Of a DNA stretch of 64,000 nt, positions 1 to 64,000 are shown piece after piece. The stretch is from Amphiscolops sp. MND2022. Its lineage: Eukaryota. Both the position numbers and the translations under genes were made by a program. The notes under the pieces are model-generated. The model was not told the origin of the DNA and ran no database searches. It saw only the letters and a program-made list of their open reading frames with translations. The stretch spans positions 54,622,001-54,686,000 of the forward strand of contig OZ076420.1 of assembly GCA_964187785.1 (NCBI GenBank), read 5' to 3'. Position 1 is the stretch's first letter, and each line of letters opens with the position of its first letter.

Positions 1-386
1 CAAGACAACGCCCCAGTACACAAAAGTGAAGTTGTTCGCAATTTTCTGGCCCAAGAGCAATGGGAGGTGCTGGATTGGCCAGCTTACAGTCCTGACCTGA
101 ATCCTATTGAAAATATTTGGGCCATTTTTAAAAAAAGCTTGCGAGGTCAGATTGTTACCTGGGAGAATTTAGAAGAAAAGGTTATGGAAGTGTGGAACAA
201 CATAAACCCTGATGTTGTTCGCAACTTGTACTCATCGTATGAGAATCGTCTGGTGAAGGTAATCAAAAACCATAGTAGTTTGACGGGATATTGATTTATT
301 ATTTGTTTCAACAGTTGTTTCAAATTTTACTGTTCTGAGTTTTTTTAAAAAAATGTTGGTGTACGTAGCTTTTTGATACCATAGTG
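1..386 (+). mobile_element. 3' end of Tc1/mariner (DD34E) transposon, truncated by the window edge
   Basis: Frame 1 from base 1 reads QDNAPVH...WPAYSPDLNPIENIW, with exactly 34 residues between the D of QDNA and the E of NPIE. Stop at 292-294. A likely right terminal repeat ends ...GATACCATAGTG at 386, followed by TA. Confidence 0.9.
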
Positions 387-430
387 TATATACTGAGAAA
401 ACCTAATTTTAAACGAAAAATAATTTTGAC

Positions 431-900
431 CAGTCTCATAGTGCCGAAAAATCTAAAAGAGGGGACCCTTTGAGATTGTGAAATATCTATTATGTTGCAA
501 ATATTTAAAAAATCGAAGGGCGGCCCTTTCGAGACATTAAAAAAAATTCGAAAAAAACGAAAAATCGAAAAATAAGAATTTTGAGCGTCTCAGAGTGTCG
601 AAAAACTTGGAAGGGGAGACCCTTTGGGCTTTTCCAAACTTCAGTTTGCTGTAAAATATCAAAAAAACTTGAAGGGGGGACCCTTTGGAGACAAAAAAGT
701 CGCACAGTGTCGAAAAAAACTCAAAGGGGGACCCTATAGTCTCGTCCGGTTTTGTATCTTACGATAAAAATGAAGTAACTGAAAGGGGGGACCCTTTGCA
801 CTATCTTAAATGCGCTCCCCGTTCGTTTGCCGGTCCAGTAGTTTAGTAGTAAATTAACGTTCAGTAGTTAATCAACGTTCGTCGCTTCGAGTCTTAAAAA
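431..900 (+). repeat. Dispersed non-coding repeat family with recurring AAAGGGG(G)ACCCTTT and AGTCTCATAGTGCCGAAAAA motifs
   Basis: The same motifs recur at 7030-7460 (reverse orientation), 9050-9420 and 12450-12480. Confidence 0.75.
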
Positions 901-1214
901 AAAGAAAAAAACGAGTGACTGCAATAGGTGGGCTCTTTTATTTATAAAAGCGCCGACAAAAACTGAAAAGGTCAAAAACCCAAAAGGGGACATCTTACAA
1001 GAAAGCGGCGGTTTTTCTCTTGGAAAGTAGGCCTTTAGGCATGAAATTTTTCTTGAGCTCAGTCTGGTGACGGATTTTTCATATTTTTTTAGGCTGACAC
1101 ACTTTTTTGTTCTTTATAGAAAAAGGAAAGGAAAAGCCACTCAAAGGAAAATTGTATTTATCTTCTTATCTAAAACGTGATAATAATTTTGAACATAAAT
1201 CGGGCGTTACTGGC

Positions 1215-1631
1215 TCATTCAAGCCATGCTCGGCCGAATATCCAAGGGAAAGATGAAAAAGGTAAGTAAAATTCACTGTTCCTGTTGAGGTATTCCACAG
1301 ACTCGTATGTCTCTTCCTCCCGTCTGAAGAGATTGATGCCGGAATTGGTGCTCTGGCATAGTCTGGCCAGCTCTGCCTTGTGTTTCTGTTCACGCACAGC
1401 GTCATTCTGCTGCTTCATGGACAGTTTGTGGATGAGCAGCTGCTTCACGTCTTCCTTCGAGAGCGACTCGTTCAAACTGAAGTTGGGCGAGTCATACTCC
1501 GAATAGAGAGCCATCTCGTATCGTTCGTGGTAGCGCGCATCTTGGCTCCTCAACATTTCCCTATCACCATTCAAATTCCACCTGAAAATATCCATCATCA
1601 AATGAATCACATCACCAGATAGATTCAAATA
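1215..1631 (-). CDS. Probable exon or ORF of an unidentified gene (137 aa, partly helical/charged)
   Basis: Open frame with protein-like composition and a pyrimidine-rich possible acceptor (ttttttatccacag) just before 1631. No family recognised. Confidence 0.35.
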   Translation of the reverse strand, partial: YLNLSGDVIHLMMDIFRWNLNGDREMLRSQDARYHERYEMALYSEYDSPNFSLNESLSKEDVKQLLIHKLSMKQQNDAVREQKHKAELARLCQSTNSGINLFRREEETYESVEYLNRNSEFYLPFSSFPWIFGRAWLE

Positions 1632-3748
1632 CTGTGGATAAAAAATATGAAATATTGCATAAATGGACTGCGCGTATTGGAAGTCTCATTTTAGGGTAGA
1701 TAGCCCTTGTTCGAGTCATTGTTTCAGGGGGCAAGGCGCTGAGGGGTGTCGGATAGGGTGAAAGTACAGTGTAAAAGACTGTCTCAAAAAATAAAATCTG
1801 GAACATCGGCCAGTGGAGAAAATAAAAACCTTTTCAAGACATTGCAGTCACTTTTGTGAGAAATGGGTGACAACTGTGCACCATAGTAAATACAATAAAT
1901 CTGGGCCCTGTCCGTGACACATCCATGAGCAACTAATATTTGACATAGAAAAGCTTTCATCAAAAGATCCAAGCTAGAATTCATTAGAGCAGTTTACCAC
2001 TAGTTCGAGATGAGCACTGGCACTGCTATATTTTTCATGTATTCCGACCCGCAAGACAAGGGCGCCAATTATAGCTTTCATCAACTTCAAAAATTATCCT
2101 CTGGTTTTCCTGTCTGACACGTCCATCGGAGCAGAAAGGGCACGGCCCCTTAATGATTTTTGTCACTATAGCGACTTTGCGAAGAATTGTTTAGGTTTCT
2201 TTTAGATTTTTCTGTTAGGAACACTATTTTCCGAGTCTTAAGGGTGACCCCTGTGATCATTTTTCGGTCCTGTGGGACTGATCAGAGTTTTGCTCAATAA
2301 TAGTGGAAAAGATGACGGCTTTTTTCGGCTCTGCAACTTTTTACCATTTTTCTTTTTCAATAGAGGTTCGCTGCTTCGGTTTTTTAATGCTTTCAGATTA
2401 TGAAATAGGCCCCTGCGCGGCAGAGTATTAATTCCACTTTGAGCTTTCATGTTCAAGAACAGAAGCATATCTGGAATAAACTATACACTCACGTTTAATC
2501 ATTATATAGCCACAAATGGTCACTAACAGTTCACACCGCCTTTACTTCTCGGACTAAAGAATATAAAACTACTGAACGTATATTACGTTTTGTATTCGCA
2601 TTTGAATGCAGGCGAAGGCAACGCTTCTAGCGAACGAATAATTAGAAATCGCCCGCTTCATCTCATTGAATTCAACACGTACGAATGCATAATTGACACT
2701 AATCTTCATCGCTCGAGAATTGGATAAACTAACTGTCGTCGGCAGCTTGAGAATATCGAATCGCTCGCTTATACTCACTGCCGAACAAAATATCTGAATC
2801 ATTTTCTATAGGTACTCGGTTAACGAACATACTCGTCTGGAAAAACACATGTTTCTATATTATTCCGGCTAACGCAGGTTCTTACAAGTTCAAATGATCC
2901 TTAAATGAGGTAAATCATATCGATTGTCCACATAATAGAAAACAACTCGTCCGATTATACTTTTGCCCGGAGTCTCCGATTTTATTTTTGTACGAAAAGT
3001 CTGATCTTATACTTTGTACGAAACATCTTGTGTACGAATTGTCGTGCTACTTCGGCGCGCAATCGAAATTTCCGTTGCATTGGAGTTATCAAGCTGCTTG
3101 AAAGACTCATTGAAAATCAAATTTAACGTCAGTTTACTTCAAAATAACCTCAGTCCCGAGATGAGCTGCAAACCAGCGTCATCTTTGGGGTGCTATTTGA
3201 GATTTAGTTACATCAGATAAGTAGTTAGAAACCGCAAAGTAACCTACAAAATTTGTCACCGAAAGTTTCCCGAATGTTCTAAATATTGAAAAAATACACA
3301 TGCAGAACCTATTACAAGCCTATAACGACCCGCCAGTAATTCGCCAGCAATTCGCTCGTAGAAAACGTTGAATGAGCCTAAATGACCTCTTTTTAGGTTT
3401 TTCGGCATTGTGCGACTTTTTTACCAAATACTTTTTTGGAAAAAAAATTTTTTCCAAATATTTCAAATAGTTGTTCCTTGAATATTTTTGAGCCTAAGAT
3501 ATGGCGCCGACTTGGGACATTCCCGTCTTGTTATTTCTGCTGAAACTCAAATTTATCAAACATTATCATTTTGGAAACTCATTCAACAAAAAAGCACAAA
3601 CAGTGAAAAGACAATACAAAATCATAGAGATTAAGTGAAAAACAGGCTTACAAATTGACAAAAAAAATTAAACTAAAATAAAAATCAAGTCTTTTCAAGA
3701 CAATTGTTCAATTAATCAGGAACCATGGTACATATGTGTCGAGAATAT

Positions 3749-5651
3749 TCAATTAAGATTGGAATTGACCTCCTGGAACTTTCGCTTCGAGTTGCTTCTA
3801 GGTGTCAGGCTGACGCAATTACTGAAATCTTGAGACCCGGATTTTTGAGGCGTGCTCGGTTTTTGAGGCGAAGCAGAGTGTTTGGAGGCAGAAGCAAGGG
3901 ACTTAATAGACTGCCCTTTGAGTTTGGTTATCTCTGCTAGCGTCTCGTCGATTTCCTTGAGGTACTTGGATTTCCCAGAACCGGAACTTTCATGTTGATC
4001 GCATGAAGAAGAAGAAAGTATAGAGGTATTGGATAAAGATGCAATAAAGCCATACTCTGGCGAAGATGTTGTCGGTCCTTTAGATCCTCTAACTTCACTC
4101 GGGTTCATCTCTTGCGCAGGTTTCAACTCACTGCGTAAAACACTCGTTGATGTTTTCTGATGACTCAATGGCGAGAGGGGCGATAGAAGTGATTCGAAAG
4201 TGTTCAACGAGCCCAAAGTCAAATCCAATTTCAAACCTGCTCCTGTCTTCTTTTCCTGTGCAGCATTATCAAAAACTGCGACTGGTTGAATTTCCCCTAG
4301 ACCAATTCCGGTGTTAGTTCTAAAGCTAGAGGACGATGCAGAGACTGACGACACATTACTCTTCCAAGGATATGATTGGTTAACGTGAATGGAATCGGCA
4401 GTAGTGGCACTGTTGTTTTTTGAGGCAGCTCTGGTTTGAACTCTTCTCTGAGTAGAACAAAATATCTCATCCAAGTCAATATCTTCAGAACTTCTATTTG
4501 AGGCTGGGCTGTGTTGCAATCTTGGATCATCAAAGCTGGTTTTTTCTACGATTGCATCACGACTTTGCATGGGAATATCCGAAGTTTCTCGCTCCAACTG
4601 TGGGCATAAGCTGGGAGCAATCGGCTGCTCGACGCCATCAGCGTTTGTGGACAATTTAGACTTACTATAGCATGATGACTGAAAAACAGGACTTACTCTT
4701 TCGACTCCATTCAATGGAACCTCAGGCCGTGAAGTTTCAACAACTGTCTCTTGTTCACGACCACTTCCTTCTGTGTTGGTTTCAAATTTCAAATTATTCT
4801 GTTTAAGTCCAATAGAAATGCTAGATCTTTTTTCATCAGCTTCTTCAATTTGGTGACCGGTGGCTCCAAAAACCGGAACATCTTTGGCACTTTTTGCTTC
4901 GAATTGCACTTTGTTAGCTTCGAATTCCATATTTCCCAGTTTCCTAGGGGACCTGCGAACTCCATTCGAACATTGAGCAGGCGACTGAGACCTGGGTCGA
5001 GGAATCTTGGAAGAACTCGGCGACTTCGTTTTTTCACTGCTCACACCACAGTTTGAGGATTCAAAACCAGACCTAGAAAGCCGCGACGTTTCATTGCTTT
5101 TTGATTTGACACCTATGTCTTGACATTCGGTTGGTTGACTGAGAGAAACGCTGTCTCCTTTAAGAAATTCCTGATCTTTTGAAAAATTTAAAGCTCTTTT
5201 GGTTTGAGATGGCGAGCTGCTACTTAACATTAGCTTGTCCGATGATTCTTTGTTGGAGCATACGACATCTGAGTCTCCTTGAGAAGTATCGGAAGACACA
5301 TTCCGATGATTCGATTGGTCACATTTTTGGGCGGAGTTGAGATTTATTTTTCTGAAAGGCGAGGGAAGACTCAAATTGGCCAAACAGGAGGAGCTAGATT
5401 GTGATGTCACAGATGCATGACTGGATGATAGGTTATGATGCGTGATTGTACCCGTGGAGGTGTCCGTGTTTTCTCTACCCTGACTTTCAGCACCCTTTGA
5501 GGGTCGCGGCAGCGGTTTTGTTGGGGCTACTTTGTTTTCCAGCTCCTTGATGTACCCGTCTTGTCTATCCATTGCCTTCTTCAACTGGTTTCTCTCCTTC
5601 TTGAGATCTTCAATTTCTCTCTGTTGTGTAGTGATCACCAACTTTCCATAC
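3749..5651 (-). CDS. OBI1: OBI1-like terminal exon (coiled coil plus Ser-rich disordered tail)
   Basis: Acceptor gttttttag at 5652; phase 2 matches the exon ending at 6428; open to the stop at 3749. Confidence 0.85.
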
Positions 5652-8600
5652 CTAAAAAACTTGAAACGTGGAAACGGCAATGCTCTGAATAACGCAAATG
5701 AGCTACAATATTATTCACTAACAAAGATATCCTCGACAGTGCTTTTGTCCCCAAATGAGGACAGTGTTTTTTCACAATCAATAAAATATTACGAAACGCA
5801 AAACTTTTTACAACGTCCGGCCGGATATTATCTTTTAATAATAATCTTAAATAATCGGAAAATCTAACTTAGAGAAAGTGTATGTGCATCGAAAAATTGA
5901 ATTTGTGACTGTGAATCAAAGTTCATTAAATTATGGCGGAGCGAAAATAGTTTTTCACTGCTTTGTGGTAAAAGCCTGCTTCGTTTTTTTTGTAATCTTC
6001 ATTGCCCAATTCTGAAAACAGCCCTTCATCGCTTACAATTGAGGATAATGTCTGGTCCGGCCGGTATCTGGCTTCAATCAGTCCTGTCCGGTTGTCCGGC
6101 CGGACGGAAATTTTCCTGTCCGGTGCACCTCTAGCTACAATATTATTCACTAACAAAGATATGATAGGAATAATTCGGATAGCACGAACAAAACTCGGAT
6201 TTAATTAAGGCATTGTTACGGGTAATTTCCCAACTATTTTTTGACAAAGTTTGGTATTTTGCAATGATATGGAAGGGATTCCGAACTTTTTCAGGACAAA
6301 ACTCTCAGGCTAAATTGAAAAACTTTCAGCGAATTTCTGGCTTCTAAGGGAGGGCGAGGGTTGGTTGGCTTGCGCAGATCTCGATTGAGGCCTACAATTT
6401 GAGTGACTTTTCCAAAACAACTCTCACTTTTGAGGAGTGCCTGTTGCTCCTCCTCCCGCCCCTCCTCCTCCTCCTCCGTTTCTGTCCTCCATGCACAGCT
6501 TCAGTTCTCTGCTCAAATTCAGTTTGGCCATCTCCAAGTCTTCATTCACCTGCAAAACGGGATGACAATTGAAAAATACCACGTAAAAATGCGGTCTGAA
6601 CATATTCCATACTCACCATGAAAAGTATATCACTGGCTGCCTGATTTCCGCGAAACACTCAAAAAAATGAGCGAAAACTGAAATTCGGAATATTCATTGG
6701 TGCCCAATGTTTCAAGAAGGTACCGGATTTATGTGTTTTAAAGGATCGAATTATGGACATAAATGTTTCAAAAATTCAAATCTTAGAAAAAAATATGGGT
6801 AAAACACCTTTTGTCTTCGAATGCATTTCATTTTATAGAAACATGGTTTCGCGATTTCTCAAGTTATTTTAGTTGGCTATTAGTTGCTAGTTTTTTCGCC
6901 AAACCACAGAGCTTACCATGTATGTACCATGTACAGACTTTATTCAGTTTAGGGGGAACCCAGGGGTCGCGGGTTCGAGTCCCTGGTTCAGCCAGTAACA
7001 ATTTCGTGCATCTGCGAAACCGGACGAATCTGGAGGGTCCCCTTTCAATTATTTCGGCAGATTTTTTCGAATTTTTTTATGTCTCCAAAGGGTCCCCTTC
7101 AAATTTTTTTGATATTTTGCAACAAACTGGAGTTTCAAAAAGACCAAAGGGGTCCCCATTTTACATTTTTCGGCACTATGAGACTGTTTCAAAATTCTCA
7201 TTTTTCGTTTGACATTAAGGTTTCTCAATGTATACCCAAAAATATATATTTTTTCAATACTATCGATAAATTTTGACGTAATATCCGGAGTAAAGAGCTA
7301 TATCCGAACTTTTGACGTTATATACGAACTATATTTCGTTTTACTAAGGAGGAGGCGGAATTTCGAAAACGTTTTTTATGAAACCGTCGAACGCATATTT
7401 TGAAAACTGCGCTTTTTGAGCCTTAGATATAGCGCTTACTTTGGACGTTCCGCCTTGTTAGTCATTGAGGAAATTTCAACAGAAAATTCTCCCTAAATTT
7501 CAGCTGAAATTTGAAGATATGTTTTTCATTTTGACTGCAAAATCAGGCAATATTGTTGTGGGTAAATTGAAATTTGCGAAAATGCAGTTTCTGAGAAATA
7601 TAAGCCTTTGCTCTGCTTTAAAAATTTTCGAAAAATATCACGATTGACAAAAAAGTAATCGAAAGTTTTCTGATGGTGGCGCTCATAGTTGTTTTAAGAA
7701 CTGTGAAAAAATATTTGTTTAGCGCACTATCGACCTTACGGAACAAGTTTTTTGAAGAAAAACAGCTTTCAGTTGAAATTCCATGTGCTGTTGCCAATCG
7801 CTAGTTCACTTCTGTAATGTTGTGAAGTACGTTCCACATACAGAGCCGCATGCGCGGTAAACGAGTCGGAAACGGATTAATATATCGAAAAACAAATTCC
7901 GTAAGTCATTGTCATTTGGTCATTTTTGGACTGGACTAATTTTGGCTATGTTTCTCAGATCCCAGTCGTACGATAAAAAAATCACAAATCCCAAAGGCGG
8001 AAGCCTCTGGCCATATACAGCTTTTATAATTCCAATGCAAGCAATCAAGAGGGACCCTTTAGGTTTTAGGCGAAAAGTCTTTCTGAAAAGTGGACCATTT
8101 AGATTCATTCGGCGATGTGACGATTTGTCGGTAAGTGTACATTGTTAATAAAGGAAACATGAACATAGATGAAAACAACGTAAATTGGAAAAGGAAATGA
8201 TCAATTCGTATAAATGTTTCCGAGACCATTAATTTCGTTATCATGCTCCAAAAATTGTCTGGCATGCCTTTACGATCTAAATGTTGGTTTCCAGGAAAAA
8301 AGGCAAGATTTACTGTTTATTGAGAATATTTCAATTTACAACCCGAATAAAACCTATTCGGGGAGCATACTTGAATCGAGGGTATTATGTACTTTTAGAA
8401 CGTTCTTGGCCGGACAAACTATTTCAAACTTTTCTGTCAACCGTCTCTTGTATTTTCCAAAAGTCAGTGAAAATCCTTGTCAGTATTTTTGTGCAGAATA
8501 TCAGAAAGACACATTCCTCATGTTTTTGAAATATTTCTAATCGAAAATAATAATAATATAATAATTTAATTCATCTGGTATCTATTTAAACACAGAGGCG

Positions 8601-11600
8601 AAGCCGTGCTTCGCAAACACTTGCGAACTTTTGAAGAAAACCAAATAAGCAATATCATACGAAAAACCAAGGGTAAAAGGAGATTAAAATTTCATCAATT
8701 TTACAGCGCCAAAAAATACCCGAAGGGATACGCGTAAGCCTCGAAAACCATTCTTCCCCAACTGAAAACAGCAAAAAACCCATTCTTTCTCAACGGAAAA
8801 CCTTAAACAGAAAATAGAAGAAAAAAAATTCAAAATTTTTCGAAAACATTTTTGATGGTCTCCGGTAAGTCCCAAAGCCTTGAGGAGTCCTCTCGCAAAA
8901 CGTTTCGTTTCTTGTAAAAATTGAGCAGGGGCTTCGGTGAAAACAAATTTTAAAAAAGTCGCACTGAAAAAAGATCGGTCTTTAAAAAACGGTCTTTTAA
9001 AACTAAAAATTGAGAAAAAAATTTCCGAATTTTTTTGAAGTTTCCGCTAAGTCGCATAGTGCCGAAAAATGTGAAAAAGGGACCCTTTAGGATTTTATAA
9101 CATTCGTTCTGTTGCAAGATATCAAAAAATTGAAAGGAGGACGCTTTGGGGACATTAAAAAATTTTTGAAAAAAATAAGGGAGTCTAAAATATTTTTGAA
9201 AAAAAAATTAAAATTTTGAACAGTCTCATAGTGCCGAAAATTCTGAAAAAAGGGACCCTTTGGGATTTTTTAACATTCGTTCTCTTGCAAAATATCAAAA
9301 AAATTGAAAGGAGGACTCTTTGGGGACATTAAAAAAAATTTCGAAAAAAAAGTCTCACGAAGCCGAAAAAAAGTCTCACAAAGCCGAAAAGTCTCATAGT
9401 GCCGAAAAAAGTCAGAACCTTCTGCTTCGGAATACTTGCAAAAAAATTAGCGCATACCCACGGGTTCGAACACGAAACCTCTGGGTTGAAAAGCAAGCAT
9501 CTTACCACTAGACCACGAACGCGTGAAACGTGCGAGTTGCCGCGTGAAATGAGAATTGTCGCGCGGAAAAAAAAGCACCCGCACTTTCCCATAACACTTG
9601 CTTATCGCAAGTGTAATAAAACAGCTGGTTCAAAATAAACAATAGGCATGACACTACCAGAAAAGACTTTCAAAGGCGCAATGCCCACCCAAAAATCACT
9701 CAATGGAAATTCAAGTTTCAAAATGAATATTTCAGTTTATTTACAATTGCATTTAAAGGACAGTTGAATGTGGGACGCAATCAGTTTGACCTTTATTGGG
9801 AAACGCTATCCAATTAATTCGAATTTTACCTGCCAGCACTGGTTGTATGTCAGCACAAGAAACATGCAAAAGACGAACTCAGGGTGAAATTTGATGACCG
9901 ATCCAAGCCAACAGAAAAGATACCAAACGATGCTTTGCAATCAACCATAGGGGTATTCGTTTGCAGGTGTTAACATGCACAAAAGAATGCTTTGAGGAAG
10001 AACATCAAAACTGCATGTCTTCAATATAAGAGCTTCTACGCCCACTTAATTTCACATAAATCTAATTGAAACTGGATGCTCCCATAATCATGGCATTTGC
10101 AGCAAAGATTATTTCTTCTGAGCTTCTCAAAAAAAACGTTGATAAAATTTTCAACTCACGCTCTTCGTTTCGTCTCATCGAAACTGTTCGCTGAAAATTT
10201 AGAAGTCAGTTTAACAGCAACTCAAGTACAAACTGCTTCAAAATGCCCTGAGCTCACGACACATCGGATTCGGATTCCCCAAAAACCCTCCAGGGCGAGC
10301 TATCAAACGTGTTGAAAGAAATATCCCGATGTTTCCCATGTATTATGTGTACTAACACTTCTTGGGAAACAAACAGAATACAGTGGAACCGGTTGAATAC
10401 CATCTTTGCGTGTTAACAGCTTATTCTTAAGTTGCGTCAATTGAATTCACATTTCAGGCATTATCTCAATGACTTCGTCAAACAACAATCATTTTCACGT
10501 TCCATCGAAGAGCGATGTAATAGGCTGAAGTAATAAATTATAAATTGCAGTTACTTGGCCTCTTTTTTCGGGCAAAAATGTCCTTCTGTCTCTCCCTTGG
10601 TGAAAAATGCCTAATGAATAAATAAATAGTTAGTTGACGACTAACTTTTCTGAGTTGTTCATTTTCGGACTTGAGGTCGTTGGCGAATTTGAGGGCGCGT
10701 TCCAAGATGTCACTGGTGCTGGGGTGAGGCACGTCTGTCTGCACCGAGCGAGAGTACTTCTCCTGACAACCATTGCGACACAAATCTAGCTCCTCCTCCA
10801 ACTTGTCCACTTGACACAAAAGATGCTCTATCTCCGCCTGAAAACAACTCTCGATAGAAGGAAGCCATCAACGGTAGAAATCACCAACATATCACATTCC
10901 ACGCTATGACACTATTCCAATACTTCACACAATAGACTTCGTGAAACAAACAAAACATACAGGTACGCGGGGCGCAAATTCTCTGCAAATTGTTTGCACC
11001 TACTTTTGTTACACTAAAAAGACAGTTTTTAATCCTTGAAAAAAACATGTGCATGTACTGGTAGCAAAACTAAGGGCGGATATTTTAACATAGAAACCAA
11101 AAATGTTCCGAAAACAAAACAAAATGAAACTTCCGAAAAGCGATCCCGTTTCCTAATCAAAGCGCAGAATTTCAATCAGGATTTTCTTTGACTTAGTAAA
11201 AATGATCTTTCCAAGTCAAGAAATTGTAAGAGAGAGCAAATAAGACTGATTTGATACAACCGAGTAATAGATACACCTCCTGAACTGACTCCATTTCAAA
11301 CAAAGCGAAAGCCTGAAGAGGAGTTGTGATGATACCTCGTATGAATGGCGCAGACTATCGAAGCGACTCAGTCTGATGTTTCGCTGAGAGGTTCTTCTGT
11401 GCTGTTTGGAAGAGACACTGCAACCAGCATCTGCCAAATGCTGACCATCCGCTGCCCCTGTCACAGAACACGTCTTTCAGCAACTAACCACACACTGGTG
11501 GCACAGTGAACCGAACATTGAGACTTTATGCGTTCTAGTCTAATTATAACTTACTACAGTTGTCAATGAAAAATTTTAAACCCCATTCGGTCAATCAGAG

Positions 11601-12933
11601 AAGCAAACTCGTAGCTAAAGAAAAATCGTAAAGCTAATACTATAACTAGTCAACTGCGGTTAATTCGAATCCGGGTAATTGGCATCACCGTTCAATTCGT
11701 ATGTATCTGAGACACCCATTTCGCGACAACCAAAGTAATATCATCCGGTTAATTCGTATTTCTCATTATTTGGACTATTTTATTCGGCCCTTTCCTTCCA
11801 TATTTGTCCCAACGTGAAAAATGGGTTTCAGTACGCACGGTCCTTTTTCACAGAAATTTTTGATCGGTCATAAGCGATACGAATTAGGCGGATTCAACTG
11901 TGTATGTTCTTATACAATTGCACATGAAAAACCGAAGAACGGTTCGATGATGACGTAATGAAACCTTGAATAAGAGTTGTACCTAGAATGGATTTCAAGT
12001 CTTCCACTCTGAGAGTGACTCTGCAAGTGGGACAGTAGGGCTTCTGGCTGGAAGACGAAGTGAGATCCAGAACACTTCCGTTGAGAGACGAACACGACTG
12101 GCTGACTCCGACCAGAGGCTGGATCCATCTCGACACACAGTCTCTGCAGAACAAGTGGCCGTTCGAGCACGTCACGGGGTCATTGACCTAAATGAAAACA
12201 AGACAACATGCGGTCATTGACCTAAATGAAAACAAGACAACATGGGGTCATTGACCTGAATACAAAACACGACGGGAACGGCTCAAGTCGGCGGCTGCTT
12301 AAGGCTCAAAAAGCAAATTCTTCCAAATATGATGAAGGACAATCATTGACAAAACTCTCACAGTACAAAAAATATAACCGGAGGCTCAAAGAATTCGTTT
12401 CTTCAACTGAAAAGACAAGGACCCAAATTTGCAAGAAAAAAATGAAAAAAGTCGCACAGTGCCGAAAAAAATTAATTTTTCGGAGTTTCTCACGGCTGAA
12501 ATACGTTGTAACCAAATTAGAAATTTTGATTTGAAAAGATGCAAAATAGGGCTTCCGTTAGTTTCGAACGCTCACTCTTTGCTTGGCAAGACGTGAAGGC
12601 TAAAAAGTCAGCAATGTCCGAACTAGAATCGAATTATATCACATTCTGACACATGAGAAAACATGTGAAATCTTTGAAAACATGTGAAATCTTTGAAAAC
12701 ATGTGAAACCTTTGAAAACATGTGAAACAACTAACTTGGAAACGGCAAATCCAGCAAATGAAGTCCGCGGCGCCGTTGTTCTCTCTACTGAAACTGTCTT
12801 CCAAAACTGTGGAATGAGTTGATTCCAGTGCAGCAGAACTCATTCGCACAACTGATGACTGGTCTTCACTTTGTGCTGCTGTTGTACTTCCGGGGTGTCC
12901 GCCGCCGCCGCCGCCTCCGTTCAGTAGATTCAT
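3749..12933 (-). CDS. OBI1: ORC ubiquitin ligase 1 / RNF219-like RING E3 ligase, six exons: 12933-12736, 12187-11983 (or 11965), 11457-11336, 10837-10646, 6549-6428, 5651-3749
   Basis: All GT-AG junctions join in phase. The spliced protein has RING CWIC|VNDPVTCSNGHLFCRDC...CPTCR, then IRLSRFDSLRHSYE|AEIEHL, then TPQK|YGKLVITTQQREIEDLKKERNQLKKAMDRQDGYIKELE. These match my recollection of RNF219 (CHIC..VRQPVICINNHVFC; LRKTRLELLHKEYE; SPQKFGR...ETNRLKKALERSDKYIEELE). A long Ser-rich tail follows. Confidence 0.85.
5731..6132. mobile_element. Small insertion with one hAT-like terminus, flanked by a 30-bp direct repeat
   Basis: AGCTACAATATTATTCACTAACAAAGATAT occurs at 5701-5730 and 6133-6162. The insert ends CCGGTGCACCTCTA (reverse complement TAGAGGTGCACCGG). 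Confidence 0.4.
6428..6549 (-). CDS. OBI1: OBI1-like exon 5 (VNEDLEMAKLNLSRELK...GGGGGGAGGGATGTPQ)
   Basis: ttttgcag acceptor and gtgaga donor; phases 0 and 2 fit the neighbouring exons. Confidence 0.8.
7030..7460 (-). repeat. Dispersed repeat family copy (intron of OBI1-like gene)
   Basis: Reverse-complement AAAGGGTCCCC and TTTTCGGCACTATGAGACT motifs shared with 431-900. Confidence 0.7.
8680..9420 (+). repeat. Dispersed repeat family copy with internal tandem duplication
   Basis: Two AGTC(G/T)CATAGTGCCGAAAA...AAAGGGACCCTTT...AAAATTGAAAGGAGGAC units (about 9050 and 9222), homologous to 431-900. Confidence 0.7.
9451..9523 (-). pseudogene. tRNA-derived relic or SINE head (Glu-like)
   Basis: Minus strand has A-box TGGTCTAGTGGTAAG and B-box-like GTGTTCGAACCC, but the anticodon and acceptor stems do not pair well. 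Confidence 0.5.
10646..10837 (-). CDS. OBI1: OBI1-like exon 4 (coiled coil)
   Basis: ttttcag acceptor and gttagt donor; reads AEIEHLLCQVDKLEEEL...SENEQLRK. Confidence 0.8.
11336..11457 (-). CDS. OBI1: OBI1-like exon 3
   Basis: tgtgacag acceptor and gtatca donor; reads QRNIRLSRFDSLRHSYE. Confidence 0.75.
11965..12187 (-). CDS. OBI1: OBI1-like exon 2 (RING finger core)
   Basis: Reads VNDPVTCSNGHLFCRDCVSRW...YCPTCRV; the donor is ambiguous (exon end 11983 or 11965). Confidence 0.85.
12655..12728. repeat. 19-bp minisatellite (AAAACATGTGAAATCTTTG), about 4 copies, next to the intron 1 donor
   Basis: Direct tandem copies are visible. Confidence 0.85.
12736..12933 (-). CDS. OBI1: OBI1-like exon 1 (poly-Gly N-terminus, first RING CxxC)
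   Basis: ATG at 12933; ends FICWICRFQ followed by gttagt donor. Confidence 0.8.
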
Positions 12934-13750
12934 GCTCTATCTCCCAGCACACAACATTTCATCTTCTAGAAAAATGCCACATTTCGCATGCACGTTTCTC
13001 ATCACAGTCTGAAAAGTATTGCAACCTTCCGGAGTAACAGCAGAGACGCCGATTTTAAATCTGTGGAATTGTTTGTTACTCGATCTACAACACTTTGCCT
13101 ATCGGCATGAGAATATTGCAGTACCACTGGCCCTTTGTTTGAAAGAATCATACGAAAACGTTTTCGAAACGGGCACTTAAAAGGAACAATCTAGCTCTCA
13201 AAACAAACGTTTTAAAGCTTCCAGAAACAATCTGTCTTAAAGAGTAAGATATAATCCAAAATAAATTCTGTATAAGCCTGCATTAACATGAGAAAAAGGT
13301 TCTAAGCCGCATTTCAAAATCTGCATTCAAATCGAAAAGTTTTACAATGAAATTTGCACGAAACGAAAAAACCACTAGTTGTACGCCAAGCACTAATACC
13401 ATTACGGGCATCAATGAAAATAGCTCTGAGAGTAGGAGCAACAACAAACCTCCAAAGTCATTCCAGGTTAAATCCTGATCTGAAACTAAGAATATGATGA
13501 TGCATGATAGGCTACTGTATTCTCACTACATATCTATCTCACTGCCTGCTTCGAGTGATTTCGCGAGTGGAGAAAAAATTAACGATCGTTCTACGTATTC
13601 GAGCCCAACGTCCCCCAAAAAAATCGAACTATTATTTTGAACGTGGTATGTATGACACCCCCTAAGATGTCCTCGTAAGTAGTTTGATATTATATACGAT
13701 GGCCTAATTTAGAGTGGGGGGGGGGGTTGGTTTAGTTCATAAAAATTTTT

Positions 13751-13821
13751 CCAAGTCCCGGATTCGAACCGGGGACCTCAGGGATGAAAATCAAAGAATC
13801 TAACCACTATGCCACGAGACC
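13751..13821 (-). pseudogene. tRNA-derived relic or SINE-like segment
   Basis: Minus strand GGTCTCGTGGCATAGTGGTTAG...GAGGTCCCCGGTTCGAATCCGGG has A and B boxes and a paired T-stem, but the acceptor and anticodon stems are unpaired. Confidence 0.55.
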
Positions 13822-13947
13822 TTCTCAACTGCTACAAACAGGTTCGTTATATAACGATCGTTCATTCATTTCACCAATACAGTTGTGCATGTACAATTGT
13901 TTTCTTCGCGTGACAAACGTCTGAAATGATTCTTTAGACCTATAGTA

Positions 13948-14173
13948 TGGTCCTGTATATTATAAGATAGATTGAATATCCGTCTAAGTTCATCGAATCT
14001 TAGCCACTTTAGACCTATATATTGGGTTCATGTTGTACTTATTTTCATATTGCTTTTGCACTTTTTTATCATGTCTGATGAACGTGTACTCAATGTTACC
14101 GAATTTCTAGCCTCTTGGAGAAATAAAGATATTCGGTCATACCTGGAAGAGCTGGGATGGCAACATGTGCCAG
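13948..14173 (+). pseudogene. Truncated 5' copy of the JmjC-like gene region found at 63766-64000 (opposite strand)
   Basis: High nucleotide similarity to the reverse complement of 63766-64000. Both encode MSDERVLNVTEFLASWRN.DIRSYL.ELGWQHVP, and similarity ends abruptly after GTGCCAG. Confidence 0.9.
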
Positions 14174-14669
14174 AAGGCTACGTGGAATCAGGTCTAATGA
14201 AATATATCTAAGAGAGGGGGCAAAACTGAGATCTAAATATATTGATCTGAATAATCAGGTCTGAAAATCCCTTCTAATTTGATCAAATTTGAGAAAAAAA
14301 GTAAGTCAATTAGGATCTAAAACTAAAAAGTGATATAAAATATAAAATGTGCCCCGGATATGTCCCCATTTCCTCTAGTGCCCCGCAGCCCCTTGGGGCC
14401 GCTTATATTCCCATCTTGTTAAGCGAGGTCGGACAGGAGCAAAGACCTAGCGGGAACGGAGATCGCGAAGATTTTGTTATCTGAGATTTCCTGCCTTTAA
14501 GATAATCCGTGAAGAAATACTCATTATTCACTCGAAAACTTATTTTACTTTTCTGATAAACATGTAAAAATATCGTCCAGCAATCATTTTCATTATTGAG
14601 CCAGTATTGGCCATTTCATTCCTCGCAATAGAGCCAATCAGAGTGAAGGAAGCCAAAAAGAAGTCTTCT

Positions 14670-17600
14670 CTCTCTCTCTCAAGGATAACTCGAAAACTAT
14701 TTCACCTTTTTTTATTGAACATGTATATCGTCCAGGTTGTATCATTTCTGTAATGCAGGGTATTCGAGCAACAAGTTTTTGTGGCCCAATTTCAGCAGCC
14801 AGTTTGAAATCTTTGTAAAAAACAGTTTTCTTCGGGTCCTAGCTTGGGGTTTGAAGGGCCGAATGCTCCGCGTGTGCTTGTCATTCTTTGGATTGGGACC
14901 TAGGATATTTAAATTACCATTGTGCCTGCGTTGTGTCGTTTATTTTTCATGTAAAACATTTATATTTATAAAAATTTGTACTTCATTACTACAATTGATT
15001 CCAAAAAGAGGAGACTTCTCTCTCTCTCAAAAACTCTAAAACTATTTAACCTTTTTTATTGAACAAATATATCGTCCACGTTGTATCATTTCTGTAATGC
15101 AGGGTATTCGAGCAACAAGTTTTTGTGGCCAAATTTCAGCAGCCAGTTTGAAATCTTTGTAAAAAACAGTTTTCTTCAGGTCCTAGCTTGGGGTTTGAAG
15201 GGCCGAATGCTGCGCGTGTGCTTGTCATTCTTTGGATTGGGACCTAGGATATTTAAATTAACATTGTGCCTGCGTTGTGTCGTTTATTTTTCATGTAAAA
15301 CATTTATATTTATAAAAATTTGTACTTCATTACTATAATTGATTCCAAAAAGAGGAGACTTCTCTCTCTCTCAAAAACTCTAAAACTATTTGACCTTTTT
15401 TATTGAACAAGTATATCGTCCCCGTTGTATCATTTCTGTAATGCAGGGTATTCGAGCAACAAGTTTTTGTGGCCAAATTTCAGCAGCCAGTTTGAAATCT
15501 TTGTAAAAAACAGTTTTCTTCAGGTCCTAGCTTGGGGTTTGAAGGGCCGAATGCTGCGCGTGTGCTTGTCATTCTTTGGATTGGGACCTAGGATATTTAA
15601 ATTAACATTGTGCCTGCGTTGTGTCGTTTATTTTTCATGTAAAACATTTATATTTATAAAAATTTGTACTTCATTACTATAATTGATTCCAAAAAGAGGA
15701 GACTTCTCTCTCTCTCTCTCGAAAACTCTAAAACTATTTAACCTTTTTTATTGAACAAGTATATCGTCCACGTTGTATCATTTCTGTAATGCAGGGTATT
15801 CGAGCAACAAGTTTTTGTGGCCAAATTTCAGCAGCCAGTTTGAAATCTTTGTAAAAAACAGTTTTCTTCAGGTCCTAGCTTGGGGTTTGAAGGGCCGAAT
15901 GCTGCGCGTGTGCTTGTCATTCTTTGGATTGGGACCTAGGATATTTAAATTAACATTGTGCCTGCGTTGTGTCGTTTATTTTTCATGTAAAACATATATA
16001 TTTATAAAAATTTGTACTTCATTACTATAATTGATTCCAAAAAGAGGAGACTTCTCTCTCTCTCAAAAACTCTAAAACTATTTGACCTTTTTTATTGAAC
16101 AAGTATATCGTCCCCGTTGTATCATTTCTGTAATGCAGGGTATTCGAGCAACAAGTTTTTGTGGCCAAATTTCAGCAGCCAGTTTGAAATCTTTGTAAAA
16201 AACAGTTTTCTTCAGGTCCTAGCTTGGGGTTTGAAGGGCCGAATGCTGCGCGTGTGCTTGTCATTCTTTGGATTGGGACCTAGGATATTTAAATTAACAT
16301 TGTGCCTGCGTTGTGTCGTTTATTTTTCATGTAAAACATTTATATTTATAAAAATTTGTACTTCATTACTATAATTGATTCCAAAAAGAGGAGACTTCTC
16401 TCCCTCAAAAACTCTAAAACTATTTGACCTTTTTTATTGAACAAGTATATCGTCCCCGTTGTATCATTTCTGTAATGCAGGGTATTCGAGCAACAAGTTT
16501 TTGTGGCCAAATTTCAGCAGCCAGTTTGAAATCTTTGTAAAAAACAGTTTTCTTCGGGTCCTAGCTTGGGGTTTGAAGAGCCGAATGCTGCGCGTGTGCT
16601 TGTCATTCTTTGGATTGGGACCTAGGATATTTAAATTAACATTGTGCCTGCGTTGTGTCGTTTATTTTTCATGTAAAACATTTATATTTATAAAAATTTG
16701 TACTTCATTACTATAATTGATTCCAAAAAGAGGAGACTTCTCTCTCTCTCTCAAAAACTCTAAAACTATTTAACCTTTTTTATTGAACAAGTATATCGTC
16801 CACGTTGTATCATTTCTGTAATGCAGGGTATTCGAGCAACAAGTTTTTGTGGCTAAATTTTAGCAGCCAGTTTGAAATCTTTGTAAAAAACAGTTTTCTT
16901 CGGGTCCTAGCTTGGGGTTTGAAGGGCCGAATGCTCCGCGTGTGCTTGTCATTCTTTAGATTGGGACCTAGGATCTTTAAATTAACATTGTGCCTGCGTT
17001 GTGTCGATTATTTTTCATGTAAAACATTTAGGTTTATAAAAAATTGTACTTCACTACTATAATTGATTCCAAAAAGATGAGACTTCTCTCTCTCTCTCAA
17101 AAACTCTAAAACTATTTAACCTTTTTTATTGAACAAGTATATCGTCCACGTTGTATCATTTCTGTAATGCAGGGTATTCGAGCAATAAGTTTTTGTGGCC
17201 AAATTTTAGCAGCCAGTTTGAAATCTTTGTAAAAGACAGTTTTCTGCGGGTCCTAGCTTGGGGTTTGAAGGGCCGAATGCTCCGCGTGTGCTTGTCATTC
17301 TTTGGATTGGGACCTGGGATATTTAAATTACCATAGTTCCTGCGTTGTGTCGTTTATTTTTCATGTAAAACATTTATATTTATAAAAATTTGTACTTCAT
17401 TACTATAATTGATTCCAAAAAGAGGAGACTTCTCTCTCTCTCAAAAACTCTAAAACTATTTAACCTTTTTTATTGAACAAGTATATCGTCCACGTTGTAT
17501 CATTTCTGTAATGCAGAGTATTCGAGCAACAAGTTTTTGTAGCTAAATTTTAGCAGCCAGTTTGAAATCTTTGTAAAAAACAGTTTTCTTCGGGTCCTAG

Positions 17601-20600
17601 CTTGGGGTTTGAAGGGCCGAATGCTCCGCGTGTGCTTGTCATTCTTTAGATTGGGACCTAGGATCTTTAAATTAACATTGTGCCTGCGTTGTGTCGTTTA
17701 TTTTTCATGTAAAACATTTATGTTTATAAAAAATTGTACTTCACTACTATAATTGATTCCAAAAAGATGAGACTTCTCTCTCTCTCTCTCAAAAACTCTA
17801 AAACTATTTAACCTTTTTTATTGAACAAGTATATCGTCCACGTTGTATCATTTCTGTAATGCAGGGTATTCGAGCAACAAGTTTTTGTGGCCAAATTTCA
17901 GCAGCCAGTTTGAAATCTTTGTAAAAAACAGTTTTCTTCGGGTCCTAGCTTGGGGTTTGAAGGGCCGAATGCTCCGCGTGTGCTTGTCATTCTTTAGATT
18001 GGGACCTAGGATCTTTAAATTAACATTGTGCCTGCGTTGTGTCGATTATTTTTCATGTAAAACATTTAGGTTTATAAAAAATTGTACTTCACTACTATAT
18101 TTGATTCCAAAAAGATGAGACTTCTCTCTCTCTCTCAAAAACTCTAAAACTATTTAACCTTTTTTATTGAACAAGTATATCGTCCACGTTGTATCATTTC
18201 TGTAATGCAGGGTATTCGAGCAATAAGTTTTTGTGGCCAAATTTTAGCAGCCAGTTTGAAATCTTTGTAAAAAACAGTTTTCTGCGGGTCCTAGCTTGGG
18301 GTTTGAAGGGCCGAATGCTCCGCGTGTGCTTGTCATTCTTTGGATTGGGACCTGGGATATTTAAATTACCATAGTTCCTGCGTTGTGTCGTTTATTTTTC
18401 ATGTAAAACATTTATATTTATAAAAATTTGTACTTCATTACTATAATTGATTCCAAAAAGAGGAGACTTCTCTCTCTCTCAAAAACTCTAAAACTATTTA
18501 ACCTTTTTTATTGAACAAGTATATCGTCCACGTTGTATCATTTCTGTAATGCAGAGTATTCGAGCAACAAGTTTTTGTAGCTAAATTTTAGCAGCCAGTT
18601 TGAAATCTTTGTAAAAAACAGTTTTCTTCGGGTCCTAGCTTGGGGTTTGAAGGGCCGAATGCTCCGCGTGTGCTTGTCATTCTTTAGATTGGGACCTAGG
18701 ATCTTTAAATTAACATTGTGCCTGCGTTGTGTCGTTTATTTTTCATGTAAAACATTTATGTTTATAAAAAATTGTACTTCACTACTATAATTGATTCCAA
18801 AAAGATGAGACTTCTCTCTCTCTCTCAAAAACTCTAAAACTATTTAACCTTTTTTATTGAACAAGTATATCGTCCACGTTGTATCATTTCTGTAATGCAG
18901 GGTATTCGAGCAACAAGTTTTTGTGGCCAAATTTCAGCAGCCAGTTTGAAATCTTTGTAAAAAACAGTTTTCTTCGGGTCCTAGCTTGGGGTTTGAAGGG
19001 CCGAATGCTCCGCGTGTGCTTGTCATTCTTTAGATTGGGACCTAGGATCTTTAAATTAACATTGTGCCTGCGTTGTGTCGTTTATTTTTCATGTAAAACA
19101 TTTATGTTTATAAAAAATTGTACTTCACTACTATAATTGATTCCAAAAAGATGAGACTTCTCTCTCTCTCTCAAAAACTCTAAAACTATTTAACCTTTTT
19201 TTATTGAACAAGTATATCGTCCACGTTGTATCATTTCTGTAATGCAGGGTATTCGAGCAACAAGTTTTTGTGGCCAAATTTCAGCAGCCAGTTTGAAATC
19301 TTTGTAAAAAACAGTTTTCTTCGGGTCCTAGCTTGGGGTTTGAAGAGCCGAATGCTGCGCGTGTGCTTGTCATTCTTTGGATTGGGACCTAGGATATTTA
19401 AATTAACATTGTGCCTGCGTTGTGTCGTTTATTTTTCATGTAAAACATTTATATTTATAAAAATTTGTACTTCATTACTATAATTGATTCCAAAAAGAGG
19501 AGACTTCTCTCTCTCTCAAAAACTCTAAAACTATTTGACCTTTTTTATTGAACAAGTATATCGTCCACGTTGTATCATTTCTGTAATGCAGGGTATTCGA
19601 GCAACAAGTTTTTGTGGCCAAATTTCAGCAGCCAGTTTGAAATCTTTGTAGAAAACAGTTTTCTTCGGGTCCTAGCTTGGGGTTTGAAGGGCCGAATGCT
19701 CCGCGTGTGCTTGTCATTCTTTGGATTGGGACCTAGGATATTTAAATTACCATAGTTCCTGCGTTGTGTCGTTTATTTTTCATGTAAAACATTTATATTT
19801 ATAAAAATTTGTACTTCATTACTATAATTGATTCCAAAAAGAGGAGACTTCTCTCTCTCTCTCTCTCGAAAACTCTAAAACTATTTAACCTTTTTTATTG
19901 AACAAGTATATCGTCCACGTTGTATCATTTCTGTAATGCAGGGTATTCGAGCAACAAGTTTTTGTGGCTAAATTTTAGCAGCCAGTTTGAAATCTTTGTA
20001 AAAAACAGTTTTCTTCGGGTCCTAGCTTGGGGTTTGAAGGGCCGAATGCTCCGCGTGTGCTTGTCATTCTTTAGATTGGGACCTAGGATCTTTAAATTAA
20101 CATTGTGCCTGCGTTGTGTCGATTATTTTTCATGTAAAACATTTAGGTTTATAAAAAATTGTACTTCACTACTATAATTGATTCCAAAAAGATGAGACTT
20201 CTCTCTCTCTCTCAAAAACTCTAAAACTATTTAACCTTTTTTATTGAACAAGTATATCGTCCACGTTGTATCATTTCTGTAATGCAGGGTATTCGAGCAA
20301 TAAGTTTTTGTGGCCAAATTTTAGCAGCCAGTTTGAAATCTTTGTAAAAAACAGTTTTCTGCGGGTCCTAGCTTGGGGTTTGAAGGGCCGAATGCTCCGC
20401 GTGTGCTTGTCATTCTTTGGATTGGGACCTGGGATATTTAAATTACCATAGTTCCTGCGTTGTGTCGTTTATTTTTCATGTAAAACATTTATATTCATAA
20501 AAATTTGTACTTCATTACTATAATTGATTCCAAAAAGAGGAGACTTCTCTCTCTCTCAAAAACTCTAAAACTATTTAACCTTTTTTATTGAACAAGTATA

Positions 20601-23600
20601 TCGTCCACGTTGTATCATTTCTGTAATGCAGAGTATTCGAGCAACAAGTTTTTGTAGCTAAATTTTAGCAGCCAGTTTGAAATCTTTGTAAAAAACAGTT
20701 TTCTTCGGGTCCTAGCTTGGGGTTTGAAGGGCCGAATGCTCCGCGTGTGCTTGTCATTCTTTAGATTGGGACCTAGGATCTCTAAATTAACATTGTGCCT
20801 GCGTTGTGTCGTTTATTTTTCATGTAAAACATTTATGTTTATAAAAAATTGTACTTCACTACTATAATTGATTCCAAAAAGATGAGACTTCTCTCTCTCT
20901 CTCAAAAACTCTAAAACTATTTAACCTTTTTTATTGAACAAGTATATCGTCCACGTTGTATCATTTCTGTAATGCAGGGTATTCGAGCAATAAGTTTTTG
21001 TGGCCAAATTTTAGCAGCCAGTTTGAAATCTTTGTAAAAAACAGTTTTCTGCGGGTCCTAGCTTGGGGTTTGAAGGGCCGAATGCTCCGCGTGTGCTTGT
21101 CATTCTTTGGATTGGGACCTGGGATATTTAAATTAACATTGTGCCTGCGTTGTGTCGTTTATTTTTCATGTAAAACATTTATATTTATATAAATTTGTAC
21201 TTCATTTCTATAATTGATTCCAAAAAAGGGGAGACTTCTCTCTCTCAAAAACTCAAACTATTTACCCTTTTTTATTGAACAAGTATATCGTCCACGTTGT
21301 ATCATTTCTGTAATGCAGGGTATTCGAGCAACAAGTTTTTGTGGCCCAATTTCAGCAGCCAGTTTGAAATCTTTGTAAAAAACAGTTTTCTTCGGGTCCT
21401 AGCTTGGGGTTTGAAGGGCCGAATGCTCCGCGTGTGCTTGTCATTCTTTGGATTGGGACCTAGGATATTTAAATTACCATTGTGCCTGCGTTGTGTCGTT
21501 TATTTTTCATGTAAAACATTTATATTTATAAAAATTTGTACTTCATTACTACAATTGATTCCAAAAAGAGGAGACTTCTCTCTCTCTCAAAAACTCTAAA
21601 ACTATTTAACCTTTTTTATTGAACAAATATATCGTCCACGTTGTATCATTTCTGTAATGCAGGGTATTCGAGCAACAAGTTTTTGTGGCCAAATTTCAGC
21701 AGCCAGTTTGAAATCTTTGTAAAAAACAGTTTTCTTCAGGTCCTAGCTTGGGGTTTGAAGGGCCGAATGCTGCGCGTGTGCTTGTCATTCTTTGGATTGG
21801 GACCTAGGATATTTAAATTAACATTGTGCCTGCGTTGTGTCGTTTATTTTTCATGTAAAACATTTATATTTATAAAAATTTGTACTTCATTACTATAATT
21901 GATTCCAAAAAGAGGAGACTTCTCTCTCTCTCAAAAACTCTAAAACTATTTGACCTTTTTTATTGAACAAGTATATCGTCCCCGTTGTATCATTTCTGTA
22001 ATGCAGGGTATTCGAGCAACAAGTTTTTGTGGCCAAATTTCAGCAGCCAGTTTGAAATCTTTGTAAAAAACAGTTTTCTTCAGGTCCTAGCTTGGGGTTT
22101 GAAGGGCCGAATGCTGCGCGTGTGCTTGTCATTCTTTGGATTGGGACCTAGGATATTTAAATTAACATTGTGCCTGCGTTGTGTCGTTTATTTTTCATGT
22201 AAAACATTTATATTTATAAAAATTTGTACTTCATTACTATAATTGATTCCAAAAAGAGGAGACTTCTCTCTCTCTCTCTCGAAAACTCTAAAACTATTTA
22301 ACCTTTTTTATTGAACAAGTATATCGTCCACGTTGTATCATTTCTGTAATGCAGGGTATTCGAGCAACAAGTTTTTGTGGCCAAATTTCAGCAGCCAGTT
22401 TGAAATCTTTGTAAAAAACAGTTTTCTTCAGGTCCTAGCTTGGGGTTTGAAGGGCCGAATGCTGCGCGTGTGCTTGTCATTCTTTGGATTGGGACCTAGG
22501 ATATTTAAATTAACATTGTGCCTGCGTTGTGTCGTTTATTTTTCATGTAAAACATATATATTTATAAAAATTTGTACTTCATTACTATAATTGATTCCAA
22601 AAAGAGGAGACTTCTCTCTCTCTCAAAAACTCTAAAACTATTTGACCTTTTTTATTGAACAAGTATATCGTCCCCGTTGTATCATTTCTGTAATGCAGGG
22701 TATTCGAGCAACAAGTTTTTGTGGCCAAATTTCAGCAGCCAGTTTGAAATCTTTGTAAAAAACAGTTTTCTTCAGGTCCTAGCTTGGGGTTTGAAGGGCC
22801 GAATGCTGCGCGTGTGCTTGTCATTCTTTGGATTGGGACCTAGGATATTTAAATTAACATTGTGCCTGCGTTGTGTCGTTTATTTTTCATGTAAAACATT
22901 TATATTTATAAAAATTTGTACTTCATTACTATAATTGATTCCAAAAAGAGGAGACTTCTCTCTCTCAAAAACTCTAAAACTATTTGACCTTTTTTATTGA
23001 ACAAGTATATCGTCCCCGTTGTATCATTTCTGTAATGCAGGGTATTCGAGCAACAAGTTTTTGTGGCCAAATTTCAGCAGCCAGTTTGAAATCTTTGTAA
23101 AAAACAGTTTTCTTCGGGTCCTAGCTTGGGGTTTGAAGAGCCGAATGCTGCGCGTGTGCTTGTCATTCTTTGGATTGGGACCTAGGATATTTAAATTAAC
23201 ATTGTGCCTGCGTTGTGTCGTTTATTTTTCATGTAAAACATTTATATTTATAAAAATTTGTACTTCATTACTATAATTGATTCCAAAAAGAGGAGACTTC
23301 TCTCTCTCTCAAAAACTCTAAAACTATTTAACCTTTTTTATTGAACAAGTATATCGTCCACGTTGTATCATTTCTGTAATGCAGGGTATTCGAGCAACAA
23401 GTTTTTGTGGCTAAATTTTAGCAGCCAGTTTGAAATCTTTGTAAAAAACAGTTTTCTTCGGGTCCTAGCTTGGGGTTTGAAGGGCCGAATGCTCCGCGTG
23501 TGCTTGTCATTCTTTAGATTGGGACCTAGGATCTTTAAATTAACATTGTGCCTGCGTTGTGTCGATTATTTTTCATGTAAAACATTTAGGTTTATAAAAA

Positions 23601-26600
23601 ATTGTACTTCACTACTATAATTGATTCCAAAAAGATGAGACTTCTCTCTCTCTCTCTCAAAAACTCTAAAACTATTTAACCTTTTTTATTGAACAAGTAT
23701 ATCGTCCACGTTGTATCATTTCTGTAATGCAGGGTATTCGAGCAATAAGTTTTTGTGGCCAAATTTTAGCAGCCAGTTTGAAATCTTTGTAAAAAACAGT
23801 TTTCTGCGGGTCCTAGCTTGGGGTTTGAAGGGCCGAATGCTCCGCGTGTGCTTGTCATTCTTTGGATTGGGACCTGGGATATTTAAATTACCATAGTTCC
23901 TGCGTTGTGTCGTTTATTTTTCATGTAAAACATTTATATTTATAAAAATTTGTACTTCATTACTATAATTGATTCCAAAAAGAGGAGACTTCTCTCTCTC
24001 TCAAAAACTCTAAAACTATTTAACCTTTTTTATTGAACAAGTATATCGTCCACGTTGTATCATTTCTGTAATGCAGAGTATTCGAGCAACAAGTTTTTGT
24101 AGCTAAATTTTAGCAGCCAGTTTGAAATCTTTGTAAAAAACAGTTTTCTTCGGGTCCTAGCTTGGGGTTTGAAGGGCCGAATGCTCCGCGTGTGCTTGTC
24201 ATTCTTTAGATTGGGACCTAGGATCTTTAAATTAACATTGTGCCTGCGTTGTGTCGATTATTTTTCATGTAAAACATTTATGTTTATAAAAAATTGTACT
24301 TCACTACTATAATTGATTCCAAAAAGATGAGACTTCTCTCTCTCTCTCAAAAACTCTAAAACTATTTCACCTTTTTTATTGAACAAGTATATCGTCCACG
24401 TTGTATCATTTCTGTAATGCAGGGTATTCGAGCAACAAGTTTTTGTGGCCAAATTTCAGCAGCCAGTTTGAAATCTTTGTAAAAAACAGTTTTCTTCGGG
24501 TCCTAGCTTGGGGTTTGAAGGGCCGAATGCTCCGCGTGTGCTTGTCATTCTTTAGATTGGGACCTAGGATCTTTAAATTAACATTGTGCCTGCGTTGTGT
24601 CGATTATTTTTCATGTAAAACATTTAGGTTTATAAAAAATTGTACTTCACTACTATATTTGATTCCAAAAAGATGAGACTTCTCTCTCTCTCTCAAAAAC
24701 TCTAAAACTATTTAACCTTTTTTATTGAACAAGTATATCGTCCACGTTGTATCATTTCTGTAATGCAGGGTATTCGAGCAATAAGTTTTTGTGGCCAAAT
24801 ATTAGCAGCCAGTTTGAAATCTTTGTAAAAAACAGTTTTCTGCGGGTCCTAGCTTGGGGTTTGAAGGGCCGAATGCTCCGCGTGTGCTTGTCATTCTTTG
24901 GATTGGGACCTGGGATATTTAAATTACCATAGTTCCTGCGTTGTGTCGTTTATTTTTCATGTAAAACATTTATATTTATAAAAATTTGTACTTCATTACT
25001 ATAATTGATTCCAAAAAGAGGAGACTTCTCTCTCTCAAAAACTCTAAAACTATTTGACCTTTTTTATTGAACAAGTATATCGTCCCCGTTGTATCATTTC
25101 TGTAATGCAGGGTATTCGAGCAACAAGTTTTTGTGGCCAAATTTCAGCAGCCAGTTTGAAATCTTTGTAAAAAACAGTTTTCTTCAGGTCCTAGCTTGGG
25201 GTTTGAAGGGCCGAATGCTGCGCGTGTGCTTGTCATTCTTTGGATTGGGACCTAGGATATTTAAATTAACATTGTGCCTGCGTTGTGTCGTTTATTTTTC
25301 ATGTAAAACATTTATATTTATAAAAATTTGTACTTCATTACTATAATTGATTCCAAAAAGAGGAGACTTCTCTCTCTCAAAAACTCTAAAACTATTTGAC
25401 CTTTTTTATTGAACAAGTATATCGTCCCCGTTGTATCATTTCTGTAATGCAGGGTATTCGAGCAACAAGTTTTTGTGGCCAAATTTCAGCAGCCAGTTTG
25501 AAATCTTTGTAAAAAACAGTTTTCTTCGGGTCCTAGCTTGGGGTTTGAAGAGCCGAATGCTGCGCGTGTGCTTGTCATTCTTTGGATTGGGACCTAGGAT
25601 ATTTAAATTAACATTGTGCCTGCGTTGTGTCGTTTATTTTTCATGTAAAACATTTATATTTATAAAAATTTGTACTTCATTACTATAATTGATTCCAAAA
25701 AGAGGAGACTTCTCTCTCTCTCAAAAACTCTAAAACTATTTAACCTTTTTTATTGAACAAGTATATCGTCCACGTTGTATCATTTCTGTAATGCAGGGTA
25801 TTCGAGCAACAAGTTTTTGTGGCTAAATTTTAGCAGCCAGTTTGAAATCTTTGTAAAAAACAGTTTTCTTCGGGTCCTAGCTTGGGGTTTGAAGGGCCGA
25901 ATGCTCCGCGTGTGCTTGTCATTCTTTAGATTGGGACCTAGGATCTTTAAATTAACATTGTGCCTGCGTTGTGTCGATTATTTTTCATGTAAAACATTTA
26001 GGTTTATAAAAAATTGTACTTCACTACTATAATTGATTCCAAAAAGATGAGACTTCTCTCTCTCTCTCAAAAACTCTAAAACTATTTAACCTTTTTTATT
26101 GAACAAGTATATCGTCCACGTTGTATCATTTCTGTAATGCAGGGTATTCGAGCAATAAGTTTTTGTGGCCAAATTTTAGCAGCCAGTTTGAAATCTTTGT
26201 AAAAAACAGTTTTCTGCGGGTCCTAGCTTGGGGTTTGAAGGGCCGAATGCTCCGCGTGTGCTTGTCATTCTTTGGATTGGGACCTGGGATATTTAAATTA
26301 CCATAGTTCCTGCGTTGTGTCGTTTATTTTTCATGTAAAACATTTATATTTATAAAAATTTGTACTTCATTACTATAATTGATTCCAAAAAGAGGAGACT
26401 TCTCTCTCTCTCAAAAACTCTAAAACTATTTAACCTTTTTTATTGAACAAGTATATCGTCCACGTTGTATCATTTCTGTAATGCAGAGTATTCGAGCAAC
26501 AAGTTTTTGTAGCTAAATTTTAGCAGCCAGTTTGAAATCTTTGTAAAAAACAGTTTTCTTCGGGTCCTAGCTTGGGGTTTGAAGGGCCGAATGCTCCGCG

Positions 26601-28814
26601 TGTGCTTGTCATTCTTTAGATTGGGACCTAGGATCTTTAAATTAACATTGTGCCTGCGTTGTGTCGATTATTTTTCATGTAAAACATTTATGTTTATAAA
26701 AAATTGTACTTCACTACTATAATTGATTCCAAAAAGATGAGACTTCTCTCTCTCTCTCAAAAACTCTAAAACTATTTCACCTTTTTTATTGAACAAGTAT
26801 ATCGTCCACGTTGTATCATTTCTGTAATGCAGGGTATTCGAGCAACAAGTTTTTGTGGCCAAATTTCAGCAGCCAGTTTGAAATCTTTGTAAAAAACAGT
26901 TTTCTTCGGGTCCTAGCTTGGGGTTTGAAGGGCCGAATGCTCCGCGTGTGCTTGTCATTCTTTAGATTGGGACCTAGGATCTTTAAATTAACATTGTGCC
27001 TGCGTTGTGTCGATTATTTTTCATGTAAAACATTTAGGTTTATAAAAAATTGTACTTCACTACTATATTTGATTCCAAAAAGATGAGACTTCTCTCTCTC
27101 TCTCAAAAACTCTAAAACTATTTAACCTTTTTTATTGAACAAGTATATCGTCCACGTTGTATCATTTCTGTAATGCAGGGTATTCGAGCAATAAGTTTTT
27201 GTGGCCAAATATTAGCAGCCAGTTTGAAATCTTTGTAAAAAACAGTTTTCTGCGGGTCCTAGCTTGGGGTTTGAAGGGCCGAATGCTCCGCGTGTGCTTG
27301 TCATTCTTTGGATTGGGACCTGGGATATTTAAATTACCATAGTTCCTGCGTTGTGTCGTTTATTTTTCATGTAAAACATTTATATTTATAAAAATTTGTA
27401 CTTCATTACTATAATTGATTCCAAAAAGAGGAGACTTCTCTCTCTCTCAAAAACTCTAAAACTATTTAACCTTTTTTATTGAACAAGTATATCGTCCACG
27501 TTGTATCATTTCTGTAATGCAGAGTATTCGAGCAACAAGTTTTTGTAGCTAAATTTTAGCAGCCAGTTTGAAATCTTTGTAAAAAACAGTTTTCTTCGGG
27601 TCCTAGCTTGGGGTTTGAAGGGCCGAATGCTCCGCGTGTGCTTGTCATTCTTTAGATTGGGACCTAGGATCTTTAAATTAACATTGTGCCTGCGTTGTGT
27701 CGTTTATTTTTCATGTAAAACATTTATGTTTATAAAAAATTGTACTTCACTACTATAATTGATTCCAAAAAGATGAGACTTCTCTCTCTCTCTCAAAAAC
27801 TCTAAAACTATTTAACCTTTTTTATTGAACAAGTATATCGTCCACGTTGTATCATTTCTGTAATGCAGGGTATTCGAGCAACAAGTTTTTGTGACCAAAT
27901 TTCAGCAGCCAGTTTGAAATCTTTGTAAAAAACAGTTTTCTTCGGGTCCTAGCTTGGGGTTTGAAGGGCCGAATGCTCCGCGTGTGCTTGTCATTCTTTA
28001 GATTGGGACCTAGGATCTTTAAATTAACATTGTGCCTGCGTTGTGTCGTTTATTTTTCATGTAAAACATTTATGTTTATAAAAAATTGTACTTCACTACT
28101 ATAATTGATTCCAAAAAGATGAGACTTCTCTCTCTCTCTCAAAAACTCTAAAACTATTTAACCTTTTTTTATTGAACAAGTATATCGTCCACGTTGTATC
28201 ATTTCTGTAATGCAGGGTATTCGAGCAACAAGTTTTTGTGGCCAAATTTCAGCAGCCAGTTTGAAATCTTTGTAAAAAACAGTTTTCTTCGGGTCCTAGC
28301 TTGGGGTTTGAAGAGCCGAATGCTGCGCGTGTGCTTGTCATTCTTTGGATTGGGACCTAGGATATTTAAATTAACATTGTGCCTGCGTTGTGTCGTTTAT
28401 TTTTCATGTAAAACATTTATATTTATAAAAATTTGTACTTCATTACTATAATTGATTCCAAAAAGAGGAGACTTCTCTCTCTCTCAAAAACTCTAAAACT
28501 ATTTGACCTTTTTTATTGAACAAGTATATCGTCCACGTTGTATCATTTCTGTAATGCAGGGTATTCGAGCAACAAGTTTTTGTGGCCAAATTTCAGCAGC
28601 CAGTTTGAAATCTTTGTAGAAAACAGTTTTCTTCGGGTCCTAGCTTGGGGTTTGAAGGGCCGAATGCTCCGCGTGTGCTTGTCATTCTTTGGATTGGGAC
28701 CTAGGATATTTAAATTACCATAGTTCCTGCGTTGTGTCGTTTATTTTTCATGTAAAACATTTATATTTATAAAAATTTGTACTTCATTACTATAATTGAT
28801 TCCAAAAAGAGGAG

Positions 28815-28850
<36 letters not shown>

Positions 28851-31800
28851 AAAACTCTAAAACTATTTAACCTTTTTTATTGAACAAGTATATCGTCCAC
28901 GTTGTATCATTTCTGTAATGCAGGGTATTCGAGCAACAAGTTTTTGTGGCTAAATTTTAGCAGCCAGTTTGAAATCTTTGTAAAAAACAGTTTTCTTCGG
29001 GTCCTAGCTTGGGGTTTGAAGGGCCGAATGCTCCGCGTGTGCTTGTCATTCTTTAGATTGGGACCTAGGATCTTTAAATTAACATTGTGCCTGCGTTGTG
29101 TCGATTATTTTTCATGTAAAACATTTAGGTTTATAAAAAATTGTACTTCACTACTATAATTGATTCCAAAAAGATGAGACTTCTCTCTCTCTCTCAAAAA
29201 CTCTAAAACTATTTAACCTTTTTTATTGAACAAGTATATCGTCCACGTTGTATCATTTCTGTAATGCAGGGTATTCGAGCAATAAGTTTTTGTGGCCAAA
29301 TTTTAGCAGCCAGTTTGAAATCTTTGTAAAAAACAGTTTTCTGCGGGTCCTAGCTTGGGGTTTGAAGGGCCGAATGCTCCGCGTGTGCTTGTCATTCTTT
29401 GGATTGGGACCTGGGATATTTAAATTACCATAGTTCCTGCGTTGTGTCGTTTATTTTTCATGTAAAACATTTATATTCATAAAAATTTGTACTTCATTAC
29501 TATAATTGATTCCAAAAAGAGGAGACTTCTCTCTCTCTCAAAAACTCTAAAACTATTTAACCTTTTTTATTGAACAAGTATATCGTCCACGTTGTATCAT
29601 TTCTGTAATGCAGAGTATTCGAGCAACAAGTTTTTGTAGCTAAATTTTAGCAGCCAGTTTGAAATCTTTGTAAAAAACAGTTTTCTTCGGGTCCTAGCTT
29701 GGGGTTTGAAGGGCCGAATGCTCCGCGTGTGCTTGTCATTCTTTAGATTGGGACCTAGGATCTCTAAATTAACATTGTGCCTGCGTTGTGTCGTTTATTT
29801 TTCATGTAAAACATTTATGTTTATAAAAAATTGTACTTCACTACTATAATTGATTCCAAAAAGATGAGACTTCTCTCTCTCTCTCAAAAACTCTAAAACT
29901 ATTTAACCTTTTTTATTGAACAAGTATATCGTCCACGTTGTATCATTTCTGTAATGCAGGGTATTCGAGCAATAAGTTTTTGTGGCCAAATTTTAGCAGC
30001 CAGTTTGAAATCTTTGTAAAAAACAGTTTTCTGCGGGTCCTAGCTTGGGGTTTGAAGGGCCGAATGCTCCGCGTGTGCTTGTCATTCTTTGGATTGGGAC
30101 CTGGGATATTTAAATTAACATTGTGCCTGCGTTGTGTCGTTTATTTTTCATGTAAAACATTTATATTTATATAAATTTGTACTTCATTTCTATAATTGAT
30201 TCCAAAAAAGGGGAGACTTCTCTCTCTCAAAAACTCAAACTATTTACCCTTTTTTATTGAACAAGTATATCGTCCACGTTGTATCATTTCTGTAATGCAG
30301 GGTATTCGAGCAACAAGTTTTTGTGGCCAAATTTCAGCAGCCAGTTTGAAATCTTTGTAAAAAACAGTTTTCTTCGGGTCCTAGCTTGGGGTTTGAAGGG
30401 CCGAATGCTCCGCGTGTGCTTGTCATTCTTTAGATTGGGACCTAGGATATTTAAATCAACATTGTGCCTGCGTTGTGTCGTTTATTTTTGATGTAAAACA
30501 TTTATATTTATAAAAATTTGTACTTCATTACTATAATTGATTCCAAAAAGAGGAGATATCTCTCTCTCAAAAACTCTAAAACTATTTAACCTTTTTCATT
30601 GAACAATTATATCGTCCACGTTGTATCATTTCTGTAATGCAGGGTAATCGAGCAACAAGTTTTTGTGGCCAAATTTTAGCAGCCAGTTTGAAATCTTTGT
30701 AAAAAACAGTTTTCTTCGGGTCCTAGCTTGGGGTTTGAAGGGCCGAATGTTCCGCGTGTGCATGTCATTCTTTGGATTGGGACCTAGGATATTTAAATTA
30801 CCATTGTTCCTTCGTTGTGTCGTTTATTTTTCATGTGAAACATTTATATTTATAAAAATTTGTACTTCATTACTATAATTGATTCCAAAAAGAGGAGACT
30901 TCTCTCTCTCTCTCTCGAAAACTCTAAAACTATTTAACCTTTTTCATTGAACAAGTATATCGTCCACGTTGTATCATTTCTGTAATGCAGGGTATTCGAG
31001 CAACAAGTTTTTGTGGCCAAATTTCAGCAGCCAGTTTGAAATCTTTGTAAAAAACAGTTTTCTTCGGGTCCTAGCTTGGGGTTTGAAGGGCCGAATGCTC
31101 CGCGTGTGCTTGTCATTCTTTGGATTGGGACCTAGGATATTTAAATTACCATTGTTCCTGCGTTGTGTCGTTTATTTTTCATGTGAAAAATTTATATTTA
31201 TAAAAATTTGTACTTCATTACTATAATTGATTCCAAAAAGAGGAGACTTCTTTCTCTCTCAAAAACTCTTAAACTATTTAACCTTTTTTATTGAACAAGT
31301 ATATCGTCCACGTTGTATCATTTCTGTAATGCAGGGAATTCGAGCAACAAGTTTTTGTGGTCAAATTTTAGCAGCCAGTTTGAAATCTTTGTAAAAAACA
31401 GTTTTCTTCGGGTCCTAGCTTGGGGTTTGAAGGGCTGAATGCTCCGCGTGTGCTTGTCATTCTTCAGATTGGGACCTAGGATATTTAAATTAACATTGTG
31501 CCTGCGTTGTGTCGTTTATTTTTCATGTAAAACATTTATATTTATAAAAATTTGTAATTCATTACTATAATTGATTCCAAAAAGAGGAGACTTCTCTCTC
31601 TCTCAAAAACTCTAAAACTATTTAACCTTTTTTATTGAACATGTATATCGTCCACGTTGTATCATTTCTGTAATGCAGGGTATTCGAGCAACAAGTTATT
31701 GTGGCCAAATTTCAGCAGTCAGTTTGAAATCTTTGTAAAAAACAGTTTTCTTCGGGTCCTAGCTTGGGGTTTGATGGGCCGAATGCTCCGCGCGTGCTTG

Positions 31801-31980
31801 TCATTCTTTGGGTTGGGACCTAGGATATTTAAATTAACATTGTTCCTGCGTTGTGTCGTTTGATTTTCATGTAAAACATTTATATTTATAAAAGTTTGTA
31901 CTTCATTATCATTGACTCCTAAAAGAGAAGTCTTCTCTTTCAATAATAACTCGAAAACTATTTTACCTTTTTGATTGAAC
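14670..31980 (+). repeat. Satellite DNA array, about 50 monomers of ~345 bp with a variable (CT)n tract and higher-order repeats
   Basis: Near-identical tandem monomers. The repeated 'MYHFCNAG' ORFs recur every 342-364 bp and give HOR offsets of 6560 and 2410-2412 bp. Confidence 0.97.
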
Positions 31981-32900
31981 ATGTATATCGTCCAGGATGT
32001 ATCATTTATGTAATGCAGGGTTTCTGAGCAACACGTTTTTATGGCCAAATTTCAACGGTCATTTTCAAATCTTTGCCAAATAGCGTTTTTCTAGCAGCGT
32101 TGACTACGACTCGTGGAGTCTCATTTTGGTTCTACGCATCTCGAGATTGGTCAAAATTGGAACGCATTCGTACGAAATGCTTCCACAAATTGCTAGAGGT
32201 CAGCTTGGGAAAGCCCTTTATGACGTTTTTATTCCATATTTAGTCTTCAACAGAAATAGCAATCTTTTTGATTGAAAGTGTGCCAGCTTTAGCTTGTGAA
32301 TTTGCATGGTGAAAATGTAAACAAAACTAGTTTACCTTTTCGATTGAACATGTATATCGTCCAGGATGTATCATTTATGTAATGAAGGGTTTCTGAGCAA
32401 CACGTTTTTGTGGCCAAATTTCAACGGTCATTTTCAAATCTTTGCAAAATAGCGTTTTTCTAGCAGCCTTGACTACGACTCGTGGAGTCTCATTTTGGTT
32501 CTACGCATCTCGAGATTGGTCAAAATTGGAACGCATTGGTACGAAATGATTCTACAAATTGCTAGAGGACAGCTTGGGAAAGCCCTTTATGACGTTTTTA
32601 TTCCATATTTGGTCTTCAACAGAAATAGCAATCTTTTTGATTGGAGGTTTTTCAGCGTTAGCTTGTGAAATTGCATGGTGAAATTGTAGCCAAAACTAGT
32701 TTACCTTTTTGATTGAACATGTATATCGTCCAGGATGTATCATTTATGTAATGCAGGGTTTCTGAGCAACACGTTTTTGTGGCCAAATTTTAGCAGTCAT
32801 CTTCAAGTCTCCGCAAAAAAGCATTTTTCTAGCATCCTTGACTACGTCCCGTGGAGTCTCATTTTTGTTGTACCTATCTCGCGATTGCTCAACATTGGAA
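31980..32900 (+). repeat. Two and a half ~370-bp divergent units sharing only their first part with the 345-bp satellite
   Basis: ACATGTATATCGTCCAGGATGTATCATTTATGTAATG occurs at about 31980, 32350 and 32718. The second halves (GACTACGACTCGTGGAGTCTCATTTT...) are absent from the main monomer. Confidence 0.85.
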
Positions 32901-33990
32901 TGCATTGGTACGGAATGCGTTTCCACATATGATTCGCATAATCCGTTGCTTCATTTACTGCTCGTTTTTTGTCCACGTTTGAAATAGCGATCTGATGTCT
33001 TTCAGAATGTTTACCATCTCCTGATTGGAAAAGACTGCTTGACTTCTCCAATTTGAACATTGTTGCGCGTCGAGTTGTTCATGTGATGACCGCCACAGAA
33101 GGAAAACCATGCTTCATACCAGAGGAAGCTATCTGTAGGGTTAACAAATTAGCTCTCTTACGTGTCGAGTCAACTAAAACAGAAGCAACAACGAGACACT
33201 GGTGCCATGTTCATGCAGCTGCTGAATTCTGTGATACCTTTAAAGAAAGTTTTAATTGGCCTTCCCTGAAACCCTTCGAATCAGATTTTCAAATACCCAA
33301 TTTCAGCGGGCAGAGAACCTTCGATGAAGCGTGGCAAGGTATCAAAGGCGAGTGGTTCGAGAAACCACGTTTCGCTGAGTTTGGTCAGTATTTCGTTTCT
33401 CAACTTATTAGCCCCTACTACCGTAAAATTTGGTTTTTATGGAACAGAATTGCTGACGGAAGGCTAGCGGTGAGAACGATAATCAAAGTGGACCACATTC
33501 AGAACATTGTTGACTGGCTGGCGGAAAAACACTCTCAGATTCCACATCCAAGGGCAGGGAGAAGCAATAATGTTCCACCAAATACGGCTTTTGCTGTTAT
33601 CACTTTGCCTCCCTCATTTGCTAATGACTCGATCTGCTTCAGTGCAAGTAATATCATTAGCTTTTCGTAATAATAACCTAATATTTCGAAACGCAATCAT
33701 TTGCTCATTAAAATTGCCTAGATTTCTTGATAACGGAGACTGGAATCGAAGGCAGCAAGAACATGAAGCAAAACTTAGTATGGATCTAGTCGAAGATCCA
33801 GAGATTTCATTTCTTTACCAGTCGTTGGAGATTTTCTGAAAGAAGTGAATAGTTTGGCAAGCAGAAAGCAAATCATCACTCAATGTGGAAGTAAATCCGA
33901 AAATGAATGAAACACGCAAAGGTAAACGGAAGAAACAGTTGGCTAAAGTTAGAGCTATGAGTATAGCTCAAAAGAAGCAAAAAGAAGCTT
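32735..33990 (+). pseudogene. Degraded ORF, possibly a MULE-family transposase
   Basis: 205-aa ORF 33053-33670 contains RHWCHVH (CxxH-like) and FDEAWQGIKGEWF...FGQYFVSQLI...KIW, resembling MULE transposase helices. A possible decayed SWIM-like CS..PRFLDNGD follows, then a basic tail. The DDE residues were not identified. Confidence 0.35.
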
Positions 33991-34689
33991 AGTTTCTTTT
34001 ATAGCAAGGGGGACAAACCAGTTTCCTGTGAGTTTTTATACATGTTTTTCAGCAATTTGTAAAGTTGTGCTCTTTCATGTGTGTTACCTTTCTTGGATGG
34101 TTTTTATCTGATCGTTCATTTGACTGATGCGCTCTCCAATAACATGAGAAAAACAACACTGAATCCACAAAATTACTGAAGCATTTAAAACCACTTGAAA
34201 ATTTCTACAACAAATACTTGGGAACAATACAAAGTGAAAATGATTACAACACATATTAGTCAGAAGCTATTTTACTCAACAATTGATGGAAGCATGGTCG
34301 CCTCCCGATCAGGGCATGCACCAAAGAGAGTACAGTGAATCCGAGCTGGAGGACCAATTCAGTAACATGGACGAATCTGTTGAGGAGCGAAGTCCTCCGA
34401 GAAATCCCTTTATTGACTTGGAATCAGTGAGAGTGGCTCATGATCACTTACTCGCTCGCTCACGCAAGGGTGATGAAAGAGGGGCATTTGCCAGCATCGG
34501 AGCCTCTGGAAAAATATGGGCGATTGTGACTTGCGGATGATTGCCGTTCAATTCATCCCATGTGGGACTTGATGATATCTCTTCCTCTTCATGTCCCTAT
34601 TCTGGTTCATCCACAATGTCTTGCTCAACATGAACATCTCTGATCATGTAGTGACCATGGGGTAAAGTTGAGACGTCGTCATCTAATAC

Positions 34690-37600
34690 ATAACGCTTGT
34701 CATCAAAGGAGCTGAGACACCTTGTTCGTCTCGATTGTTGGTAATTGTTGCATTCGCGAGCCTATTCTCATGTTTACAGTCTTGTAGGCCTCGCCGGTTC
34801 TCAATACTTTTTTGTATAGGTCATGATTCAGTTCCTTCTGATCGAATCGGCAGACACCCTTTGCCGATAGCTTCTGCCTTCCTCCAATCATGATTGAATA
34901 CATTTTGGGTTTGAGTACGACAAACTCTTCGATTGGGTCTCCTCCGAGTTCATCCTTGAACTTGAGGGTGACCATTCTGTTAACAGCGCTATAGAGGTGA
35001 TGTTCTTTAGGGTAATTGGAGAGATCAATATGTTAGCTCTTCATAAAAGTGTGTATTTGATCTCATAAAACAAAGAATCTGTGTCAGAATATAACACGAA
35101 ACAGTTCAAGTACTTTTTCATTACATTATAGCGGGAATTGAACATGTGGAATTGGGCCAAGTCTAAAACAGATGCTCCGACAATTGTTGGTTTGTTCTAT
35201 AAGATGGATCTTTTCCTTGACGAAATAGCTGCAAGATTTTCATTGAAGATTTTAAACTCACAAAAGAATGGGGTGTCTGTTCTCCTCAAGACTTTCTCGG
35301 TTGCTTATTAGCAGAACAGTGAGGCGGTTTCGCTTGCTCTCGAGCGTTTCTCCGTAGCATCAGTTATTCATTAATTTGAAGAAACTCTCTTCGAACTGTT
35401 TCGCGATTCTTTTCTTTTTGCGGTATTTAGCTCCATATATGGCTCCAGCCAGCAAGATTGTTTGAATTTCAAAACCCGGTGTACTTTTTTGACTTCAATG
35501 CCAAGGCTAATGTAAAACTTCAGCGTAGTATAGTCAACAGTGTAGTTGCTTTTGTTTGACAGTGACTGAATCAACTTTGTCCCCTGACTATAAGGTCTAG
35601 TTACACCCATTATTTCTAGTAGCTCTTGCTGCTTCTCTCCAAGGCTTGTGTAGTATATTCGCTCTTTTGTTGGAGCTAGTGGAAAATCTTGATATCCGTC
35701 ATGAAATTTGTCGGGGTAATGCAAGTCTACTTCTAGAATGTATCCTTCTTCAGAGTCGTCAGTCGTTTCCAAGATTCTGTTGGGATCAATGTTTTGAACT
35801 GTTTCGAAGCTAATCAATGGCAGTGGTAGCTTTTCCATGACACCCCCAAACAAATTGTTTGCGTCCAATAGCACCCCGTAAGTGTTATAGTCATTATAGT
35901 TATGGTCAGTCACGTACCTGTTGTTAGCTTTGAAGAACTTGTCAAAAACGGAAGCAACACCACCTCGAATCATGTTTTCCACCTTCTCTAGATGCTCACG
36001 GTCTGTTAGAAGCGCGGCATTTTTTCAAGAAAACGTCACCGGACAAATTCGATCATGTGAAGTAATGGGCGCTATCCAAGCCGTATGTCTTGTAACAGAG
36101 GCTTCTAAACTCTTCGAAAACACATGCTAAGATTAGGGTGTGTTTTGAGATACAAGTCATGGTAGTCTCCCAAATTTAAGCACTCAAATGTTTGGAATAC
36201 ATTTTCGGCATGCTTCCATTCCTCTTGTGTCAACATTATTGCCCCGTTGCGCAGTGAATCCTGCCATTGGTATCTTGGTGGGAGCTTTGTCTCGAAAAAT
36301 TTATCAAAACTGTCAAAGTAGGAGTAGGGATAATAACCCTTTTGATGCAAGAGGTTTCGGTCTGATTCAGGATAGTCAGCGAAGCAACTGTCAAGTATCT
36401 TGAACTTCTCCTTTGGCAGATAGCTTGCAAGTTTTTCGAGTGAGAAGGCCATAAACCTGAACGTAGATACTCAAGTTTTTGTCAGTCCGTTTTTGTCTTG
36501 ATAAGTTCTCACAGGTACTCCGATTGTCAAGGTGATGTATTTCTCATCAGTCGACGGAATCACTTTTCGTCAGATTTGAACTTGTGAATGTACAAGCACA
36601 CAAGATGAAAGTCATAGTTTGACAAAATGTGTTCCATTACTGGAAAGAAATTGACAGTCTTCCTTTTGAGATTGCAGTCTGGGTGCGCAAAACCTAAAAT
36701 TTTTACCGAGTAGCGACAGTGGTCGACGACTTTTTCCTCCTCCAGGTGTCTGACTATTCCAAACTGACCTTCGCAGATCCACCAAAGTTGAGCTTCTGTG
36801 GTCTTTCAAGGGATGGATCGCGAAAGTACCGGTAGTCAGGGTTTCCGTGCTCGATTCCAACACTACAAAAACCGCTTGATTTGTGAATTCCCGTGACACT
36901 TGTTGACTGATTACTATTTTGGCATCCAGCCAGGGGTTGAAAGATTGACTCCAAGTCAAAGTAAATAACTACTGGTGCAAAGCAGCGAGCTTTGGTTTTA
37001 AACTTGAGTTTATTTTTCTCTGGTAACGGCATCTTGACTACTGCTGGTTCATGTTGCAAGCAACTGATATGATGCCGTTTGAAAGTGCTTCCATTCTTGC
37101 ATACGTGGAAACAGTTTCTACAGAGGACTCTGTGAGTTGGTGTCGTGGTTCCTTTGACAAGACTGACTAGCCTCAAGAGATACAGTATCAGAATGTAATG
37201 ATACACTTGTACTTCATCGACCAGCAACACGTCAATTTCAAGGTTGTCCTTGGTTTCCCGGGTTACTCGAAGGGCACGAGTTGTTTTTCGCTGTATCTGA
37301 ACACGTTGATTTTTCAATCATTCAATTTTTCGAATCGAAGCATCTGACCAAAGCCCATTGGCATTTCAAACTCACCTTCAGCTTGATGAGCTAACGGGTT
37401 GCATCGCGAATAAGTGTCCGGGCTTGTCCGTTTCGCTATTGAATCGCTTCCTGGGTTATAGAGTAACAGTCAATGCTTTAGGTGACATGCAGCCGTGAAA
37501 CAGTACAAGAAACAATTGTGATCTTGACGGTTCCTAATGTTTAATAACAAGCGAGACGCGTCCAATTCGGGTGGAGTTGGCAGAAAGGAGGATCCTCGAA

Positions 37601-37952
37601 TTGGGTTAAATGTTGCAAACTTGACATCCAGATCGACAATTTTCTCCAAGATCCAAACACTTCCAGAAGCTGTGAACGTGAATAAAGCGTTTAGTAATTC
37701 ATCCACTGCACTGAGGAAATCGTCTTGCGGCAGACTAGTCCCACACACTGGCACCATTTGTGACCGAAGTAGGAGTTCAGTTTCCTCATCTATTGTTTGT
37801 TTTGAAAGCTCAACTTTCAAAATTAGTTGCATTTTCCGGCCTGTGCGATTTGCATTTTCGCTAACCAGTTGACCAATTTGCGGTTTGACGTCAGTCATGA
37901 ACTGCATCAAGTCATTTTCTCCTGATCCATTAAGTGGCCGGGGACTCCCCAA
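34690..37952 (-). pseudogene. Fragmented protein-primed family B DNA polymerase (Polinton/Maverick/adintovirus type)
   Basis: Motifs in the expected order: VVIYFDLESI, DHC...AHPDCNL (endonuclease VII-like), HNLSNYDFH, FRFMAFSLEKL, KGYYPYSYFDS, IRGGVAS, LDANNLFG, GYILEVDLHYP..FPLAP, YSDTDS (35074-35091), KFKDE...LKPKMYS..AKGV. Many frameshifts. Confidence 0.93.
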
Positions 37953-38805
37953 TATTCATTTTGAGGCGCAGGGAGGGTCCTGCGCCGAAGTGAAAAATAC
38001 CTATAAACAACTAGTATAAAAATAGTCACTTCTGAAGCCGATTTCGGAAACTACCGACACGATTCGCCTGGAAATTTGCATGCGGCTCCCAATTGACATT
38101 CTAAGAACAAACCCCTACTACCATTTTGCTGGGAAATTGGTCAAAATCACTTTTTTAGGTGCCAAAAATGGTGTTTTTTTTTGGAAAATTTTTGTTCCAG
38201 AGGCAATTACTCGGAACTGGTGCTTCCAGCGCAGTAAAGCCTAGCTACATTATTGTTGGGCACTTCATTAGGCGTCCCTATGCAAATTTTCGTCCAGATC
38301 GGAATATAATTGACTGAGTAATAGTCAAAATTTTACAGCATTTTTTGGAAATTTTTGGAAAACCCAGTTTATCTCTGCCGTTTTTTTGGCCAGATTTTTT
38401 TCCAGGTCCCCTACTGAAGACCTCCCCTGGCCGGTTTACCTCCCAGCAAAACCATTTGGCCTATTTGCCGCAGTTTCAGCGTTCCAAGATTCCGTGAGTA
38501 AAAGATACAAGACTTGAATTTTTTTCAAAAAAAAATTTCCTCAAAACCTCCCAAAGTAAAGAAACTTCCACACAACTAGGATTGCAAGTGGCTGCATGTG
38601 GAAAGTACTCGGATAGACGAGGAAAATGAGCTATAGAACGACTCTCTAGCCTAACATGACGTTGACTTATGACATTTTAAATATAGGTAGGTTTCAAATT
38701 CTCGATAAGTCCAACTATTTTTTCCTTTCTCCAGGTGTCGGAGTTCACTTTTTCTGCATACAGGTAGTATTTGGTAACAGGTTACGTCCGGTAAGTATCT
38801 TATAG

Positions 38806-39118
38806 TTTGACCAGACGCCCCAGTAGGTCTGGCACGCTTTTCGGCACCGCATTTCCTGAAGCCGCTAAGATAGGTAGGTTGTTTTTTCTTGTAAAAATTT
38901 ACTCCAAAATTTTTCCTTATGGACCTATGGGACCAGACGCCCCAGTAGGTCTGGCATGCTTTTCGGCACCGCGTTTCCTGAAGCCGCTGAGATAGGTAGG
39001 TTGTTTTTTCTTGTAAAAATTTACTCGAAAATTTCTCCTTATGGGTTGACCAGACGCCCCAGTAGGTCTGGCACGCTTTTCGGCACCGCGTTTCCTGAAG
39101 CCGCTGAGATAGGTAAGT
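38806..39118 (+). repeat. 2.6 tandem copies of a 117-122 bp unit, each with a CCAGAC-N10-GTCTGG hairpin
   Basis: GACCAGACGCCCCAGTAGGTCTGGCA begins at 38809, 38931 and 39048. Confidence 0.9.
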
Positions 39119-39158
39119 TTGAATTCCGTTAATACTCTGGGTTTGAAGCTTGGGTCTC

Positions 39159-39296
39159 TAAGGCTTAGGTTTCTTAGGCTTAGGTTTCGTCGACTTAGGT
39201 TTCTTAGGCTTAGATTCCTTAGGCTTAGGTTTCTTAGGCTTAGGTTGTTTCTTAGGCTTAGGTTTTTAGGCTTAGTTTTAAGGTTGCGTTTTTAGG
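39159..39296 (+). repeat. Telomere-like minisatellite (TTAGGCTTAGGTTTC)n
   Basis: About 8 imperfect 15-bp units built from TTAGGC/TTAGGT. Confidence 0.85.
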
Positions 39297-39677
39297 CTCA
39301 AGTTTAGTTTTTTTCATAGGATTAGCTTTTTTGACGATTAAGTAGGTAGGTTAGGTGTAGGTTTCAAACTAATATTAAGTGGGAACGTATTGACTAATAT
39401 ATTATCGTTTATTTTGTGTTTTATCAGGGACAGCAACGACGAAGAAAATGTAGTAGATTGACGCAGCATGTTTTATCAGTTGAATAATTCACAATCTTTA
39501 TTTCATCTATTGAAGATTTTATTCTTGTTAATTGAAACCTTTAAAACCGAATCTCTTACTAATCCATTTCGCATTGTTTCGAAAATCATATTCTTCATCA
39601 AATGCTTGTATATATTTCTTTGGTGTTGCTTTTTTCCATTTTCCATGGCGAGACTAACATGATGCTTTTTCAGATAT

Positions 39678-40310
39678 TTGAACATGGTTAAAATTCTAAT
39701 CATTGGTGATAGTCACCTGAAGGGACTAAATTCGAACAAATTGACATTCCAGGCTGATATCAACGCTCGTGGCGGACGCAGGGCACACCATCTTTCTGAA
39801 AGCTTCTTTGCACAAGAACAATACAAGAAGTATGATAGCTTTTTCATTATACTAGGAGGAAATGATGTGCATCATCATGAACAATACAACCCTAACCCTA
39901 AAACGCCAGAGCAAACTGCCAATCACTTAATCAGTTGTCAATTTTGTTTCTGAATCTTTAAATATCAATTCATTCAATTTCTATGAACAAGCAATGTAGA
40001 ATATCTAGCGACAATGTACATCCTAGTAAGTTAAATCTTCAAAAGTATTTCTTGACTAATCACTAGTTTTACTTTGAAATTGACTACTGATAAAGGACTT
40101 CAACGGTACTGCAACACCGAATTGGGAAGGATTGCTACGTCTTTGGTGTTCTGCCGAGAAACAATTGCCCGAATATTCCATTATTGAATGAACTGTTATT
40201 CAACGAGCTCCACGCTAACTTCGTCGGACATGCAAAGAAAATTAAATTGACGCATGTGGATAAAAAAGATGGTGTACATTCAAGACAAAACGGATACCAT
40301 GTACTGTCAG
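39678..40310 (+). CDS. SGNH/GDSL hydrolase-like gene (probably two exons; may be decayed)
   Basis: Block I ILIIGDSH (39705-39716), block II ARGG, block III ILGGND (39855-39866), and block V DGVH (40268-40279) in a downstream segment reading CYVFGVLPRNN...KDGVH. Confidence 0.75.
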
Positions 40311-40690
40311 TTGTCATTAACAAACTTTAGGAGGATGCGTATACATCTGGTGAAAAACTCAACTGAATTGTATGATTACTTAATGTTTGCTTCTTGTCTT
40401 GGTATGTTGTTTTCAGTGTTGTCTTTTCATGAATTTCGTAATTCGGTTTTAACGATGATACATTGTTCTTTGCTTTGTTTTATCATGAATTTTTCACTTT
40501 GATTTCAACGATGATTCATTGTTGTTTGTTTAGTTTTATCATGAATTTTTCAGATTTGCTGTCGAAATTGATACCTTGTTTTAGGCTTTGTATTGAATTT
40601 TTAAATAAAAATTTTACTTGTTACTTGTGTGGCTACATAAAGTGTTAACTGTGTCTTTATTGAAACGACGAGGTATCTGGATTATATACG

Positions 40691-40925
40691 TAATTCCACA
40701 AGAATACCAGTAGGATAATAGGCTTCTTCACCGTCGCAACAGTTGTCTGGCTCTTTGAGCGTTAACAGTAACTGTATTGCAATGGTGTTTGTCGTCAACC
40801 ATATTAGTAATTCCACAAGAATACCAGTAGGATAATAGGCTTTTTCCACGTCGCAACAGTAGTCTGACTATTTGAGCGTTAACAGTAACTGAATTGCAAT
40901 GGTGTTTGTCGTCAACCATATTAGT
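40691..40925. repeat. Two tandem 117-bp units
   Basis: TAATTCCACAAGAATACCAGTAGGATAATAGGCT begins at 40691 and 40808. Confidence 0.85.
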
Positions 40926-41499
40926 ATTGAATGTTAGTGTAAGGTAATGAACTAAATTTTTCCGGGTTGTTGTCACATTGAAATAAACGTTAACAGTGAC
41001 AGTGTTGATTACGATTGTTTTTTGATAACGTTAGCCGCGAGTCATGATTCTTGTGAAAACTAACTTCATACTTTGGACTTTTGTTAAGTGCGAGTCAAAG
41101 CGCGTTCGATTTTTTTTGCATTTTTTCTAAGTTTTTTTAATGGTAAGTCTCAAAATATCGAGCAATACATGATTCTCCTTTTGCACCTTGTTTGCCTTTC
41201 CATTTGCACCTTGTGTCTTCGTTGTGGACAATTCACTTCTTCCAGCGACGACTACTGTCACGTCCATCTATCCTCCGACCAACCTTCCTACTGAATCTAT
41301 ACCTGTTAGTGGACTTTTTGCTGACAATCGTAATGCTAATGAAGACTTCGGAACATCTACAGAAGCGGTAGTTCCGATCTCTGCTGCATTAGAGAATGAT
41401 GCGTTTCTGCCTCCTGTAACCTCTCAGCAGCAACTTTTGTGTACACTCCTCAACATTTACATGGATTCTGATATCTCGCATACTCTGTCACCTCCATTG

Positions 41500-41885
41500 A
41501 TAACGTCAAAAGCTACTGGAGATGGTAACAGTTTTTTATTGCCGTATCTCTTTGTATTTGTGGTAACGAATCCTTGGGTCCATCTTTACGATCAAATGTA
41601 TGTCATTTTATTGAACATGAGCAATTTCCTTCAATACTTCTGTCACCTCACAACAGTGGAGTTGATTATTAACTCACATGACAGCGTCTGGAACTTATGC
41701 TTCTGAAGTTGAAATTTGTGCTATGGCGCGGCATTTAAACATTTATATATTTGTATATACTAATGAACAATTATGTTGGTTGAAGTTTCCGCCATCAAAC
41801 ACAGACACTGCAATAATGAATATTTACTTAGAGTTAAAAAAATGTCCCCTCAAGCTACAGTGTGCAACCATTTTGAACCTGTTCT
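41500..41885 (+). pseudogene. OTU-like cysteine protease domain
   Basis: TGDGN(S) at 41518-41532, continuing after a frameshift as IAVSLCICGNESLGPSLRSNVCHFI, then MTASGTYASEVEICAMA...IFVY, then CNHFEPV (His at 41869). Confidence 0.8.
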
Positions 41886-44829
41886 GACAGTTTCATCTAA
41901 CACTATGCAACCAGTAACATCATTAACATCAAGTCGCTCTCACACTATCAATTCTGATACATCACTGGTAAAACCAACAACAACTTCTAGTGTCACAAGA
42001 CCATCATATGATAAAATATCATCTAACATGCCGAAAACAAAAAAAAAGTTCAAAACGTTCCACAGCCATAAATATGACTGACGTATGTGTTGACAATGAG
42101 CACTGTAAAAAATGTTCCCCTATTTCAACAAAATATTATCCGTTTGAACTGCTGGCATTGAGAGGGGAATTTTCGCAAAACAAATTCGGCAAACCTATTT
42201 CTGAACGAGATGTGCTCTGTCCTAATTGCATTAGTTATGTAAAAACCCCGCCGTCTTGGAAAAATGCTTGGCCAGCAGTTCTTTATCAATTATTGTTTTT
42301 GAGTACCGAACGAGAACATCAAAACTTTCTCTTTGAACTGCTGCCACATGAACTTCTTCGGTCCAGGAGTTGATTACAAATCAAAGTGAGAGCAAACAAA
42401 AATTAGCTGACATAACTTTTGATAAAGAACACTTTGACAATTTGATCAGAAGTTACACTGCCGAGAATTTTCTACTTGCTTTCGATTTGTACTGGGCCCC
42501 TTAAATGAGATGTCCCGTAGGTTGTTTCGAATTTCGGAGTCGAATCGGTTACATTCCATTCCAGCACGTTTTAAATTACTTGGATCCTAAGTATAAGGCG
42601 TTTTCAGCGGATTTCAGTAGACTTAACGGTAGCAGACCTGACTTCATAGATCCTTTCCATTTTTTAAATATTTTCACTGTTAAATCGAGCGTCATTCTAC
42701 TTGCAAAGTTAGGCTTGTGTTTGGCTACATGCCAAGACCATGATCGAGGTATATCATTACAGTAAAGTCATGTGGCAAGAAATCCAGCTACCGGTGTTTT
42801 ACACCACCCTCAGGCTGCTCGTCTCTCACTGTTATTCCTACAGTGCGAATTGTCAAACCATCAAAGCTTGGAACCAAAACACACACCTACTCCATGGTAG
42901 AAGCTTCTGGTGGATTTTCCGGGTATAAGTTCGATAAGTATATATAACCGGAATTTGAACGCGCCAAGCAATTTTTTATTGCAAGCTATCGAAAGTCTCA
43001 TGTTGGAACACCGTTTAGACATACCCTTCATGTTGAACAAAATGTGTAAAGATGCTATGGTTACAGAAGATTTCATACGTCAAACATCGGAATACCCAAC
43101 TTTGGCACCGTGTAATGAAGTTTCCTATAGCTTAGAATCTGCAAATGTTGTAACTATGATCGATTTAGTTATTACAAAAAAATTCTTTGTGCTCATGACA
43201 AAAGCAACAAAACACCGATATTAACACCGAAACATAACTTCTGCGACAGATATGGCAGCAAACCGGACAGACTAAGATATCCCTTGAAATCAAAAAACAA
43301 ATGTTCCATGGCTTCTCTTTTGCTTTTGAAAAATTCCGAATGTTTCTACAATTTATATGACTCGTCTCTGCAGGTCAATATAATGAACATGTTTCCAGCT
43401 AAAAAGTTAGTTCAATTCAACAAGTGTCTAGACGAATTCCAATCCAAATGTGAGGTGAGAAATGTGGATTACCTAACATTGTCCTCGTTGCCAAAATTGC
43501 TGCTAGAAGACAACACTTTGATTGTTGATAATTTAGAGAGCTCTTCCTCTTCTTCGACACCTGTCAATGCTATACTTGTGAAAAGTGGTCACCGTAAAAA
43601 CAAAACAATTGATGTGCCACAAGAAATTGAAATGTGGGGTCGAAAGTTTTTTCATTCATCAGTGGCAGCTGAAAATCATTCCAATGATACCGATTACTTT
43701 GTCACATTTCGCAGAGGTAATGAATTCAACAATTGGTGGTGTTGTGATAAAAACCCCTCACCACAAAAAATGAGTCGGTGGGAATGGCTATCCTCCAACA
43801 AAGGCTGCAATGTCATGATTTAGGTGAATTTGTTTCAAGATAATGTTAGCAATTTGGATATTTTCGGTTACTTAGGTGGTCATGGCAAAATTTTTTGCGA
43901 GGAACATGGTATTCCTCTCTCTGTGGACTTTACAAAGTCAGGTTACCATTGTTGCCTAAAAAGTAATGTTGGCACTGGTTTTTGTAGTAATAAATCATCA
44001 TATAGACGTCTACAACCCAAATGTTCTGCATGTATTTGCCGGAAGCATTCAAGTGATTATCTATCAAACACTGAAATTTCTATGGTTTCAATTCCATCTG
44101 TCGACCATGACCTGAATAGCTTACAAAACACTACTCTATCGGATGAGTCTGATTCCGATGATCACGAATGTTTCGAATTGGACAACGTGAATTTTGTAGA
44201 CCACTCATTCTTGATCACAGATTCTGGCGTTCGAGACGACAATGCAAGGATCACTGACCCAGGTATTGATGCCTTATCTGCTGAATTGGTGTCGACTGAT
44301 GCAGCGAGTTGCCCTTTACATGTTGAATGGCATCTGCAAATTGAAACAAAGTAAAAATTCTCCGTACACACCTGGGAACTACTTTAAATGATTTTTCCTA
44401 AACTTCGCGTCATATATTCCAGGACTTTCAGTTCCGTTGTTTCAACCCGAACGGTCCATTTTAGCTAATATATTCTGGAAACAACTTCAAGATGGTTCCA
44501 TTCCTGGAGCTATGCCTTTCTTTCTTCTCAATGATAAGAAAGTCAACGCTTATCTCTTCCATCATGACGGCCTGCACGATATATGAAGGTCCGTTTGAAA
44601 GATCACTCCATTCCTACATCAACTTTTCTGCCATATGTTAACTATGCTTTTGACTGCGTGCTGAACCTCAAACTGTATAATCAACATACAGGTGATTTTT
44701 TTCGTAAAGGACTGCAGAATATAACTATAAACAATAGAAAGCTTTCTCATAAACAAGAATAATCGGTTTTGAAATTTGATAGTGCTGATACTCGTAAAAA
44801 TGTTAGGGAATTATCGACTGCGATGGCTA

Positions 44830-45660
44830 TTGAAACACCAGACATGTTTGTTACATTTACTGTTAATTAGAAAGAGCATCCCGGTTTGAATCATTTGTTC
44901 CGAAAAATTGATGAGAACTTCGGTGAGGAAAAACAATGAAAAAGTGCCGCTGTCAACTTCTGTATGGTTTTAGGAATACGACTGTGGGAACACGTGATTG
45001 AATTTCTCATTGAGTATCTGAAAAAGAGTCTTGAGTGTGTTCTAGCAGATATCATCAAGCTTTGGGGCCGCGCAGAGATTCAGGACTTTGCTGGTAATTA
45101 CCAGCATTACCATATTTTGATTTGGCTTTCAAATTAAAACGTGGATTACAATGAAATTATACAATGTTCAGAAAAAGCATTTGCAAAAGCATTTGACGAC
45201 TTGGTAAGTTTGAAATTTGGCAGATTTACTAATCAATTTGAAGCTGTTGATATTTTGCAAAAGTGCATGAAGGTTCAGTCGCACAGTTGTGAAAAAGGTA
45301 AGTTTCGTTGTATGAAGAAAATAGGTTCGGATGGACAAAAGGTTTGTAGGTTTCCTGCTCAAAAACAGAGTCATTGTCATTCTTATTACAGTTTCAACAT
45401 TGATCACACGGAAGAAGCACTCGACATTTTGCATCAATTGCAACTTTCTGTTGATGATGATAGATTTTTTTATGTTGGCTCAGTGACAAATGAGTTGGAA
45501 AGTGGAAAGTACACTTACGCTACTAGCAAATTGGAACACGTGAGTCCCACGTCAGCAAAATTGTTTTCCATTACTTTATTCAGCTGCAATGTACAGAGAA
45601 TTAGTAGAAGAATGTCTGAAAGGTATTTGAACAAATATGCATCTGGTAAAGAGGAACACG
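44830..45660 (+). pseudogene. HUH replication initiator (Rep) domain
   Basis: Motif I FVTFT, motif II HYH and motif III YxxKY occur in order. Confidence 0.88.
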
Positions 45661-46623
45661 CCGTGGTGCGTATAAATCTTTCAAGTCCCAAAACCTTTAC
45701 ATTGCTGAATCTGAAGAAATTCACAATAAGAAAACATTCGGTGTCCAAAATGTTTTAGCTGATACGGAAAAAGTAGAAAAACCAACGAAACACCTCAAGA
45801 CATTACGTTTTGCGCATACAGAATCAGCTTTTTTGTATTGGAAATGCCATATGTGATCACAACTTTTGATTTCGTTCATGTAACTACTTTGCCACTTGAG
45901 TATAGAGGTGGTGTGATTAGGAAAAAAAGACTTGCTGTCGCCGCTGAGATGACAGAATCAACGGCTTACCATGCCAGAAAACACATCTTGGAACTTCCTG
46001 TTCATCGTCAGTTGACTGAATCGCAAAAACAAATTGAATTAGACGTAAAAAATAGTGTTTTCTCTGCAGACAAAATACCATTATTCTCTTTGAGGCCTCC
46101 TGAGCTGCTCTGTGTGAAAAGGGTAAAACATTACTTTTCATGGTTCGTGAGAGAGAAAGTTTCTGTCAAGGATGCAAAGACAGTACACCTGAAGTTTTGT
46201 CTTGAAACACATTGGGTTGATGAATTAGGGTTTTTAGTGAAACTTAGACCGTCAGCAGTGAGCGAATTTCAAAAATATCTCAACCACGAAAGTTTCTCTG
46301 GTCTGGATTGTCTCAGACGTTCTGACGCTGCTACTATTTTGAAACATTTAAATCACAGTCAAGTTCACAGCCGTTTCATTAGTGACGACAAACAATTATC
46401 GAGTACAAATGCTGAAGTAGTTCAAACTAATATTTTACCAAATAATTCTGTAAAGTTCCTATTATCCATTCTTTACAGTTTTGGTGAGTTTGATACGGAA
46501 ATTGATCTCTTCAATGTAGCATGCTTGAGAGAAGCCTTTGCGAAAGCAAAAATCATTCCCGATAATGGTGATCCCCACTAAAATGTCCTCTTAATACTCA
46601 AAAGATACATATTTGAAAAGCTG

Positions 46624-48230
46624 GTGACGACACCTGGTGGGACCCAATCTTTCGATAGGCTTTTGGTAGCAGCTCACAGTTGCTTCAAGTCATTGATTAT
46701 TGACGGTGAAATTGTTTCTAATGATTTTAGGGCGACATTATTGTCTACATTGACGGTTGAAATGGAAAAGAAAACTCATTTGTCTTTAGATATGCAAAAA
46801 CGATCCCTTATTGATGCACTACAATTGCAAAACTTTCCTAATTTGCCATCCACGGACACACTTATGAGTGCAACCATTGAAAACAGTTTACCTTTTGATG
46901 CTCAGCTGAATAGAGGTCACTCACAATCAAATGAATCTTTTCAAGAACAACGGAGTATATGTGAGTCAATCAAAGCAGTTATAAGGGGTTTCCTAGCTAT
47001 TAGAGAAAATCAGATCGTTAAATGCGAGTTGATAATGGGTCCACCAGGAACTGGAAAAACTTTCATTTGTTCTCTATGTCTCTTTTATGCATTAGCTTTT
47101 GGTCTATTCTGTCATGTCACAAGCTTAGCTGCACGCAGAGCCAGACAGTTTGGAGGCATCCACATTAATAGGCTATGTTGTTTGTCAATAATAAACGAAC
47201 TTTTGGTTTCAAAATTAGCTCAAAAAGCATTGAAAAAACTTCATTGTCAACCAGAACGAAAAGCTCTTCTGTTGAGGTTGGACGTCCTTATGATTGAGGA
47301 GGTTGGCTTATCTAGTGCCCAACATTGGGCAGTAATTGATTTGATTTTACAAAATTTGAGGGAAGTTAATGTACCTTTTGGAGGTGTTTTGGTTTTAGCT
47401 ACAGGTGATCCTTGTCAACTGCCATCCATTACAGGTCACAATGTCTTTTGTAGTCCGTTAATGATCACTTCTCTCAATATTCATTTGCTGAATTATTTTG
47501 TCCGAATGGAAGACCCTCGTGGTCAAGTTATGCTGAAAAAAATGTGGGAAAAACCAATTCCTTATGACAAAATAACTGCTATTGTGAAGTGTATAAGTGA
47601 AGAATGTCACTTTGTAGCTGAATGGGAACATTTGACGGATCAAACCATAATGAACGGATAACGAACCATAATTTTGGTACGCAAAAAAGCTGTCGAGGAA
47701 ACGTTAGAGCGACATCAAAAAAGTCCCGAGATGAGGTATGCCCTAAACATGCTTGTAACTGGAAATCAGCTGAAATGGAAGGAACGAAGTGTTTGAGTAG
47801 AGAAGTTAGAGAACCTGAAAAGTTGTTTGTACATATGTTTGTTGTTCTGAAAATCACTGAAAATGGTAATGATTTGAATATTCCTCAAGGAACTCAGTGT
47901 GGTGATTAAAATGCCAACTGATACAGACAATTCCATTGTTGTGGAATTTTTGCCTGCTGGTAAGCATTCACTTTCACACGATGACATCAGAATGGGATTG
48001 ATCGATCAATGGCGTACAGTCAAGTTCGCACCAAGGTCTGGTTTAATTCACACTTTTAAAGGTTGCTCGTTAAGGAGGATACAAAACACTCTGTGCAACA
48101 ACGTCGCTGCAACTGTCCACACTTTATTGGAAGATACTTTTCCTCAATTGGCCACGTCGATTTCACACATTTGAGGCAATTAGAGTATTTGGTTAGCGTC
48201 CCAGTTGTTTGTCATTGTAAGTAGAGTCAA
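46624..48230 (+). pseudogene. PIF1-family SF1 helicase domain
   Basis: Walker A GPPGTGKT, Walker B variant IEE, PFGG..GDPCQLP, and C-terminal ATVH and QLFVIVSRV. Confidence 0.92.
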
Positions 48231-48419
48231 AAAAATGAAAAACTTGAGTTTTGTTGGTGACAAGTCAGCAATTTTAAAGTCGCTGGAGCAAATTTTGAAA
48301 ATAACCAATCCTCAAGAAATCATGATGTATGACAATGTGAAGCGCCTGGCAAGTAGGCCATGTTCGACCATTAATATTTCAAAGTTGTCATACATACCAT
48401 TCCGAAAAACAATTCCGCT

Positions 48420-48773
48420 AATTGAAAATGGCTTTGTGTATGTTTTATTGAGTTCGAGTAATGGGAAATTTGATTTATTCAATGTAGGCGAAACATCAGC
48501 AAGTCTTCAAAAACGTCTGTATGAACACAATACAGGTACAGGACAAAATTATAACAATGATTTATATAAGCGACTAGGGCGATAGCGGCGTTCATCAACA
48601 ACTTCAAAAGCAACGATCACCGTTTGCAGGTTGAACATAATATCAATGTCATTTTACACCAGCGAAGTTCGAAAAACTTGCACATTGTGTTCCAACTTCT
48701 TCAAAATTATGTAAGTTCATCCTCTGCGCCACTTACACTTTCTTTATGCGGTGAAGTACGATCTGTGAATTAG
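48420..48773 (+). pseudogene. GIY-YIG (SLX1-like) endonuclease domain at the C-terminus of RepHel
   Basis: GFVYVLLSS...FNVGET..LQKRLYEHNTGTG, then after a 1-nt frameshift near 48575 AIAAFINNFKSNDHRLQVEH, which supplies a candidate catalytic Glu. Confidence 0.8.
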
Positions 48774-48879
48774 AGTATCTGATAGTTCTTCCAATTTATT
48801 AGTTCCTAACGTGTGGGTGGTCATTCCTGCTTCATGATAAACGTTTCAGTATTACGACTCTCAATAATAGTGTTCCCAT

Positions 48880-49520
48880 TTGAGTCGATTCGTTAACAAT
48901 GACAGATGTCTGGTTCACCGATGTGTGAACGTTAACAGTCTCTGATCATTATTGGCCGAAAACAGCTCGTATACGTATGATCATTTGTTTCAGTTTTATT
49001 CAAAAACTTGTCCCACGATAGAAGTTCCACATCAGCATTTTGAAACTTATGTTTACTGCTCCCTACTAGAGTCGGTTCATTTATAATAACAGATGTCTGG
49101 TTCACCTATGTGTGAACTTTAACAGTGACTGATCATTATTTTCCTACTTCAGCTCTTACATGTATGATCATTTGTTTCACGTTTATTCCAATACATGTCC
49201 CATGATAGAAGTTCCACATCAGCATTTTGAAACTGAACATCACTGCTCCTTACTTGAGTCGGTTCATTAATAATGACAGATGTCTGGTTCACCTATGTGT
49301 GAACTTTAACAGTGACTGATCATTATTTTCCTACTTCAGCTCTTACATGTATGATCATTTGTTTCACGTTTATTCCAATACATGTCCCATGATAGAAGTT
49401 CCACATCAGCATTTTGAAACTGAACATCACTGCTCCTTACTTGAGTCGGTTCATTAATAATGACAGATGGCTGGTTCACTTATGTGTGAACGTTATCAGT
49501 GTCTGATCATTGATTACTGA
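48880..49520. repeat. ~187-bp tandem repeat, about 3.3 copies; related partial copy at ~51150-51240
   Basis: AAT(G/A)ACAGATGTCTGGTTCAC begins at about 48898, 49085, 49272 and 49459. Confidence 0.9.
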
Positions 49521-50112
49521 CAACGATTCCTATACGTGTTGCACTGTAGCCTATAAATCATGCACGTATTCCATCCTCATGAACATGAATTTGTGTAGAT
49601 CTATAGTGTGGAAAAGTGCTCACTTTCGAGCTTTCTGATATGTTTTAACGTCTATATGGATTTACTAACTATGTTGCTAGTGTGTTTTGAATCATGATGA
49701 ATGGATGTTAGAAGTGTTAAATATATATGTTTGTTCATCTAGTTTTCTGTTAAATGAACAGTTCAAAGGAACAATGAATTTTTGATAAAAATGATTATCC
49801 GATTTATTTCAGTTAAGTTTTTTGAATTTTCAAAACAACACAATTTTATTACTGAGACAATCATCTTATTGAAGCTTTTTTTGTATGATACATATTACTG
49901 ATTACAAAATAAAGTTACTTTTTTTAGACTACGTTAAGAAATGCCTGGTTATCTGAAAACATCTTTAACCTTGCCTCAGGCAGGGCAAACGGTGCAATTG
50001 AGATTTCCTGATCAAGACAAGTGTCCTCTTCGATGACAATCAGCCTCGTTTTTTAAATGTCAAATTAACGTTCCTGTATATCACTGCCTCATCGGGTAAG
50101 AAAGTTTCCAAA

Positions 50113-50870
50113 GTGAAAAATATTGAAGGGAATATAGCCAAAACCCGATTCATGGACGTCGAACGATACCATAGGTTCTTTGTGTTTGGAAATAAGCTGA
50201 ATGAGGAGCTATACGCAATGTTTACCTCAACAAGTGTAGAATCCCAGAATATCCTACGGTTCCAAAACAGAATTCGACCGGGGACGACGATTAAAATCCT
50301 GAATCCGAAAATGGAAGGTTTGCTGAAATCTACAAATACCCCTATACTATCCACTATTGAACCGCTCGTTCGAATAGAACCAGAAAACTGTAGACGTTTT
50401 ACGTTGCCTCATAGCGTTGAAACAGCTGTTTTCAAATATTTCGAGTTCATTACTGATTGCCTCCAAATTATATCAGCCACAGCTACAGAAAACTTATGTC
50501 CGGGAAAGTTGTGCGATGGTCAATCTTTGTTGGAGAATTGTGATTGCACAAGTGTGGCTTCAAAGAGAATCTGGGCATTGACCGTATGTTTCTCATGCGA
50601 TGAGCTGCAACCTCTTGAAGATGTGGAGCATGGTAGCATCACTTCCCATGCTACAACGGAAGTCTTCGTTACAACTAGGAAAGAAATGTCTCCTAGTGCT
50701 ACCGAATTTGATACCCTTTAGTTAGGACAATTCGGATGTTCTTTTAACTGACTCTATCAACCTGAATGGAGGTTTCATTGTTAAAGGTTGGTACAAACTA
50801 AGTGTTAATGAAGAAGGAGCAGTTCAAGACTTACGCAAAATTCACTTGTCTGCAACCATGGGAACCTTTA
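50113..50870 (+). CDS. Uncharacterised accessory ORF with CPGKLCDG..C.C motif (frameshifted near 50720)
   Basis: 202-aa ORF, continuing in another frame as INLNGGFIVKGWYK...KIHL. Same strand and directly downstream of RepHel. Confidence 0.6.
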
Positions 50871-53294
50871 AATGTGTTACAAAGTGCCAGAAAATATTAA
50901 TTTCTACGTGCTTTCCCGCATTTATTGTGATTTATTAAAACAGTTTGTTCCTGATCTGTGTATGTGTTTTGAATAATGATTATACCAAGGATATGTTATT
51001 CATATAGTGGATTTTGCCCCGCTGTACCACCCTCTTTCAATTATTATTGAATTTGTTTCTTCAATGCAATTTATGACAATTTTATGATACGTCTGGTCAT
51101 GTGTGTTCCATGATACATCATTAATTCTTGTGCATGCAAACATTAGTGCTTCCCATTTCAGTCGGATCATTAACAATGACAGATTGTGTGAACGTTAACA
51201 GTGTCTGACCATTGTTTACCGACTACAGCTCCCATACTTACATACCTTTTTTTACAATTATTTATATACAATTGATAAAGGTTTTTGTTTATTTACCTAT
51301 TAAATCATGTTGTATCTTGTTTTTTTCCAATAACTAATTGAGGAAAATCTTTGTTTATGTTCTAACTGTGAACATTTATCGCTTCGTGATGCATATGTCA
51401 TTGAAGGTATTCATTAAGTGCTTTTGTTCAGAAGGGCAATGTCCTGGGCGGCGCAGCTCAGACCCGGACATTGCCTCGATATTGCATAATCTATCAACAT
51501 ATTTGTGATTTCAACAAAAACTCTGCCTTGTGACTGTCTCACTCTATGAAGAGTCTCAATACCATTTCTGTGCTAGAATGCTATTCAAAAAGTCTGTTAA
51601 AAATGACGTTCTGAACAAATTGGAAGGCAAAAAAGGTTGTTTGTGACAATGTTAAAAGACGGAACCCATTCTTTACTTGAACAACAACTATTCTGTTTTG
51701 TATTTACCATTGTAATTTGTTGTTGTAATGTCATTGGATCTTTCACATTTTCGTTGATGATTCAATACTATTTTCATTTTCGTTGATAATTCAATACAAT
51801 GTTAGGGATTGGACACGTCTTTTTTAAATCAGGCTGAAGGTTGATCGTCGGTATGGTAAAATAAGTTCCTCATCGTTTTCCGTTTTCTCTATTGAGATGA
51901 GTACGATATCAAAGTTGTCCTCTATTAAATATAACGGCGATTTGCAGACGCATGTCAATTATGATGTAGTATGATAGCTTATGTTTCACTAAACGTTTTG
52001 TAAAATTCCCCTCTGTTGCACGATTCCAACCTGTTTTAGCTATCTTCCATTTGTTTGAAAATATGTTAACACTGCCTTTTTTCAGACATATTGTTCAGAT
52101 GATACGCAATGCGATGATTTCAATGTCTGGCCCATTACGTGTTCCGGACTTAACAGTGTTGAATCGTTACAATACAAAGTGGTAACTTCTTTACAGCAGA
52201 ACGTTAAGGTGAGTAAGGCATCAAGTATTCATGTGAGTATTCTCGGTCACTTTTATATACTGTTACAAAAATATTGTTCGAATGTTATTATGAAACGACA
52301 GGAACATCTGCTCACTATGTAATTCCTTGTTGATACATCAGAACGTTTCCGAATATAACACCATATAAAAGACAAATTACATGTTACTGTCGTTTTGCCT
52401 TTCATATATAACTACGAGAACAATTCTTGTTTGAATGAGGTTTGACGAGGAAACTGTACATAAATGAACATTTCCGGAGACCACATTATGCTCTTCTACA
52501 AGTACATTTTGTTTATCAAGTATGTAAAAGCCATAAATAGTGCTTCAAAATTCTGTATAATCCTTAAAGATTTGATGTTTACAATATCAATTGAGCAATA
52601 GGAACGTTGTAGTTATTTTGATCTACGAACCCTGGCAATATTGACAAATGTTAAGTTGTTGAAATATCTCATATCCAATTATTTTTCTGAAACCCTCGTT
52701 GTTTATCAGTAACTTTTCTTCAACAATTACAAATCTGTGGTCTTTAAGGTCTGGTGACAACATGTAACAAGAACAACATTTATGGCAATGTCCAACTAGT
52801 TTGTTAGTGATTCAGATATCCATCCCTGTAAAGACAAATCTGCTTACCATTTGGATGGGTATGACGACAACAGCTGAAGTTTCTCAAGGATAGTTTTGCA
52901 CAATCATAATCGTTTTTTTATATCTATTACAGTTTATTATAAATTAATACTCCAACATTTCCGTATTGTGAATAACACTGTCTTCATCCATATCTTATCC
53001 ACATTGGACTTGTGCAATATATATTGTACATTCCATAGTAGTTGTACCGTTATGTATAGTACAGTACTGTATAGTACATTACATATAGTATTACATAGTA
53101 CAGTATAGGTAATAACATTACAGTTTCGTATATTGTAATACATACCAGCACAGACCAGTTCGGTATTGCTTGGCATAGTATAGTTTAGTGCTCTACAACT
53201 TAATACAGAATTAGATGATAATGTTTCAAATAATATACATTTGTCTTATGTACATACTGTTATAACTATGACAAACAATACAACAATTGGCATT

Positions 53295-53415
53295 TTATAC
53301 AAGTAAAACTCTTAACAGTAATTTTTAGAAATCGTATACTTCTGAAACCTATCTTATACAAGCAAAAATCTTAACAGTAATTTTTAGAAATCTTATACTT
53401 CTGAAACCTATCTTT
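53295..53415. repeat. Two tandem ~58-bp units within an AT-rich low-complexity stretch
   Basis: TTATACAAG(T/C)AAAA..CTTAACAGTAATTTTTAGAAATC.TATACTTCTGAAACCTATC occurs twice. Confidence 0.75.
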
Positions 53416-55491
53416 TCCAAACTATAAAAACTATAAAACGAAATGTCGTACAGTTTGATGTAGTATACAGTAAAATGTTTACATAGTATTCTCATTATTC
53501 ATAGTACGCACTAAACTTTTTAAGTCTAATAAACAATGGCATTTTAAAACAATTTCTCATAATACAAGAAAATTTTGTATACTATCAAAATTGAAACCAA
53601 ACAATCAATTACAGTTTATTACATTCTTTGCTATTTGCTACATAATTGTTTTATAACGGATTATCTACAATTTACAGCAATGAAGTACATAAGTCATTAT
53701 ATTATAATAAATCATACTTTCTTTGGCTATTATTCAATAGTAAAAAATACAGGACTCCACTTTTTCAAACTACATTATGCTCCACTATAGCAGACTTCAC
53801 CATATTATATTATAGATTTAAATATTAATCTACATTACCAAAACTACCATTAACTACCATTACTATTAACTAATTTTAACTTGTTAACACGTAGTGTATG
53901 ACATTCCACTGTCCACATTTATTCTTCCAGATAGAGATTAGACTACAGTACATTTCCTAGAATAAATGAATCAATACCAGCTAAAACTGTGAAACACATT
54001 CCCGACCTGCGTTTTGCTTGCAAAAATCTACCTTATGGTCAATGACAATTTATAAAAGAAAATTTTAAACTATTATTTCCTTGCTGTTTCTTGCTAAGCT
54101 ATCAACCTTTTTCTTTCTAAAGATAAGATGCAATTTTTCCTGGGAATGTCTTGTGAAACTTTCAGCATTTGGATTTGAACTCGTTGATATGTAGCGTTAT
54201 TAACTTCAGGGGTATTTTAACAAGTCTGGGATATCTATGCCATTTTTCACAAAAGTGCCATCCTAGGGGCCATTCCCTGCCCTAATTTCCGCCAAGTAAC
54301 ACCATTGAGTCCTGAATACCAAGTTACAGTGTTACAGCATACCTGGGCAAAAAGTTGTGTGAATTACAAATATTTTAAAAATTTTTAACTTTTTTTGGTC
54401 CTTCACAGACAGGAAATGCCGCCTTACTCAAGGTATTAGGTGAATGCATGTACGAGGCCCTTGTTAAGTCGATAACCATGTAGTTTATCACGTGTTTTTT
54501 AAATTGACATTGATATATTATGTTTAGAGGGAGACTGTTCGATATGAGAAATATGCTAAAAACTGATTGAATTAGTCGTTCAATCGTCTGAAAGCAATTG
54601 ACATTAAAGTTGTATTTTTCAAAACATGTTTCAACTTAGTTTTGTTGTGGTGTCAGTGCCTTTTGACTATAATGGAAACATTTAGCTTCCTATTTAAAAT
54701 TACATAGTTTGTTTCTTCATATTTTTGTTATCTAATAAGTTGAAATAGTTGTTCATTCTATTTCCCTTACCACGGGCAATGAAAATTTACTCAAAATAGA
54801 TCCGGAACTACTGATAATACTTTCCACTACACAACAAAGTATGCTGATAAATTTAGTACATTCAGAAATTTCGACTTTTAGCTATCTGAATCAACATGCT
54901 GAACCTTTCTTACATACTTAAAAACCTTACCGTTCCAAATCAACACAGTTCTCAAACGTCAACGCCCCCGTCCGTGGGCATGCCGAGCCATGCCCTTCGA
55001 CGATCCGCACCAAGATATACCCCGCGGTCCCAGGCTAGTTTTGAACACTTTGAGCGCCCCCTTAACTTTGTGTTCCTTTTCTCTTTGATAGAATTAGCAG
55101 GTGGTGGGCGTTTTCTTACAAAAGGTGTACATCTGCCTCAAGGGGCAGTGAGCTAAATAAAATCGAATTAAGGACCAACGGATCAATGCTTCTTCAAACT
55201 GAGCTTTTAAAACTGTAGTGATCGCTACAATAAATTCACAATTACATTTGCTCAATTTGATGTCTTGTTAGTAAACTGAATAATTACGTATCATTATAAC
55301 GCCGACCATTTGCGAACTATTTTATCATTATTTTTTACAGTTTTTGAGGATATCAGATGAGACTGTAATGACTGCAGCTTGATGACAGTAACGTTATTTC
55401 TTGTACTGAGATTATTAGATGTTCTGAATCTTAAAAAACGTTATTCCGTTATGTGTTTTCATGGTTAGCATGATCAGAAGTTTCTACCTAC

Positions 55492-56264
55492 ATGGATTCA
55501 AGTATCTATCTAACAATTACAACAAGAATAGTCTTTTTTAAGATGTCCGATATGAGTGAATCAATTGTCTACAGCCATATTGGCTCCAAGTCTTTCCGTG
55601 TACGAGAATGGATTCACAAATACAATTCCAAGGAGACGCTGGTCGTTGGTAGTAGTCTTCTCAAGGACGTAAAAAACGATAAATACGATTGTGTATCAAT
55701 TGCGGGGGCACGGGTTCAGGATATTGCCGCTTACATCGAATCCATGGGGAACAAAATTGAACGTTATATCAAATTGTCTCCCCCTCGGAGGAAACAACCT
55801 TCATCATTAGAAAAAAGAAATCGGAGAGTCCACCATCAAGGGAAGTGTTATCTAATAACCTTTAAAAATGTTGAAATGTTGAATTTGTTTGAATAAAAAA
55901 AAATTGTTCAGGTTATCGATCGTGTTGATGAGCTTACCAAGTCTCTGACAGAAAAAGTATGCAATTACATTGTTAATCGGCATACCTCGACGATGGTATA
56001 AAACGGATACTTCGGAGGAAAGAAAAACAGTTTTTAGAGACTGTTTGGACCTTCAACCGGCAATTGGAAGAATTAAGTTGCCTGCAGCAAAACTTCACGT
56101 ATGTCGGGATCGGCCATTACTTCAGCGGTAACACGAAAGTTTTGCTCAAAGATGACGGGATCCATTTCAATGAAAGAGGGAGTCGTCAGTTTACGCGTGT
56201 GGTGCATGGCAAAGTCATTAAAATCCAGAAAAAAGTAAATTTGGTGAGGAATAGACAGTTTTGA
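55492..56264 (+). pseudogene. Second SGNH hydrolase-like gene, frameshifted
   Basis: LVVGSSLL (55648), SIAGARVQDI, LGGNN in a shifted frame (55784-55798), DDGIHFNERG (56154-56165). Confidence 0.7.
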
Positions 56265-56699
56265 TATGAAGAAATAACTTGTTTGATTGTTGTGTTGAGT
56301 TTTATTGACTTTTTTGTCAATTATAATCTTATTCCATTGTTTACGACTATTACACTTGCGTAAGCAAGTGTATTGGAACCGACGCGTGCTTTTGTTCCGA
56401 ATGTCAACAACTCGCATAATGATATAAGCAATTCTGCTTATAACTTTAGTTTTGTTTACTTCCACGCTTTGCTTGTTTGTTCACTGTGTGTATTTATTTA
56501 ATGCAATGCGTCAGAATTAAATGTTTCATTTTCATTTCTCTTCAACTTTCATTAATGGAATGCAAGTCGCAGCATGTTTTTACCACCGTGGAATGTTTAG
56601 TTGAATGTTTTAAATGTTTTTAACTAATTGTTTTAAATTTAATTCCATTCGTTTTCAATGCTTCGATTGCAGCATGTTTTTTATGCTTATTTTTTTCAG

Positions 56700-57148
56700 A
56701 TGTTCGAATGTCCCGGTTTTTGATTTTTGATACGTCTTCCAAAAATCATGCAGAGCACGAGTGCTCCTTTTTTAAAAATTGCTCAGCTTGTGTTTGGGAT
56801 AGAATTCCCGCTGAAGTTCGTTTTTTATCTGCCACCGCTATGTCTGCTAAAAGTCAATTGGCTCCTGAAAATTGCTCAATATTAGAACAAGACGCTGCTC
56901 TTTCGTCTGTAGTTGTCGATGAATGGCACAAATACCGGCGAGCCAATTCCCTACAATATTCGTCTCAAGACATTTTTCATGTTGAGTTATCTGTCACCGT
57001 GAGTGATGCTAAAGTAATACAACATCGATCTCAGTACGTTCATGTCTCTTATACTACCGTATGTGGTTTTCAAACCTTGTTCATACGTAACAACACAGAT
57101 ATTTCCAATAGGTTTCTACTTCTAAGCAACCTCAATAATTTAATATAA
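56700..57148 (+). CDS. Possible exon of an unknown gene, cut by the duplication breakpoint
   Basis: ttttttcag acceptor at ~56700 followed by a 146-codon open frame with HECSFFKNCSAC; no family recognised. Confidence 0.3.
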
Positions 57149-58944
57149 ATCTATTTTTGTCTCATTTTTGAATATTTTTAGAGTAAAATTGGTTTCGATT
57201 TTCGTTTGCATATTTTTTTTCAAACCAAGCAAAAACAGTTGGGTGTCTTTCCAAATGATTGATCACGTGGTTCATACTGGAACGAAACTGGTTTATTAAG
57301 TTTGATATATGACTGCATTAACCTCACATTGCCGTAAAATTAATCACAGATTTGGACGCTATTCATCAATGTTCGGTATATCCACGTTGGGTTTATCGTT
57401 GGTGCTTCAAGATTTTCATCCGACAAAGAGCTCGAAAATGTTGAATGTGGAAATATTCCTGTAGCAAACATCATCGGACAAGTCTCACCTTGTTTCGAAA
57501 AATTTCCCCCAAACATTTTTTTAGCTAACTTTTTGGCTGAAAATTTGGGTCATGATTTATTTGAGCTTCTTCTGGCTCTCCTCTATCCCTTATACGTCCC
57601 TCTGTACTTTGGTAATTTGCCTAAATCACGCTAGATTCTGTGACGAACGTGGACTTTTCAGTGTACGTCTGTCGCGAAAAAACCCTTTAACCTTTTTCCA
57701 TCATAAACGCCGACTGAAAAGTTTCATCCATTATAACAAGCCGAGAACGGTTTGTCGGCACCTGCTCCGGGGTGAAATTTTCATAAGAAGGACGTGGTAT
57801 TATGGTAGTTCTCGCGAAATTTGAAAGAAAGAAAAGATCGAAAATCCTGGAAAAATCGGATAATTATATTGTGTTGACGTCAGGATTCAATATGTTTTCA
57901 GTTATCATAAACCACTTGTATTTTTTATCATTTAGTTATTTTCAATTCGAGGCTTTTTGTTACACGCAAAAACTCTCTAAAAACAAGTTTTGAGGTTCTT
58001 TGCATGACTTTTTTTTACATATGTTCCCATCGAAATGAAAAGGTTTCATTGCTAATGTAATATATTGAATTTTTACGAAAATTGCTGACGACTATTCCTT
58101 CATACCGAAATCAATTTTGAATATAACACTTGTATTCACAATGTGTTGTTGGCTGACTTTCGATTCGCATTTTCAAATTTTCCTTATCATTTTTTCGCAA
58201 GTGTTAGCGAAGCGCAGCTTCGCCTCTGTTATATTGTTCGTCGAAAATTGTTTTTGGAAGATTTTTTTCCTAATATTGTTCAAGAATTGATACCAGTTGA
58301 TTTCACCGTTTTCTTTGTAGAGTAATTCTAGATGAGTTAAAAATGAAGGTAATAATTCTAACGTTTACTATTAGTTGAAGACAAATTTTCGAACGCTCCT
58401 GCTAACATTTACTTCCTCTCTTAAAAATCAGCAGTTGTTGCCTTTGGTACTTTTGTTACCTCGCTATTTTTGAAATAATTCTGAGCATTTTCAGTGACTG
58501 GGCAAATGCTCCGCGTGTTCTGTTAAGTTGAAATGTTCAGAAGAATTCTAATAAAGTATCACAGGTGTTGAATACTAAACACTGTACAAACGGTAAGTTA
58601 CTATTTCCCGAAAAGGAAAAGTCCATGTATTTATTTTGCAGAATTGGAGGGGCGTTGTGCCATTAAATTGGTCTGTTGTGTTATCATCACGATAGTTGCT
58701 TACTTTACACGATCATATTCTGTAATATCTATTGGAATCTTGTAATAAACTCTTGGAATATGTCATCCCAGCCCTCCAATCAAATCGTGGATGAAAAAGA
58801 AAGGCCGACCACTTCAATAGCCGACGACAATGCAAATGCGGAAAAATTCTTGCCGAGGGTTTTCAGCAATGCAAATCGTGCTGCCACATTGCTGCTGACA
58901 TTTCGGACTCTGAACAATTTGAGGTTACCATTGAACTGCCATCG

Positions 58945-59330
58945 GTGAAACTACCTTACTCTCAATACTGTGAGAATTGTTGGCGTCAGTCAACTGATTT
59001 CTATCCTCTTGTGTTCCATGATGTCGCTTCTGATACTTTACTTCAACGACAGTTTTCAGCTTGTGACTTCAAAAAAGAGCAGTTAAGGCTCTGCACACTG
59101 TGCCACCTTTATTTGCAACGCGATACGACCCACCAAAGAAGACAACCCTCGTTCGCCAACGCTTGGCTCTGTCTTTTGGACAATTTTTCAAATACAAGTT
59201 ATTCTTGCGGCCTGTGGAGTGTATTACCTGTCCATATAAACTGCAGCTGGTTACATAAAATTGCTTGAGAATGTCGAACTTTCCGAAATCGTTTCAATTT
59301 TGTGGCCATCCCTACTTTTGTGGATTCTGG
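58945..59330 (+). pseudogene. CxxC...LCxxC...NAW domain relic (copy 1)
   Basis: YCENC...YPL...LCTLCHLY...FANAW parallels HCKKC...YYP...LCPNCISY...WKNAWPAV at 42090-42290. Confidence 0.5.
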
Positions 59331-62096
59331 AATATTGAAAAGGATTCTGGACGGTGTATTTGCATGTTTATCAGAAAAGTAAAATAAGTTTCCGAGTGAA
59401 TAATGAGTATTTCTTCACGGATTATCTTGATGGCAGGAAATCTCAGAGAACAAAATTGGCCACAATCGGCTCAATCATTGAGAACCAGTGTAGTAGTAAT
59501 TATCACAATTTGGTCTGCTCTTTCACTTGGAAACTGCTGCAGCCGCCTTCTCACATCGCTTCTCATACTATTTCTCCAACCGTGCTTAACAAAAAGGTTT
59601 TGAATGGAAAGTTTAGAACTGGAGAAACCCTTTGGAAAAAAAAGGAATACCTTTTTCATTTTCTTGAGCTTTCAAAAGTCCTCTACGTCCAGTCGGCTGG
59701 TTTGCCATCGGCTTCCACTTCTTGGATATTTTTGGTCTACCACGACGAAAAGTTGTGGCAGAAGGAAGACCTCTGGCATCGATAGGATTGAGCTGACAAA
59801 CAACCTCAGATCTTTCATCTTCATTGTCCAATAAACAGACTGACTGCTGCAAATTAGTATTTTCCAACAAAAATCTCCGATGACCGGTGCCTAGCCTGGG
59901 ACAAAATGTGTTCAGAAGCTGTGATTTCCGCTAGCAATCACCCTTCAATTGGCCCTCCCATCCCGTCACGAGCGATGGTCCCTCCGAAAGGGTCGAAACA
60001 CTATGACATGATAACGCTAGCTGCATCAAAATGCTCGTTTCCTTCGAAACAAAAAACTCAATTTTTTGAACCGCGTTGTTCTGAGGACCACGTTCCAGAA
60101 ACCTTACGAAGGATTGGACACTTTGAATATCTTTGAAGAGATTCAAAGAAGCCATTCCTCGTTCGGCGATCAGAAAAACTTTTAAACCAAGCGGGGTAAA
60201 AGAAACAGAATTATCGTCTCCTTCTTCTAAATGTGCTTCGTAACAACACAGATATTTCCAATAGGTTTCTACTTCTAAGCAACCTTAATAATTTAATATA
60301 AATCTATTTTTGTCTCATTTTTGAATATTTTTAGAGTAAAATTGGTTTCGATTTTCGTTTGCATATTTTTTTTCAAACCAAGCAAAAACAGTTGGGTGTC
60401 TTTCCAAATGATTGATCACGTGGTTCATACTGGAACGAAACTGGTTTATTAAGTTTGATATATGACTGCATTAACCTCACATTGCCGTAAAATTAATCAC
60501 AGATTTGGACGCTATTCATCAATGTTCGGTATATCCACGTTGGGTTTATCGTTGGTGCTTCAAGATTTTCATCCGACAAAGAGCTCGAAAATGTTGAATG
60601 TGGAAATATTCCTGTAGCAAACATCATCGGACAAGTCTCACCTTGTTTCGAAAAATTTCCCCCAAACATTTTTTTAGCTAACTTTTTGGCTGAAAATTTG
60701 GGTCATGATTTATTTGAGCTTCTTCTGGCTCTCCTCTATCCCTTATACGTCCCTCTGTACTTTGGTAATTTGCCTAAATCACGCTAGATTCTGTGACGAA
60801 CGTGGACTTTTCACTGTACGTCTGTCGCGAAAAATCCCTTTAACCTTTTTCCATCATAAACGCCGACTGAAAAGTTTCATCCATTATAACAAGCCGAGAA
60901 CGGTTTGTCGGCACCTGCTCCGGGGTGAAATTTTCATAAGAAGGACGTGGTATTATGGTAGTTCTCGCGAAATTTGAAAGAAAGAAAAGATCGAAAATCC
61001 TGGAAAAATCGGATAATTATATTGTGTTGACGTCAGGATTCAATATGTTTTCAGTTATCATAAACCACTTGTATTTTTTATCATTTAGTTATTTTCAATT
61101 CGAGGCTTTTTGTTACACGCAAAAACTCTCTAAAAACAAGTTTTGAGGTTCTTTGCATGACTTTTTTTTACATATGTTCCCATCGAAATGAAAAGGTTTC
61201 ATTGCTAATGTAATATATTGAATTTTTACGAAAATTGCTGACGACTATTCCTTCATACCGAAATCAATTTTGAATATAACACTTGTATTCACAATGTGTT
61301 GTTGGCTGACTTTCGATTCGCATTTTCAAATTTTCCTTATCATTTTTTCGCAAGTGTTAGCGAAGCGCAGCTTCGCCTCTGTTATATTGTTCGTCGAAAA
61401 TTGTTTTTGGAATATTTTTTTCCTAATATTGTTCAAGAATTATACCAGTTGATTTCACCGTTTTCTTTGTAGAGTAATTCTAGATGAGTTAAAAATGAAG
61501 GTAATAATTCTAACGTTTACTATTAGTTGAAGACAAATTTTCGAACGCTCCTGCTAACATTTACTTCCTCTCTTAAAAATCAGCAGTTGTTGCCTTTGGT
61601 ACTTTTGTTACCTCGCTATTTTTGAAATAATTCTGAGCATTTTCAGTGACTGGGCAAATGCTCCGCGTGTTCTGTTAAGTTGAAATGTTCAGAAGAATTC
61701 TAATAAAGTATCACAGGTGTTGAATACTAAACACTGTACAAACGGTAAGTTACTATTTCCCGAAAAGGAAAAGTCCATGTATTTATTTTGCAGAATTGGA
61801 GGGGCGTTGTGCCATTAAATTGGTCTGTTGTGTTATCATCACGATAGTTGCTTACTTTACACGATCATATTCTGTAATATCTATTGGAATCTTGTAATAA
61901 ACTCTTGGAATATGTCATCCCAGCCCTCCAATCAAATCGTGGATGAAAAAGAAAGGCCGACCACTTCAATAGCCGACGACAATGCAAATGCGGAAAAATT
62001 CTTGCCGAGGGTTTTCAGCAATGCAAATCGTGCTGCCACATTGCTGCTGACATTTCGGACTCTGAACAATTTGAGGTTACCATTGAACTGCCATCG

Positions 62097-62500
62097 GTGA
62101 AACTACCTTACTCTCAATACTGTGAGAATTGTTGGCGTCAGTCAACTGATTTCTATCCTCTTGTGTTCCATGATGTCGCTTCTGATACTTTACTTCAACG
62201 ACAGTTTTCAGCTTCTGACTTCAAAAAAGAGCAGTTAAGGCTCTGCACACTGTGCCACCTTTATTTGCAACGCGATACGACCCACCAAAGAAGACAACCC
62301 TCGTTCGCCAACGCTTGGCTCTCTGTCTTTTGGACAATTTTTTCAAATACAAGTTATTCTTGCGGCCTGTGGAGTGTATTACCTGTCCATATAAACTGCA
62401 GCTGGTTACATAAAATTGCTTGAGAATGTCGAACTTTCCGAAATCGTTTCAATTTTGTGGCCATCCCTACTTTTGTGGATTCTGGAATATTGAAAAGGAT
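62097..62500 (+). pseudogene. CxxC...LCxxC...NAW domain relic (copy 2)
   Basis: Same as copy 1, continuing NAWLSVFWTIF...LWSVLP...SW. Confidence 0.5.
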
Positions 62501-63085
62501 TCTGGACGGTGTATTTGCATGTTTATCAGAAAAGTAAAATAAGTTTCCGAGTGAATAATGAGTATTTCTTCACGGATTATCTTGATGGCAGGAAATCTCA
62601 GAGAACAAAATTGGCCACAATCGGCTCAATCATTGAGAACCAGTGTAGTAGTAATTATCACAATTTGGTCTGCTCTTTCACTTGGAAACTGCTGCAGCCG
62701 CCTTCTCACATCGCTTCTCATACTATTTCTCCAACCGTGCTTAACAAAAAGGTTTTGAATGGAAAGTTTAGAACTGGAGAAACCCTTTGGAAAAAAAAGG
62801 AATACCTTTTTCATTTTCTTGAGCTTTAAAAAGTCCTCTACGTCCAGTCGGCTGGTTTGCCATCGGCTTCCACTTCTTGGATATTTTTGGTCTACCACGA
62901 CGAAAAGTTGTGGCAGAAGGAAGACCTCTGGCATCGATAGGATTGAGCTGACAAACAACCTCAGATCTTTCATCTTCATTGTCCAATAAACAGACTGACT
63001 GCTGCAAATTAGTATTTTCCAACAAAAATCTCCGATGACCGGTGCCTAGCCTGGGACAAAATGTGTTCAGAAGCTGTGATTTCCG

Positions 63086-63976
63086 CTAGCAATCACCCTT
63101 CAATTGGCCCTCCCATCCCGTCACGAGCGATGGTCCCTCCGAAAGGGTCGAAACACTATGACATGATAACGCTAGCTGCATCAAAATGCTCGTTTCCTTC
63201 GAAACGAAAAACTCAATTTTTTGAACCGCGTTGTTCTGAGGACCACGTTCCAGAAACCTTACGAAGGATTGGACACTTTGAATATCTTTGAAGAGATTCA
63301 AAGAAGCCATTCCTCGTTCGGCGATCAGAAAAACTTTTAAACCAAGCGGGGTAAAAGAAACAGAATTATCGTCTCCTTCTAAATGTGCTTCGGTGAACCA
63401 CGGACCCAACGTGATGATCGCATCGGTTGCGGTAATTTTCATATTTTCCGGTAGGGTGAAATCTAACCCGGACATTGGCAAGGTCCATCCTTTAGACCTG
63501 TTCTGGAATACTTTGTCAGAACAAGTGATTTGAGGTCTAAGGCGTCTTCGCCTCTTGATCGGAAACTTCCTACAGAAGGTTTCAACTTCTTTCCGGGTAG
63601 AGCATGCTCTAATCTCTTTCATGAACAGTTCATTGATGTGGAAAAGATCCTGGTTGGTGATGGCAACCGGTTTGACGAACTTCCCGTCTTCCATGAAGTC
63701 GGTCATTTCACCGCACAATTTCTCTCTAAACTCCGTGGAAACCTTAACATTCGTTCCGTCAATTGCTGGCACATGTTGCCATCCCAGCTCATCCAGATAT
63801 GAACGAATATCTTCATTTCTCCAAGAGGCTAGAAACTCGGTAACATTGAGAACACGTTCATCAGACATGATAAAAAAGTGCAAAAGCAATCTGAAAATAT
63901 GTACAACATGAACCCAATATATAGGTCTGAAGTGGCTAAGAATCGATGAACACAGTCGTATAGGAGTGATGCTCAA
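63086..63976 (-). CDS. Intronless JmjC-like (cupin, 2OG-Fe(II) dioxygenase) ORF; likely start MSDERV at ~63870
   Basis: FTEAHLE (HxE), LGLKVFLIA (conserved G.K) and SCHSVSTL...SLVTGWE (distal His) have JmjC-type spacing. The C-terminal third is also duplicated at 59931-60240. Confidence 0.72.
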   Translation of the reverse strand: MSITPIRLCSSILSHFRPIYWVHVVHIFRLLLHFFIMSDERVLNVTEFLASWRNEDIRSYLDELGWQHVPAIDGTNVKVSTEFREKLCGEMTDFMEDGKFVKPVAITNQDLFHINELFMKEIRACSTRKEVETFCRKFPIKRRRRLRPQITCSDKVFQNRSKGWTLPMSGLDFTLPENMKITATDAIITLGPWFTEAHLEGDDNSVSFTPLGLKVFLIAERGMASLNLFKDIQSVQSFVRFLERGPQNNAVQKIEFFVSKETSILMQLALSCHSVSTLSEGPSLVTGWEGQLKGDC

Positions 63977-64000
63977 TCTACCTAATAATATACAGGACCA

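What the first reader, a model, noticed from the sequence alone, without database searches (positions are those of the whole stretch)
63086..63976. Intronless JmjC-like dioxygenase that appears to be mobile
Seen: HxE...K...H motifs in an intron-free ORF within a transposon-rich block. The same 5' end plus upstream DNA occurs 50 kb away on the opposite strand (13948-14173), so the gene region is multicopy. The host gene in this window has introns. Established: JmjC enzymes demethylate histones or hydroxylate proteins and RNA. Inference: transposon-borne cargo, possibly an anti-silencing factor.
Basis: partly seen in the sequence, partly recalled or inferred. Interest (0 to 1): 0.76.

Follow-up and report, generated by a model that had tools for sequence, protein, structure and literature searches.

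The report
Maverick-borne JmjC oxygenase gene, broken copy
The ORF is a broken copy of a gene for a JmjC-type iron/2-oxoglutarate enzyme (the fold of histone demethylases) that is a regular passenger gene of a virus-like Maverick/Polinton jumping element, not of a Helitron, so such elements may carry their own tool against chromatin silencing.

Summary
The ORF, the HxE...K...H motif and the inverted partial copy at 13.9 kb are all real. With a 126-sequence alignment AlphaFold2 gives a confident model (pLDDT 89.6). All 50 listed fold matches are JmjC enzymes, best KDM7/PHF8/PHF2/KDM2 (Z 14.8). Pfam does not detect the family.

The carrier is not the Helitron in the window. Intact copies (368 aa) lie about 200 bp inside the left inverted terminal repeat of a young 18.6-kb Maverick/Polinton. 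That element has 188-bp TIRs, a 6-bp target duplication, a protein-primed PolB, an rve integrase and an EGF-like gene.

The window holds two dead fragments of such elements. The copy at 62493-64000 has an in-frame stop, two 3-bp deletions, a truncated element and a later 3.15-kb tandem duplication. The copy at 13678-37933 has lost most of the gene.

dN/dS of about 0.3 between element lineages and conserved catalytic residues across about 160 cluster representatives show the gene is kept by selection. Distant paralogues sit antisense in Gypsy-type LTR elements. This scan had already noted those on other DNA of the same genome; the Maverick carrier is the new part. An anti-silencing demethylase role is inferred, not shown.

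The parts
62768..63868 (-). Full-length remnant of the JmjC-like coding sequence (366 codons), collinear with the intact 368-aa P0002. It is broken by one in-frame stop and two 3-bp deletions.
63089..63868 (-). The 260-aa open part (P0001). It covers the N-terminal helical/beta part plus the double-stranded beta-helix core.
63086..63088 (-). In-frame stop codon, where intact copies carry a sense codon. It removes the C-terminal helices and the basic RGRP tail.
63377..63394 (-). T159-x-x-H162-x-E164 within WFTEAHLE. These are the predicted 2OG-contacting Thr and the first two iron ligands.
63335..63337 (-). K178, the predicted 2-oxoglutarate-binding lysine within GLKVF.
63158..63160 (-). H237, the predicted third iron ligand within SCHSV.
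62888..62899 (-). RGRP core of an AT-hook-like basic tail. In this copy it lies after the stop.
   Evidence: AT-hook reading from general knowledge
62493..64000 (-). Maverick fragment 'copy B', positions 263-1768 of the 18.6-kb reference element at 91.5% identity. It is truncated at 62493, and its TIR would lie beyond the window end.
57086..63392 (.). Two 3.15-kb tandem units at 99.5% identity. The duplication boundary cuts the gene at 63392, and a second copy of the gene's 3' part lies at 59616-60239.
13678..13872 (+). Left terminal inverted repeat (starts AGTAGTTTG) of a second, older Maverick, 'copy A'.
14071..14175 (+). First 35 codons of the JmjC-like gene in copy A. The rest of the gene is deleted.
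14473..14597 (+). Remnant of the region just 3' of the gene in copy A. It matches 62486-62611 and 59331-59456.
14600..32100 (+). About 50 copies of a 345-bp satellite, expanded from the few internal repeats that the reference Maverick has at the same place.
34426..37934 (-). Degraded protein-primed DNA polymerase B of copy A. The element is truncated here, at reference position 8682 of 18607.

Best explanation
The ORF is a decayed copy of an accessory gene of a Maverick/Polinton virus-like DNA transposon. In intact elements the gene encodes a 368-aa single-domain JmjC Fe(II)/2-oxoglutarate oxygenase, structurally closest to the KDM7/PHF8/PHF2/KDM2 histone lysine demethylases, followed by a basic AT-hook-like tail. 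It sits about 200 bp inside the left TIR and is transcribed inward, tail-to-tail with the element's protein-primed PolB. This much is shown: the fold, the conserved metal and 2OG residues, the position inside a complete element with TIRs and a TSD, independent insertions, and purifying selection between element lineages. The following is inferred: once the element is chromatinised in the host nucleus, the enzyme removes repressive lysine methylation, or hydroxylates another chromatin or host protein, so that the element stays transcribed. The window's two copies are dead. One has a stop, small deletions and a truncated element. The other is internally deleted.
For: Fold:
- AF2 with 126 sequences gives pLDDT 89.6 and pTM 0.84.
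- All 50 listed Foldseek hits are JmjC enzymes, best ceKDM7A at E 2.5e-9.
- VIA-align gives Z 14.8, 255 residues aligned, to ceKDM7A, and Z 14.4-14.7 to PHF2/PHF8/KDM2A.
- The family profile hits only KDM7/PHF8/PHF2 among PDB sequences. FT.gHvE aligns with YTDFHVD, GkK with GEK and HaVlT with HAVLT.
- T/H/E/K/H are kept in about 85-93% of representatives.

Element:
- 188-bp TIRs at 93.6% identity, 18.6 kb apart.
- Termini AGTAGTTTG and a perfect 6-bp TSD, ATTATT.
- PolB PF03175 at 2e-12 and rve at 8.8e-12; PolB relatives carry PF03175.
- A second copy is 99% identical from the exact TIR start, with a different flank.
- A third, diverged copy (84-91%, L002) and a rearranged copy about 99% identical to L001 (L003) have other flanks.
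- Another sample's JmjC-like gene is also tail-to-tail with a 1446-aa pPolB, next to an adenain protease.

Selection: dN/dS is 0.34 (window vs L001, Fisher p 1e-5) and 0.32 (L002 vs L001).
Against: - No enzymatic, expression or chromatin data exist. The four public runs holding the sequence are not recorded as RNA.
- Pfam JmjC does not reach threshold.
- The protein lacks the reader domains (PHD, CXXC, Tudor) of bona fide KDM2/7 demethylases, so the substrate is open. Many JmjC enzymes are protein or RNA hydroxylases.
- The Maverick-borne relative from the other sample (P0082) has Ile at the first His. It is either a dead copy or has a non-catalytic role.
- Capsid genes of the element were not identified, and the protease and ATPase hits are weak.
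Confidence: 0.85

Rival explanations
1. The gene is Maverick-borne and has a JmjC fold, but it is not a histone demethylase. It would hydroxylate or demethylate a non-histone target, as JMJD6, FIH, JMJD5 or TYW5 do, for example a host restriction or translation factor or one of the element's own proteins. Alternatively it acts non-catalytically, as proposed for fission-yeast Epe1.
For: TYW5, JMJD6, JMJD5 and FIH are also strong fold matches: Z 12.9-13.2 for JMJD6, JMJD5 and FIH, and Foldseek E 3.9e-8 for TYW5. No histone-reader domain is present. One Maverick-borne relative lacks the first His. A non-enzymatic role of Epe1 has been described (PMC7192584, abstract listed).
Against: The best sequence and structure matches are consistently the KDM7/PHF8/PHF2/KDM2 lysine demethylases, over about 255 residues including the parts N-terminal to the core. 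The basic AT-hook-like tail suggests chromatin or DNA targeting.
Confidence: 0.3
2. The gene is Helitron cargo: it belongs with the Rep-helicase ORFs of the window.
For: A PIF1-like helicase hit was found at 46624-47658.
Against: The gene's repeat unit ends at 62493 and shares no DNA with the Helitron region. In four other loci the gene lies in a Maverick with no Rep-helicase next to it.
Confidence: 0.02
3. It is a host gene, or a domesticated one, and the copies are segmental duplications of a host locus.
For: The frame is open for 260 codons and dN/dS is below 1.
Against: The copies start exactly at a TIR terminus with unrelated flanks, and a TSD is present. The window copy carries a stop and deletions and sits in a truncated element. 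No relative from NCBI or UniRef, and none carrying a name, was among the clusters looked up; all came from ENA or Logan assemblies.
Confidence: 0.03

Closest known systems
KDM7/PHF8/PHF2 and KDM2 (JHDM1) JmjC histone lysine demethylases
   Same: They share the JmjC double-stranded beta-helix with its flanking N- and C-terminal elements (Z 14-14.8 over 240-260 residues). The T-x-x-H-x-D/E...K...H constellation aligns residue for residue.
   Different: Sequence identity is only 12-18%. Pfam JmjC is not detected. There is no PHD, CXXC, F-box or other reader domain. The protein is a 368-aa single domain with a short basic tail, and it is encoded by mobile elements.
KDM4-like JmjC-only genes of endogenised giant viruses in Amoebidium (Sci Adv 2024, PMC11244446)
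   Same: Both are stand-alone JmjC genes, stripped of reader domains and carried by integrated virus-like DNA in a holozoan genome. The authors discuss them as part of the interplay between host chromatin and the virus.
   Different: The JmjC subfamily differs (KDM4-like there, closest to KDM2/7 here). The carrier there is a giant virus, not an 18.6-kb Maverick. The host is a protist, not an animal.
The same JmjC family carried antisense in Gypsy-type and BEL/Pao LTR retroelements of this genome
   Same: It is the same protein family at 27-39% identity, with the same motifs and length. I confirmed the Gypsy-type context: the gene lies between 99.7%-identical LTRs, antisense, between pol and an env-like ORF.
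   Different: The carrier class differs: here it is a DNA, self-synthesising Maverick. The Maverick-borne clade is a separate lineage in the tree.
Epe1 of fission yeast (JmjC anti-silencing factor)
   Same: It is a JmjC protein that opposes heterochromatin (PMC6317313 and PMC7192584, listed). This makes it a functional analogue of the inferred role.
   Different: Epe1 is a host gene and is proposed to act at least partly without catalysis. No direct comparison was made here.

Membership tests
JmjC Fe(II)/2OG oxygenases | Double-stranded beta-helix (cupin) fold of the JmjC type | tested here: met
   AF2 pLDDT 89.6. All 50 listed Foldseek and VIA matches are JmjC enzymes, up to Z 14.8.
JmjC Fe(II)/2OG oxygenases | Iron facial triad HxD/E...H | tested here: met
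   H163, E165 and H239 (P0002 numbering) are near-invariant and align with the triad of KDM7/PHF8. They are present in the window copy as H162, E164 and H237.
JmjC Fe(II)/2OG oxygenases | 2OG-binding Lys about 15 residues after the acidic ligand, and Thr at His-3 | tested here: met
   K180 and T160 are conserved in 93% and 85% of covered sequences and align to GEK and YTD of PHF8/KDM7. Their roles in PHF8 are from general knowledge.
JmjC Fe(II)/2OG oxygenases | Match to Pfam JmjC (PF02373) above the gathering score | tested here: not met
   The window protein and P0002 give no hit. Only 1 of 32 members matches, at E 0.0098. This is a limit of sequence-model sensitivity, not a fold criterion.
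JmjC Fe(II)/2OG oxygenases | 2OG-dependent oxidation activity | not testable with these tools
   Needs a biochemical assay.
KDM2/KDM7 histone demethylase subfamily | Reader or targeting domains (PHD, CXXC, F-box/LRR) joined to the JmjC domain | tested here: not met
   No such Pfam domains. The whole protein is the catalytic domain plus a basic tail.
Maverick/Polinton elements (the carrier) | [quoted passage not shown] | tested here: met
   PF03175 at E 2e-12 in L020. The homologues form a PolB family. Remains lie in the window at 34426-37934.
Maverick/Polinton elements (the carrier) | Retroviral-type (rve) integrase | tested here: met
   PF00665 at E 8.8e-12 in L007 6583-7470.
Maverick/Polinton elements (the carrier) | Terminal inverted repeats with 5'-AG termini and a 6-bp target site duplication | tested here: met
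   188-bp TIRs. They start AGTAGTTTG and are flanked by ATTATT on both sides. The defining values are from general knowledge of Polintons.
Maverick/Polinton elements (the carrier) | Adenain-type protease, A32-like packaging ATPase, and major and minor capsid proteins | tested here: inconclusive
   Peptidase_C5 scores only E 0.031 in L001, but 1.4e-7 in the related L006. Pox_A32 scores 4.9e-4, below the cut-off.
Helitron cargo | Gene lies between Helitron termini or is linked to Rep-helicase in several copies | tested here: not met
   There is no shared DNA with the Helitron region, and no Rep-helicase lies next to the other copies.

The most novel reading that the evidence does not exclude
One unannotated clade of stand-alone JmjC oxygenases is a shared, exchangeable 'chromatin eraser' module of at least two, perhaps three, unrelated classes of animal mobile elements: Maverick/Polinton DNA elements, Gypsy-type retroelements and, per earlier notes, BEL/Pao retroelements. 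It would be kept by selection in each because it removes the repressive histone methylation that the host lays on them. That would make it a general, element-encoded counter-defence against heterochromatin silencing in animals.
Probability: 0.3. Interest if true: 0.85.

Novelty: new variant of a known kind. Interest (0 to 1): 0.62.

Why it matters
Host silencing of mobile DNA by histone methylation is well studied, but enzymes carried by elements to erase such marks are hardly known in animals. Here a confidently JmjC-fold gene, invisible to Pfam and seen only in unannotated ENA and Logan assemblies in the clusters looked up, is a selected passenger of a young virus-like Maverick. Its paralogues ride in LTR retroelements of the same genome. 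If active, it gives a directly testable case of counter-silencing by mobile elements. It also shows exchange of an accessory module between DNA and RNA elements. I found no description of it in the searchable literature; the nearest is the KDM4-like genes of endogenised giant viruses. The copy in this window is itself dead and of no functional weight.

Tried and rejected
- Pfam and PDB sequence searches with the single protein gave nothing.
- AF2 with only four close copies failed, with pLDDT 34. The deeper alignment was needed.
- The word-index protein search found only same-genome copies. The exhaustive HMMER search found the family.
- The JGI metagenome scan gave only 1-3 kb contigs without context.
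- Sequencing runs: none is recorded as RNA, and all are kept as contigs, so nothing can be said on expression.
- The tree could not order Maverick-borne and LTR-borne lineages because of an open polytomy, so I claim no donor.
- Helitron linkage and the host-gene reading were rejected (see rivals).
- I did not identify the element's capsid genes or the function of its 225/237-aa and 90-aa ORFs.
- P0083 had no retrievable DNA.

Full report
**1. What is at the coordinates**

The minus strand has an open frame at 63086-63976. The conserved protein begins at the ATG at 63868 and runs 260 codons to a TAG at 63086-63088 (P0001). Translating on in the same frame shows no other break down to the stop at 62768. 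In all, 366 codons are collinear with an intact 368-aa relative, P0002. Apart from the in-frame stop, the only differences in length are two 3-bp deletions.

The inverted partial copy is also real. 13977-14173 against 63766-63962 is 93% complementary, and 13948-14173 against 64000-63766 is 89%.

Its boundary cuts the gene at 63392, so the 3' two-thirds of the gene occur twice.

**2. Is it a JmjC enzyme?**

Single-sequence searches of Pfam and PDB gave nothing. The word-index search found only three close copies from one ENA assembly. A first AlphaFold run on these four failed, with pLDDT 34.

The exhaustive HMMER search with P0002 found 163 cluster representatives at E<=1e-3. They include full-length proteins of 346-394 aa at 27-39% identity. 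Every cluster looked up was unnamed and came only from ENA or Logan assemblies.

Their alignment shows the signature WFTxGHxExGGDDS ... GxKLFLIA ... QPALCAHxVLT ... GWEA. H163, E165, K180 and H239 are near-invariant. They are kept in about 89-93% of 126 sequences, many of which are decayed element copies.

A profile of the family hits only KDM7, PHF8 and PHF2 among all PDB sequences (E 0.04-1.3). The HxD, K and H positions align exactly.

With the 126-sequence alignment AlphaFold2 gives pLDDT 89.6 and pTM 0.84. All 50 listed Foldseek matches are JmjC enzymes, best ceKDM7A at E 2.5e-9. VIA-align gives Z 14.8 with 255 aligned residues to ceKDM7A, Z 14.4-14.7 to PHF2, PHF8, KIAA1718 and KDM2A, and about 13 to KDM6, JMJD6, JMJD5 and FIH.

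Pfam's JmjC model touches only 1 of 32 members, at E 0.0098.

I conclude that this is a divergent, unannotated JmjC clade, structurally nearest the KDM2/7 demethylases and consisting of the catalytic domain alone. Several members, including P0002, end in a basic tail with an RGRP core that looks like an AT-hook or nuclear localisation signal. That reading comes from general knowledge. In the window copy this tail lies after the stop.

**3. What carries it**

The DNA shared between the window copy and three other loci runs from the window end down to 62493. Comparison of the loci with the whole window showed that L001 9612-18289 is collinear with window 13678-37933.

I joined two overlapping fetches of the same contig (L001 and L007). 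This revealed 188-bp inverted repeats at 93.6% identity, 18.6 kb apart. They start AGTAGTTTG and are flanked on both sides by ATTATT. AG termini and a 6-bp duplication are the Polinton hallmarks, from general knowledge.

Inside the element lie:
- the JmjC-like gene, starting about 200 bp inside the left TIR;
- a few internal tandem repeats;
- ORFs of 225 and 90 aa;
- a large minus-strand gene, tail-to-tail with the JmjC-like gene. It is homologous to a 1446-aa protein whose relatives carry PF03175, protein-primed PolB. A sister copy scores PF03175 at 2e-12;
- a weak adenain match;
- an rve integrase at 8.8e-12;
- a weak A32-like ATPase match;
- at the far end, a 90-aa EGF-like gene.

L020 is 99% identical over 11.5 kb from the exact TIR start, but its flank is unrelated. 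L002, L003 and window copy A likewise start at the same terminus with different flanks. These are independent insertions of a Maverick/Polinton family, some of them very young.

Copies or fragments of the gene lie on at least 11 contigs. In Logan contigs of four public runs of one study, summed word depth over the gene is roughly 2- to 13-fold that of the flank at 62400-62507 (about 8-fold in X1). This is consistent with a repeat, though such depth is not a copy number.

**4. The window**

Copy A (13678-37933, plus strand) has, in order:
- the TIR;
- the first 35 codons of the gene (14071-14175);
- a deletion of the rest of the gene;
- a 3' remnant (14473-14597);
- the internal repeat, blown up to about 50 units of 345 bp (14.6-32 kb);
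- the 225-aa ORF;
- a degraded PolB (34426-37934).

It is truncated at reference position 8682.

Copy B (64000-62493, minus strand) holds reference positions 263-1768 only, and was later caught in the 3.15-kb tandem duplication.

Both copies are dead. They are about 89-93% identical to each other and about 91% identical to the young family. The Helitron-like region at about 41-48.8 kb shares nothing with this unit.

**5. Selection**

Between the window copy and L001, dS is 0.156 and dN 0.053, giving dN/dS 0.34. The excess of synonymous change has Fisher p 1e-5. L002 against L001 gives 0.32, and the window copy against L002 gives 0.52. Because the decayed copies add neutral change, the constraint in active lineages was stronger than these figures show. 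Conservation of the catalytic residues over the whole family points the same way.

**6. Wider distribution**

In the same assembly, more distant paralogues lie inside Gypsy-type LTR elements, on the strand opposite gag-pol, between pol and a 581-870-aa env-like ORF. These are P0005, P0007 and P0028. For two of them the flanking LTRs are 99.7% identical. P0013 shows the same layout in a second assembly.

This agrees with many earlier notes of this scan on other DNA of the same genome. Those notes also report BEL/Pao carriers and take the host to be an acoel worm, probably Symsagittifera roscoffensis. I did not test the host identity or the BEL/Pao context.

In a third sample, a distant member (P0082, 21% identity) again lies tail-to-tail with a 1446-aa pPolB in a locus that also holds an adenain protease. 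That copy has Ile at the first His.

The tree places the Maverick-borne P0002 clade in an unresolved polytomy with the LTR-borne clades, and the P0082 group across the deepest split. The module has therefore moved between element classes, but I cannot name a donor.

**7. Mechanism**

Shown:
- the JmjC fold;
- intact cofactor-binding residues in the family;
- position as an internal gene of a complete Maverick;
- independent insertions;
- purifying selection.

Inferred:
- The protein is an active Fe(II)/2OG oxygenase.
- It enters the nucleus and is drawn to DNA by its basic tail.
- It removes repressive lysine methylation from the element's chromatin, keeping it expressed.

The main rival is a non-histone or non-catalytic role. 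It is not excluded, because no reader domain is present and TYW5, JMJD6 and FIH are also good fold matches.

**8. Known or new**

Full-text searches found no paper that links JmjC genes to Mavericks, Polintons or LTR retroelements as cargo. The nearest precedent is the expansion of KDM4-like, JmjC-only genes in endogenised giant viruses of Amoebidium (PMC11244446). The library lacks many subscription papers, so this absence is weak evidence.

Within this scan the LTR-borne form has been noted repeatedly. The Maverick-borne form had only one related first-reader hypothesis (s1-151833), which was not followed up and read the layout differently.

**9. Handling**

The element is a virus-like element of an animal, so I only compared and described natural copies.

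Noticed in passing
window 14600-32100; L001 11440-12800: A 345-bp satellite of about 50 units fills 17 kb of the window. It derives from a short internal tandem repeat of two to four units that the reference Maverick carries at the same position. This would be a satellite born inside a Maverick.
   Followed up: partly
window 63912-63965: In Logan contigs of four public runs this 55-bp stretch, just upstream of the gene's ATG, has a summed word depth of about 15000 in run X1, against about 300 for the gene. It is a very abundant short repeat of unknown kind.
   Followed up: no
window 57086-63392: A 3.15-kb tandem duplication at 99.5% identity joins about 900 bp of Maverick to 2.25 kb of unrelated DNA. 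It is young compared with the roughly 8.5% divergence of the Maverick fragment itself.
   Followed up: partly
L006 1028-5365 (-); L020 15282-18446 (-): The Maverick PolB of this group carries N-terminal C2H2 zinc fingers (E 5e-6) and a weak Endonuclease VII-like segment ahead of the polymerase domain. Some relatives carry PF07498 (Rho_N). This is an unusual PolB fusion.
   Followed up: partly
L007 2612-2884 (+): A 90-aa EGF-domain gene (PF00008, E 6.8e-6) sits just inside the other TIR of the same Maverick.
   Followed up: partly
L003 17676-20444 vs L001 15006-17776: In one otherwise 99%-identical Maverick copy, the PolB part is inverted relative to the rest of the element.
   Followed up: no
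L001 14226-16889 and 17124-18632 (-); L020 14232-15164 and 15279-18446 (-): The PolB is split into two ORFs at different places in two 99%-identical copies, while L003 reads through one of the gaps. These could be short introns or independent disruptions.
   Followed up: no
window 3749-5680 (-): A 643-aa ORF with only a weak ANG-1-like domain match (E 6.6e-4). It is possibly part of a host gene or of another element.
   Followed up: no
L004 6986-9091, L005 6556-9168, L018 7772-9517, L019 7325-9220 (all -): The Gypsy-type elements that carry the antisense JmjC paralogues all have a 581-870-aa third ORF without a Pfam match. L004 and L005 are 49% identical to each other. It is presumably an envelope-like gene.
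   Followed up: partly
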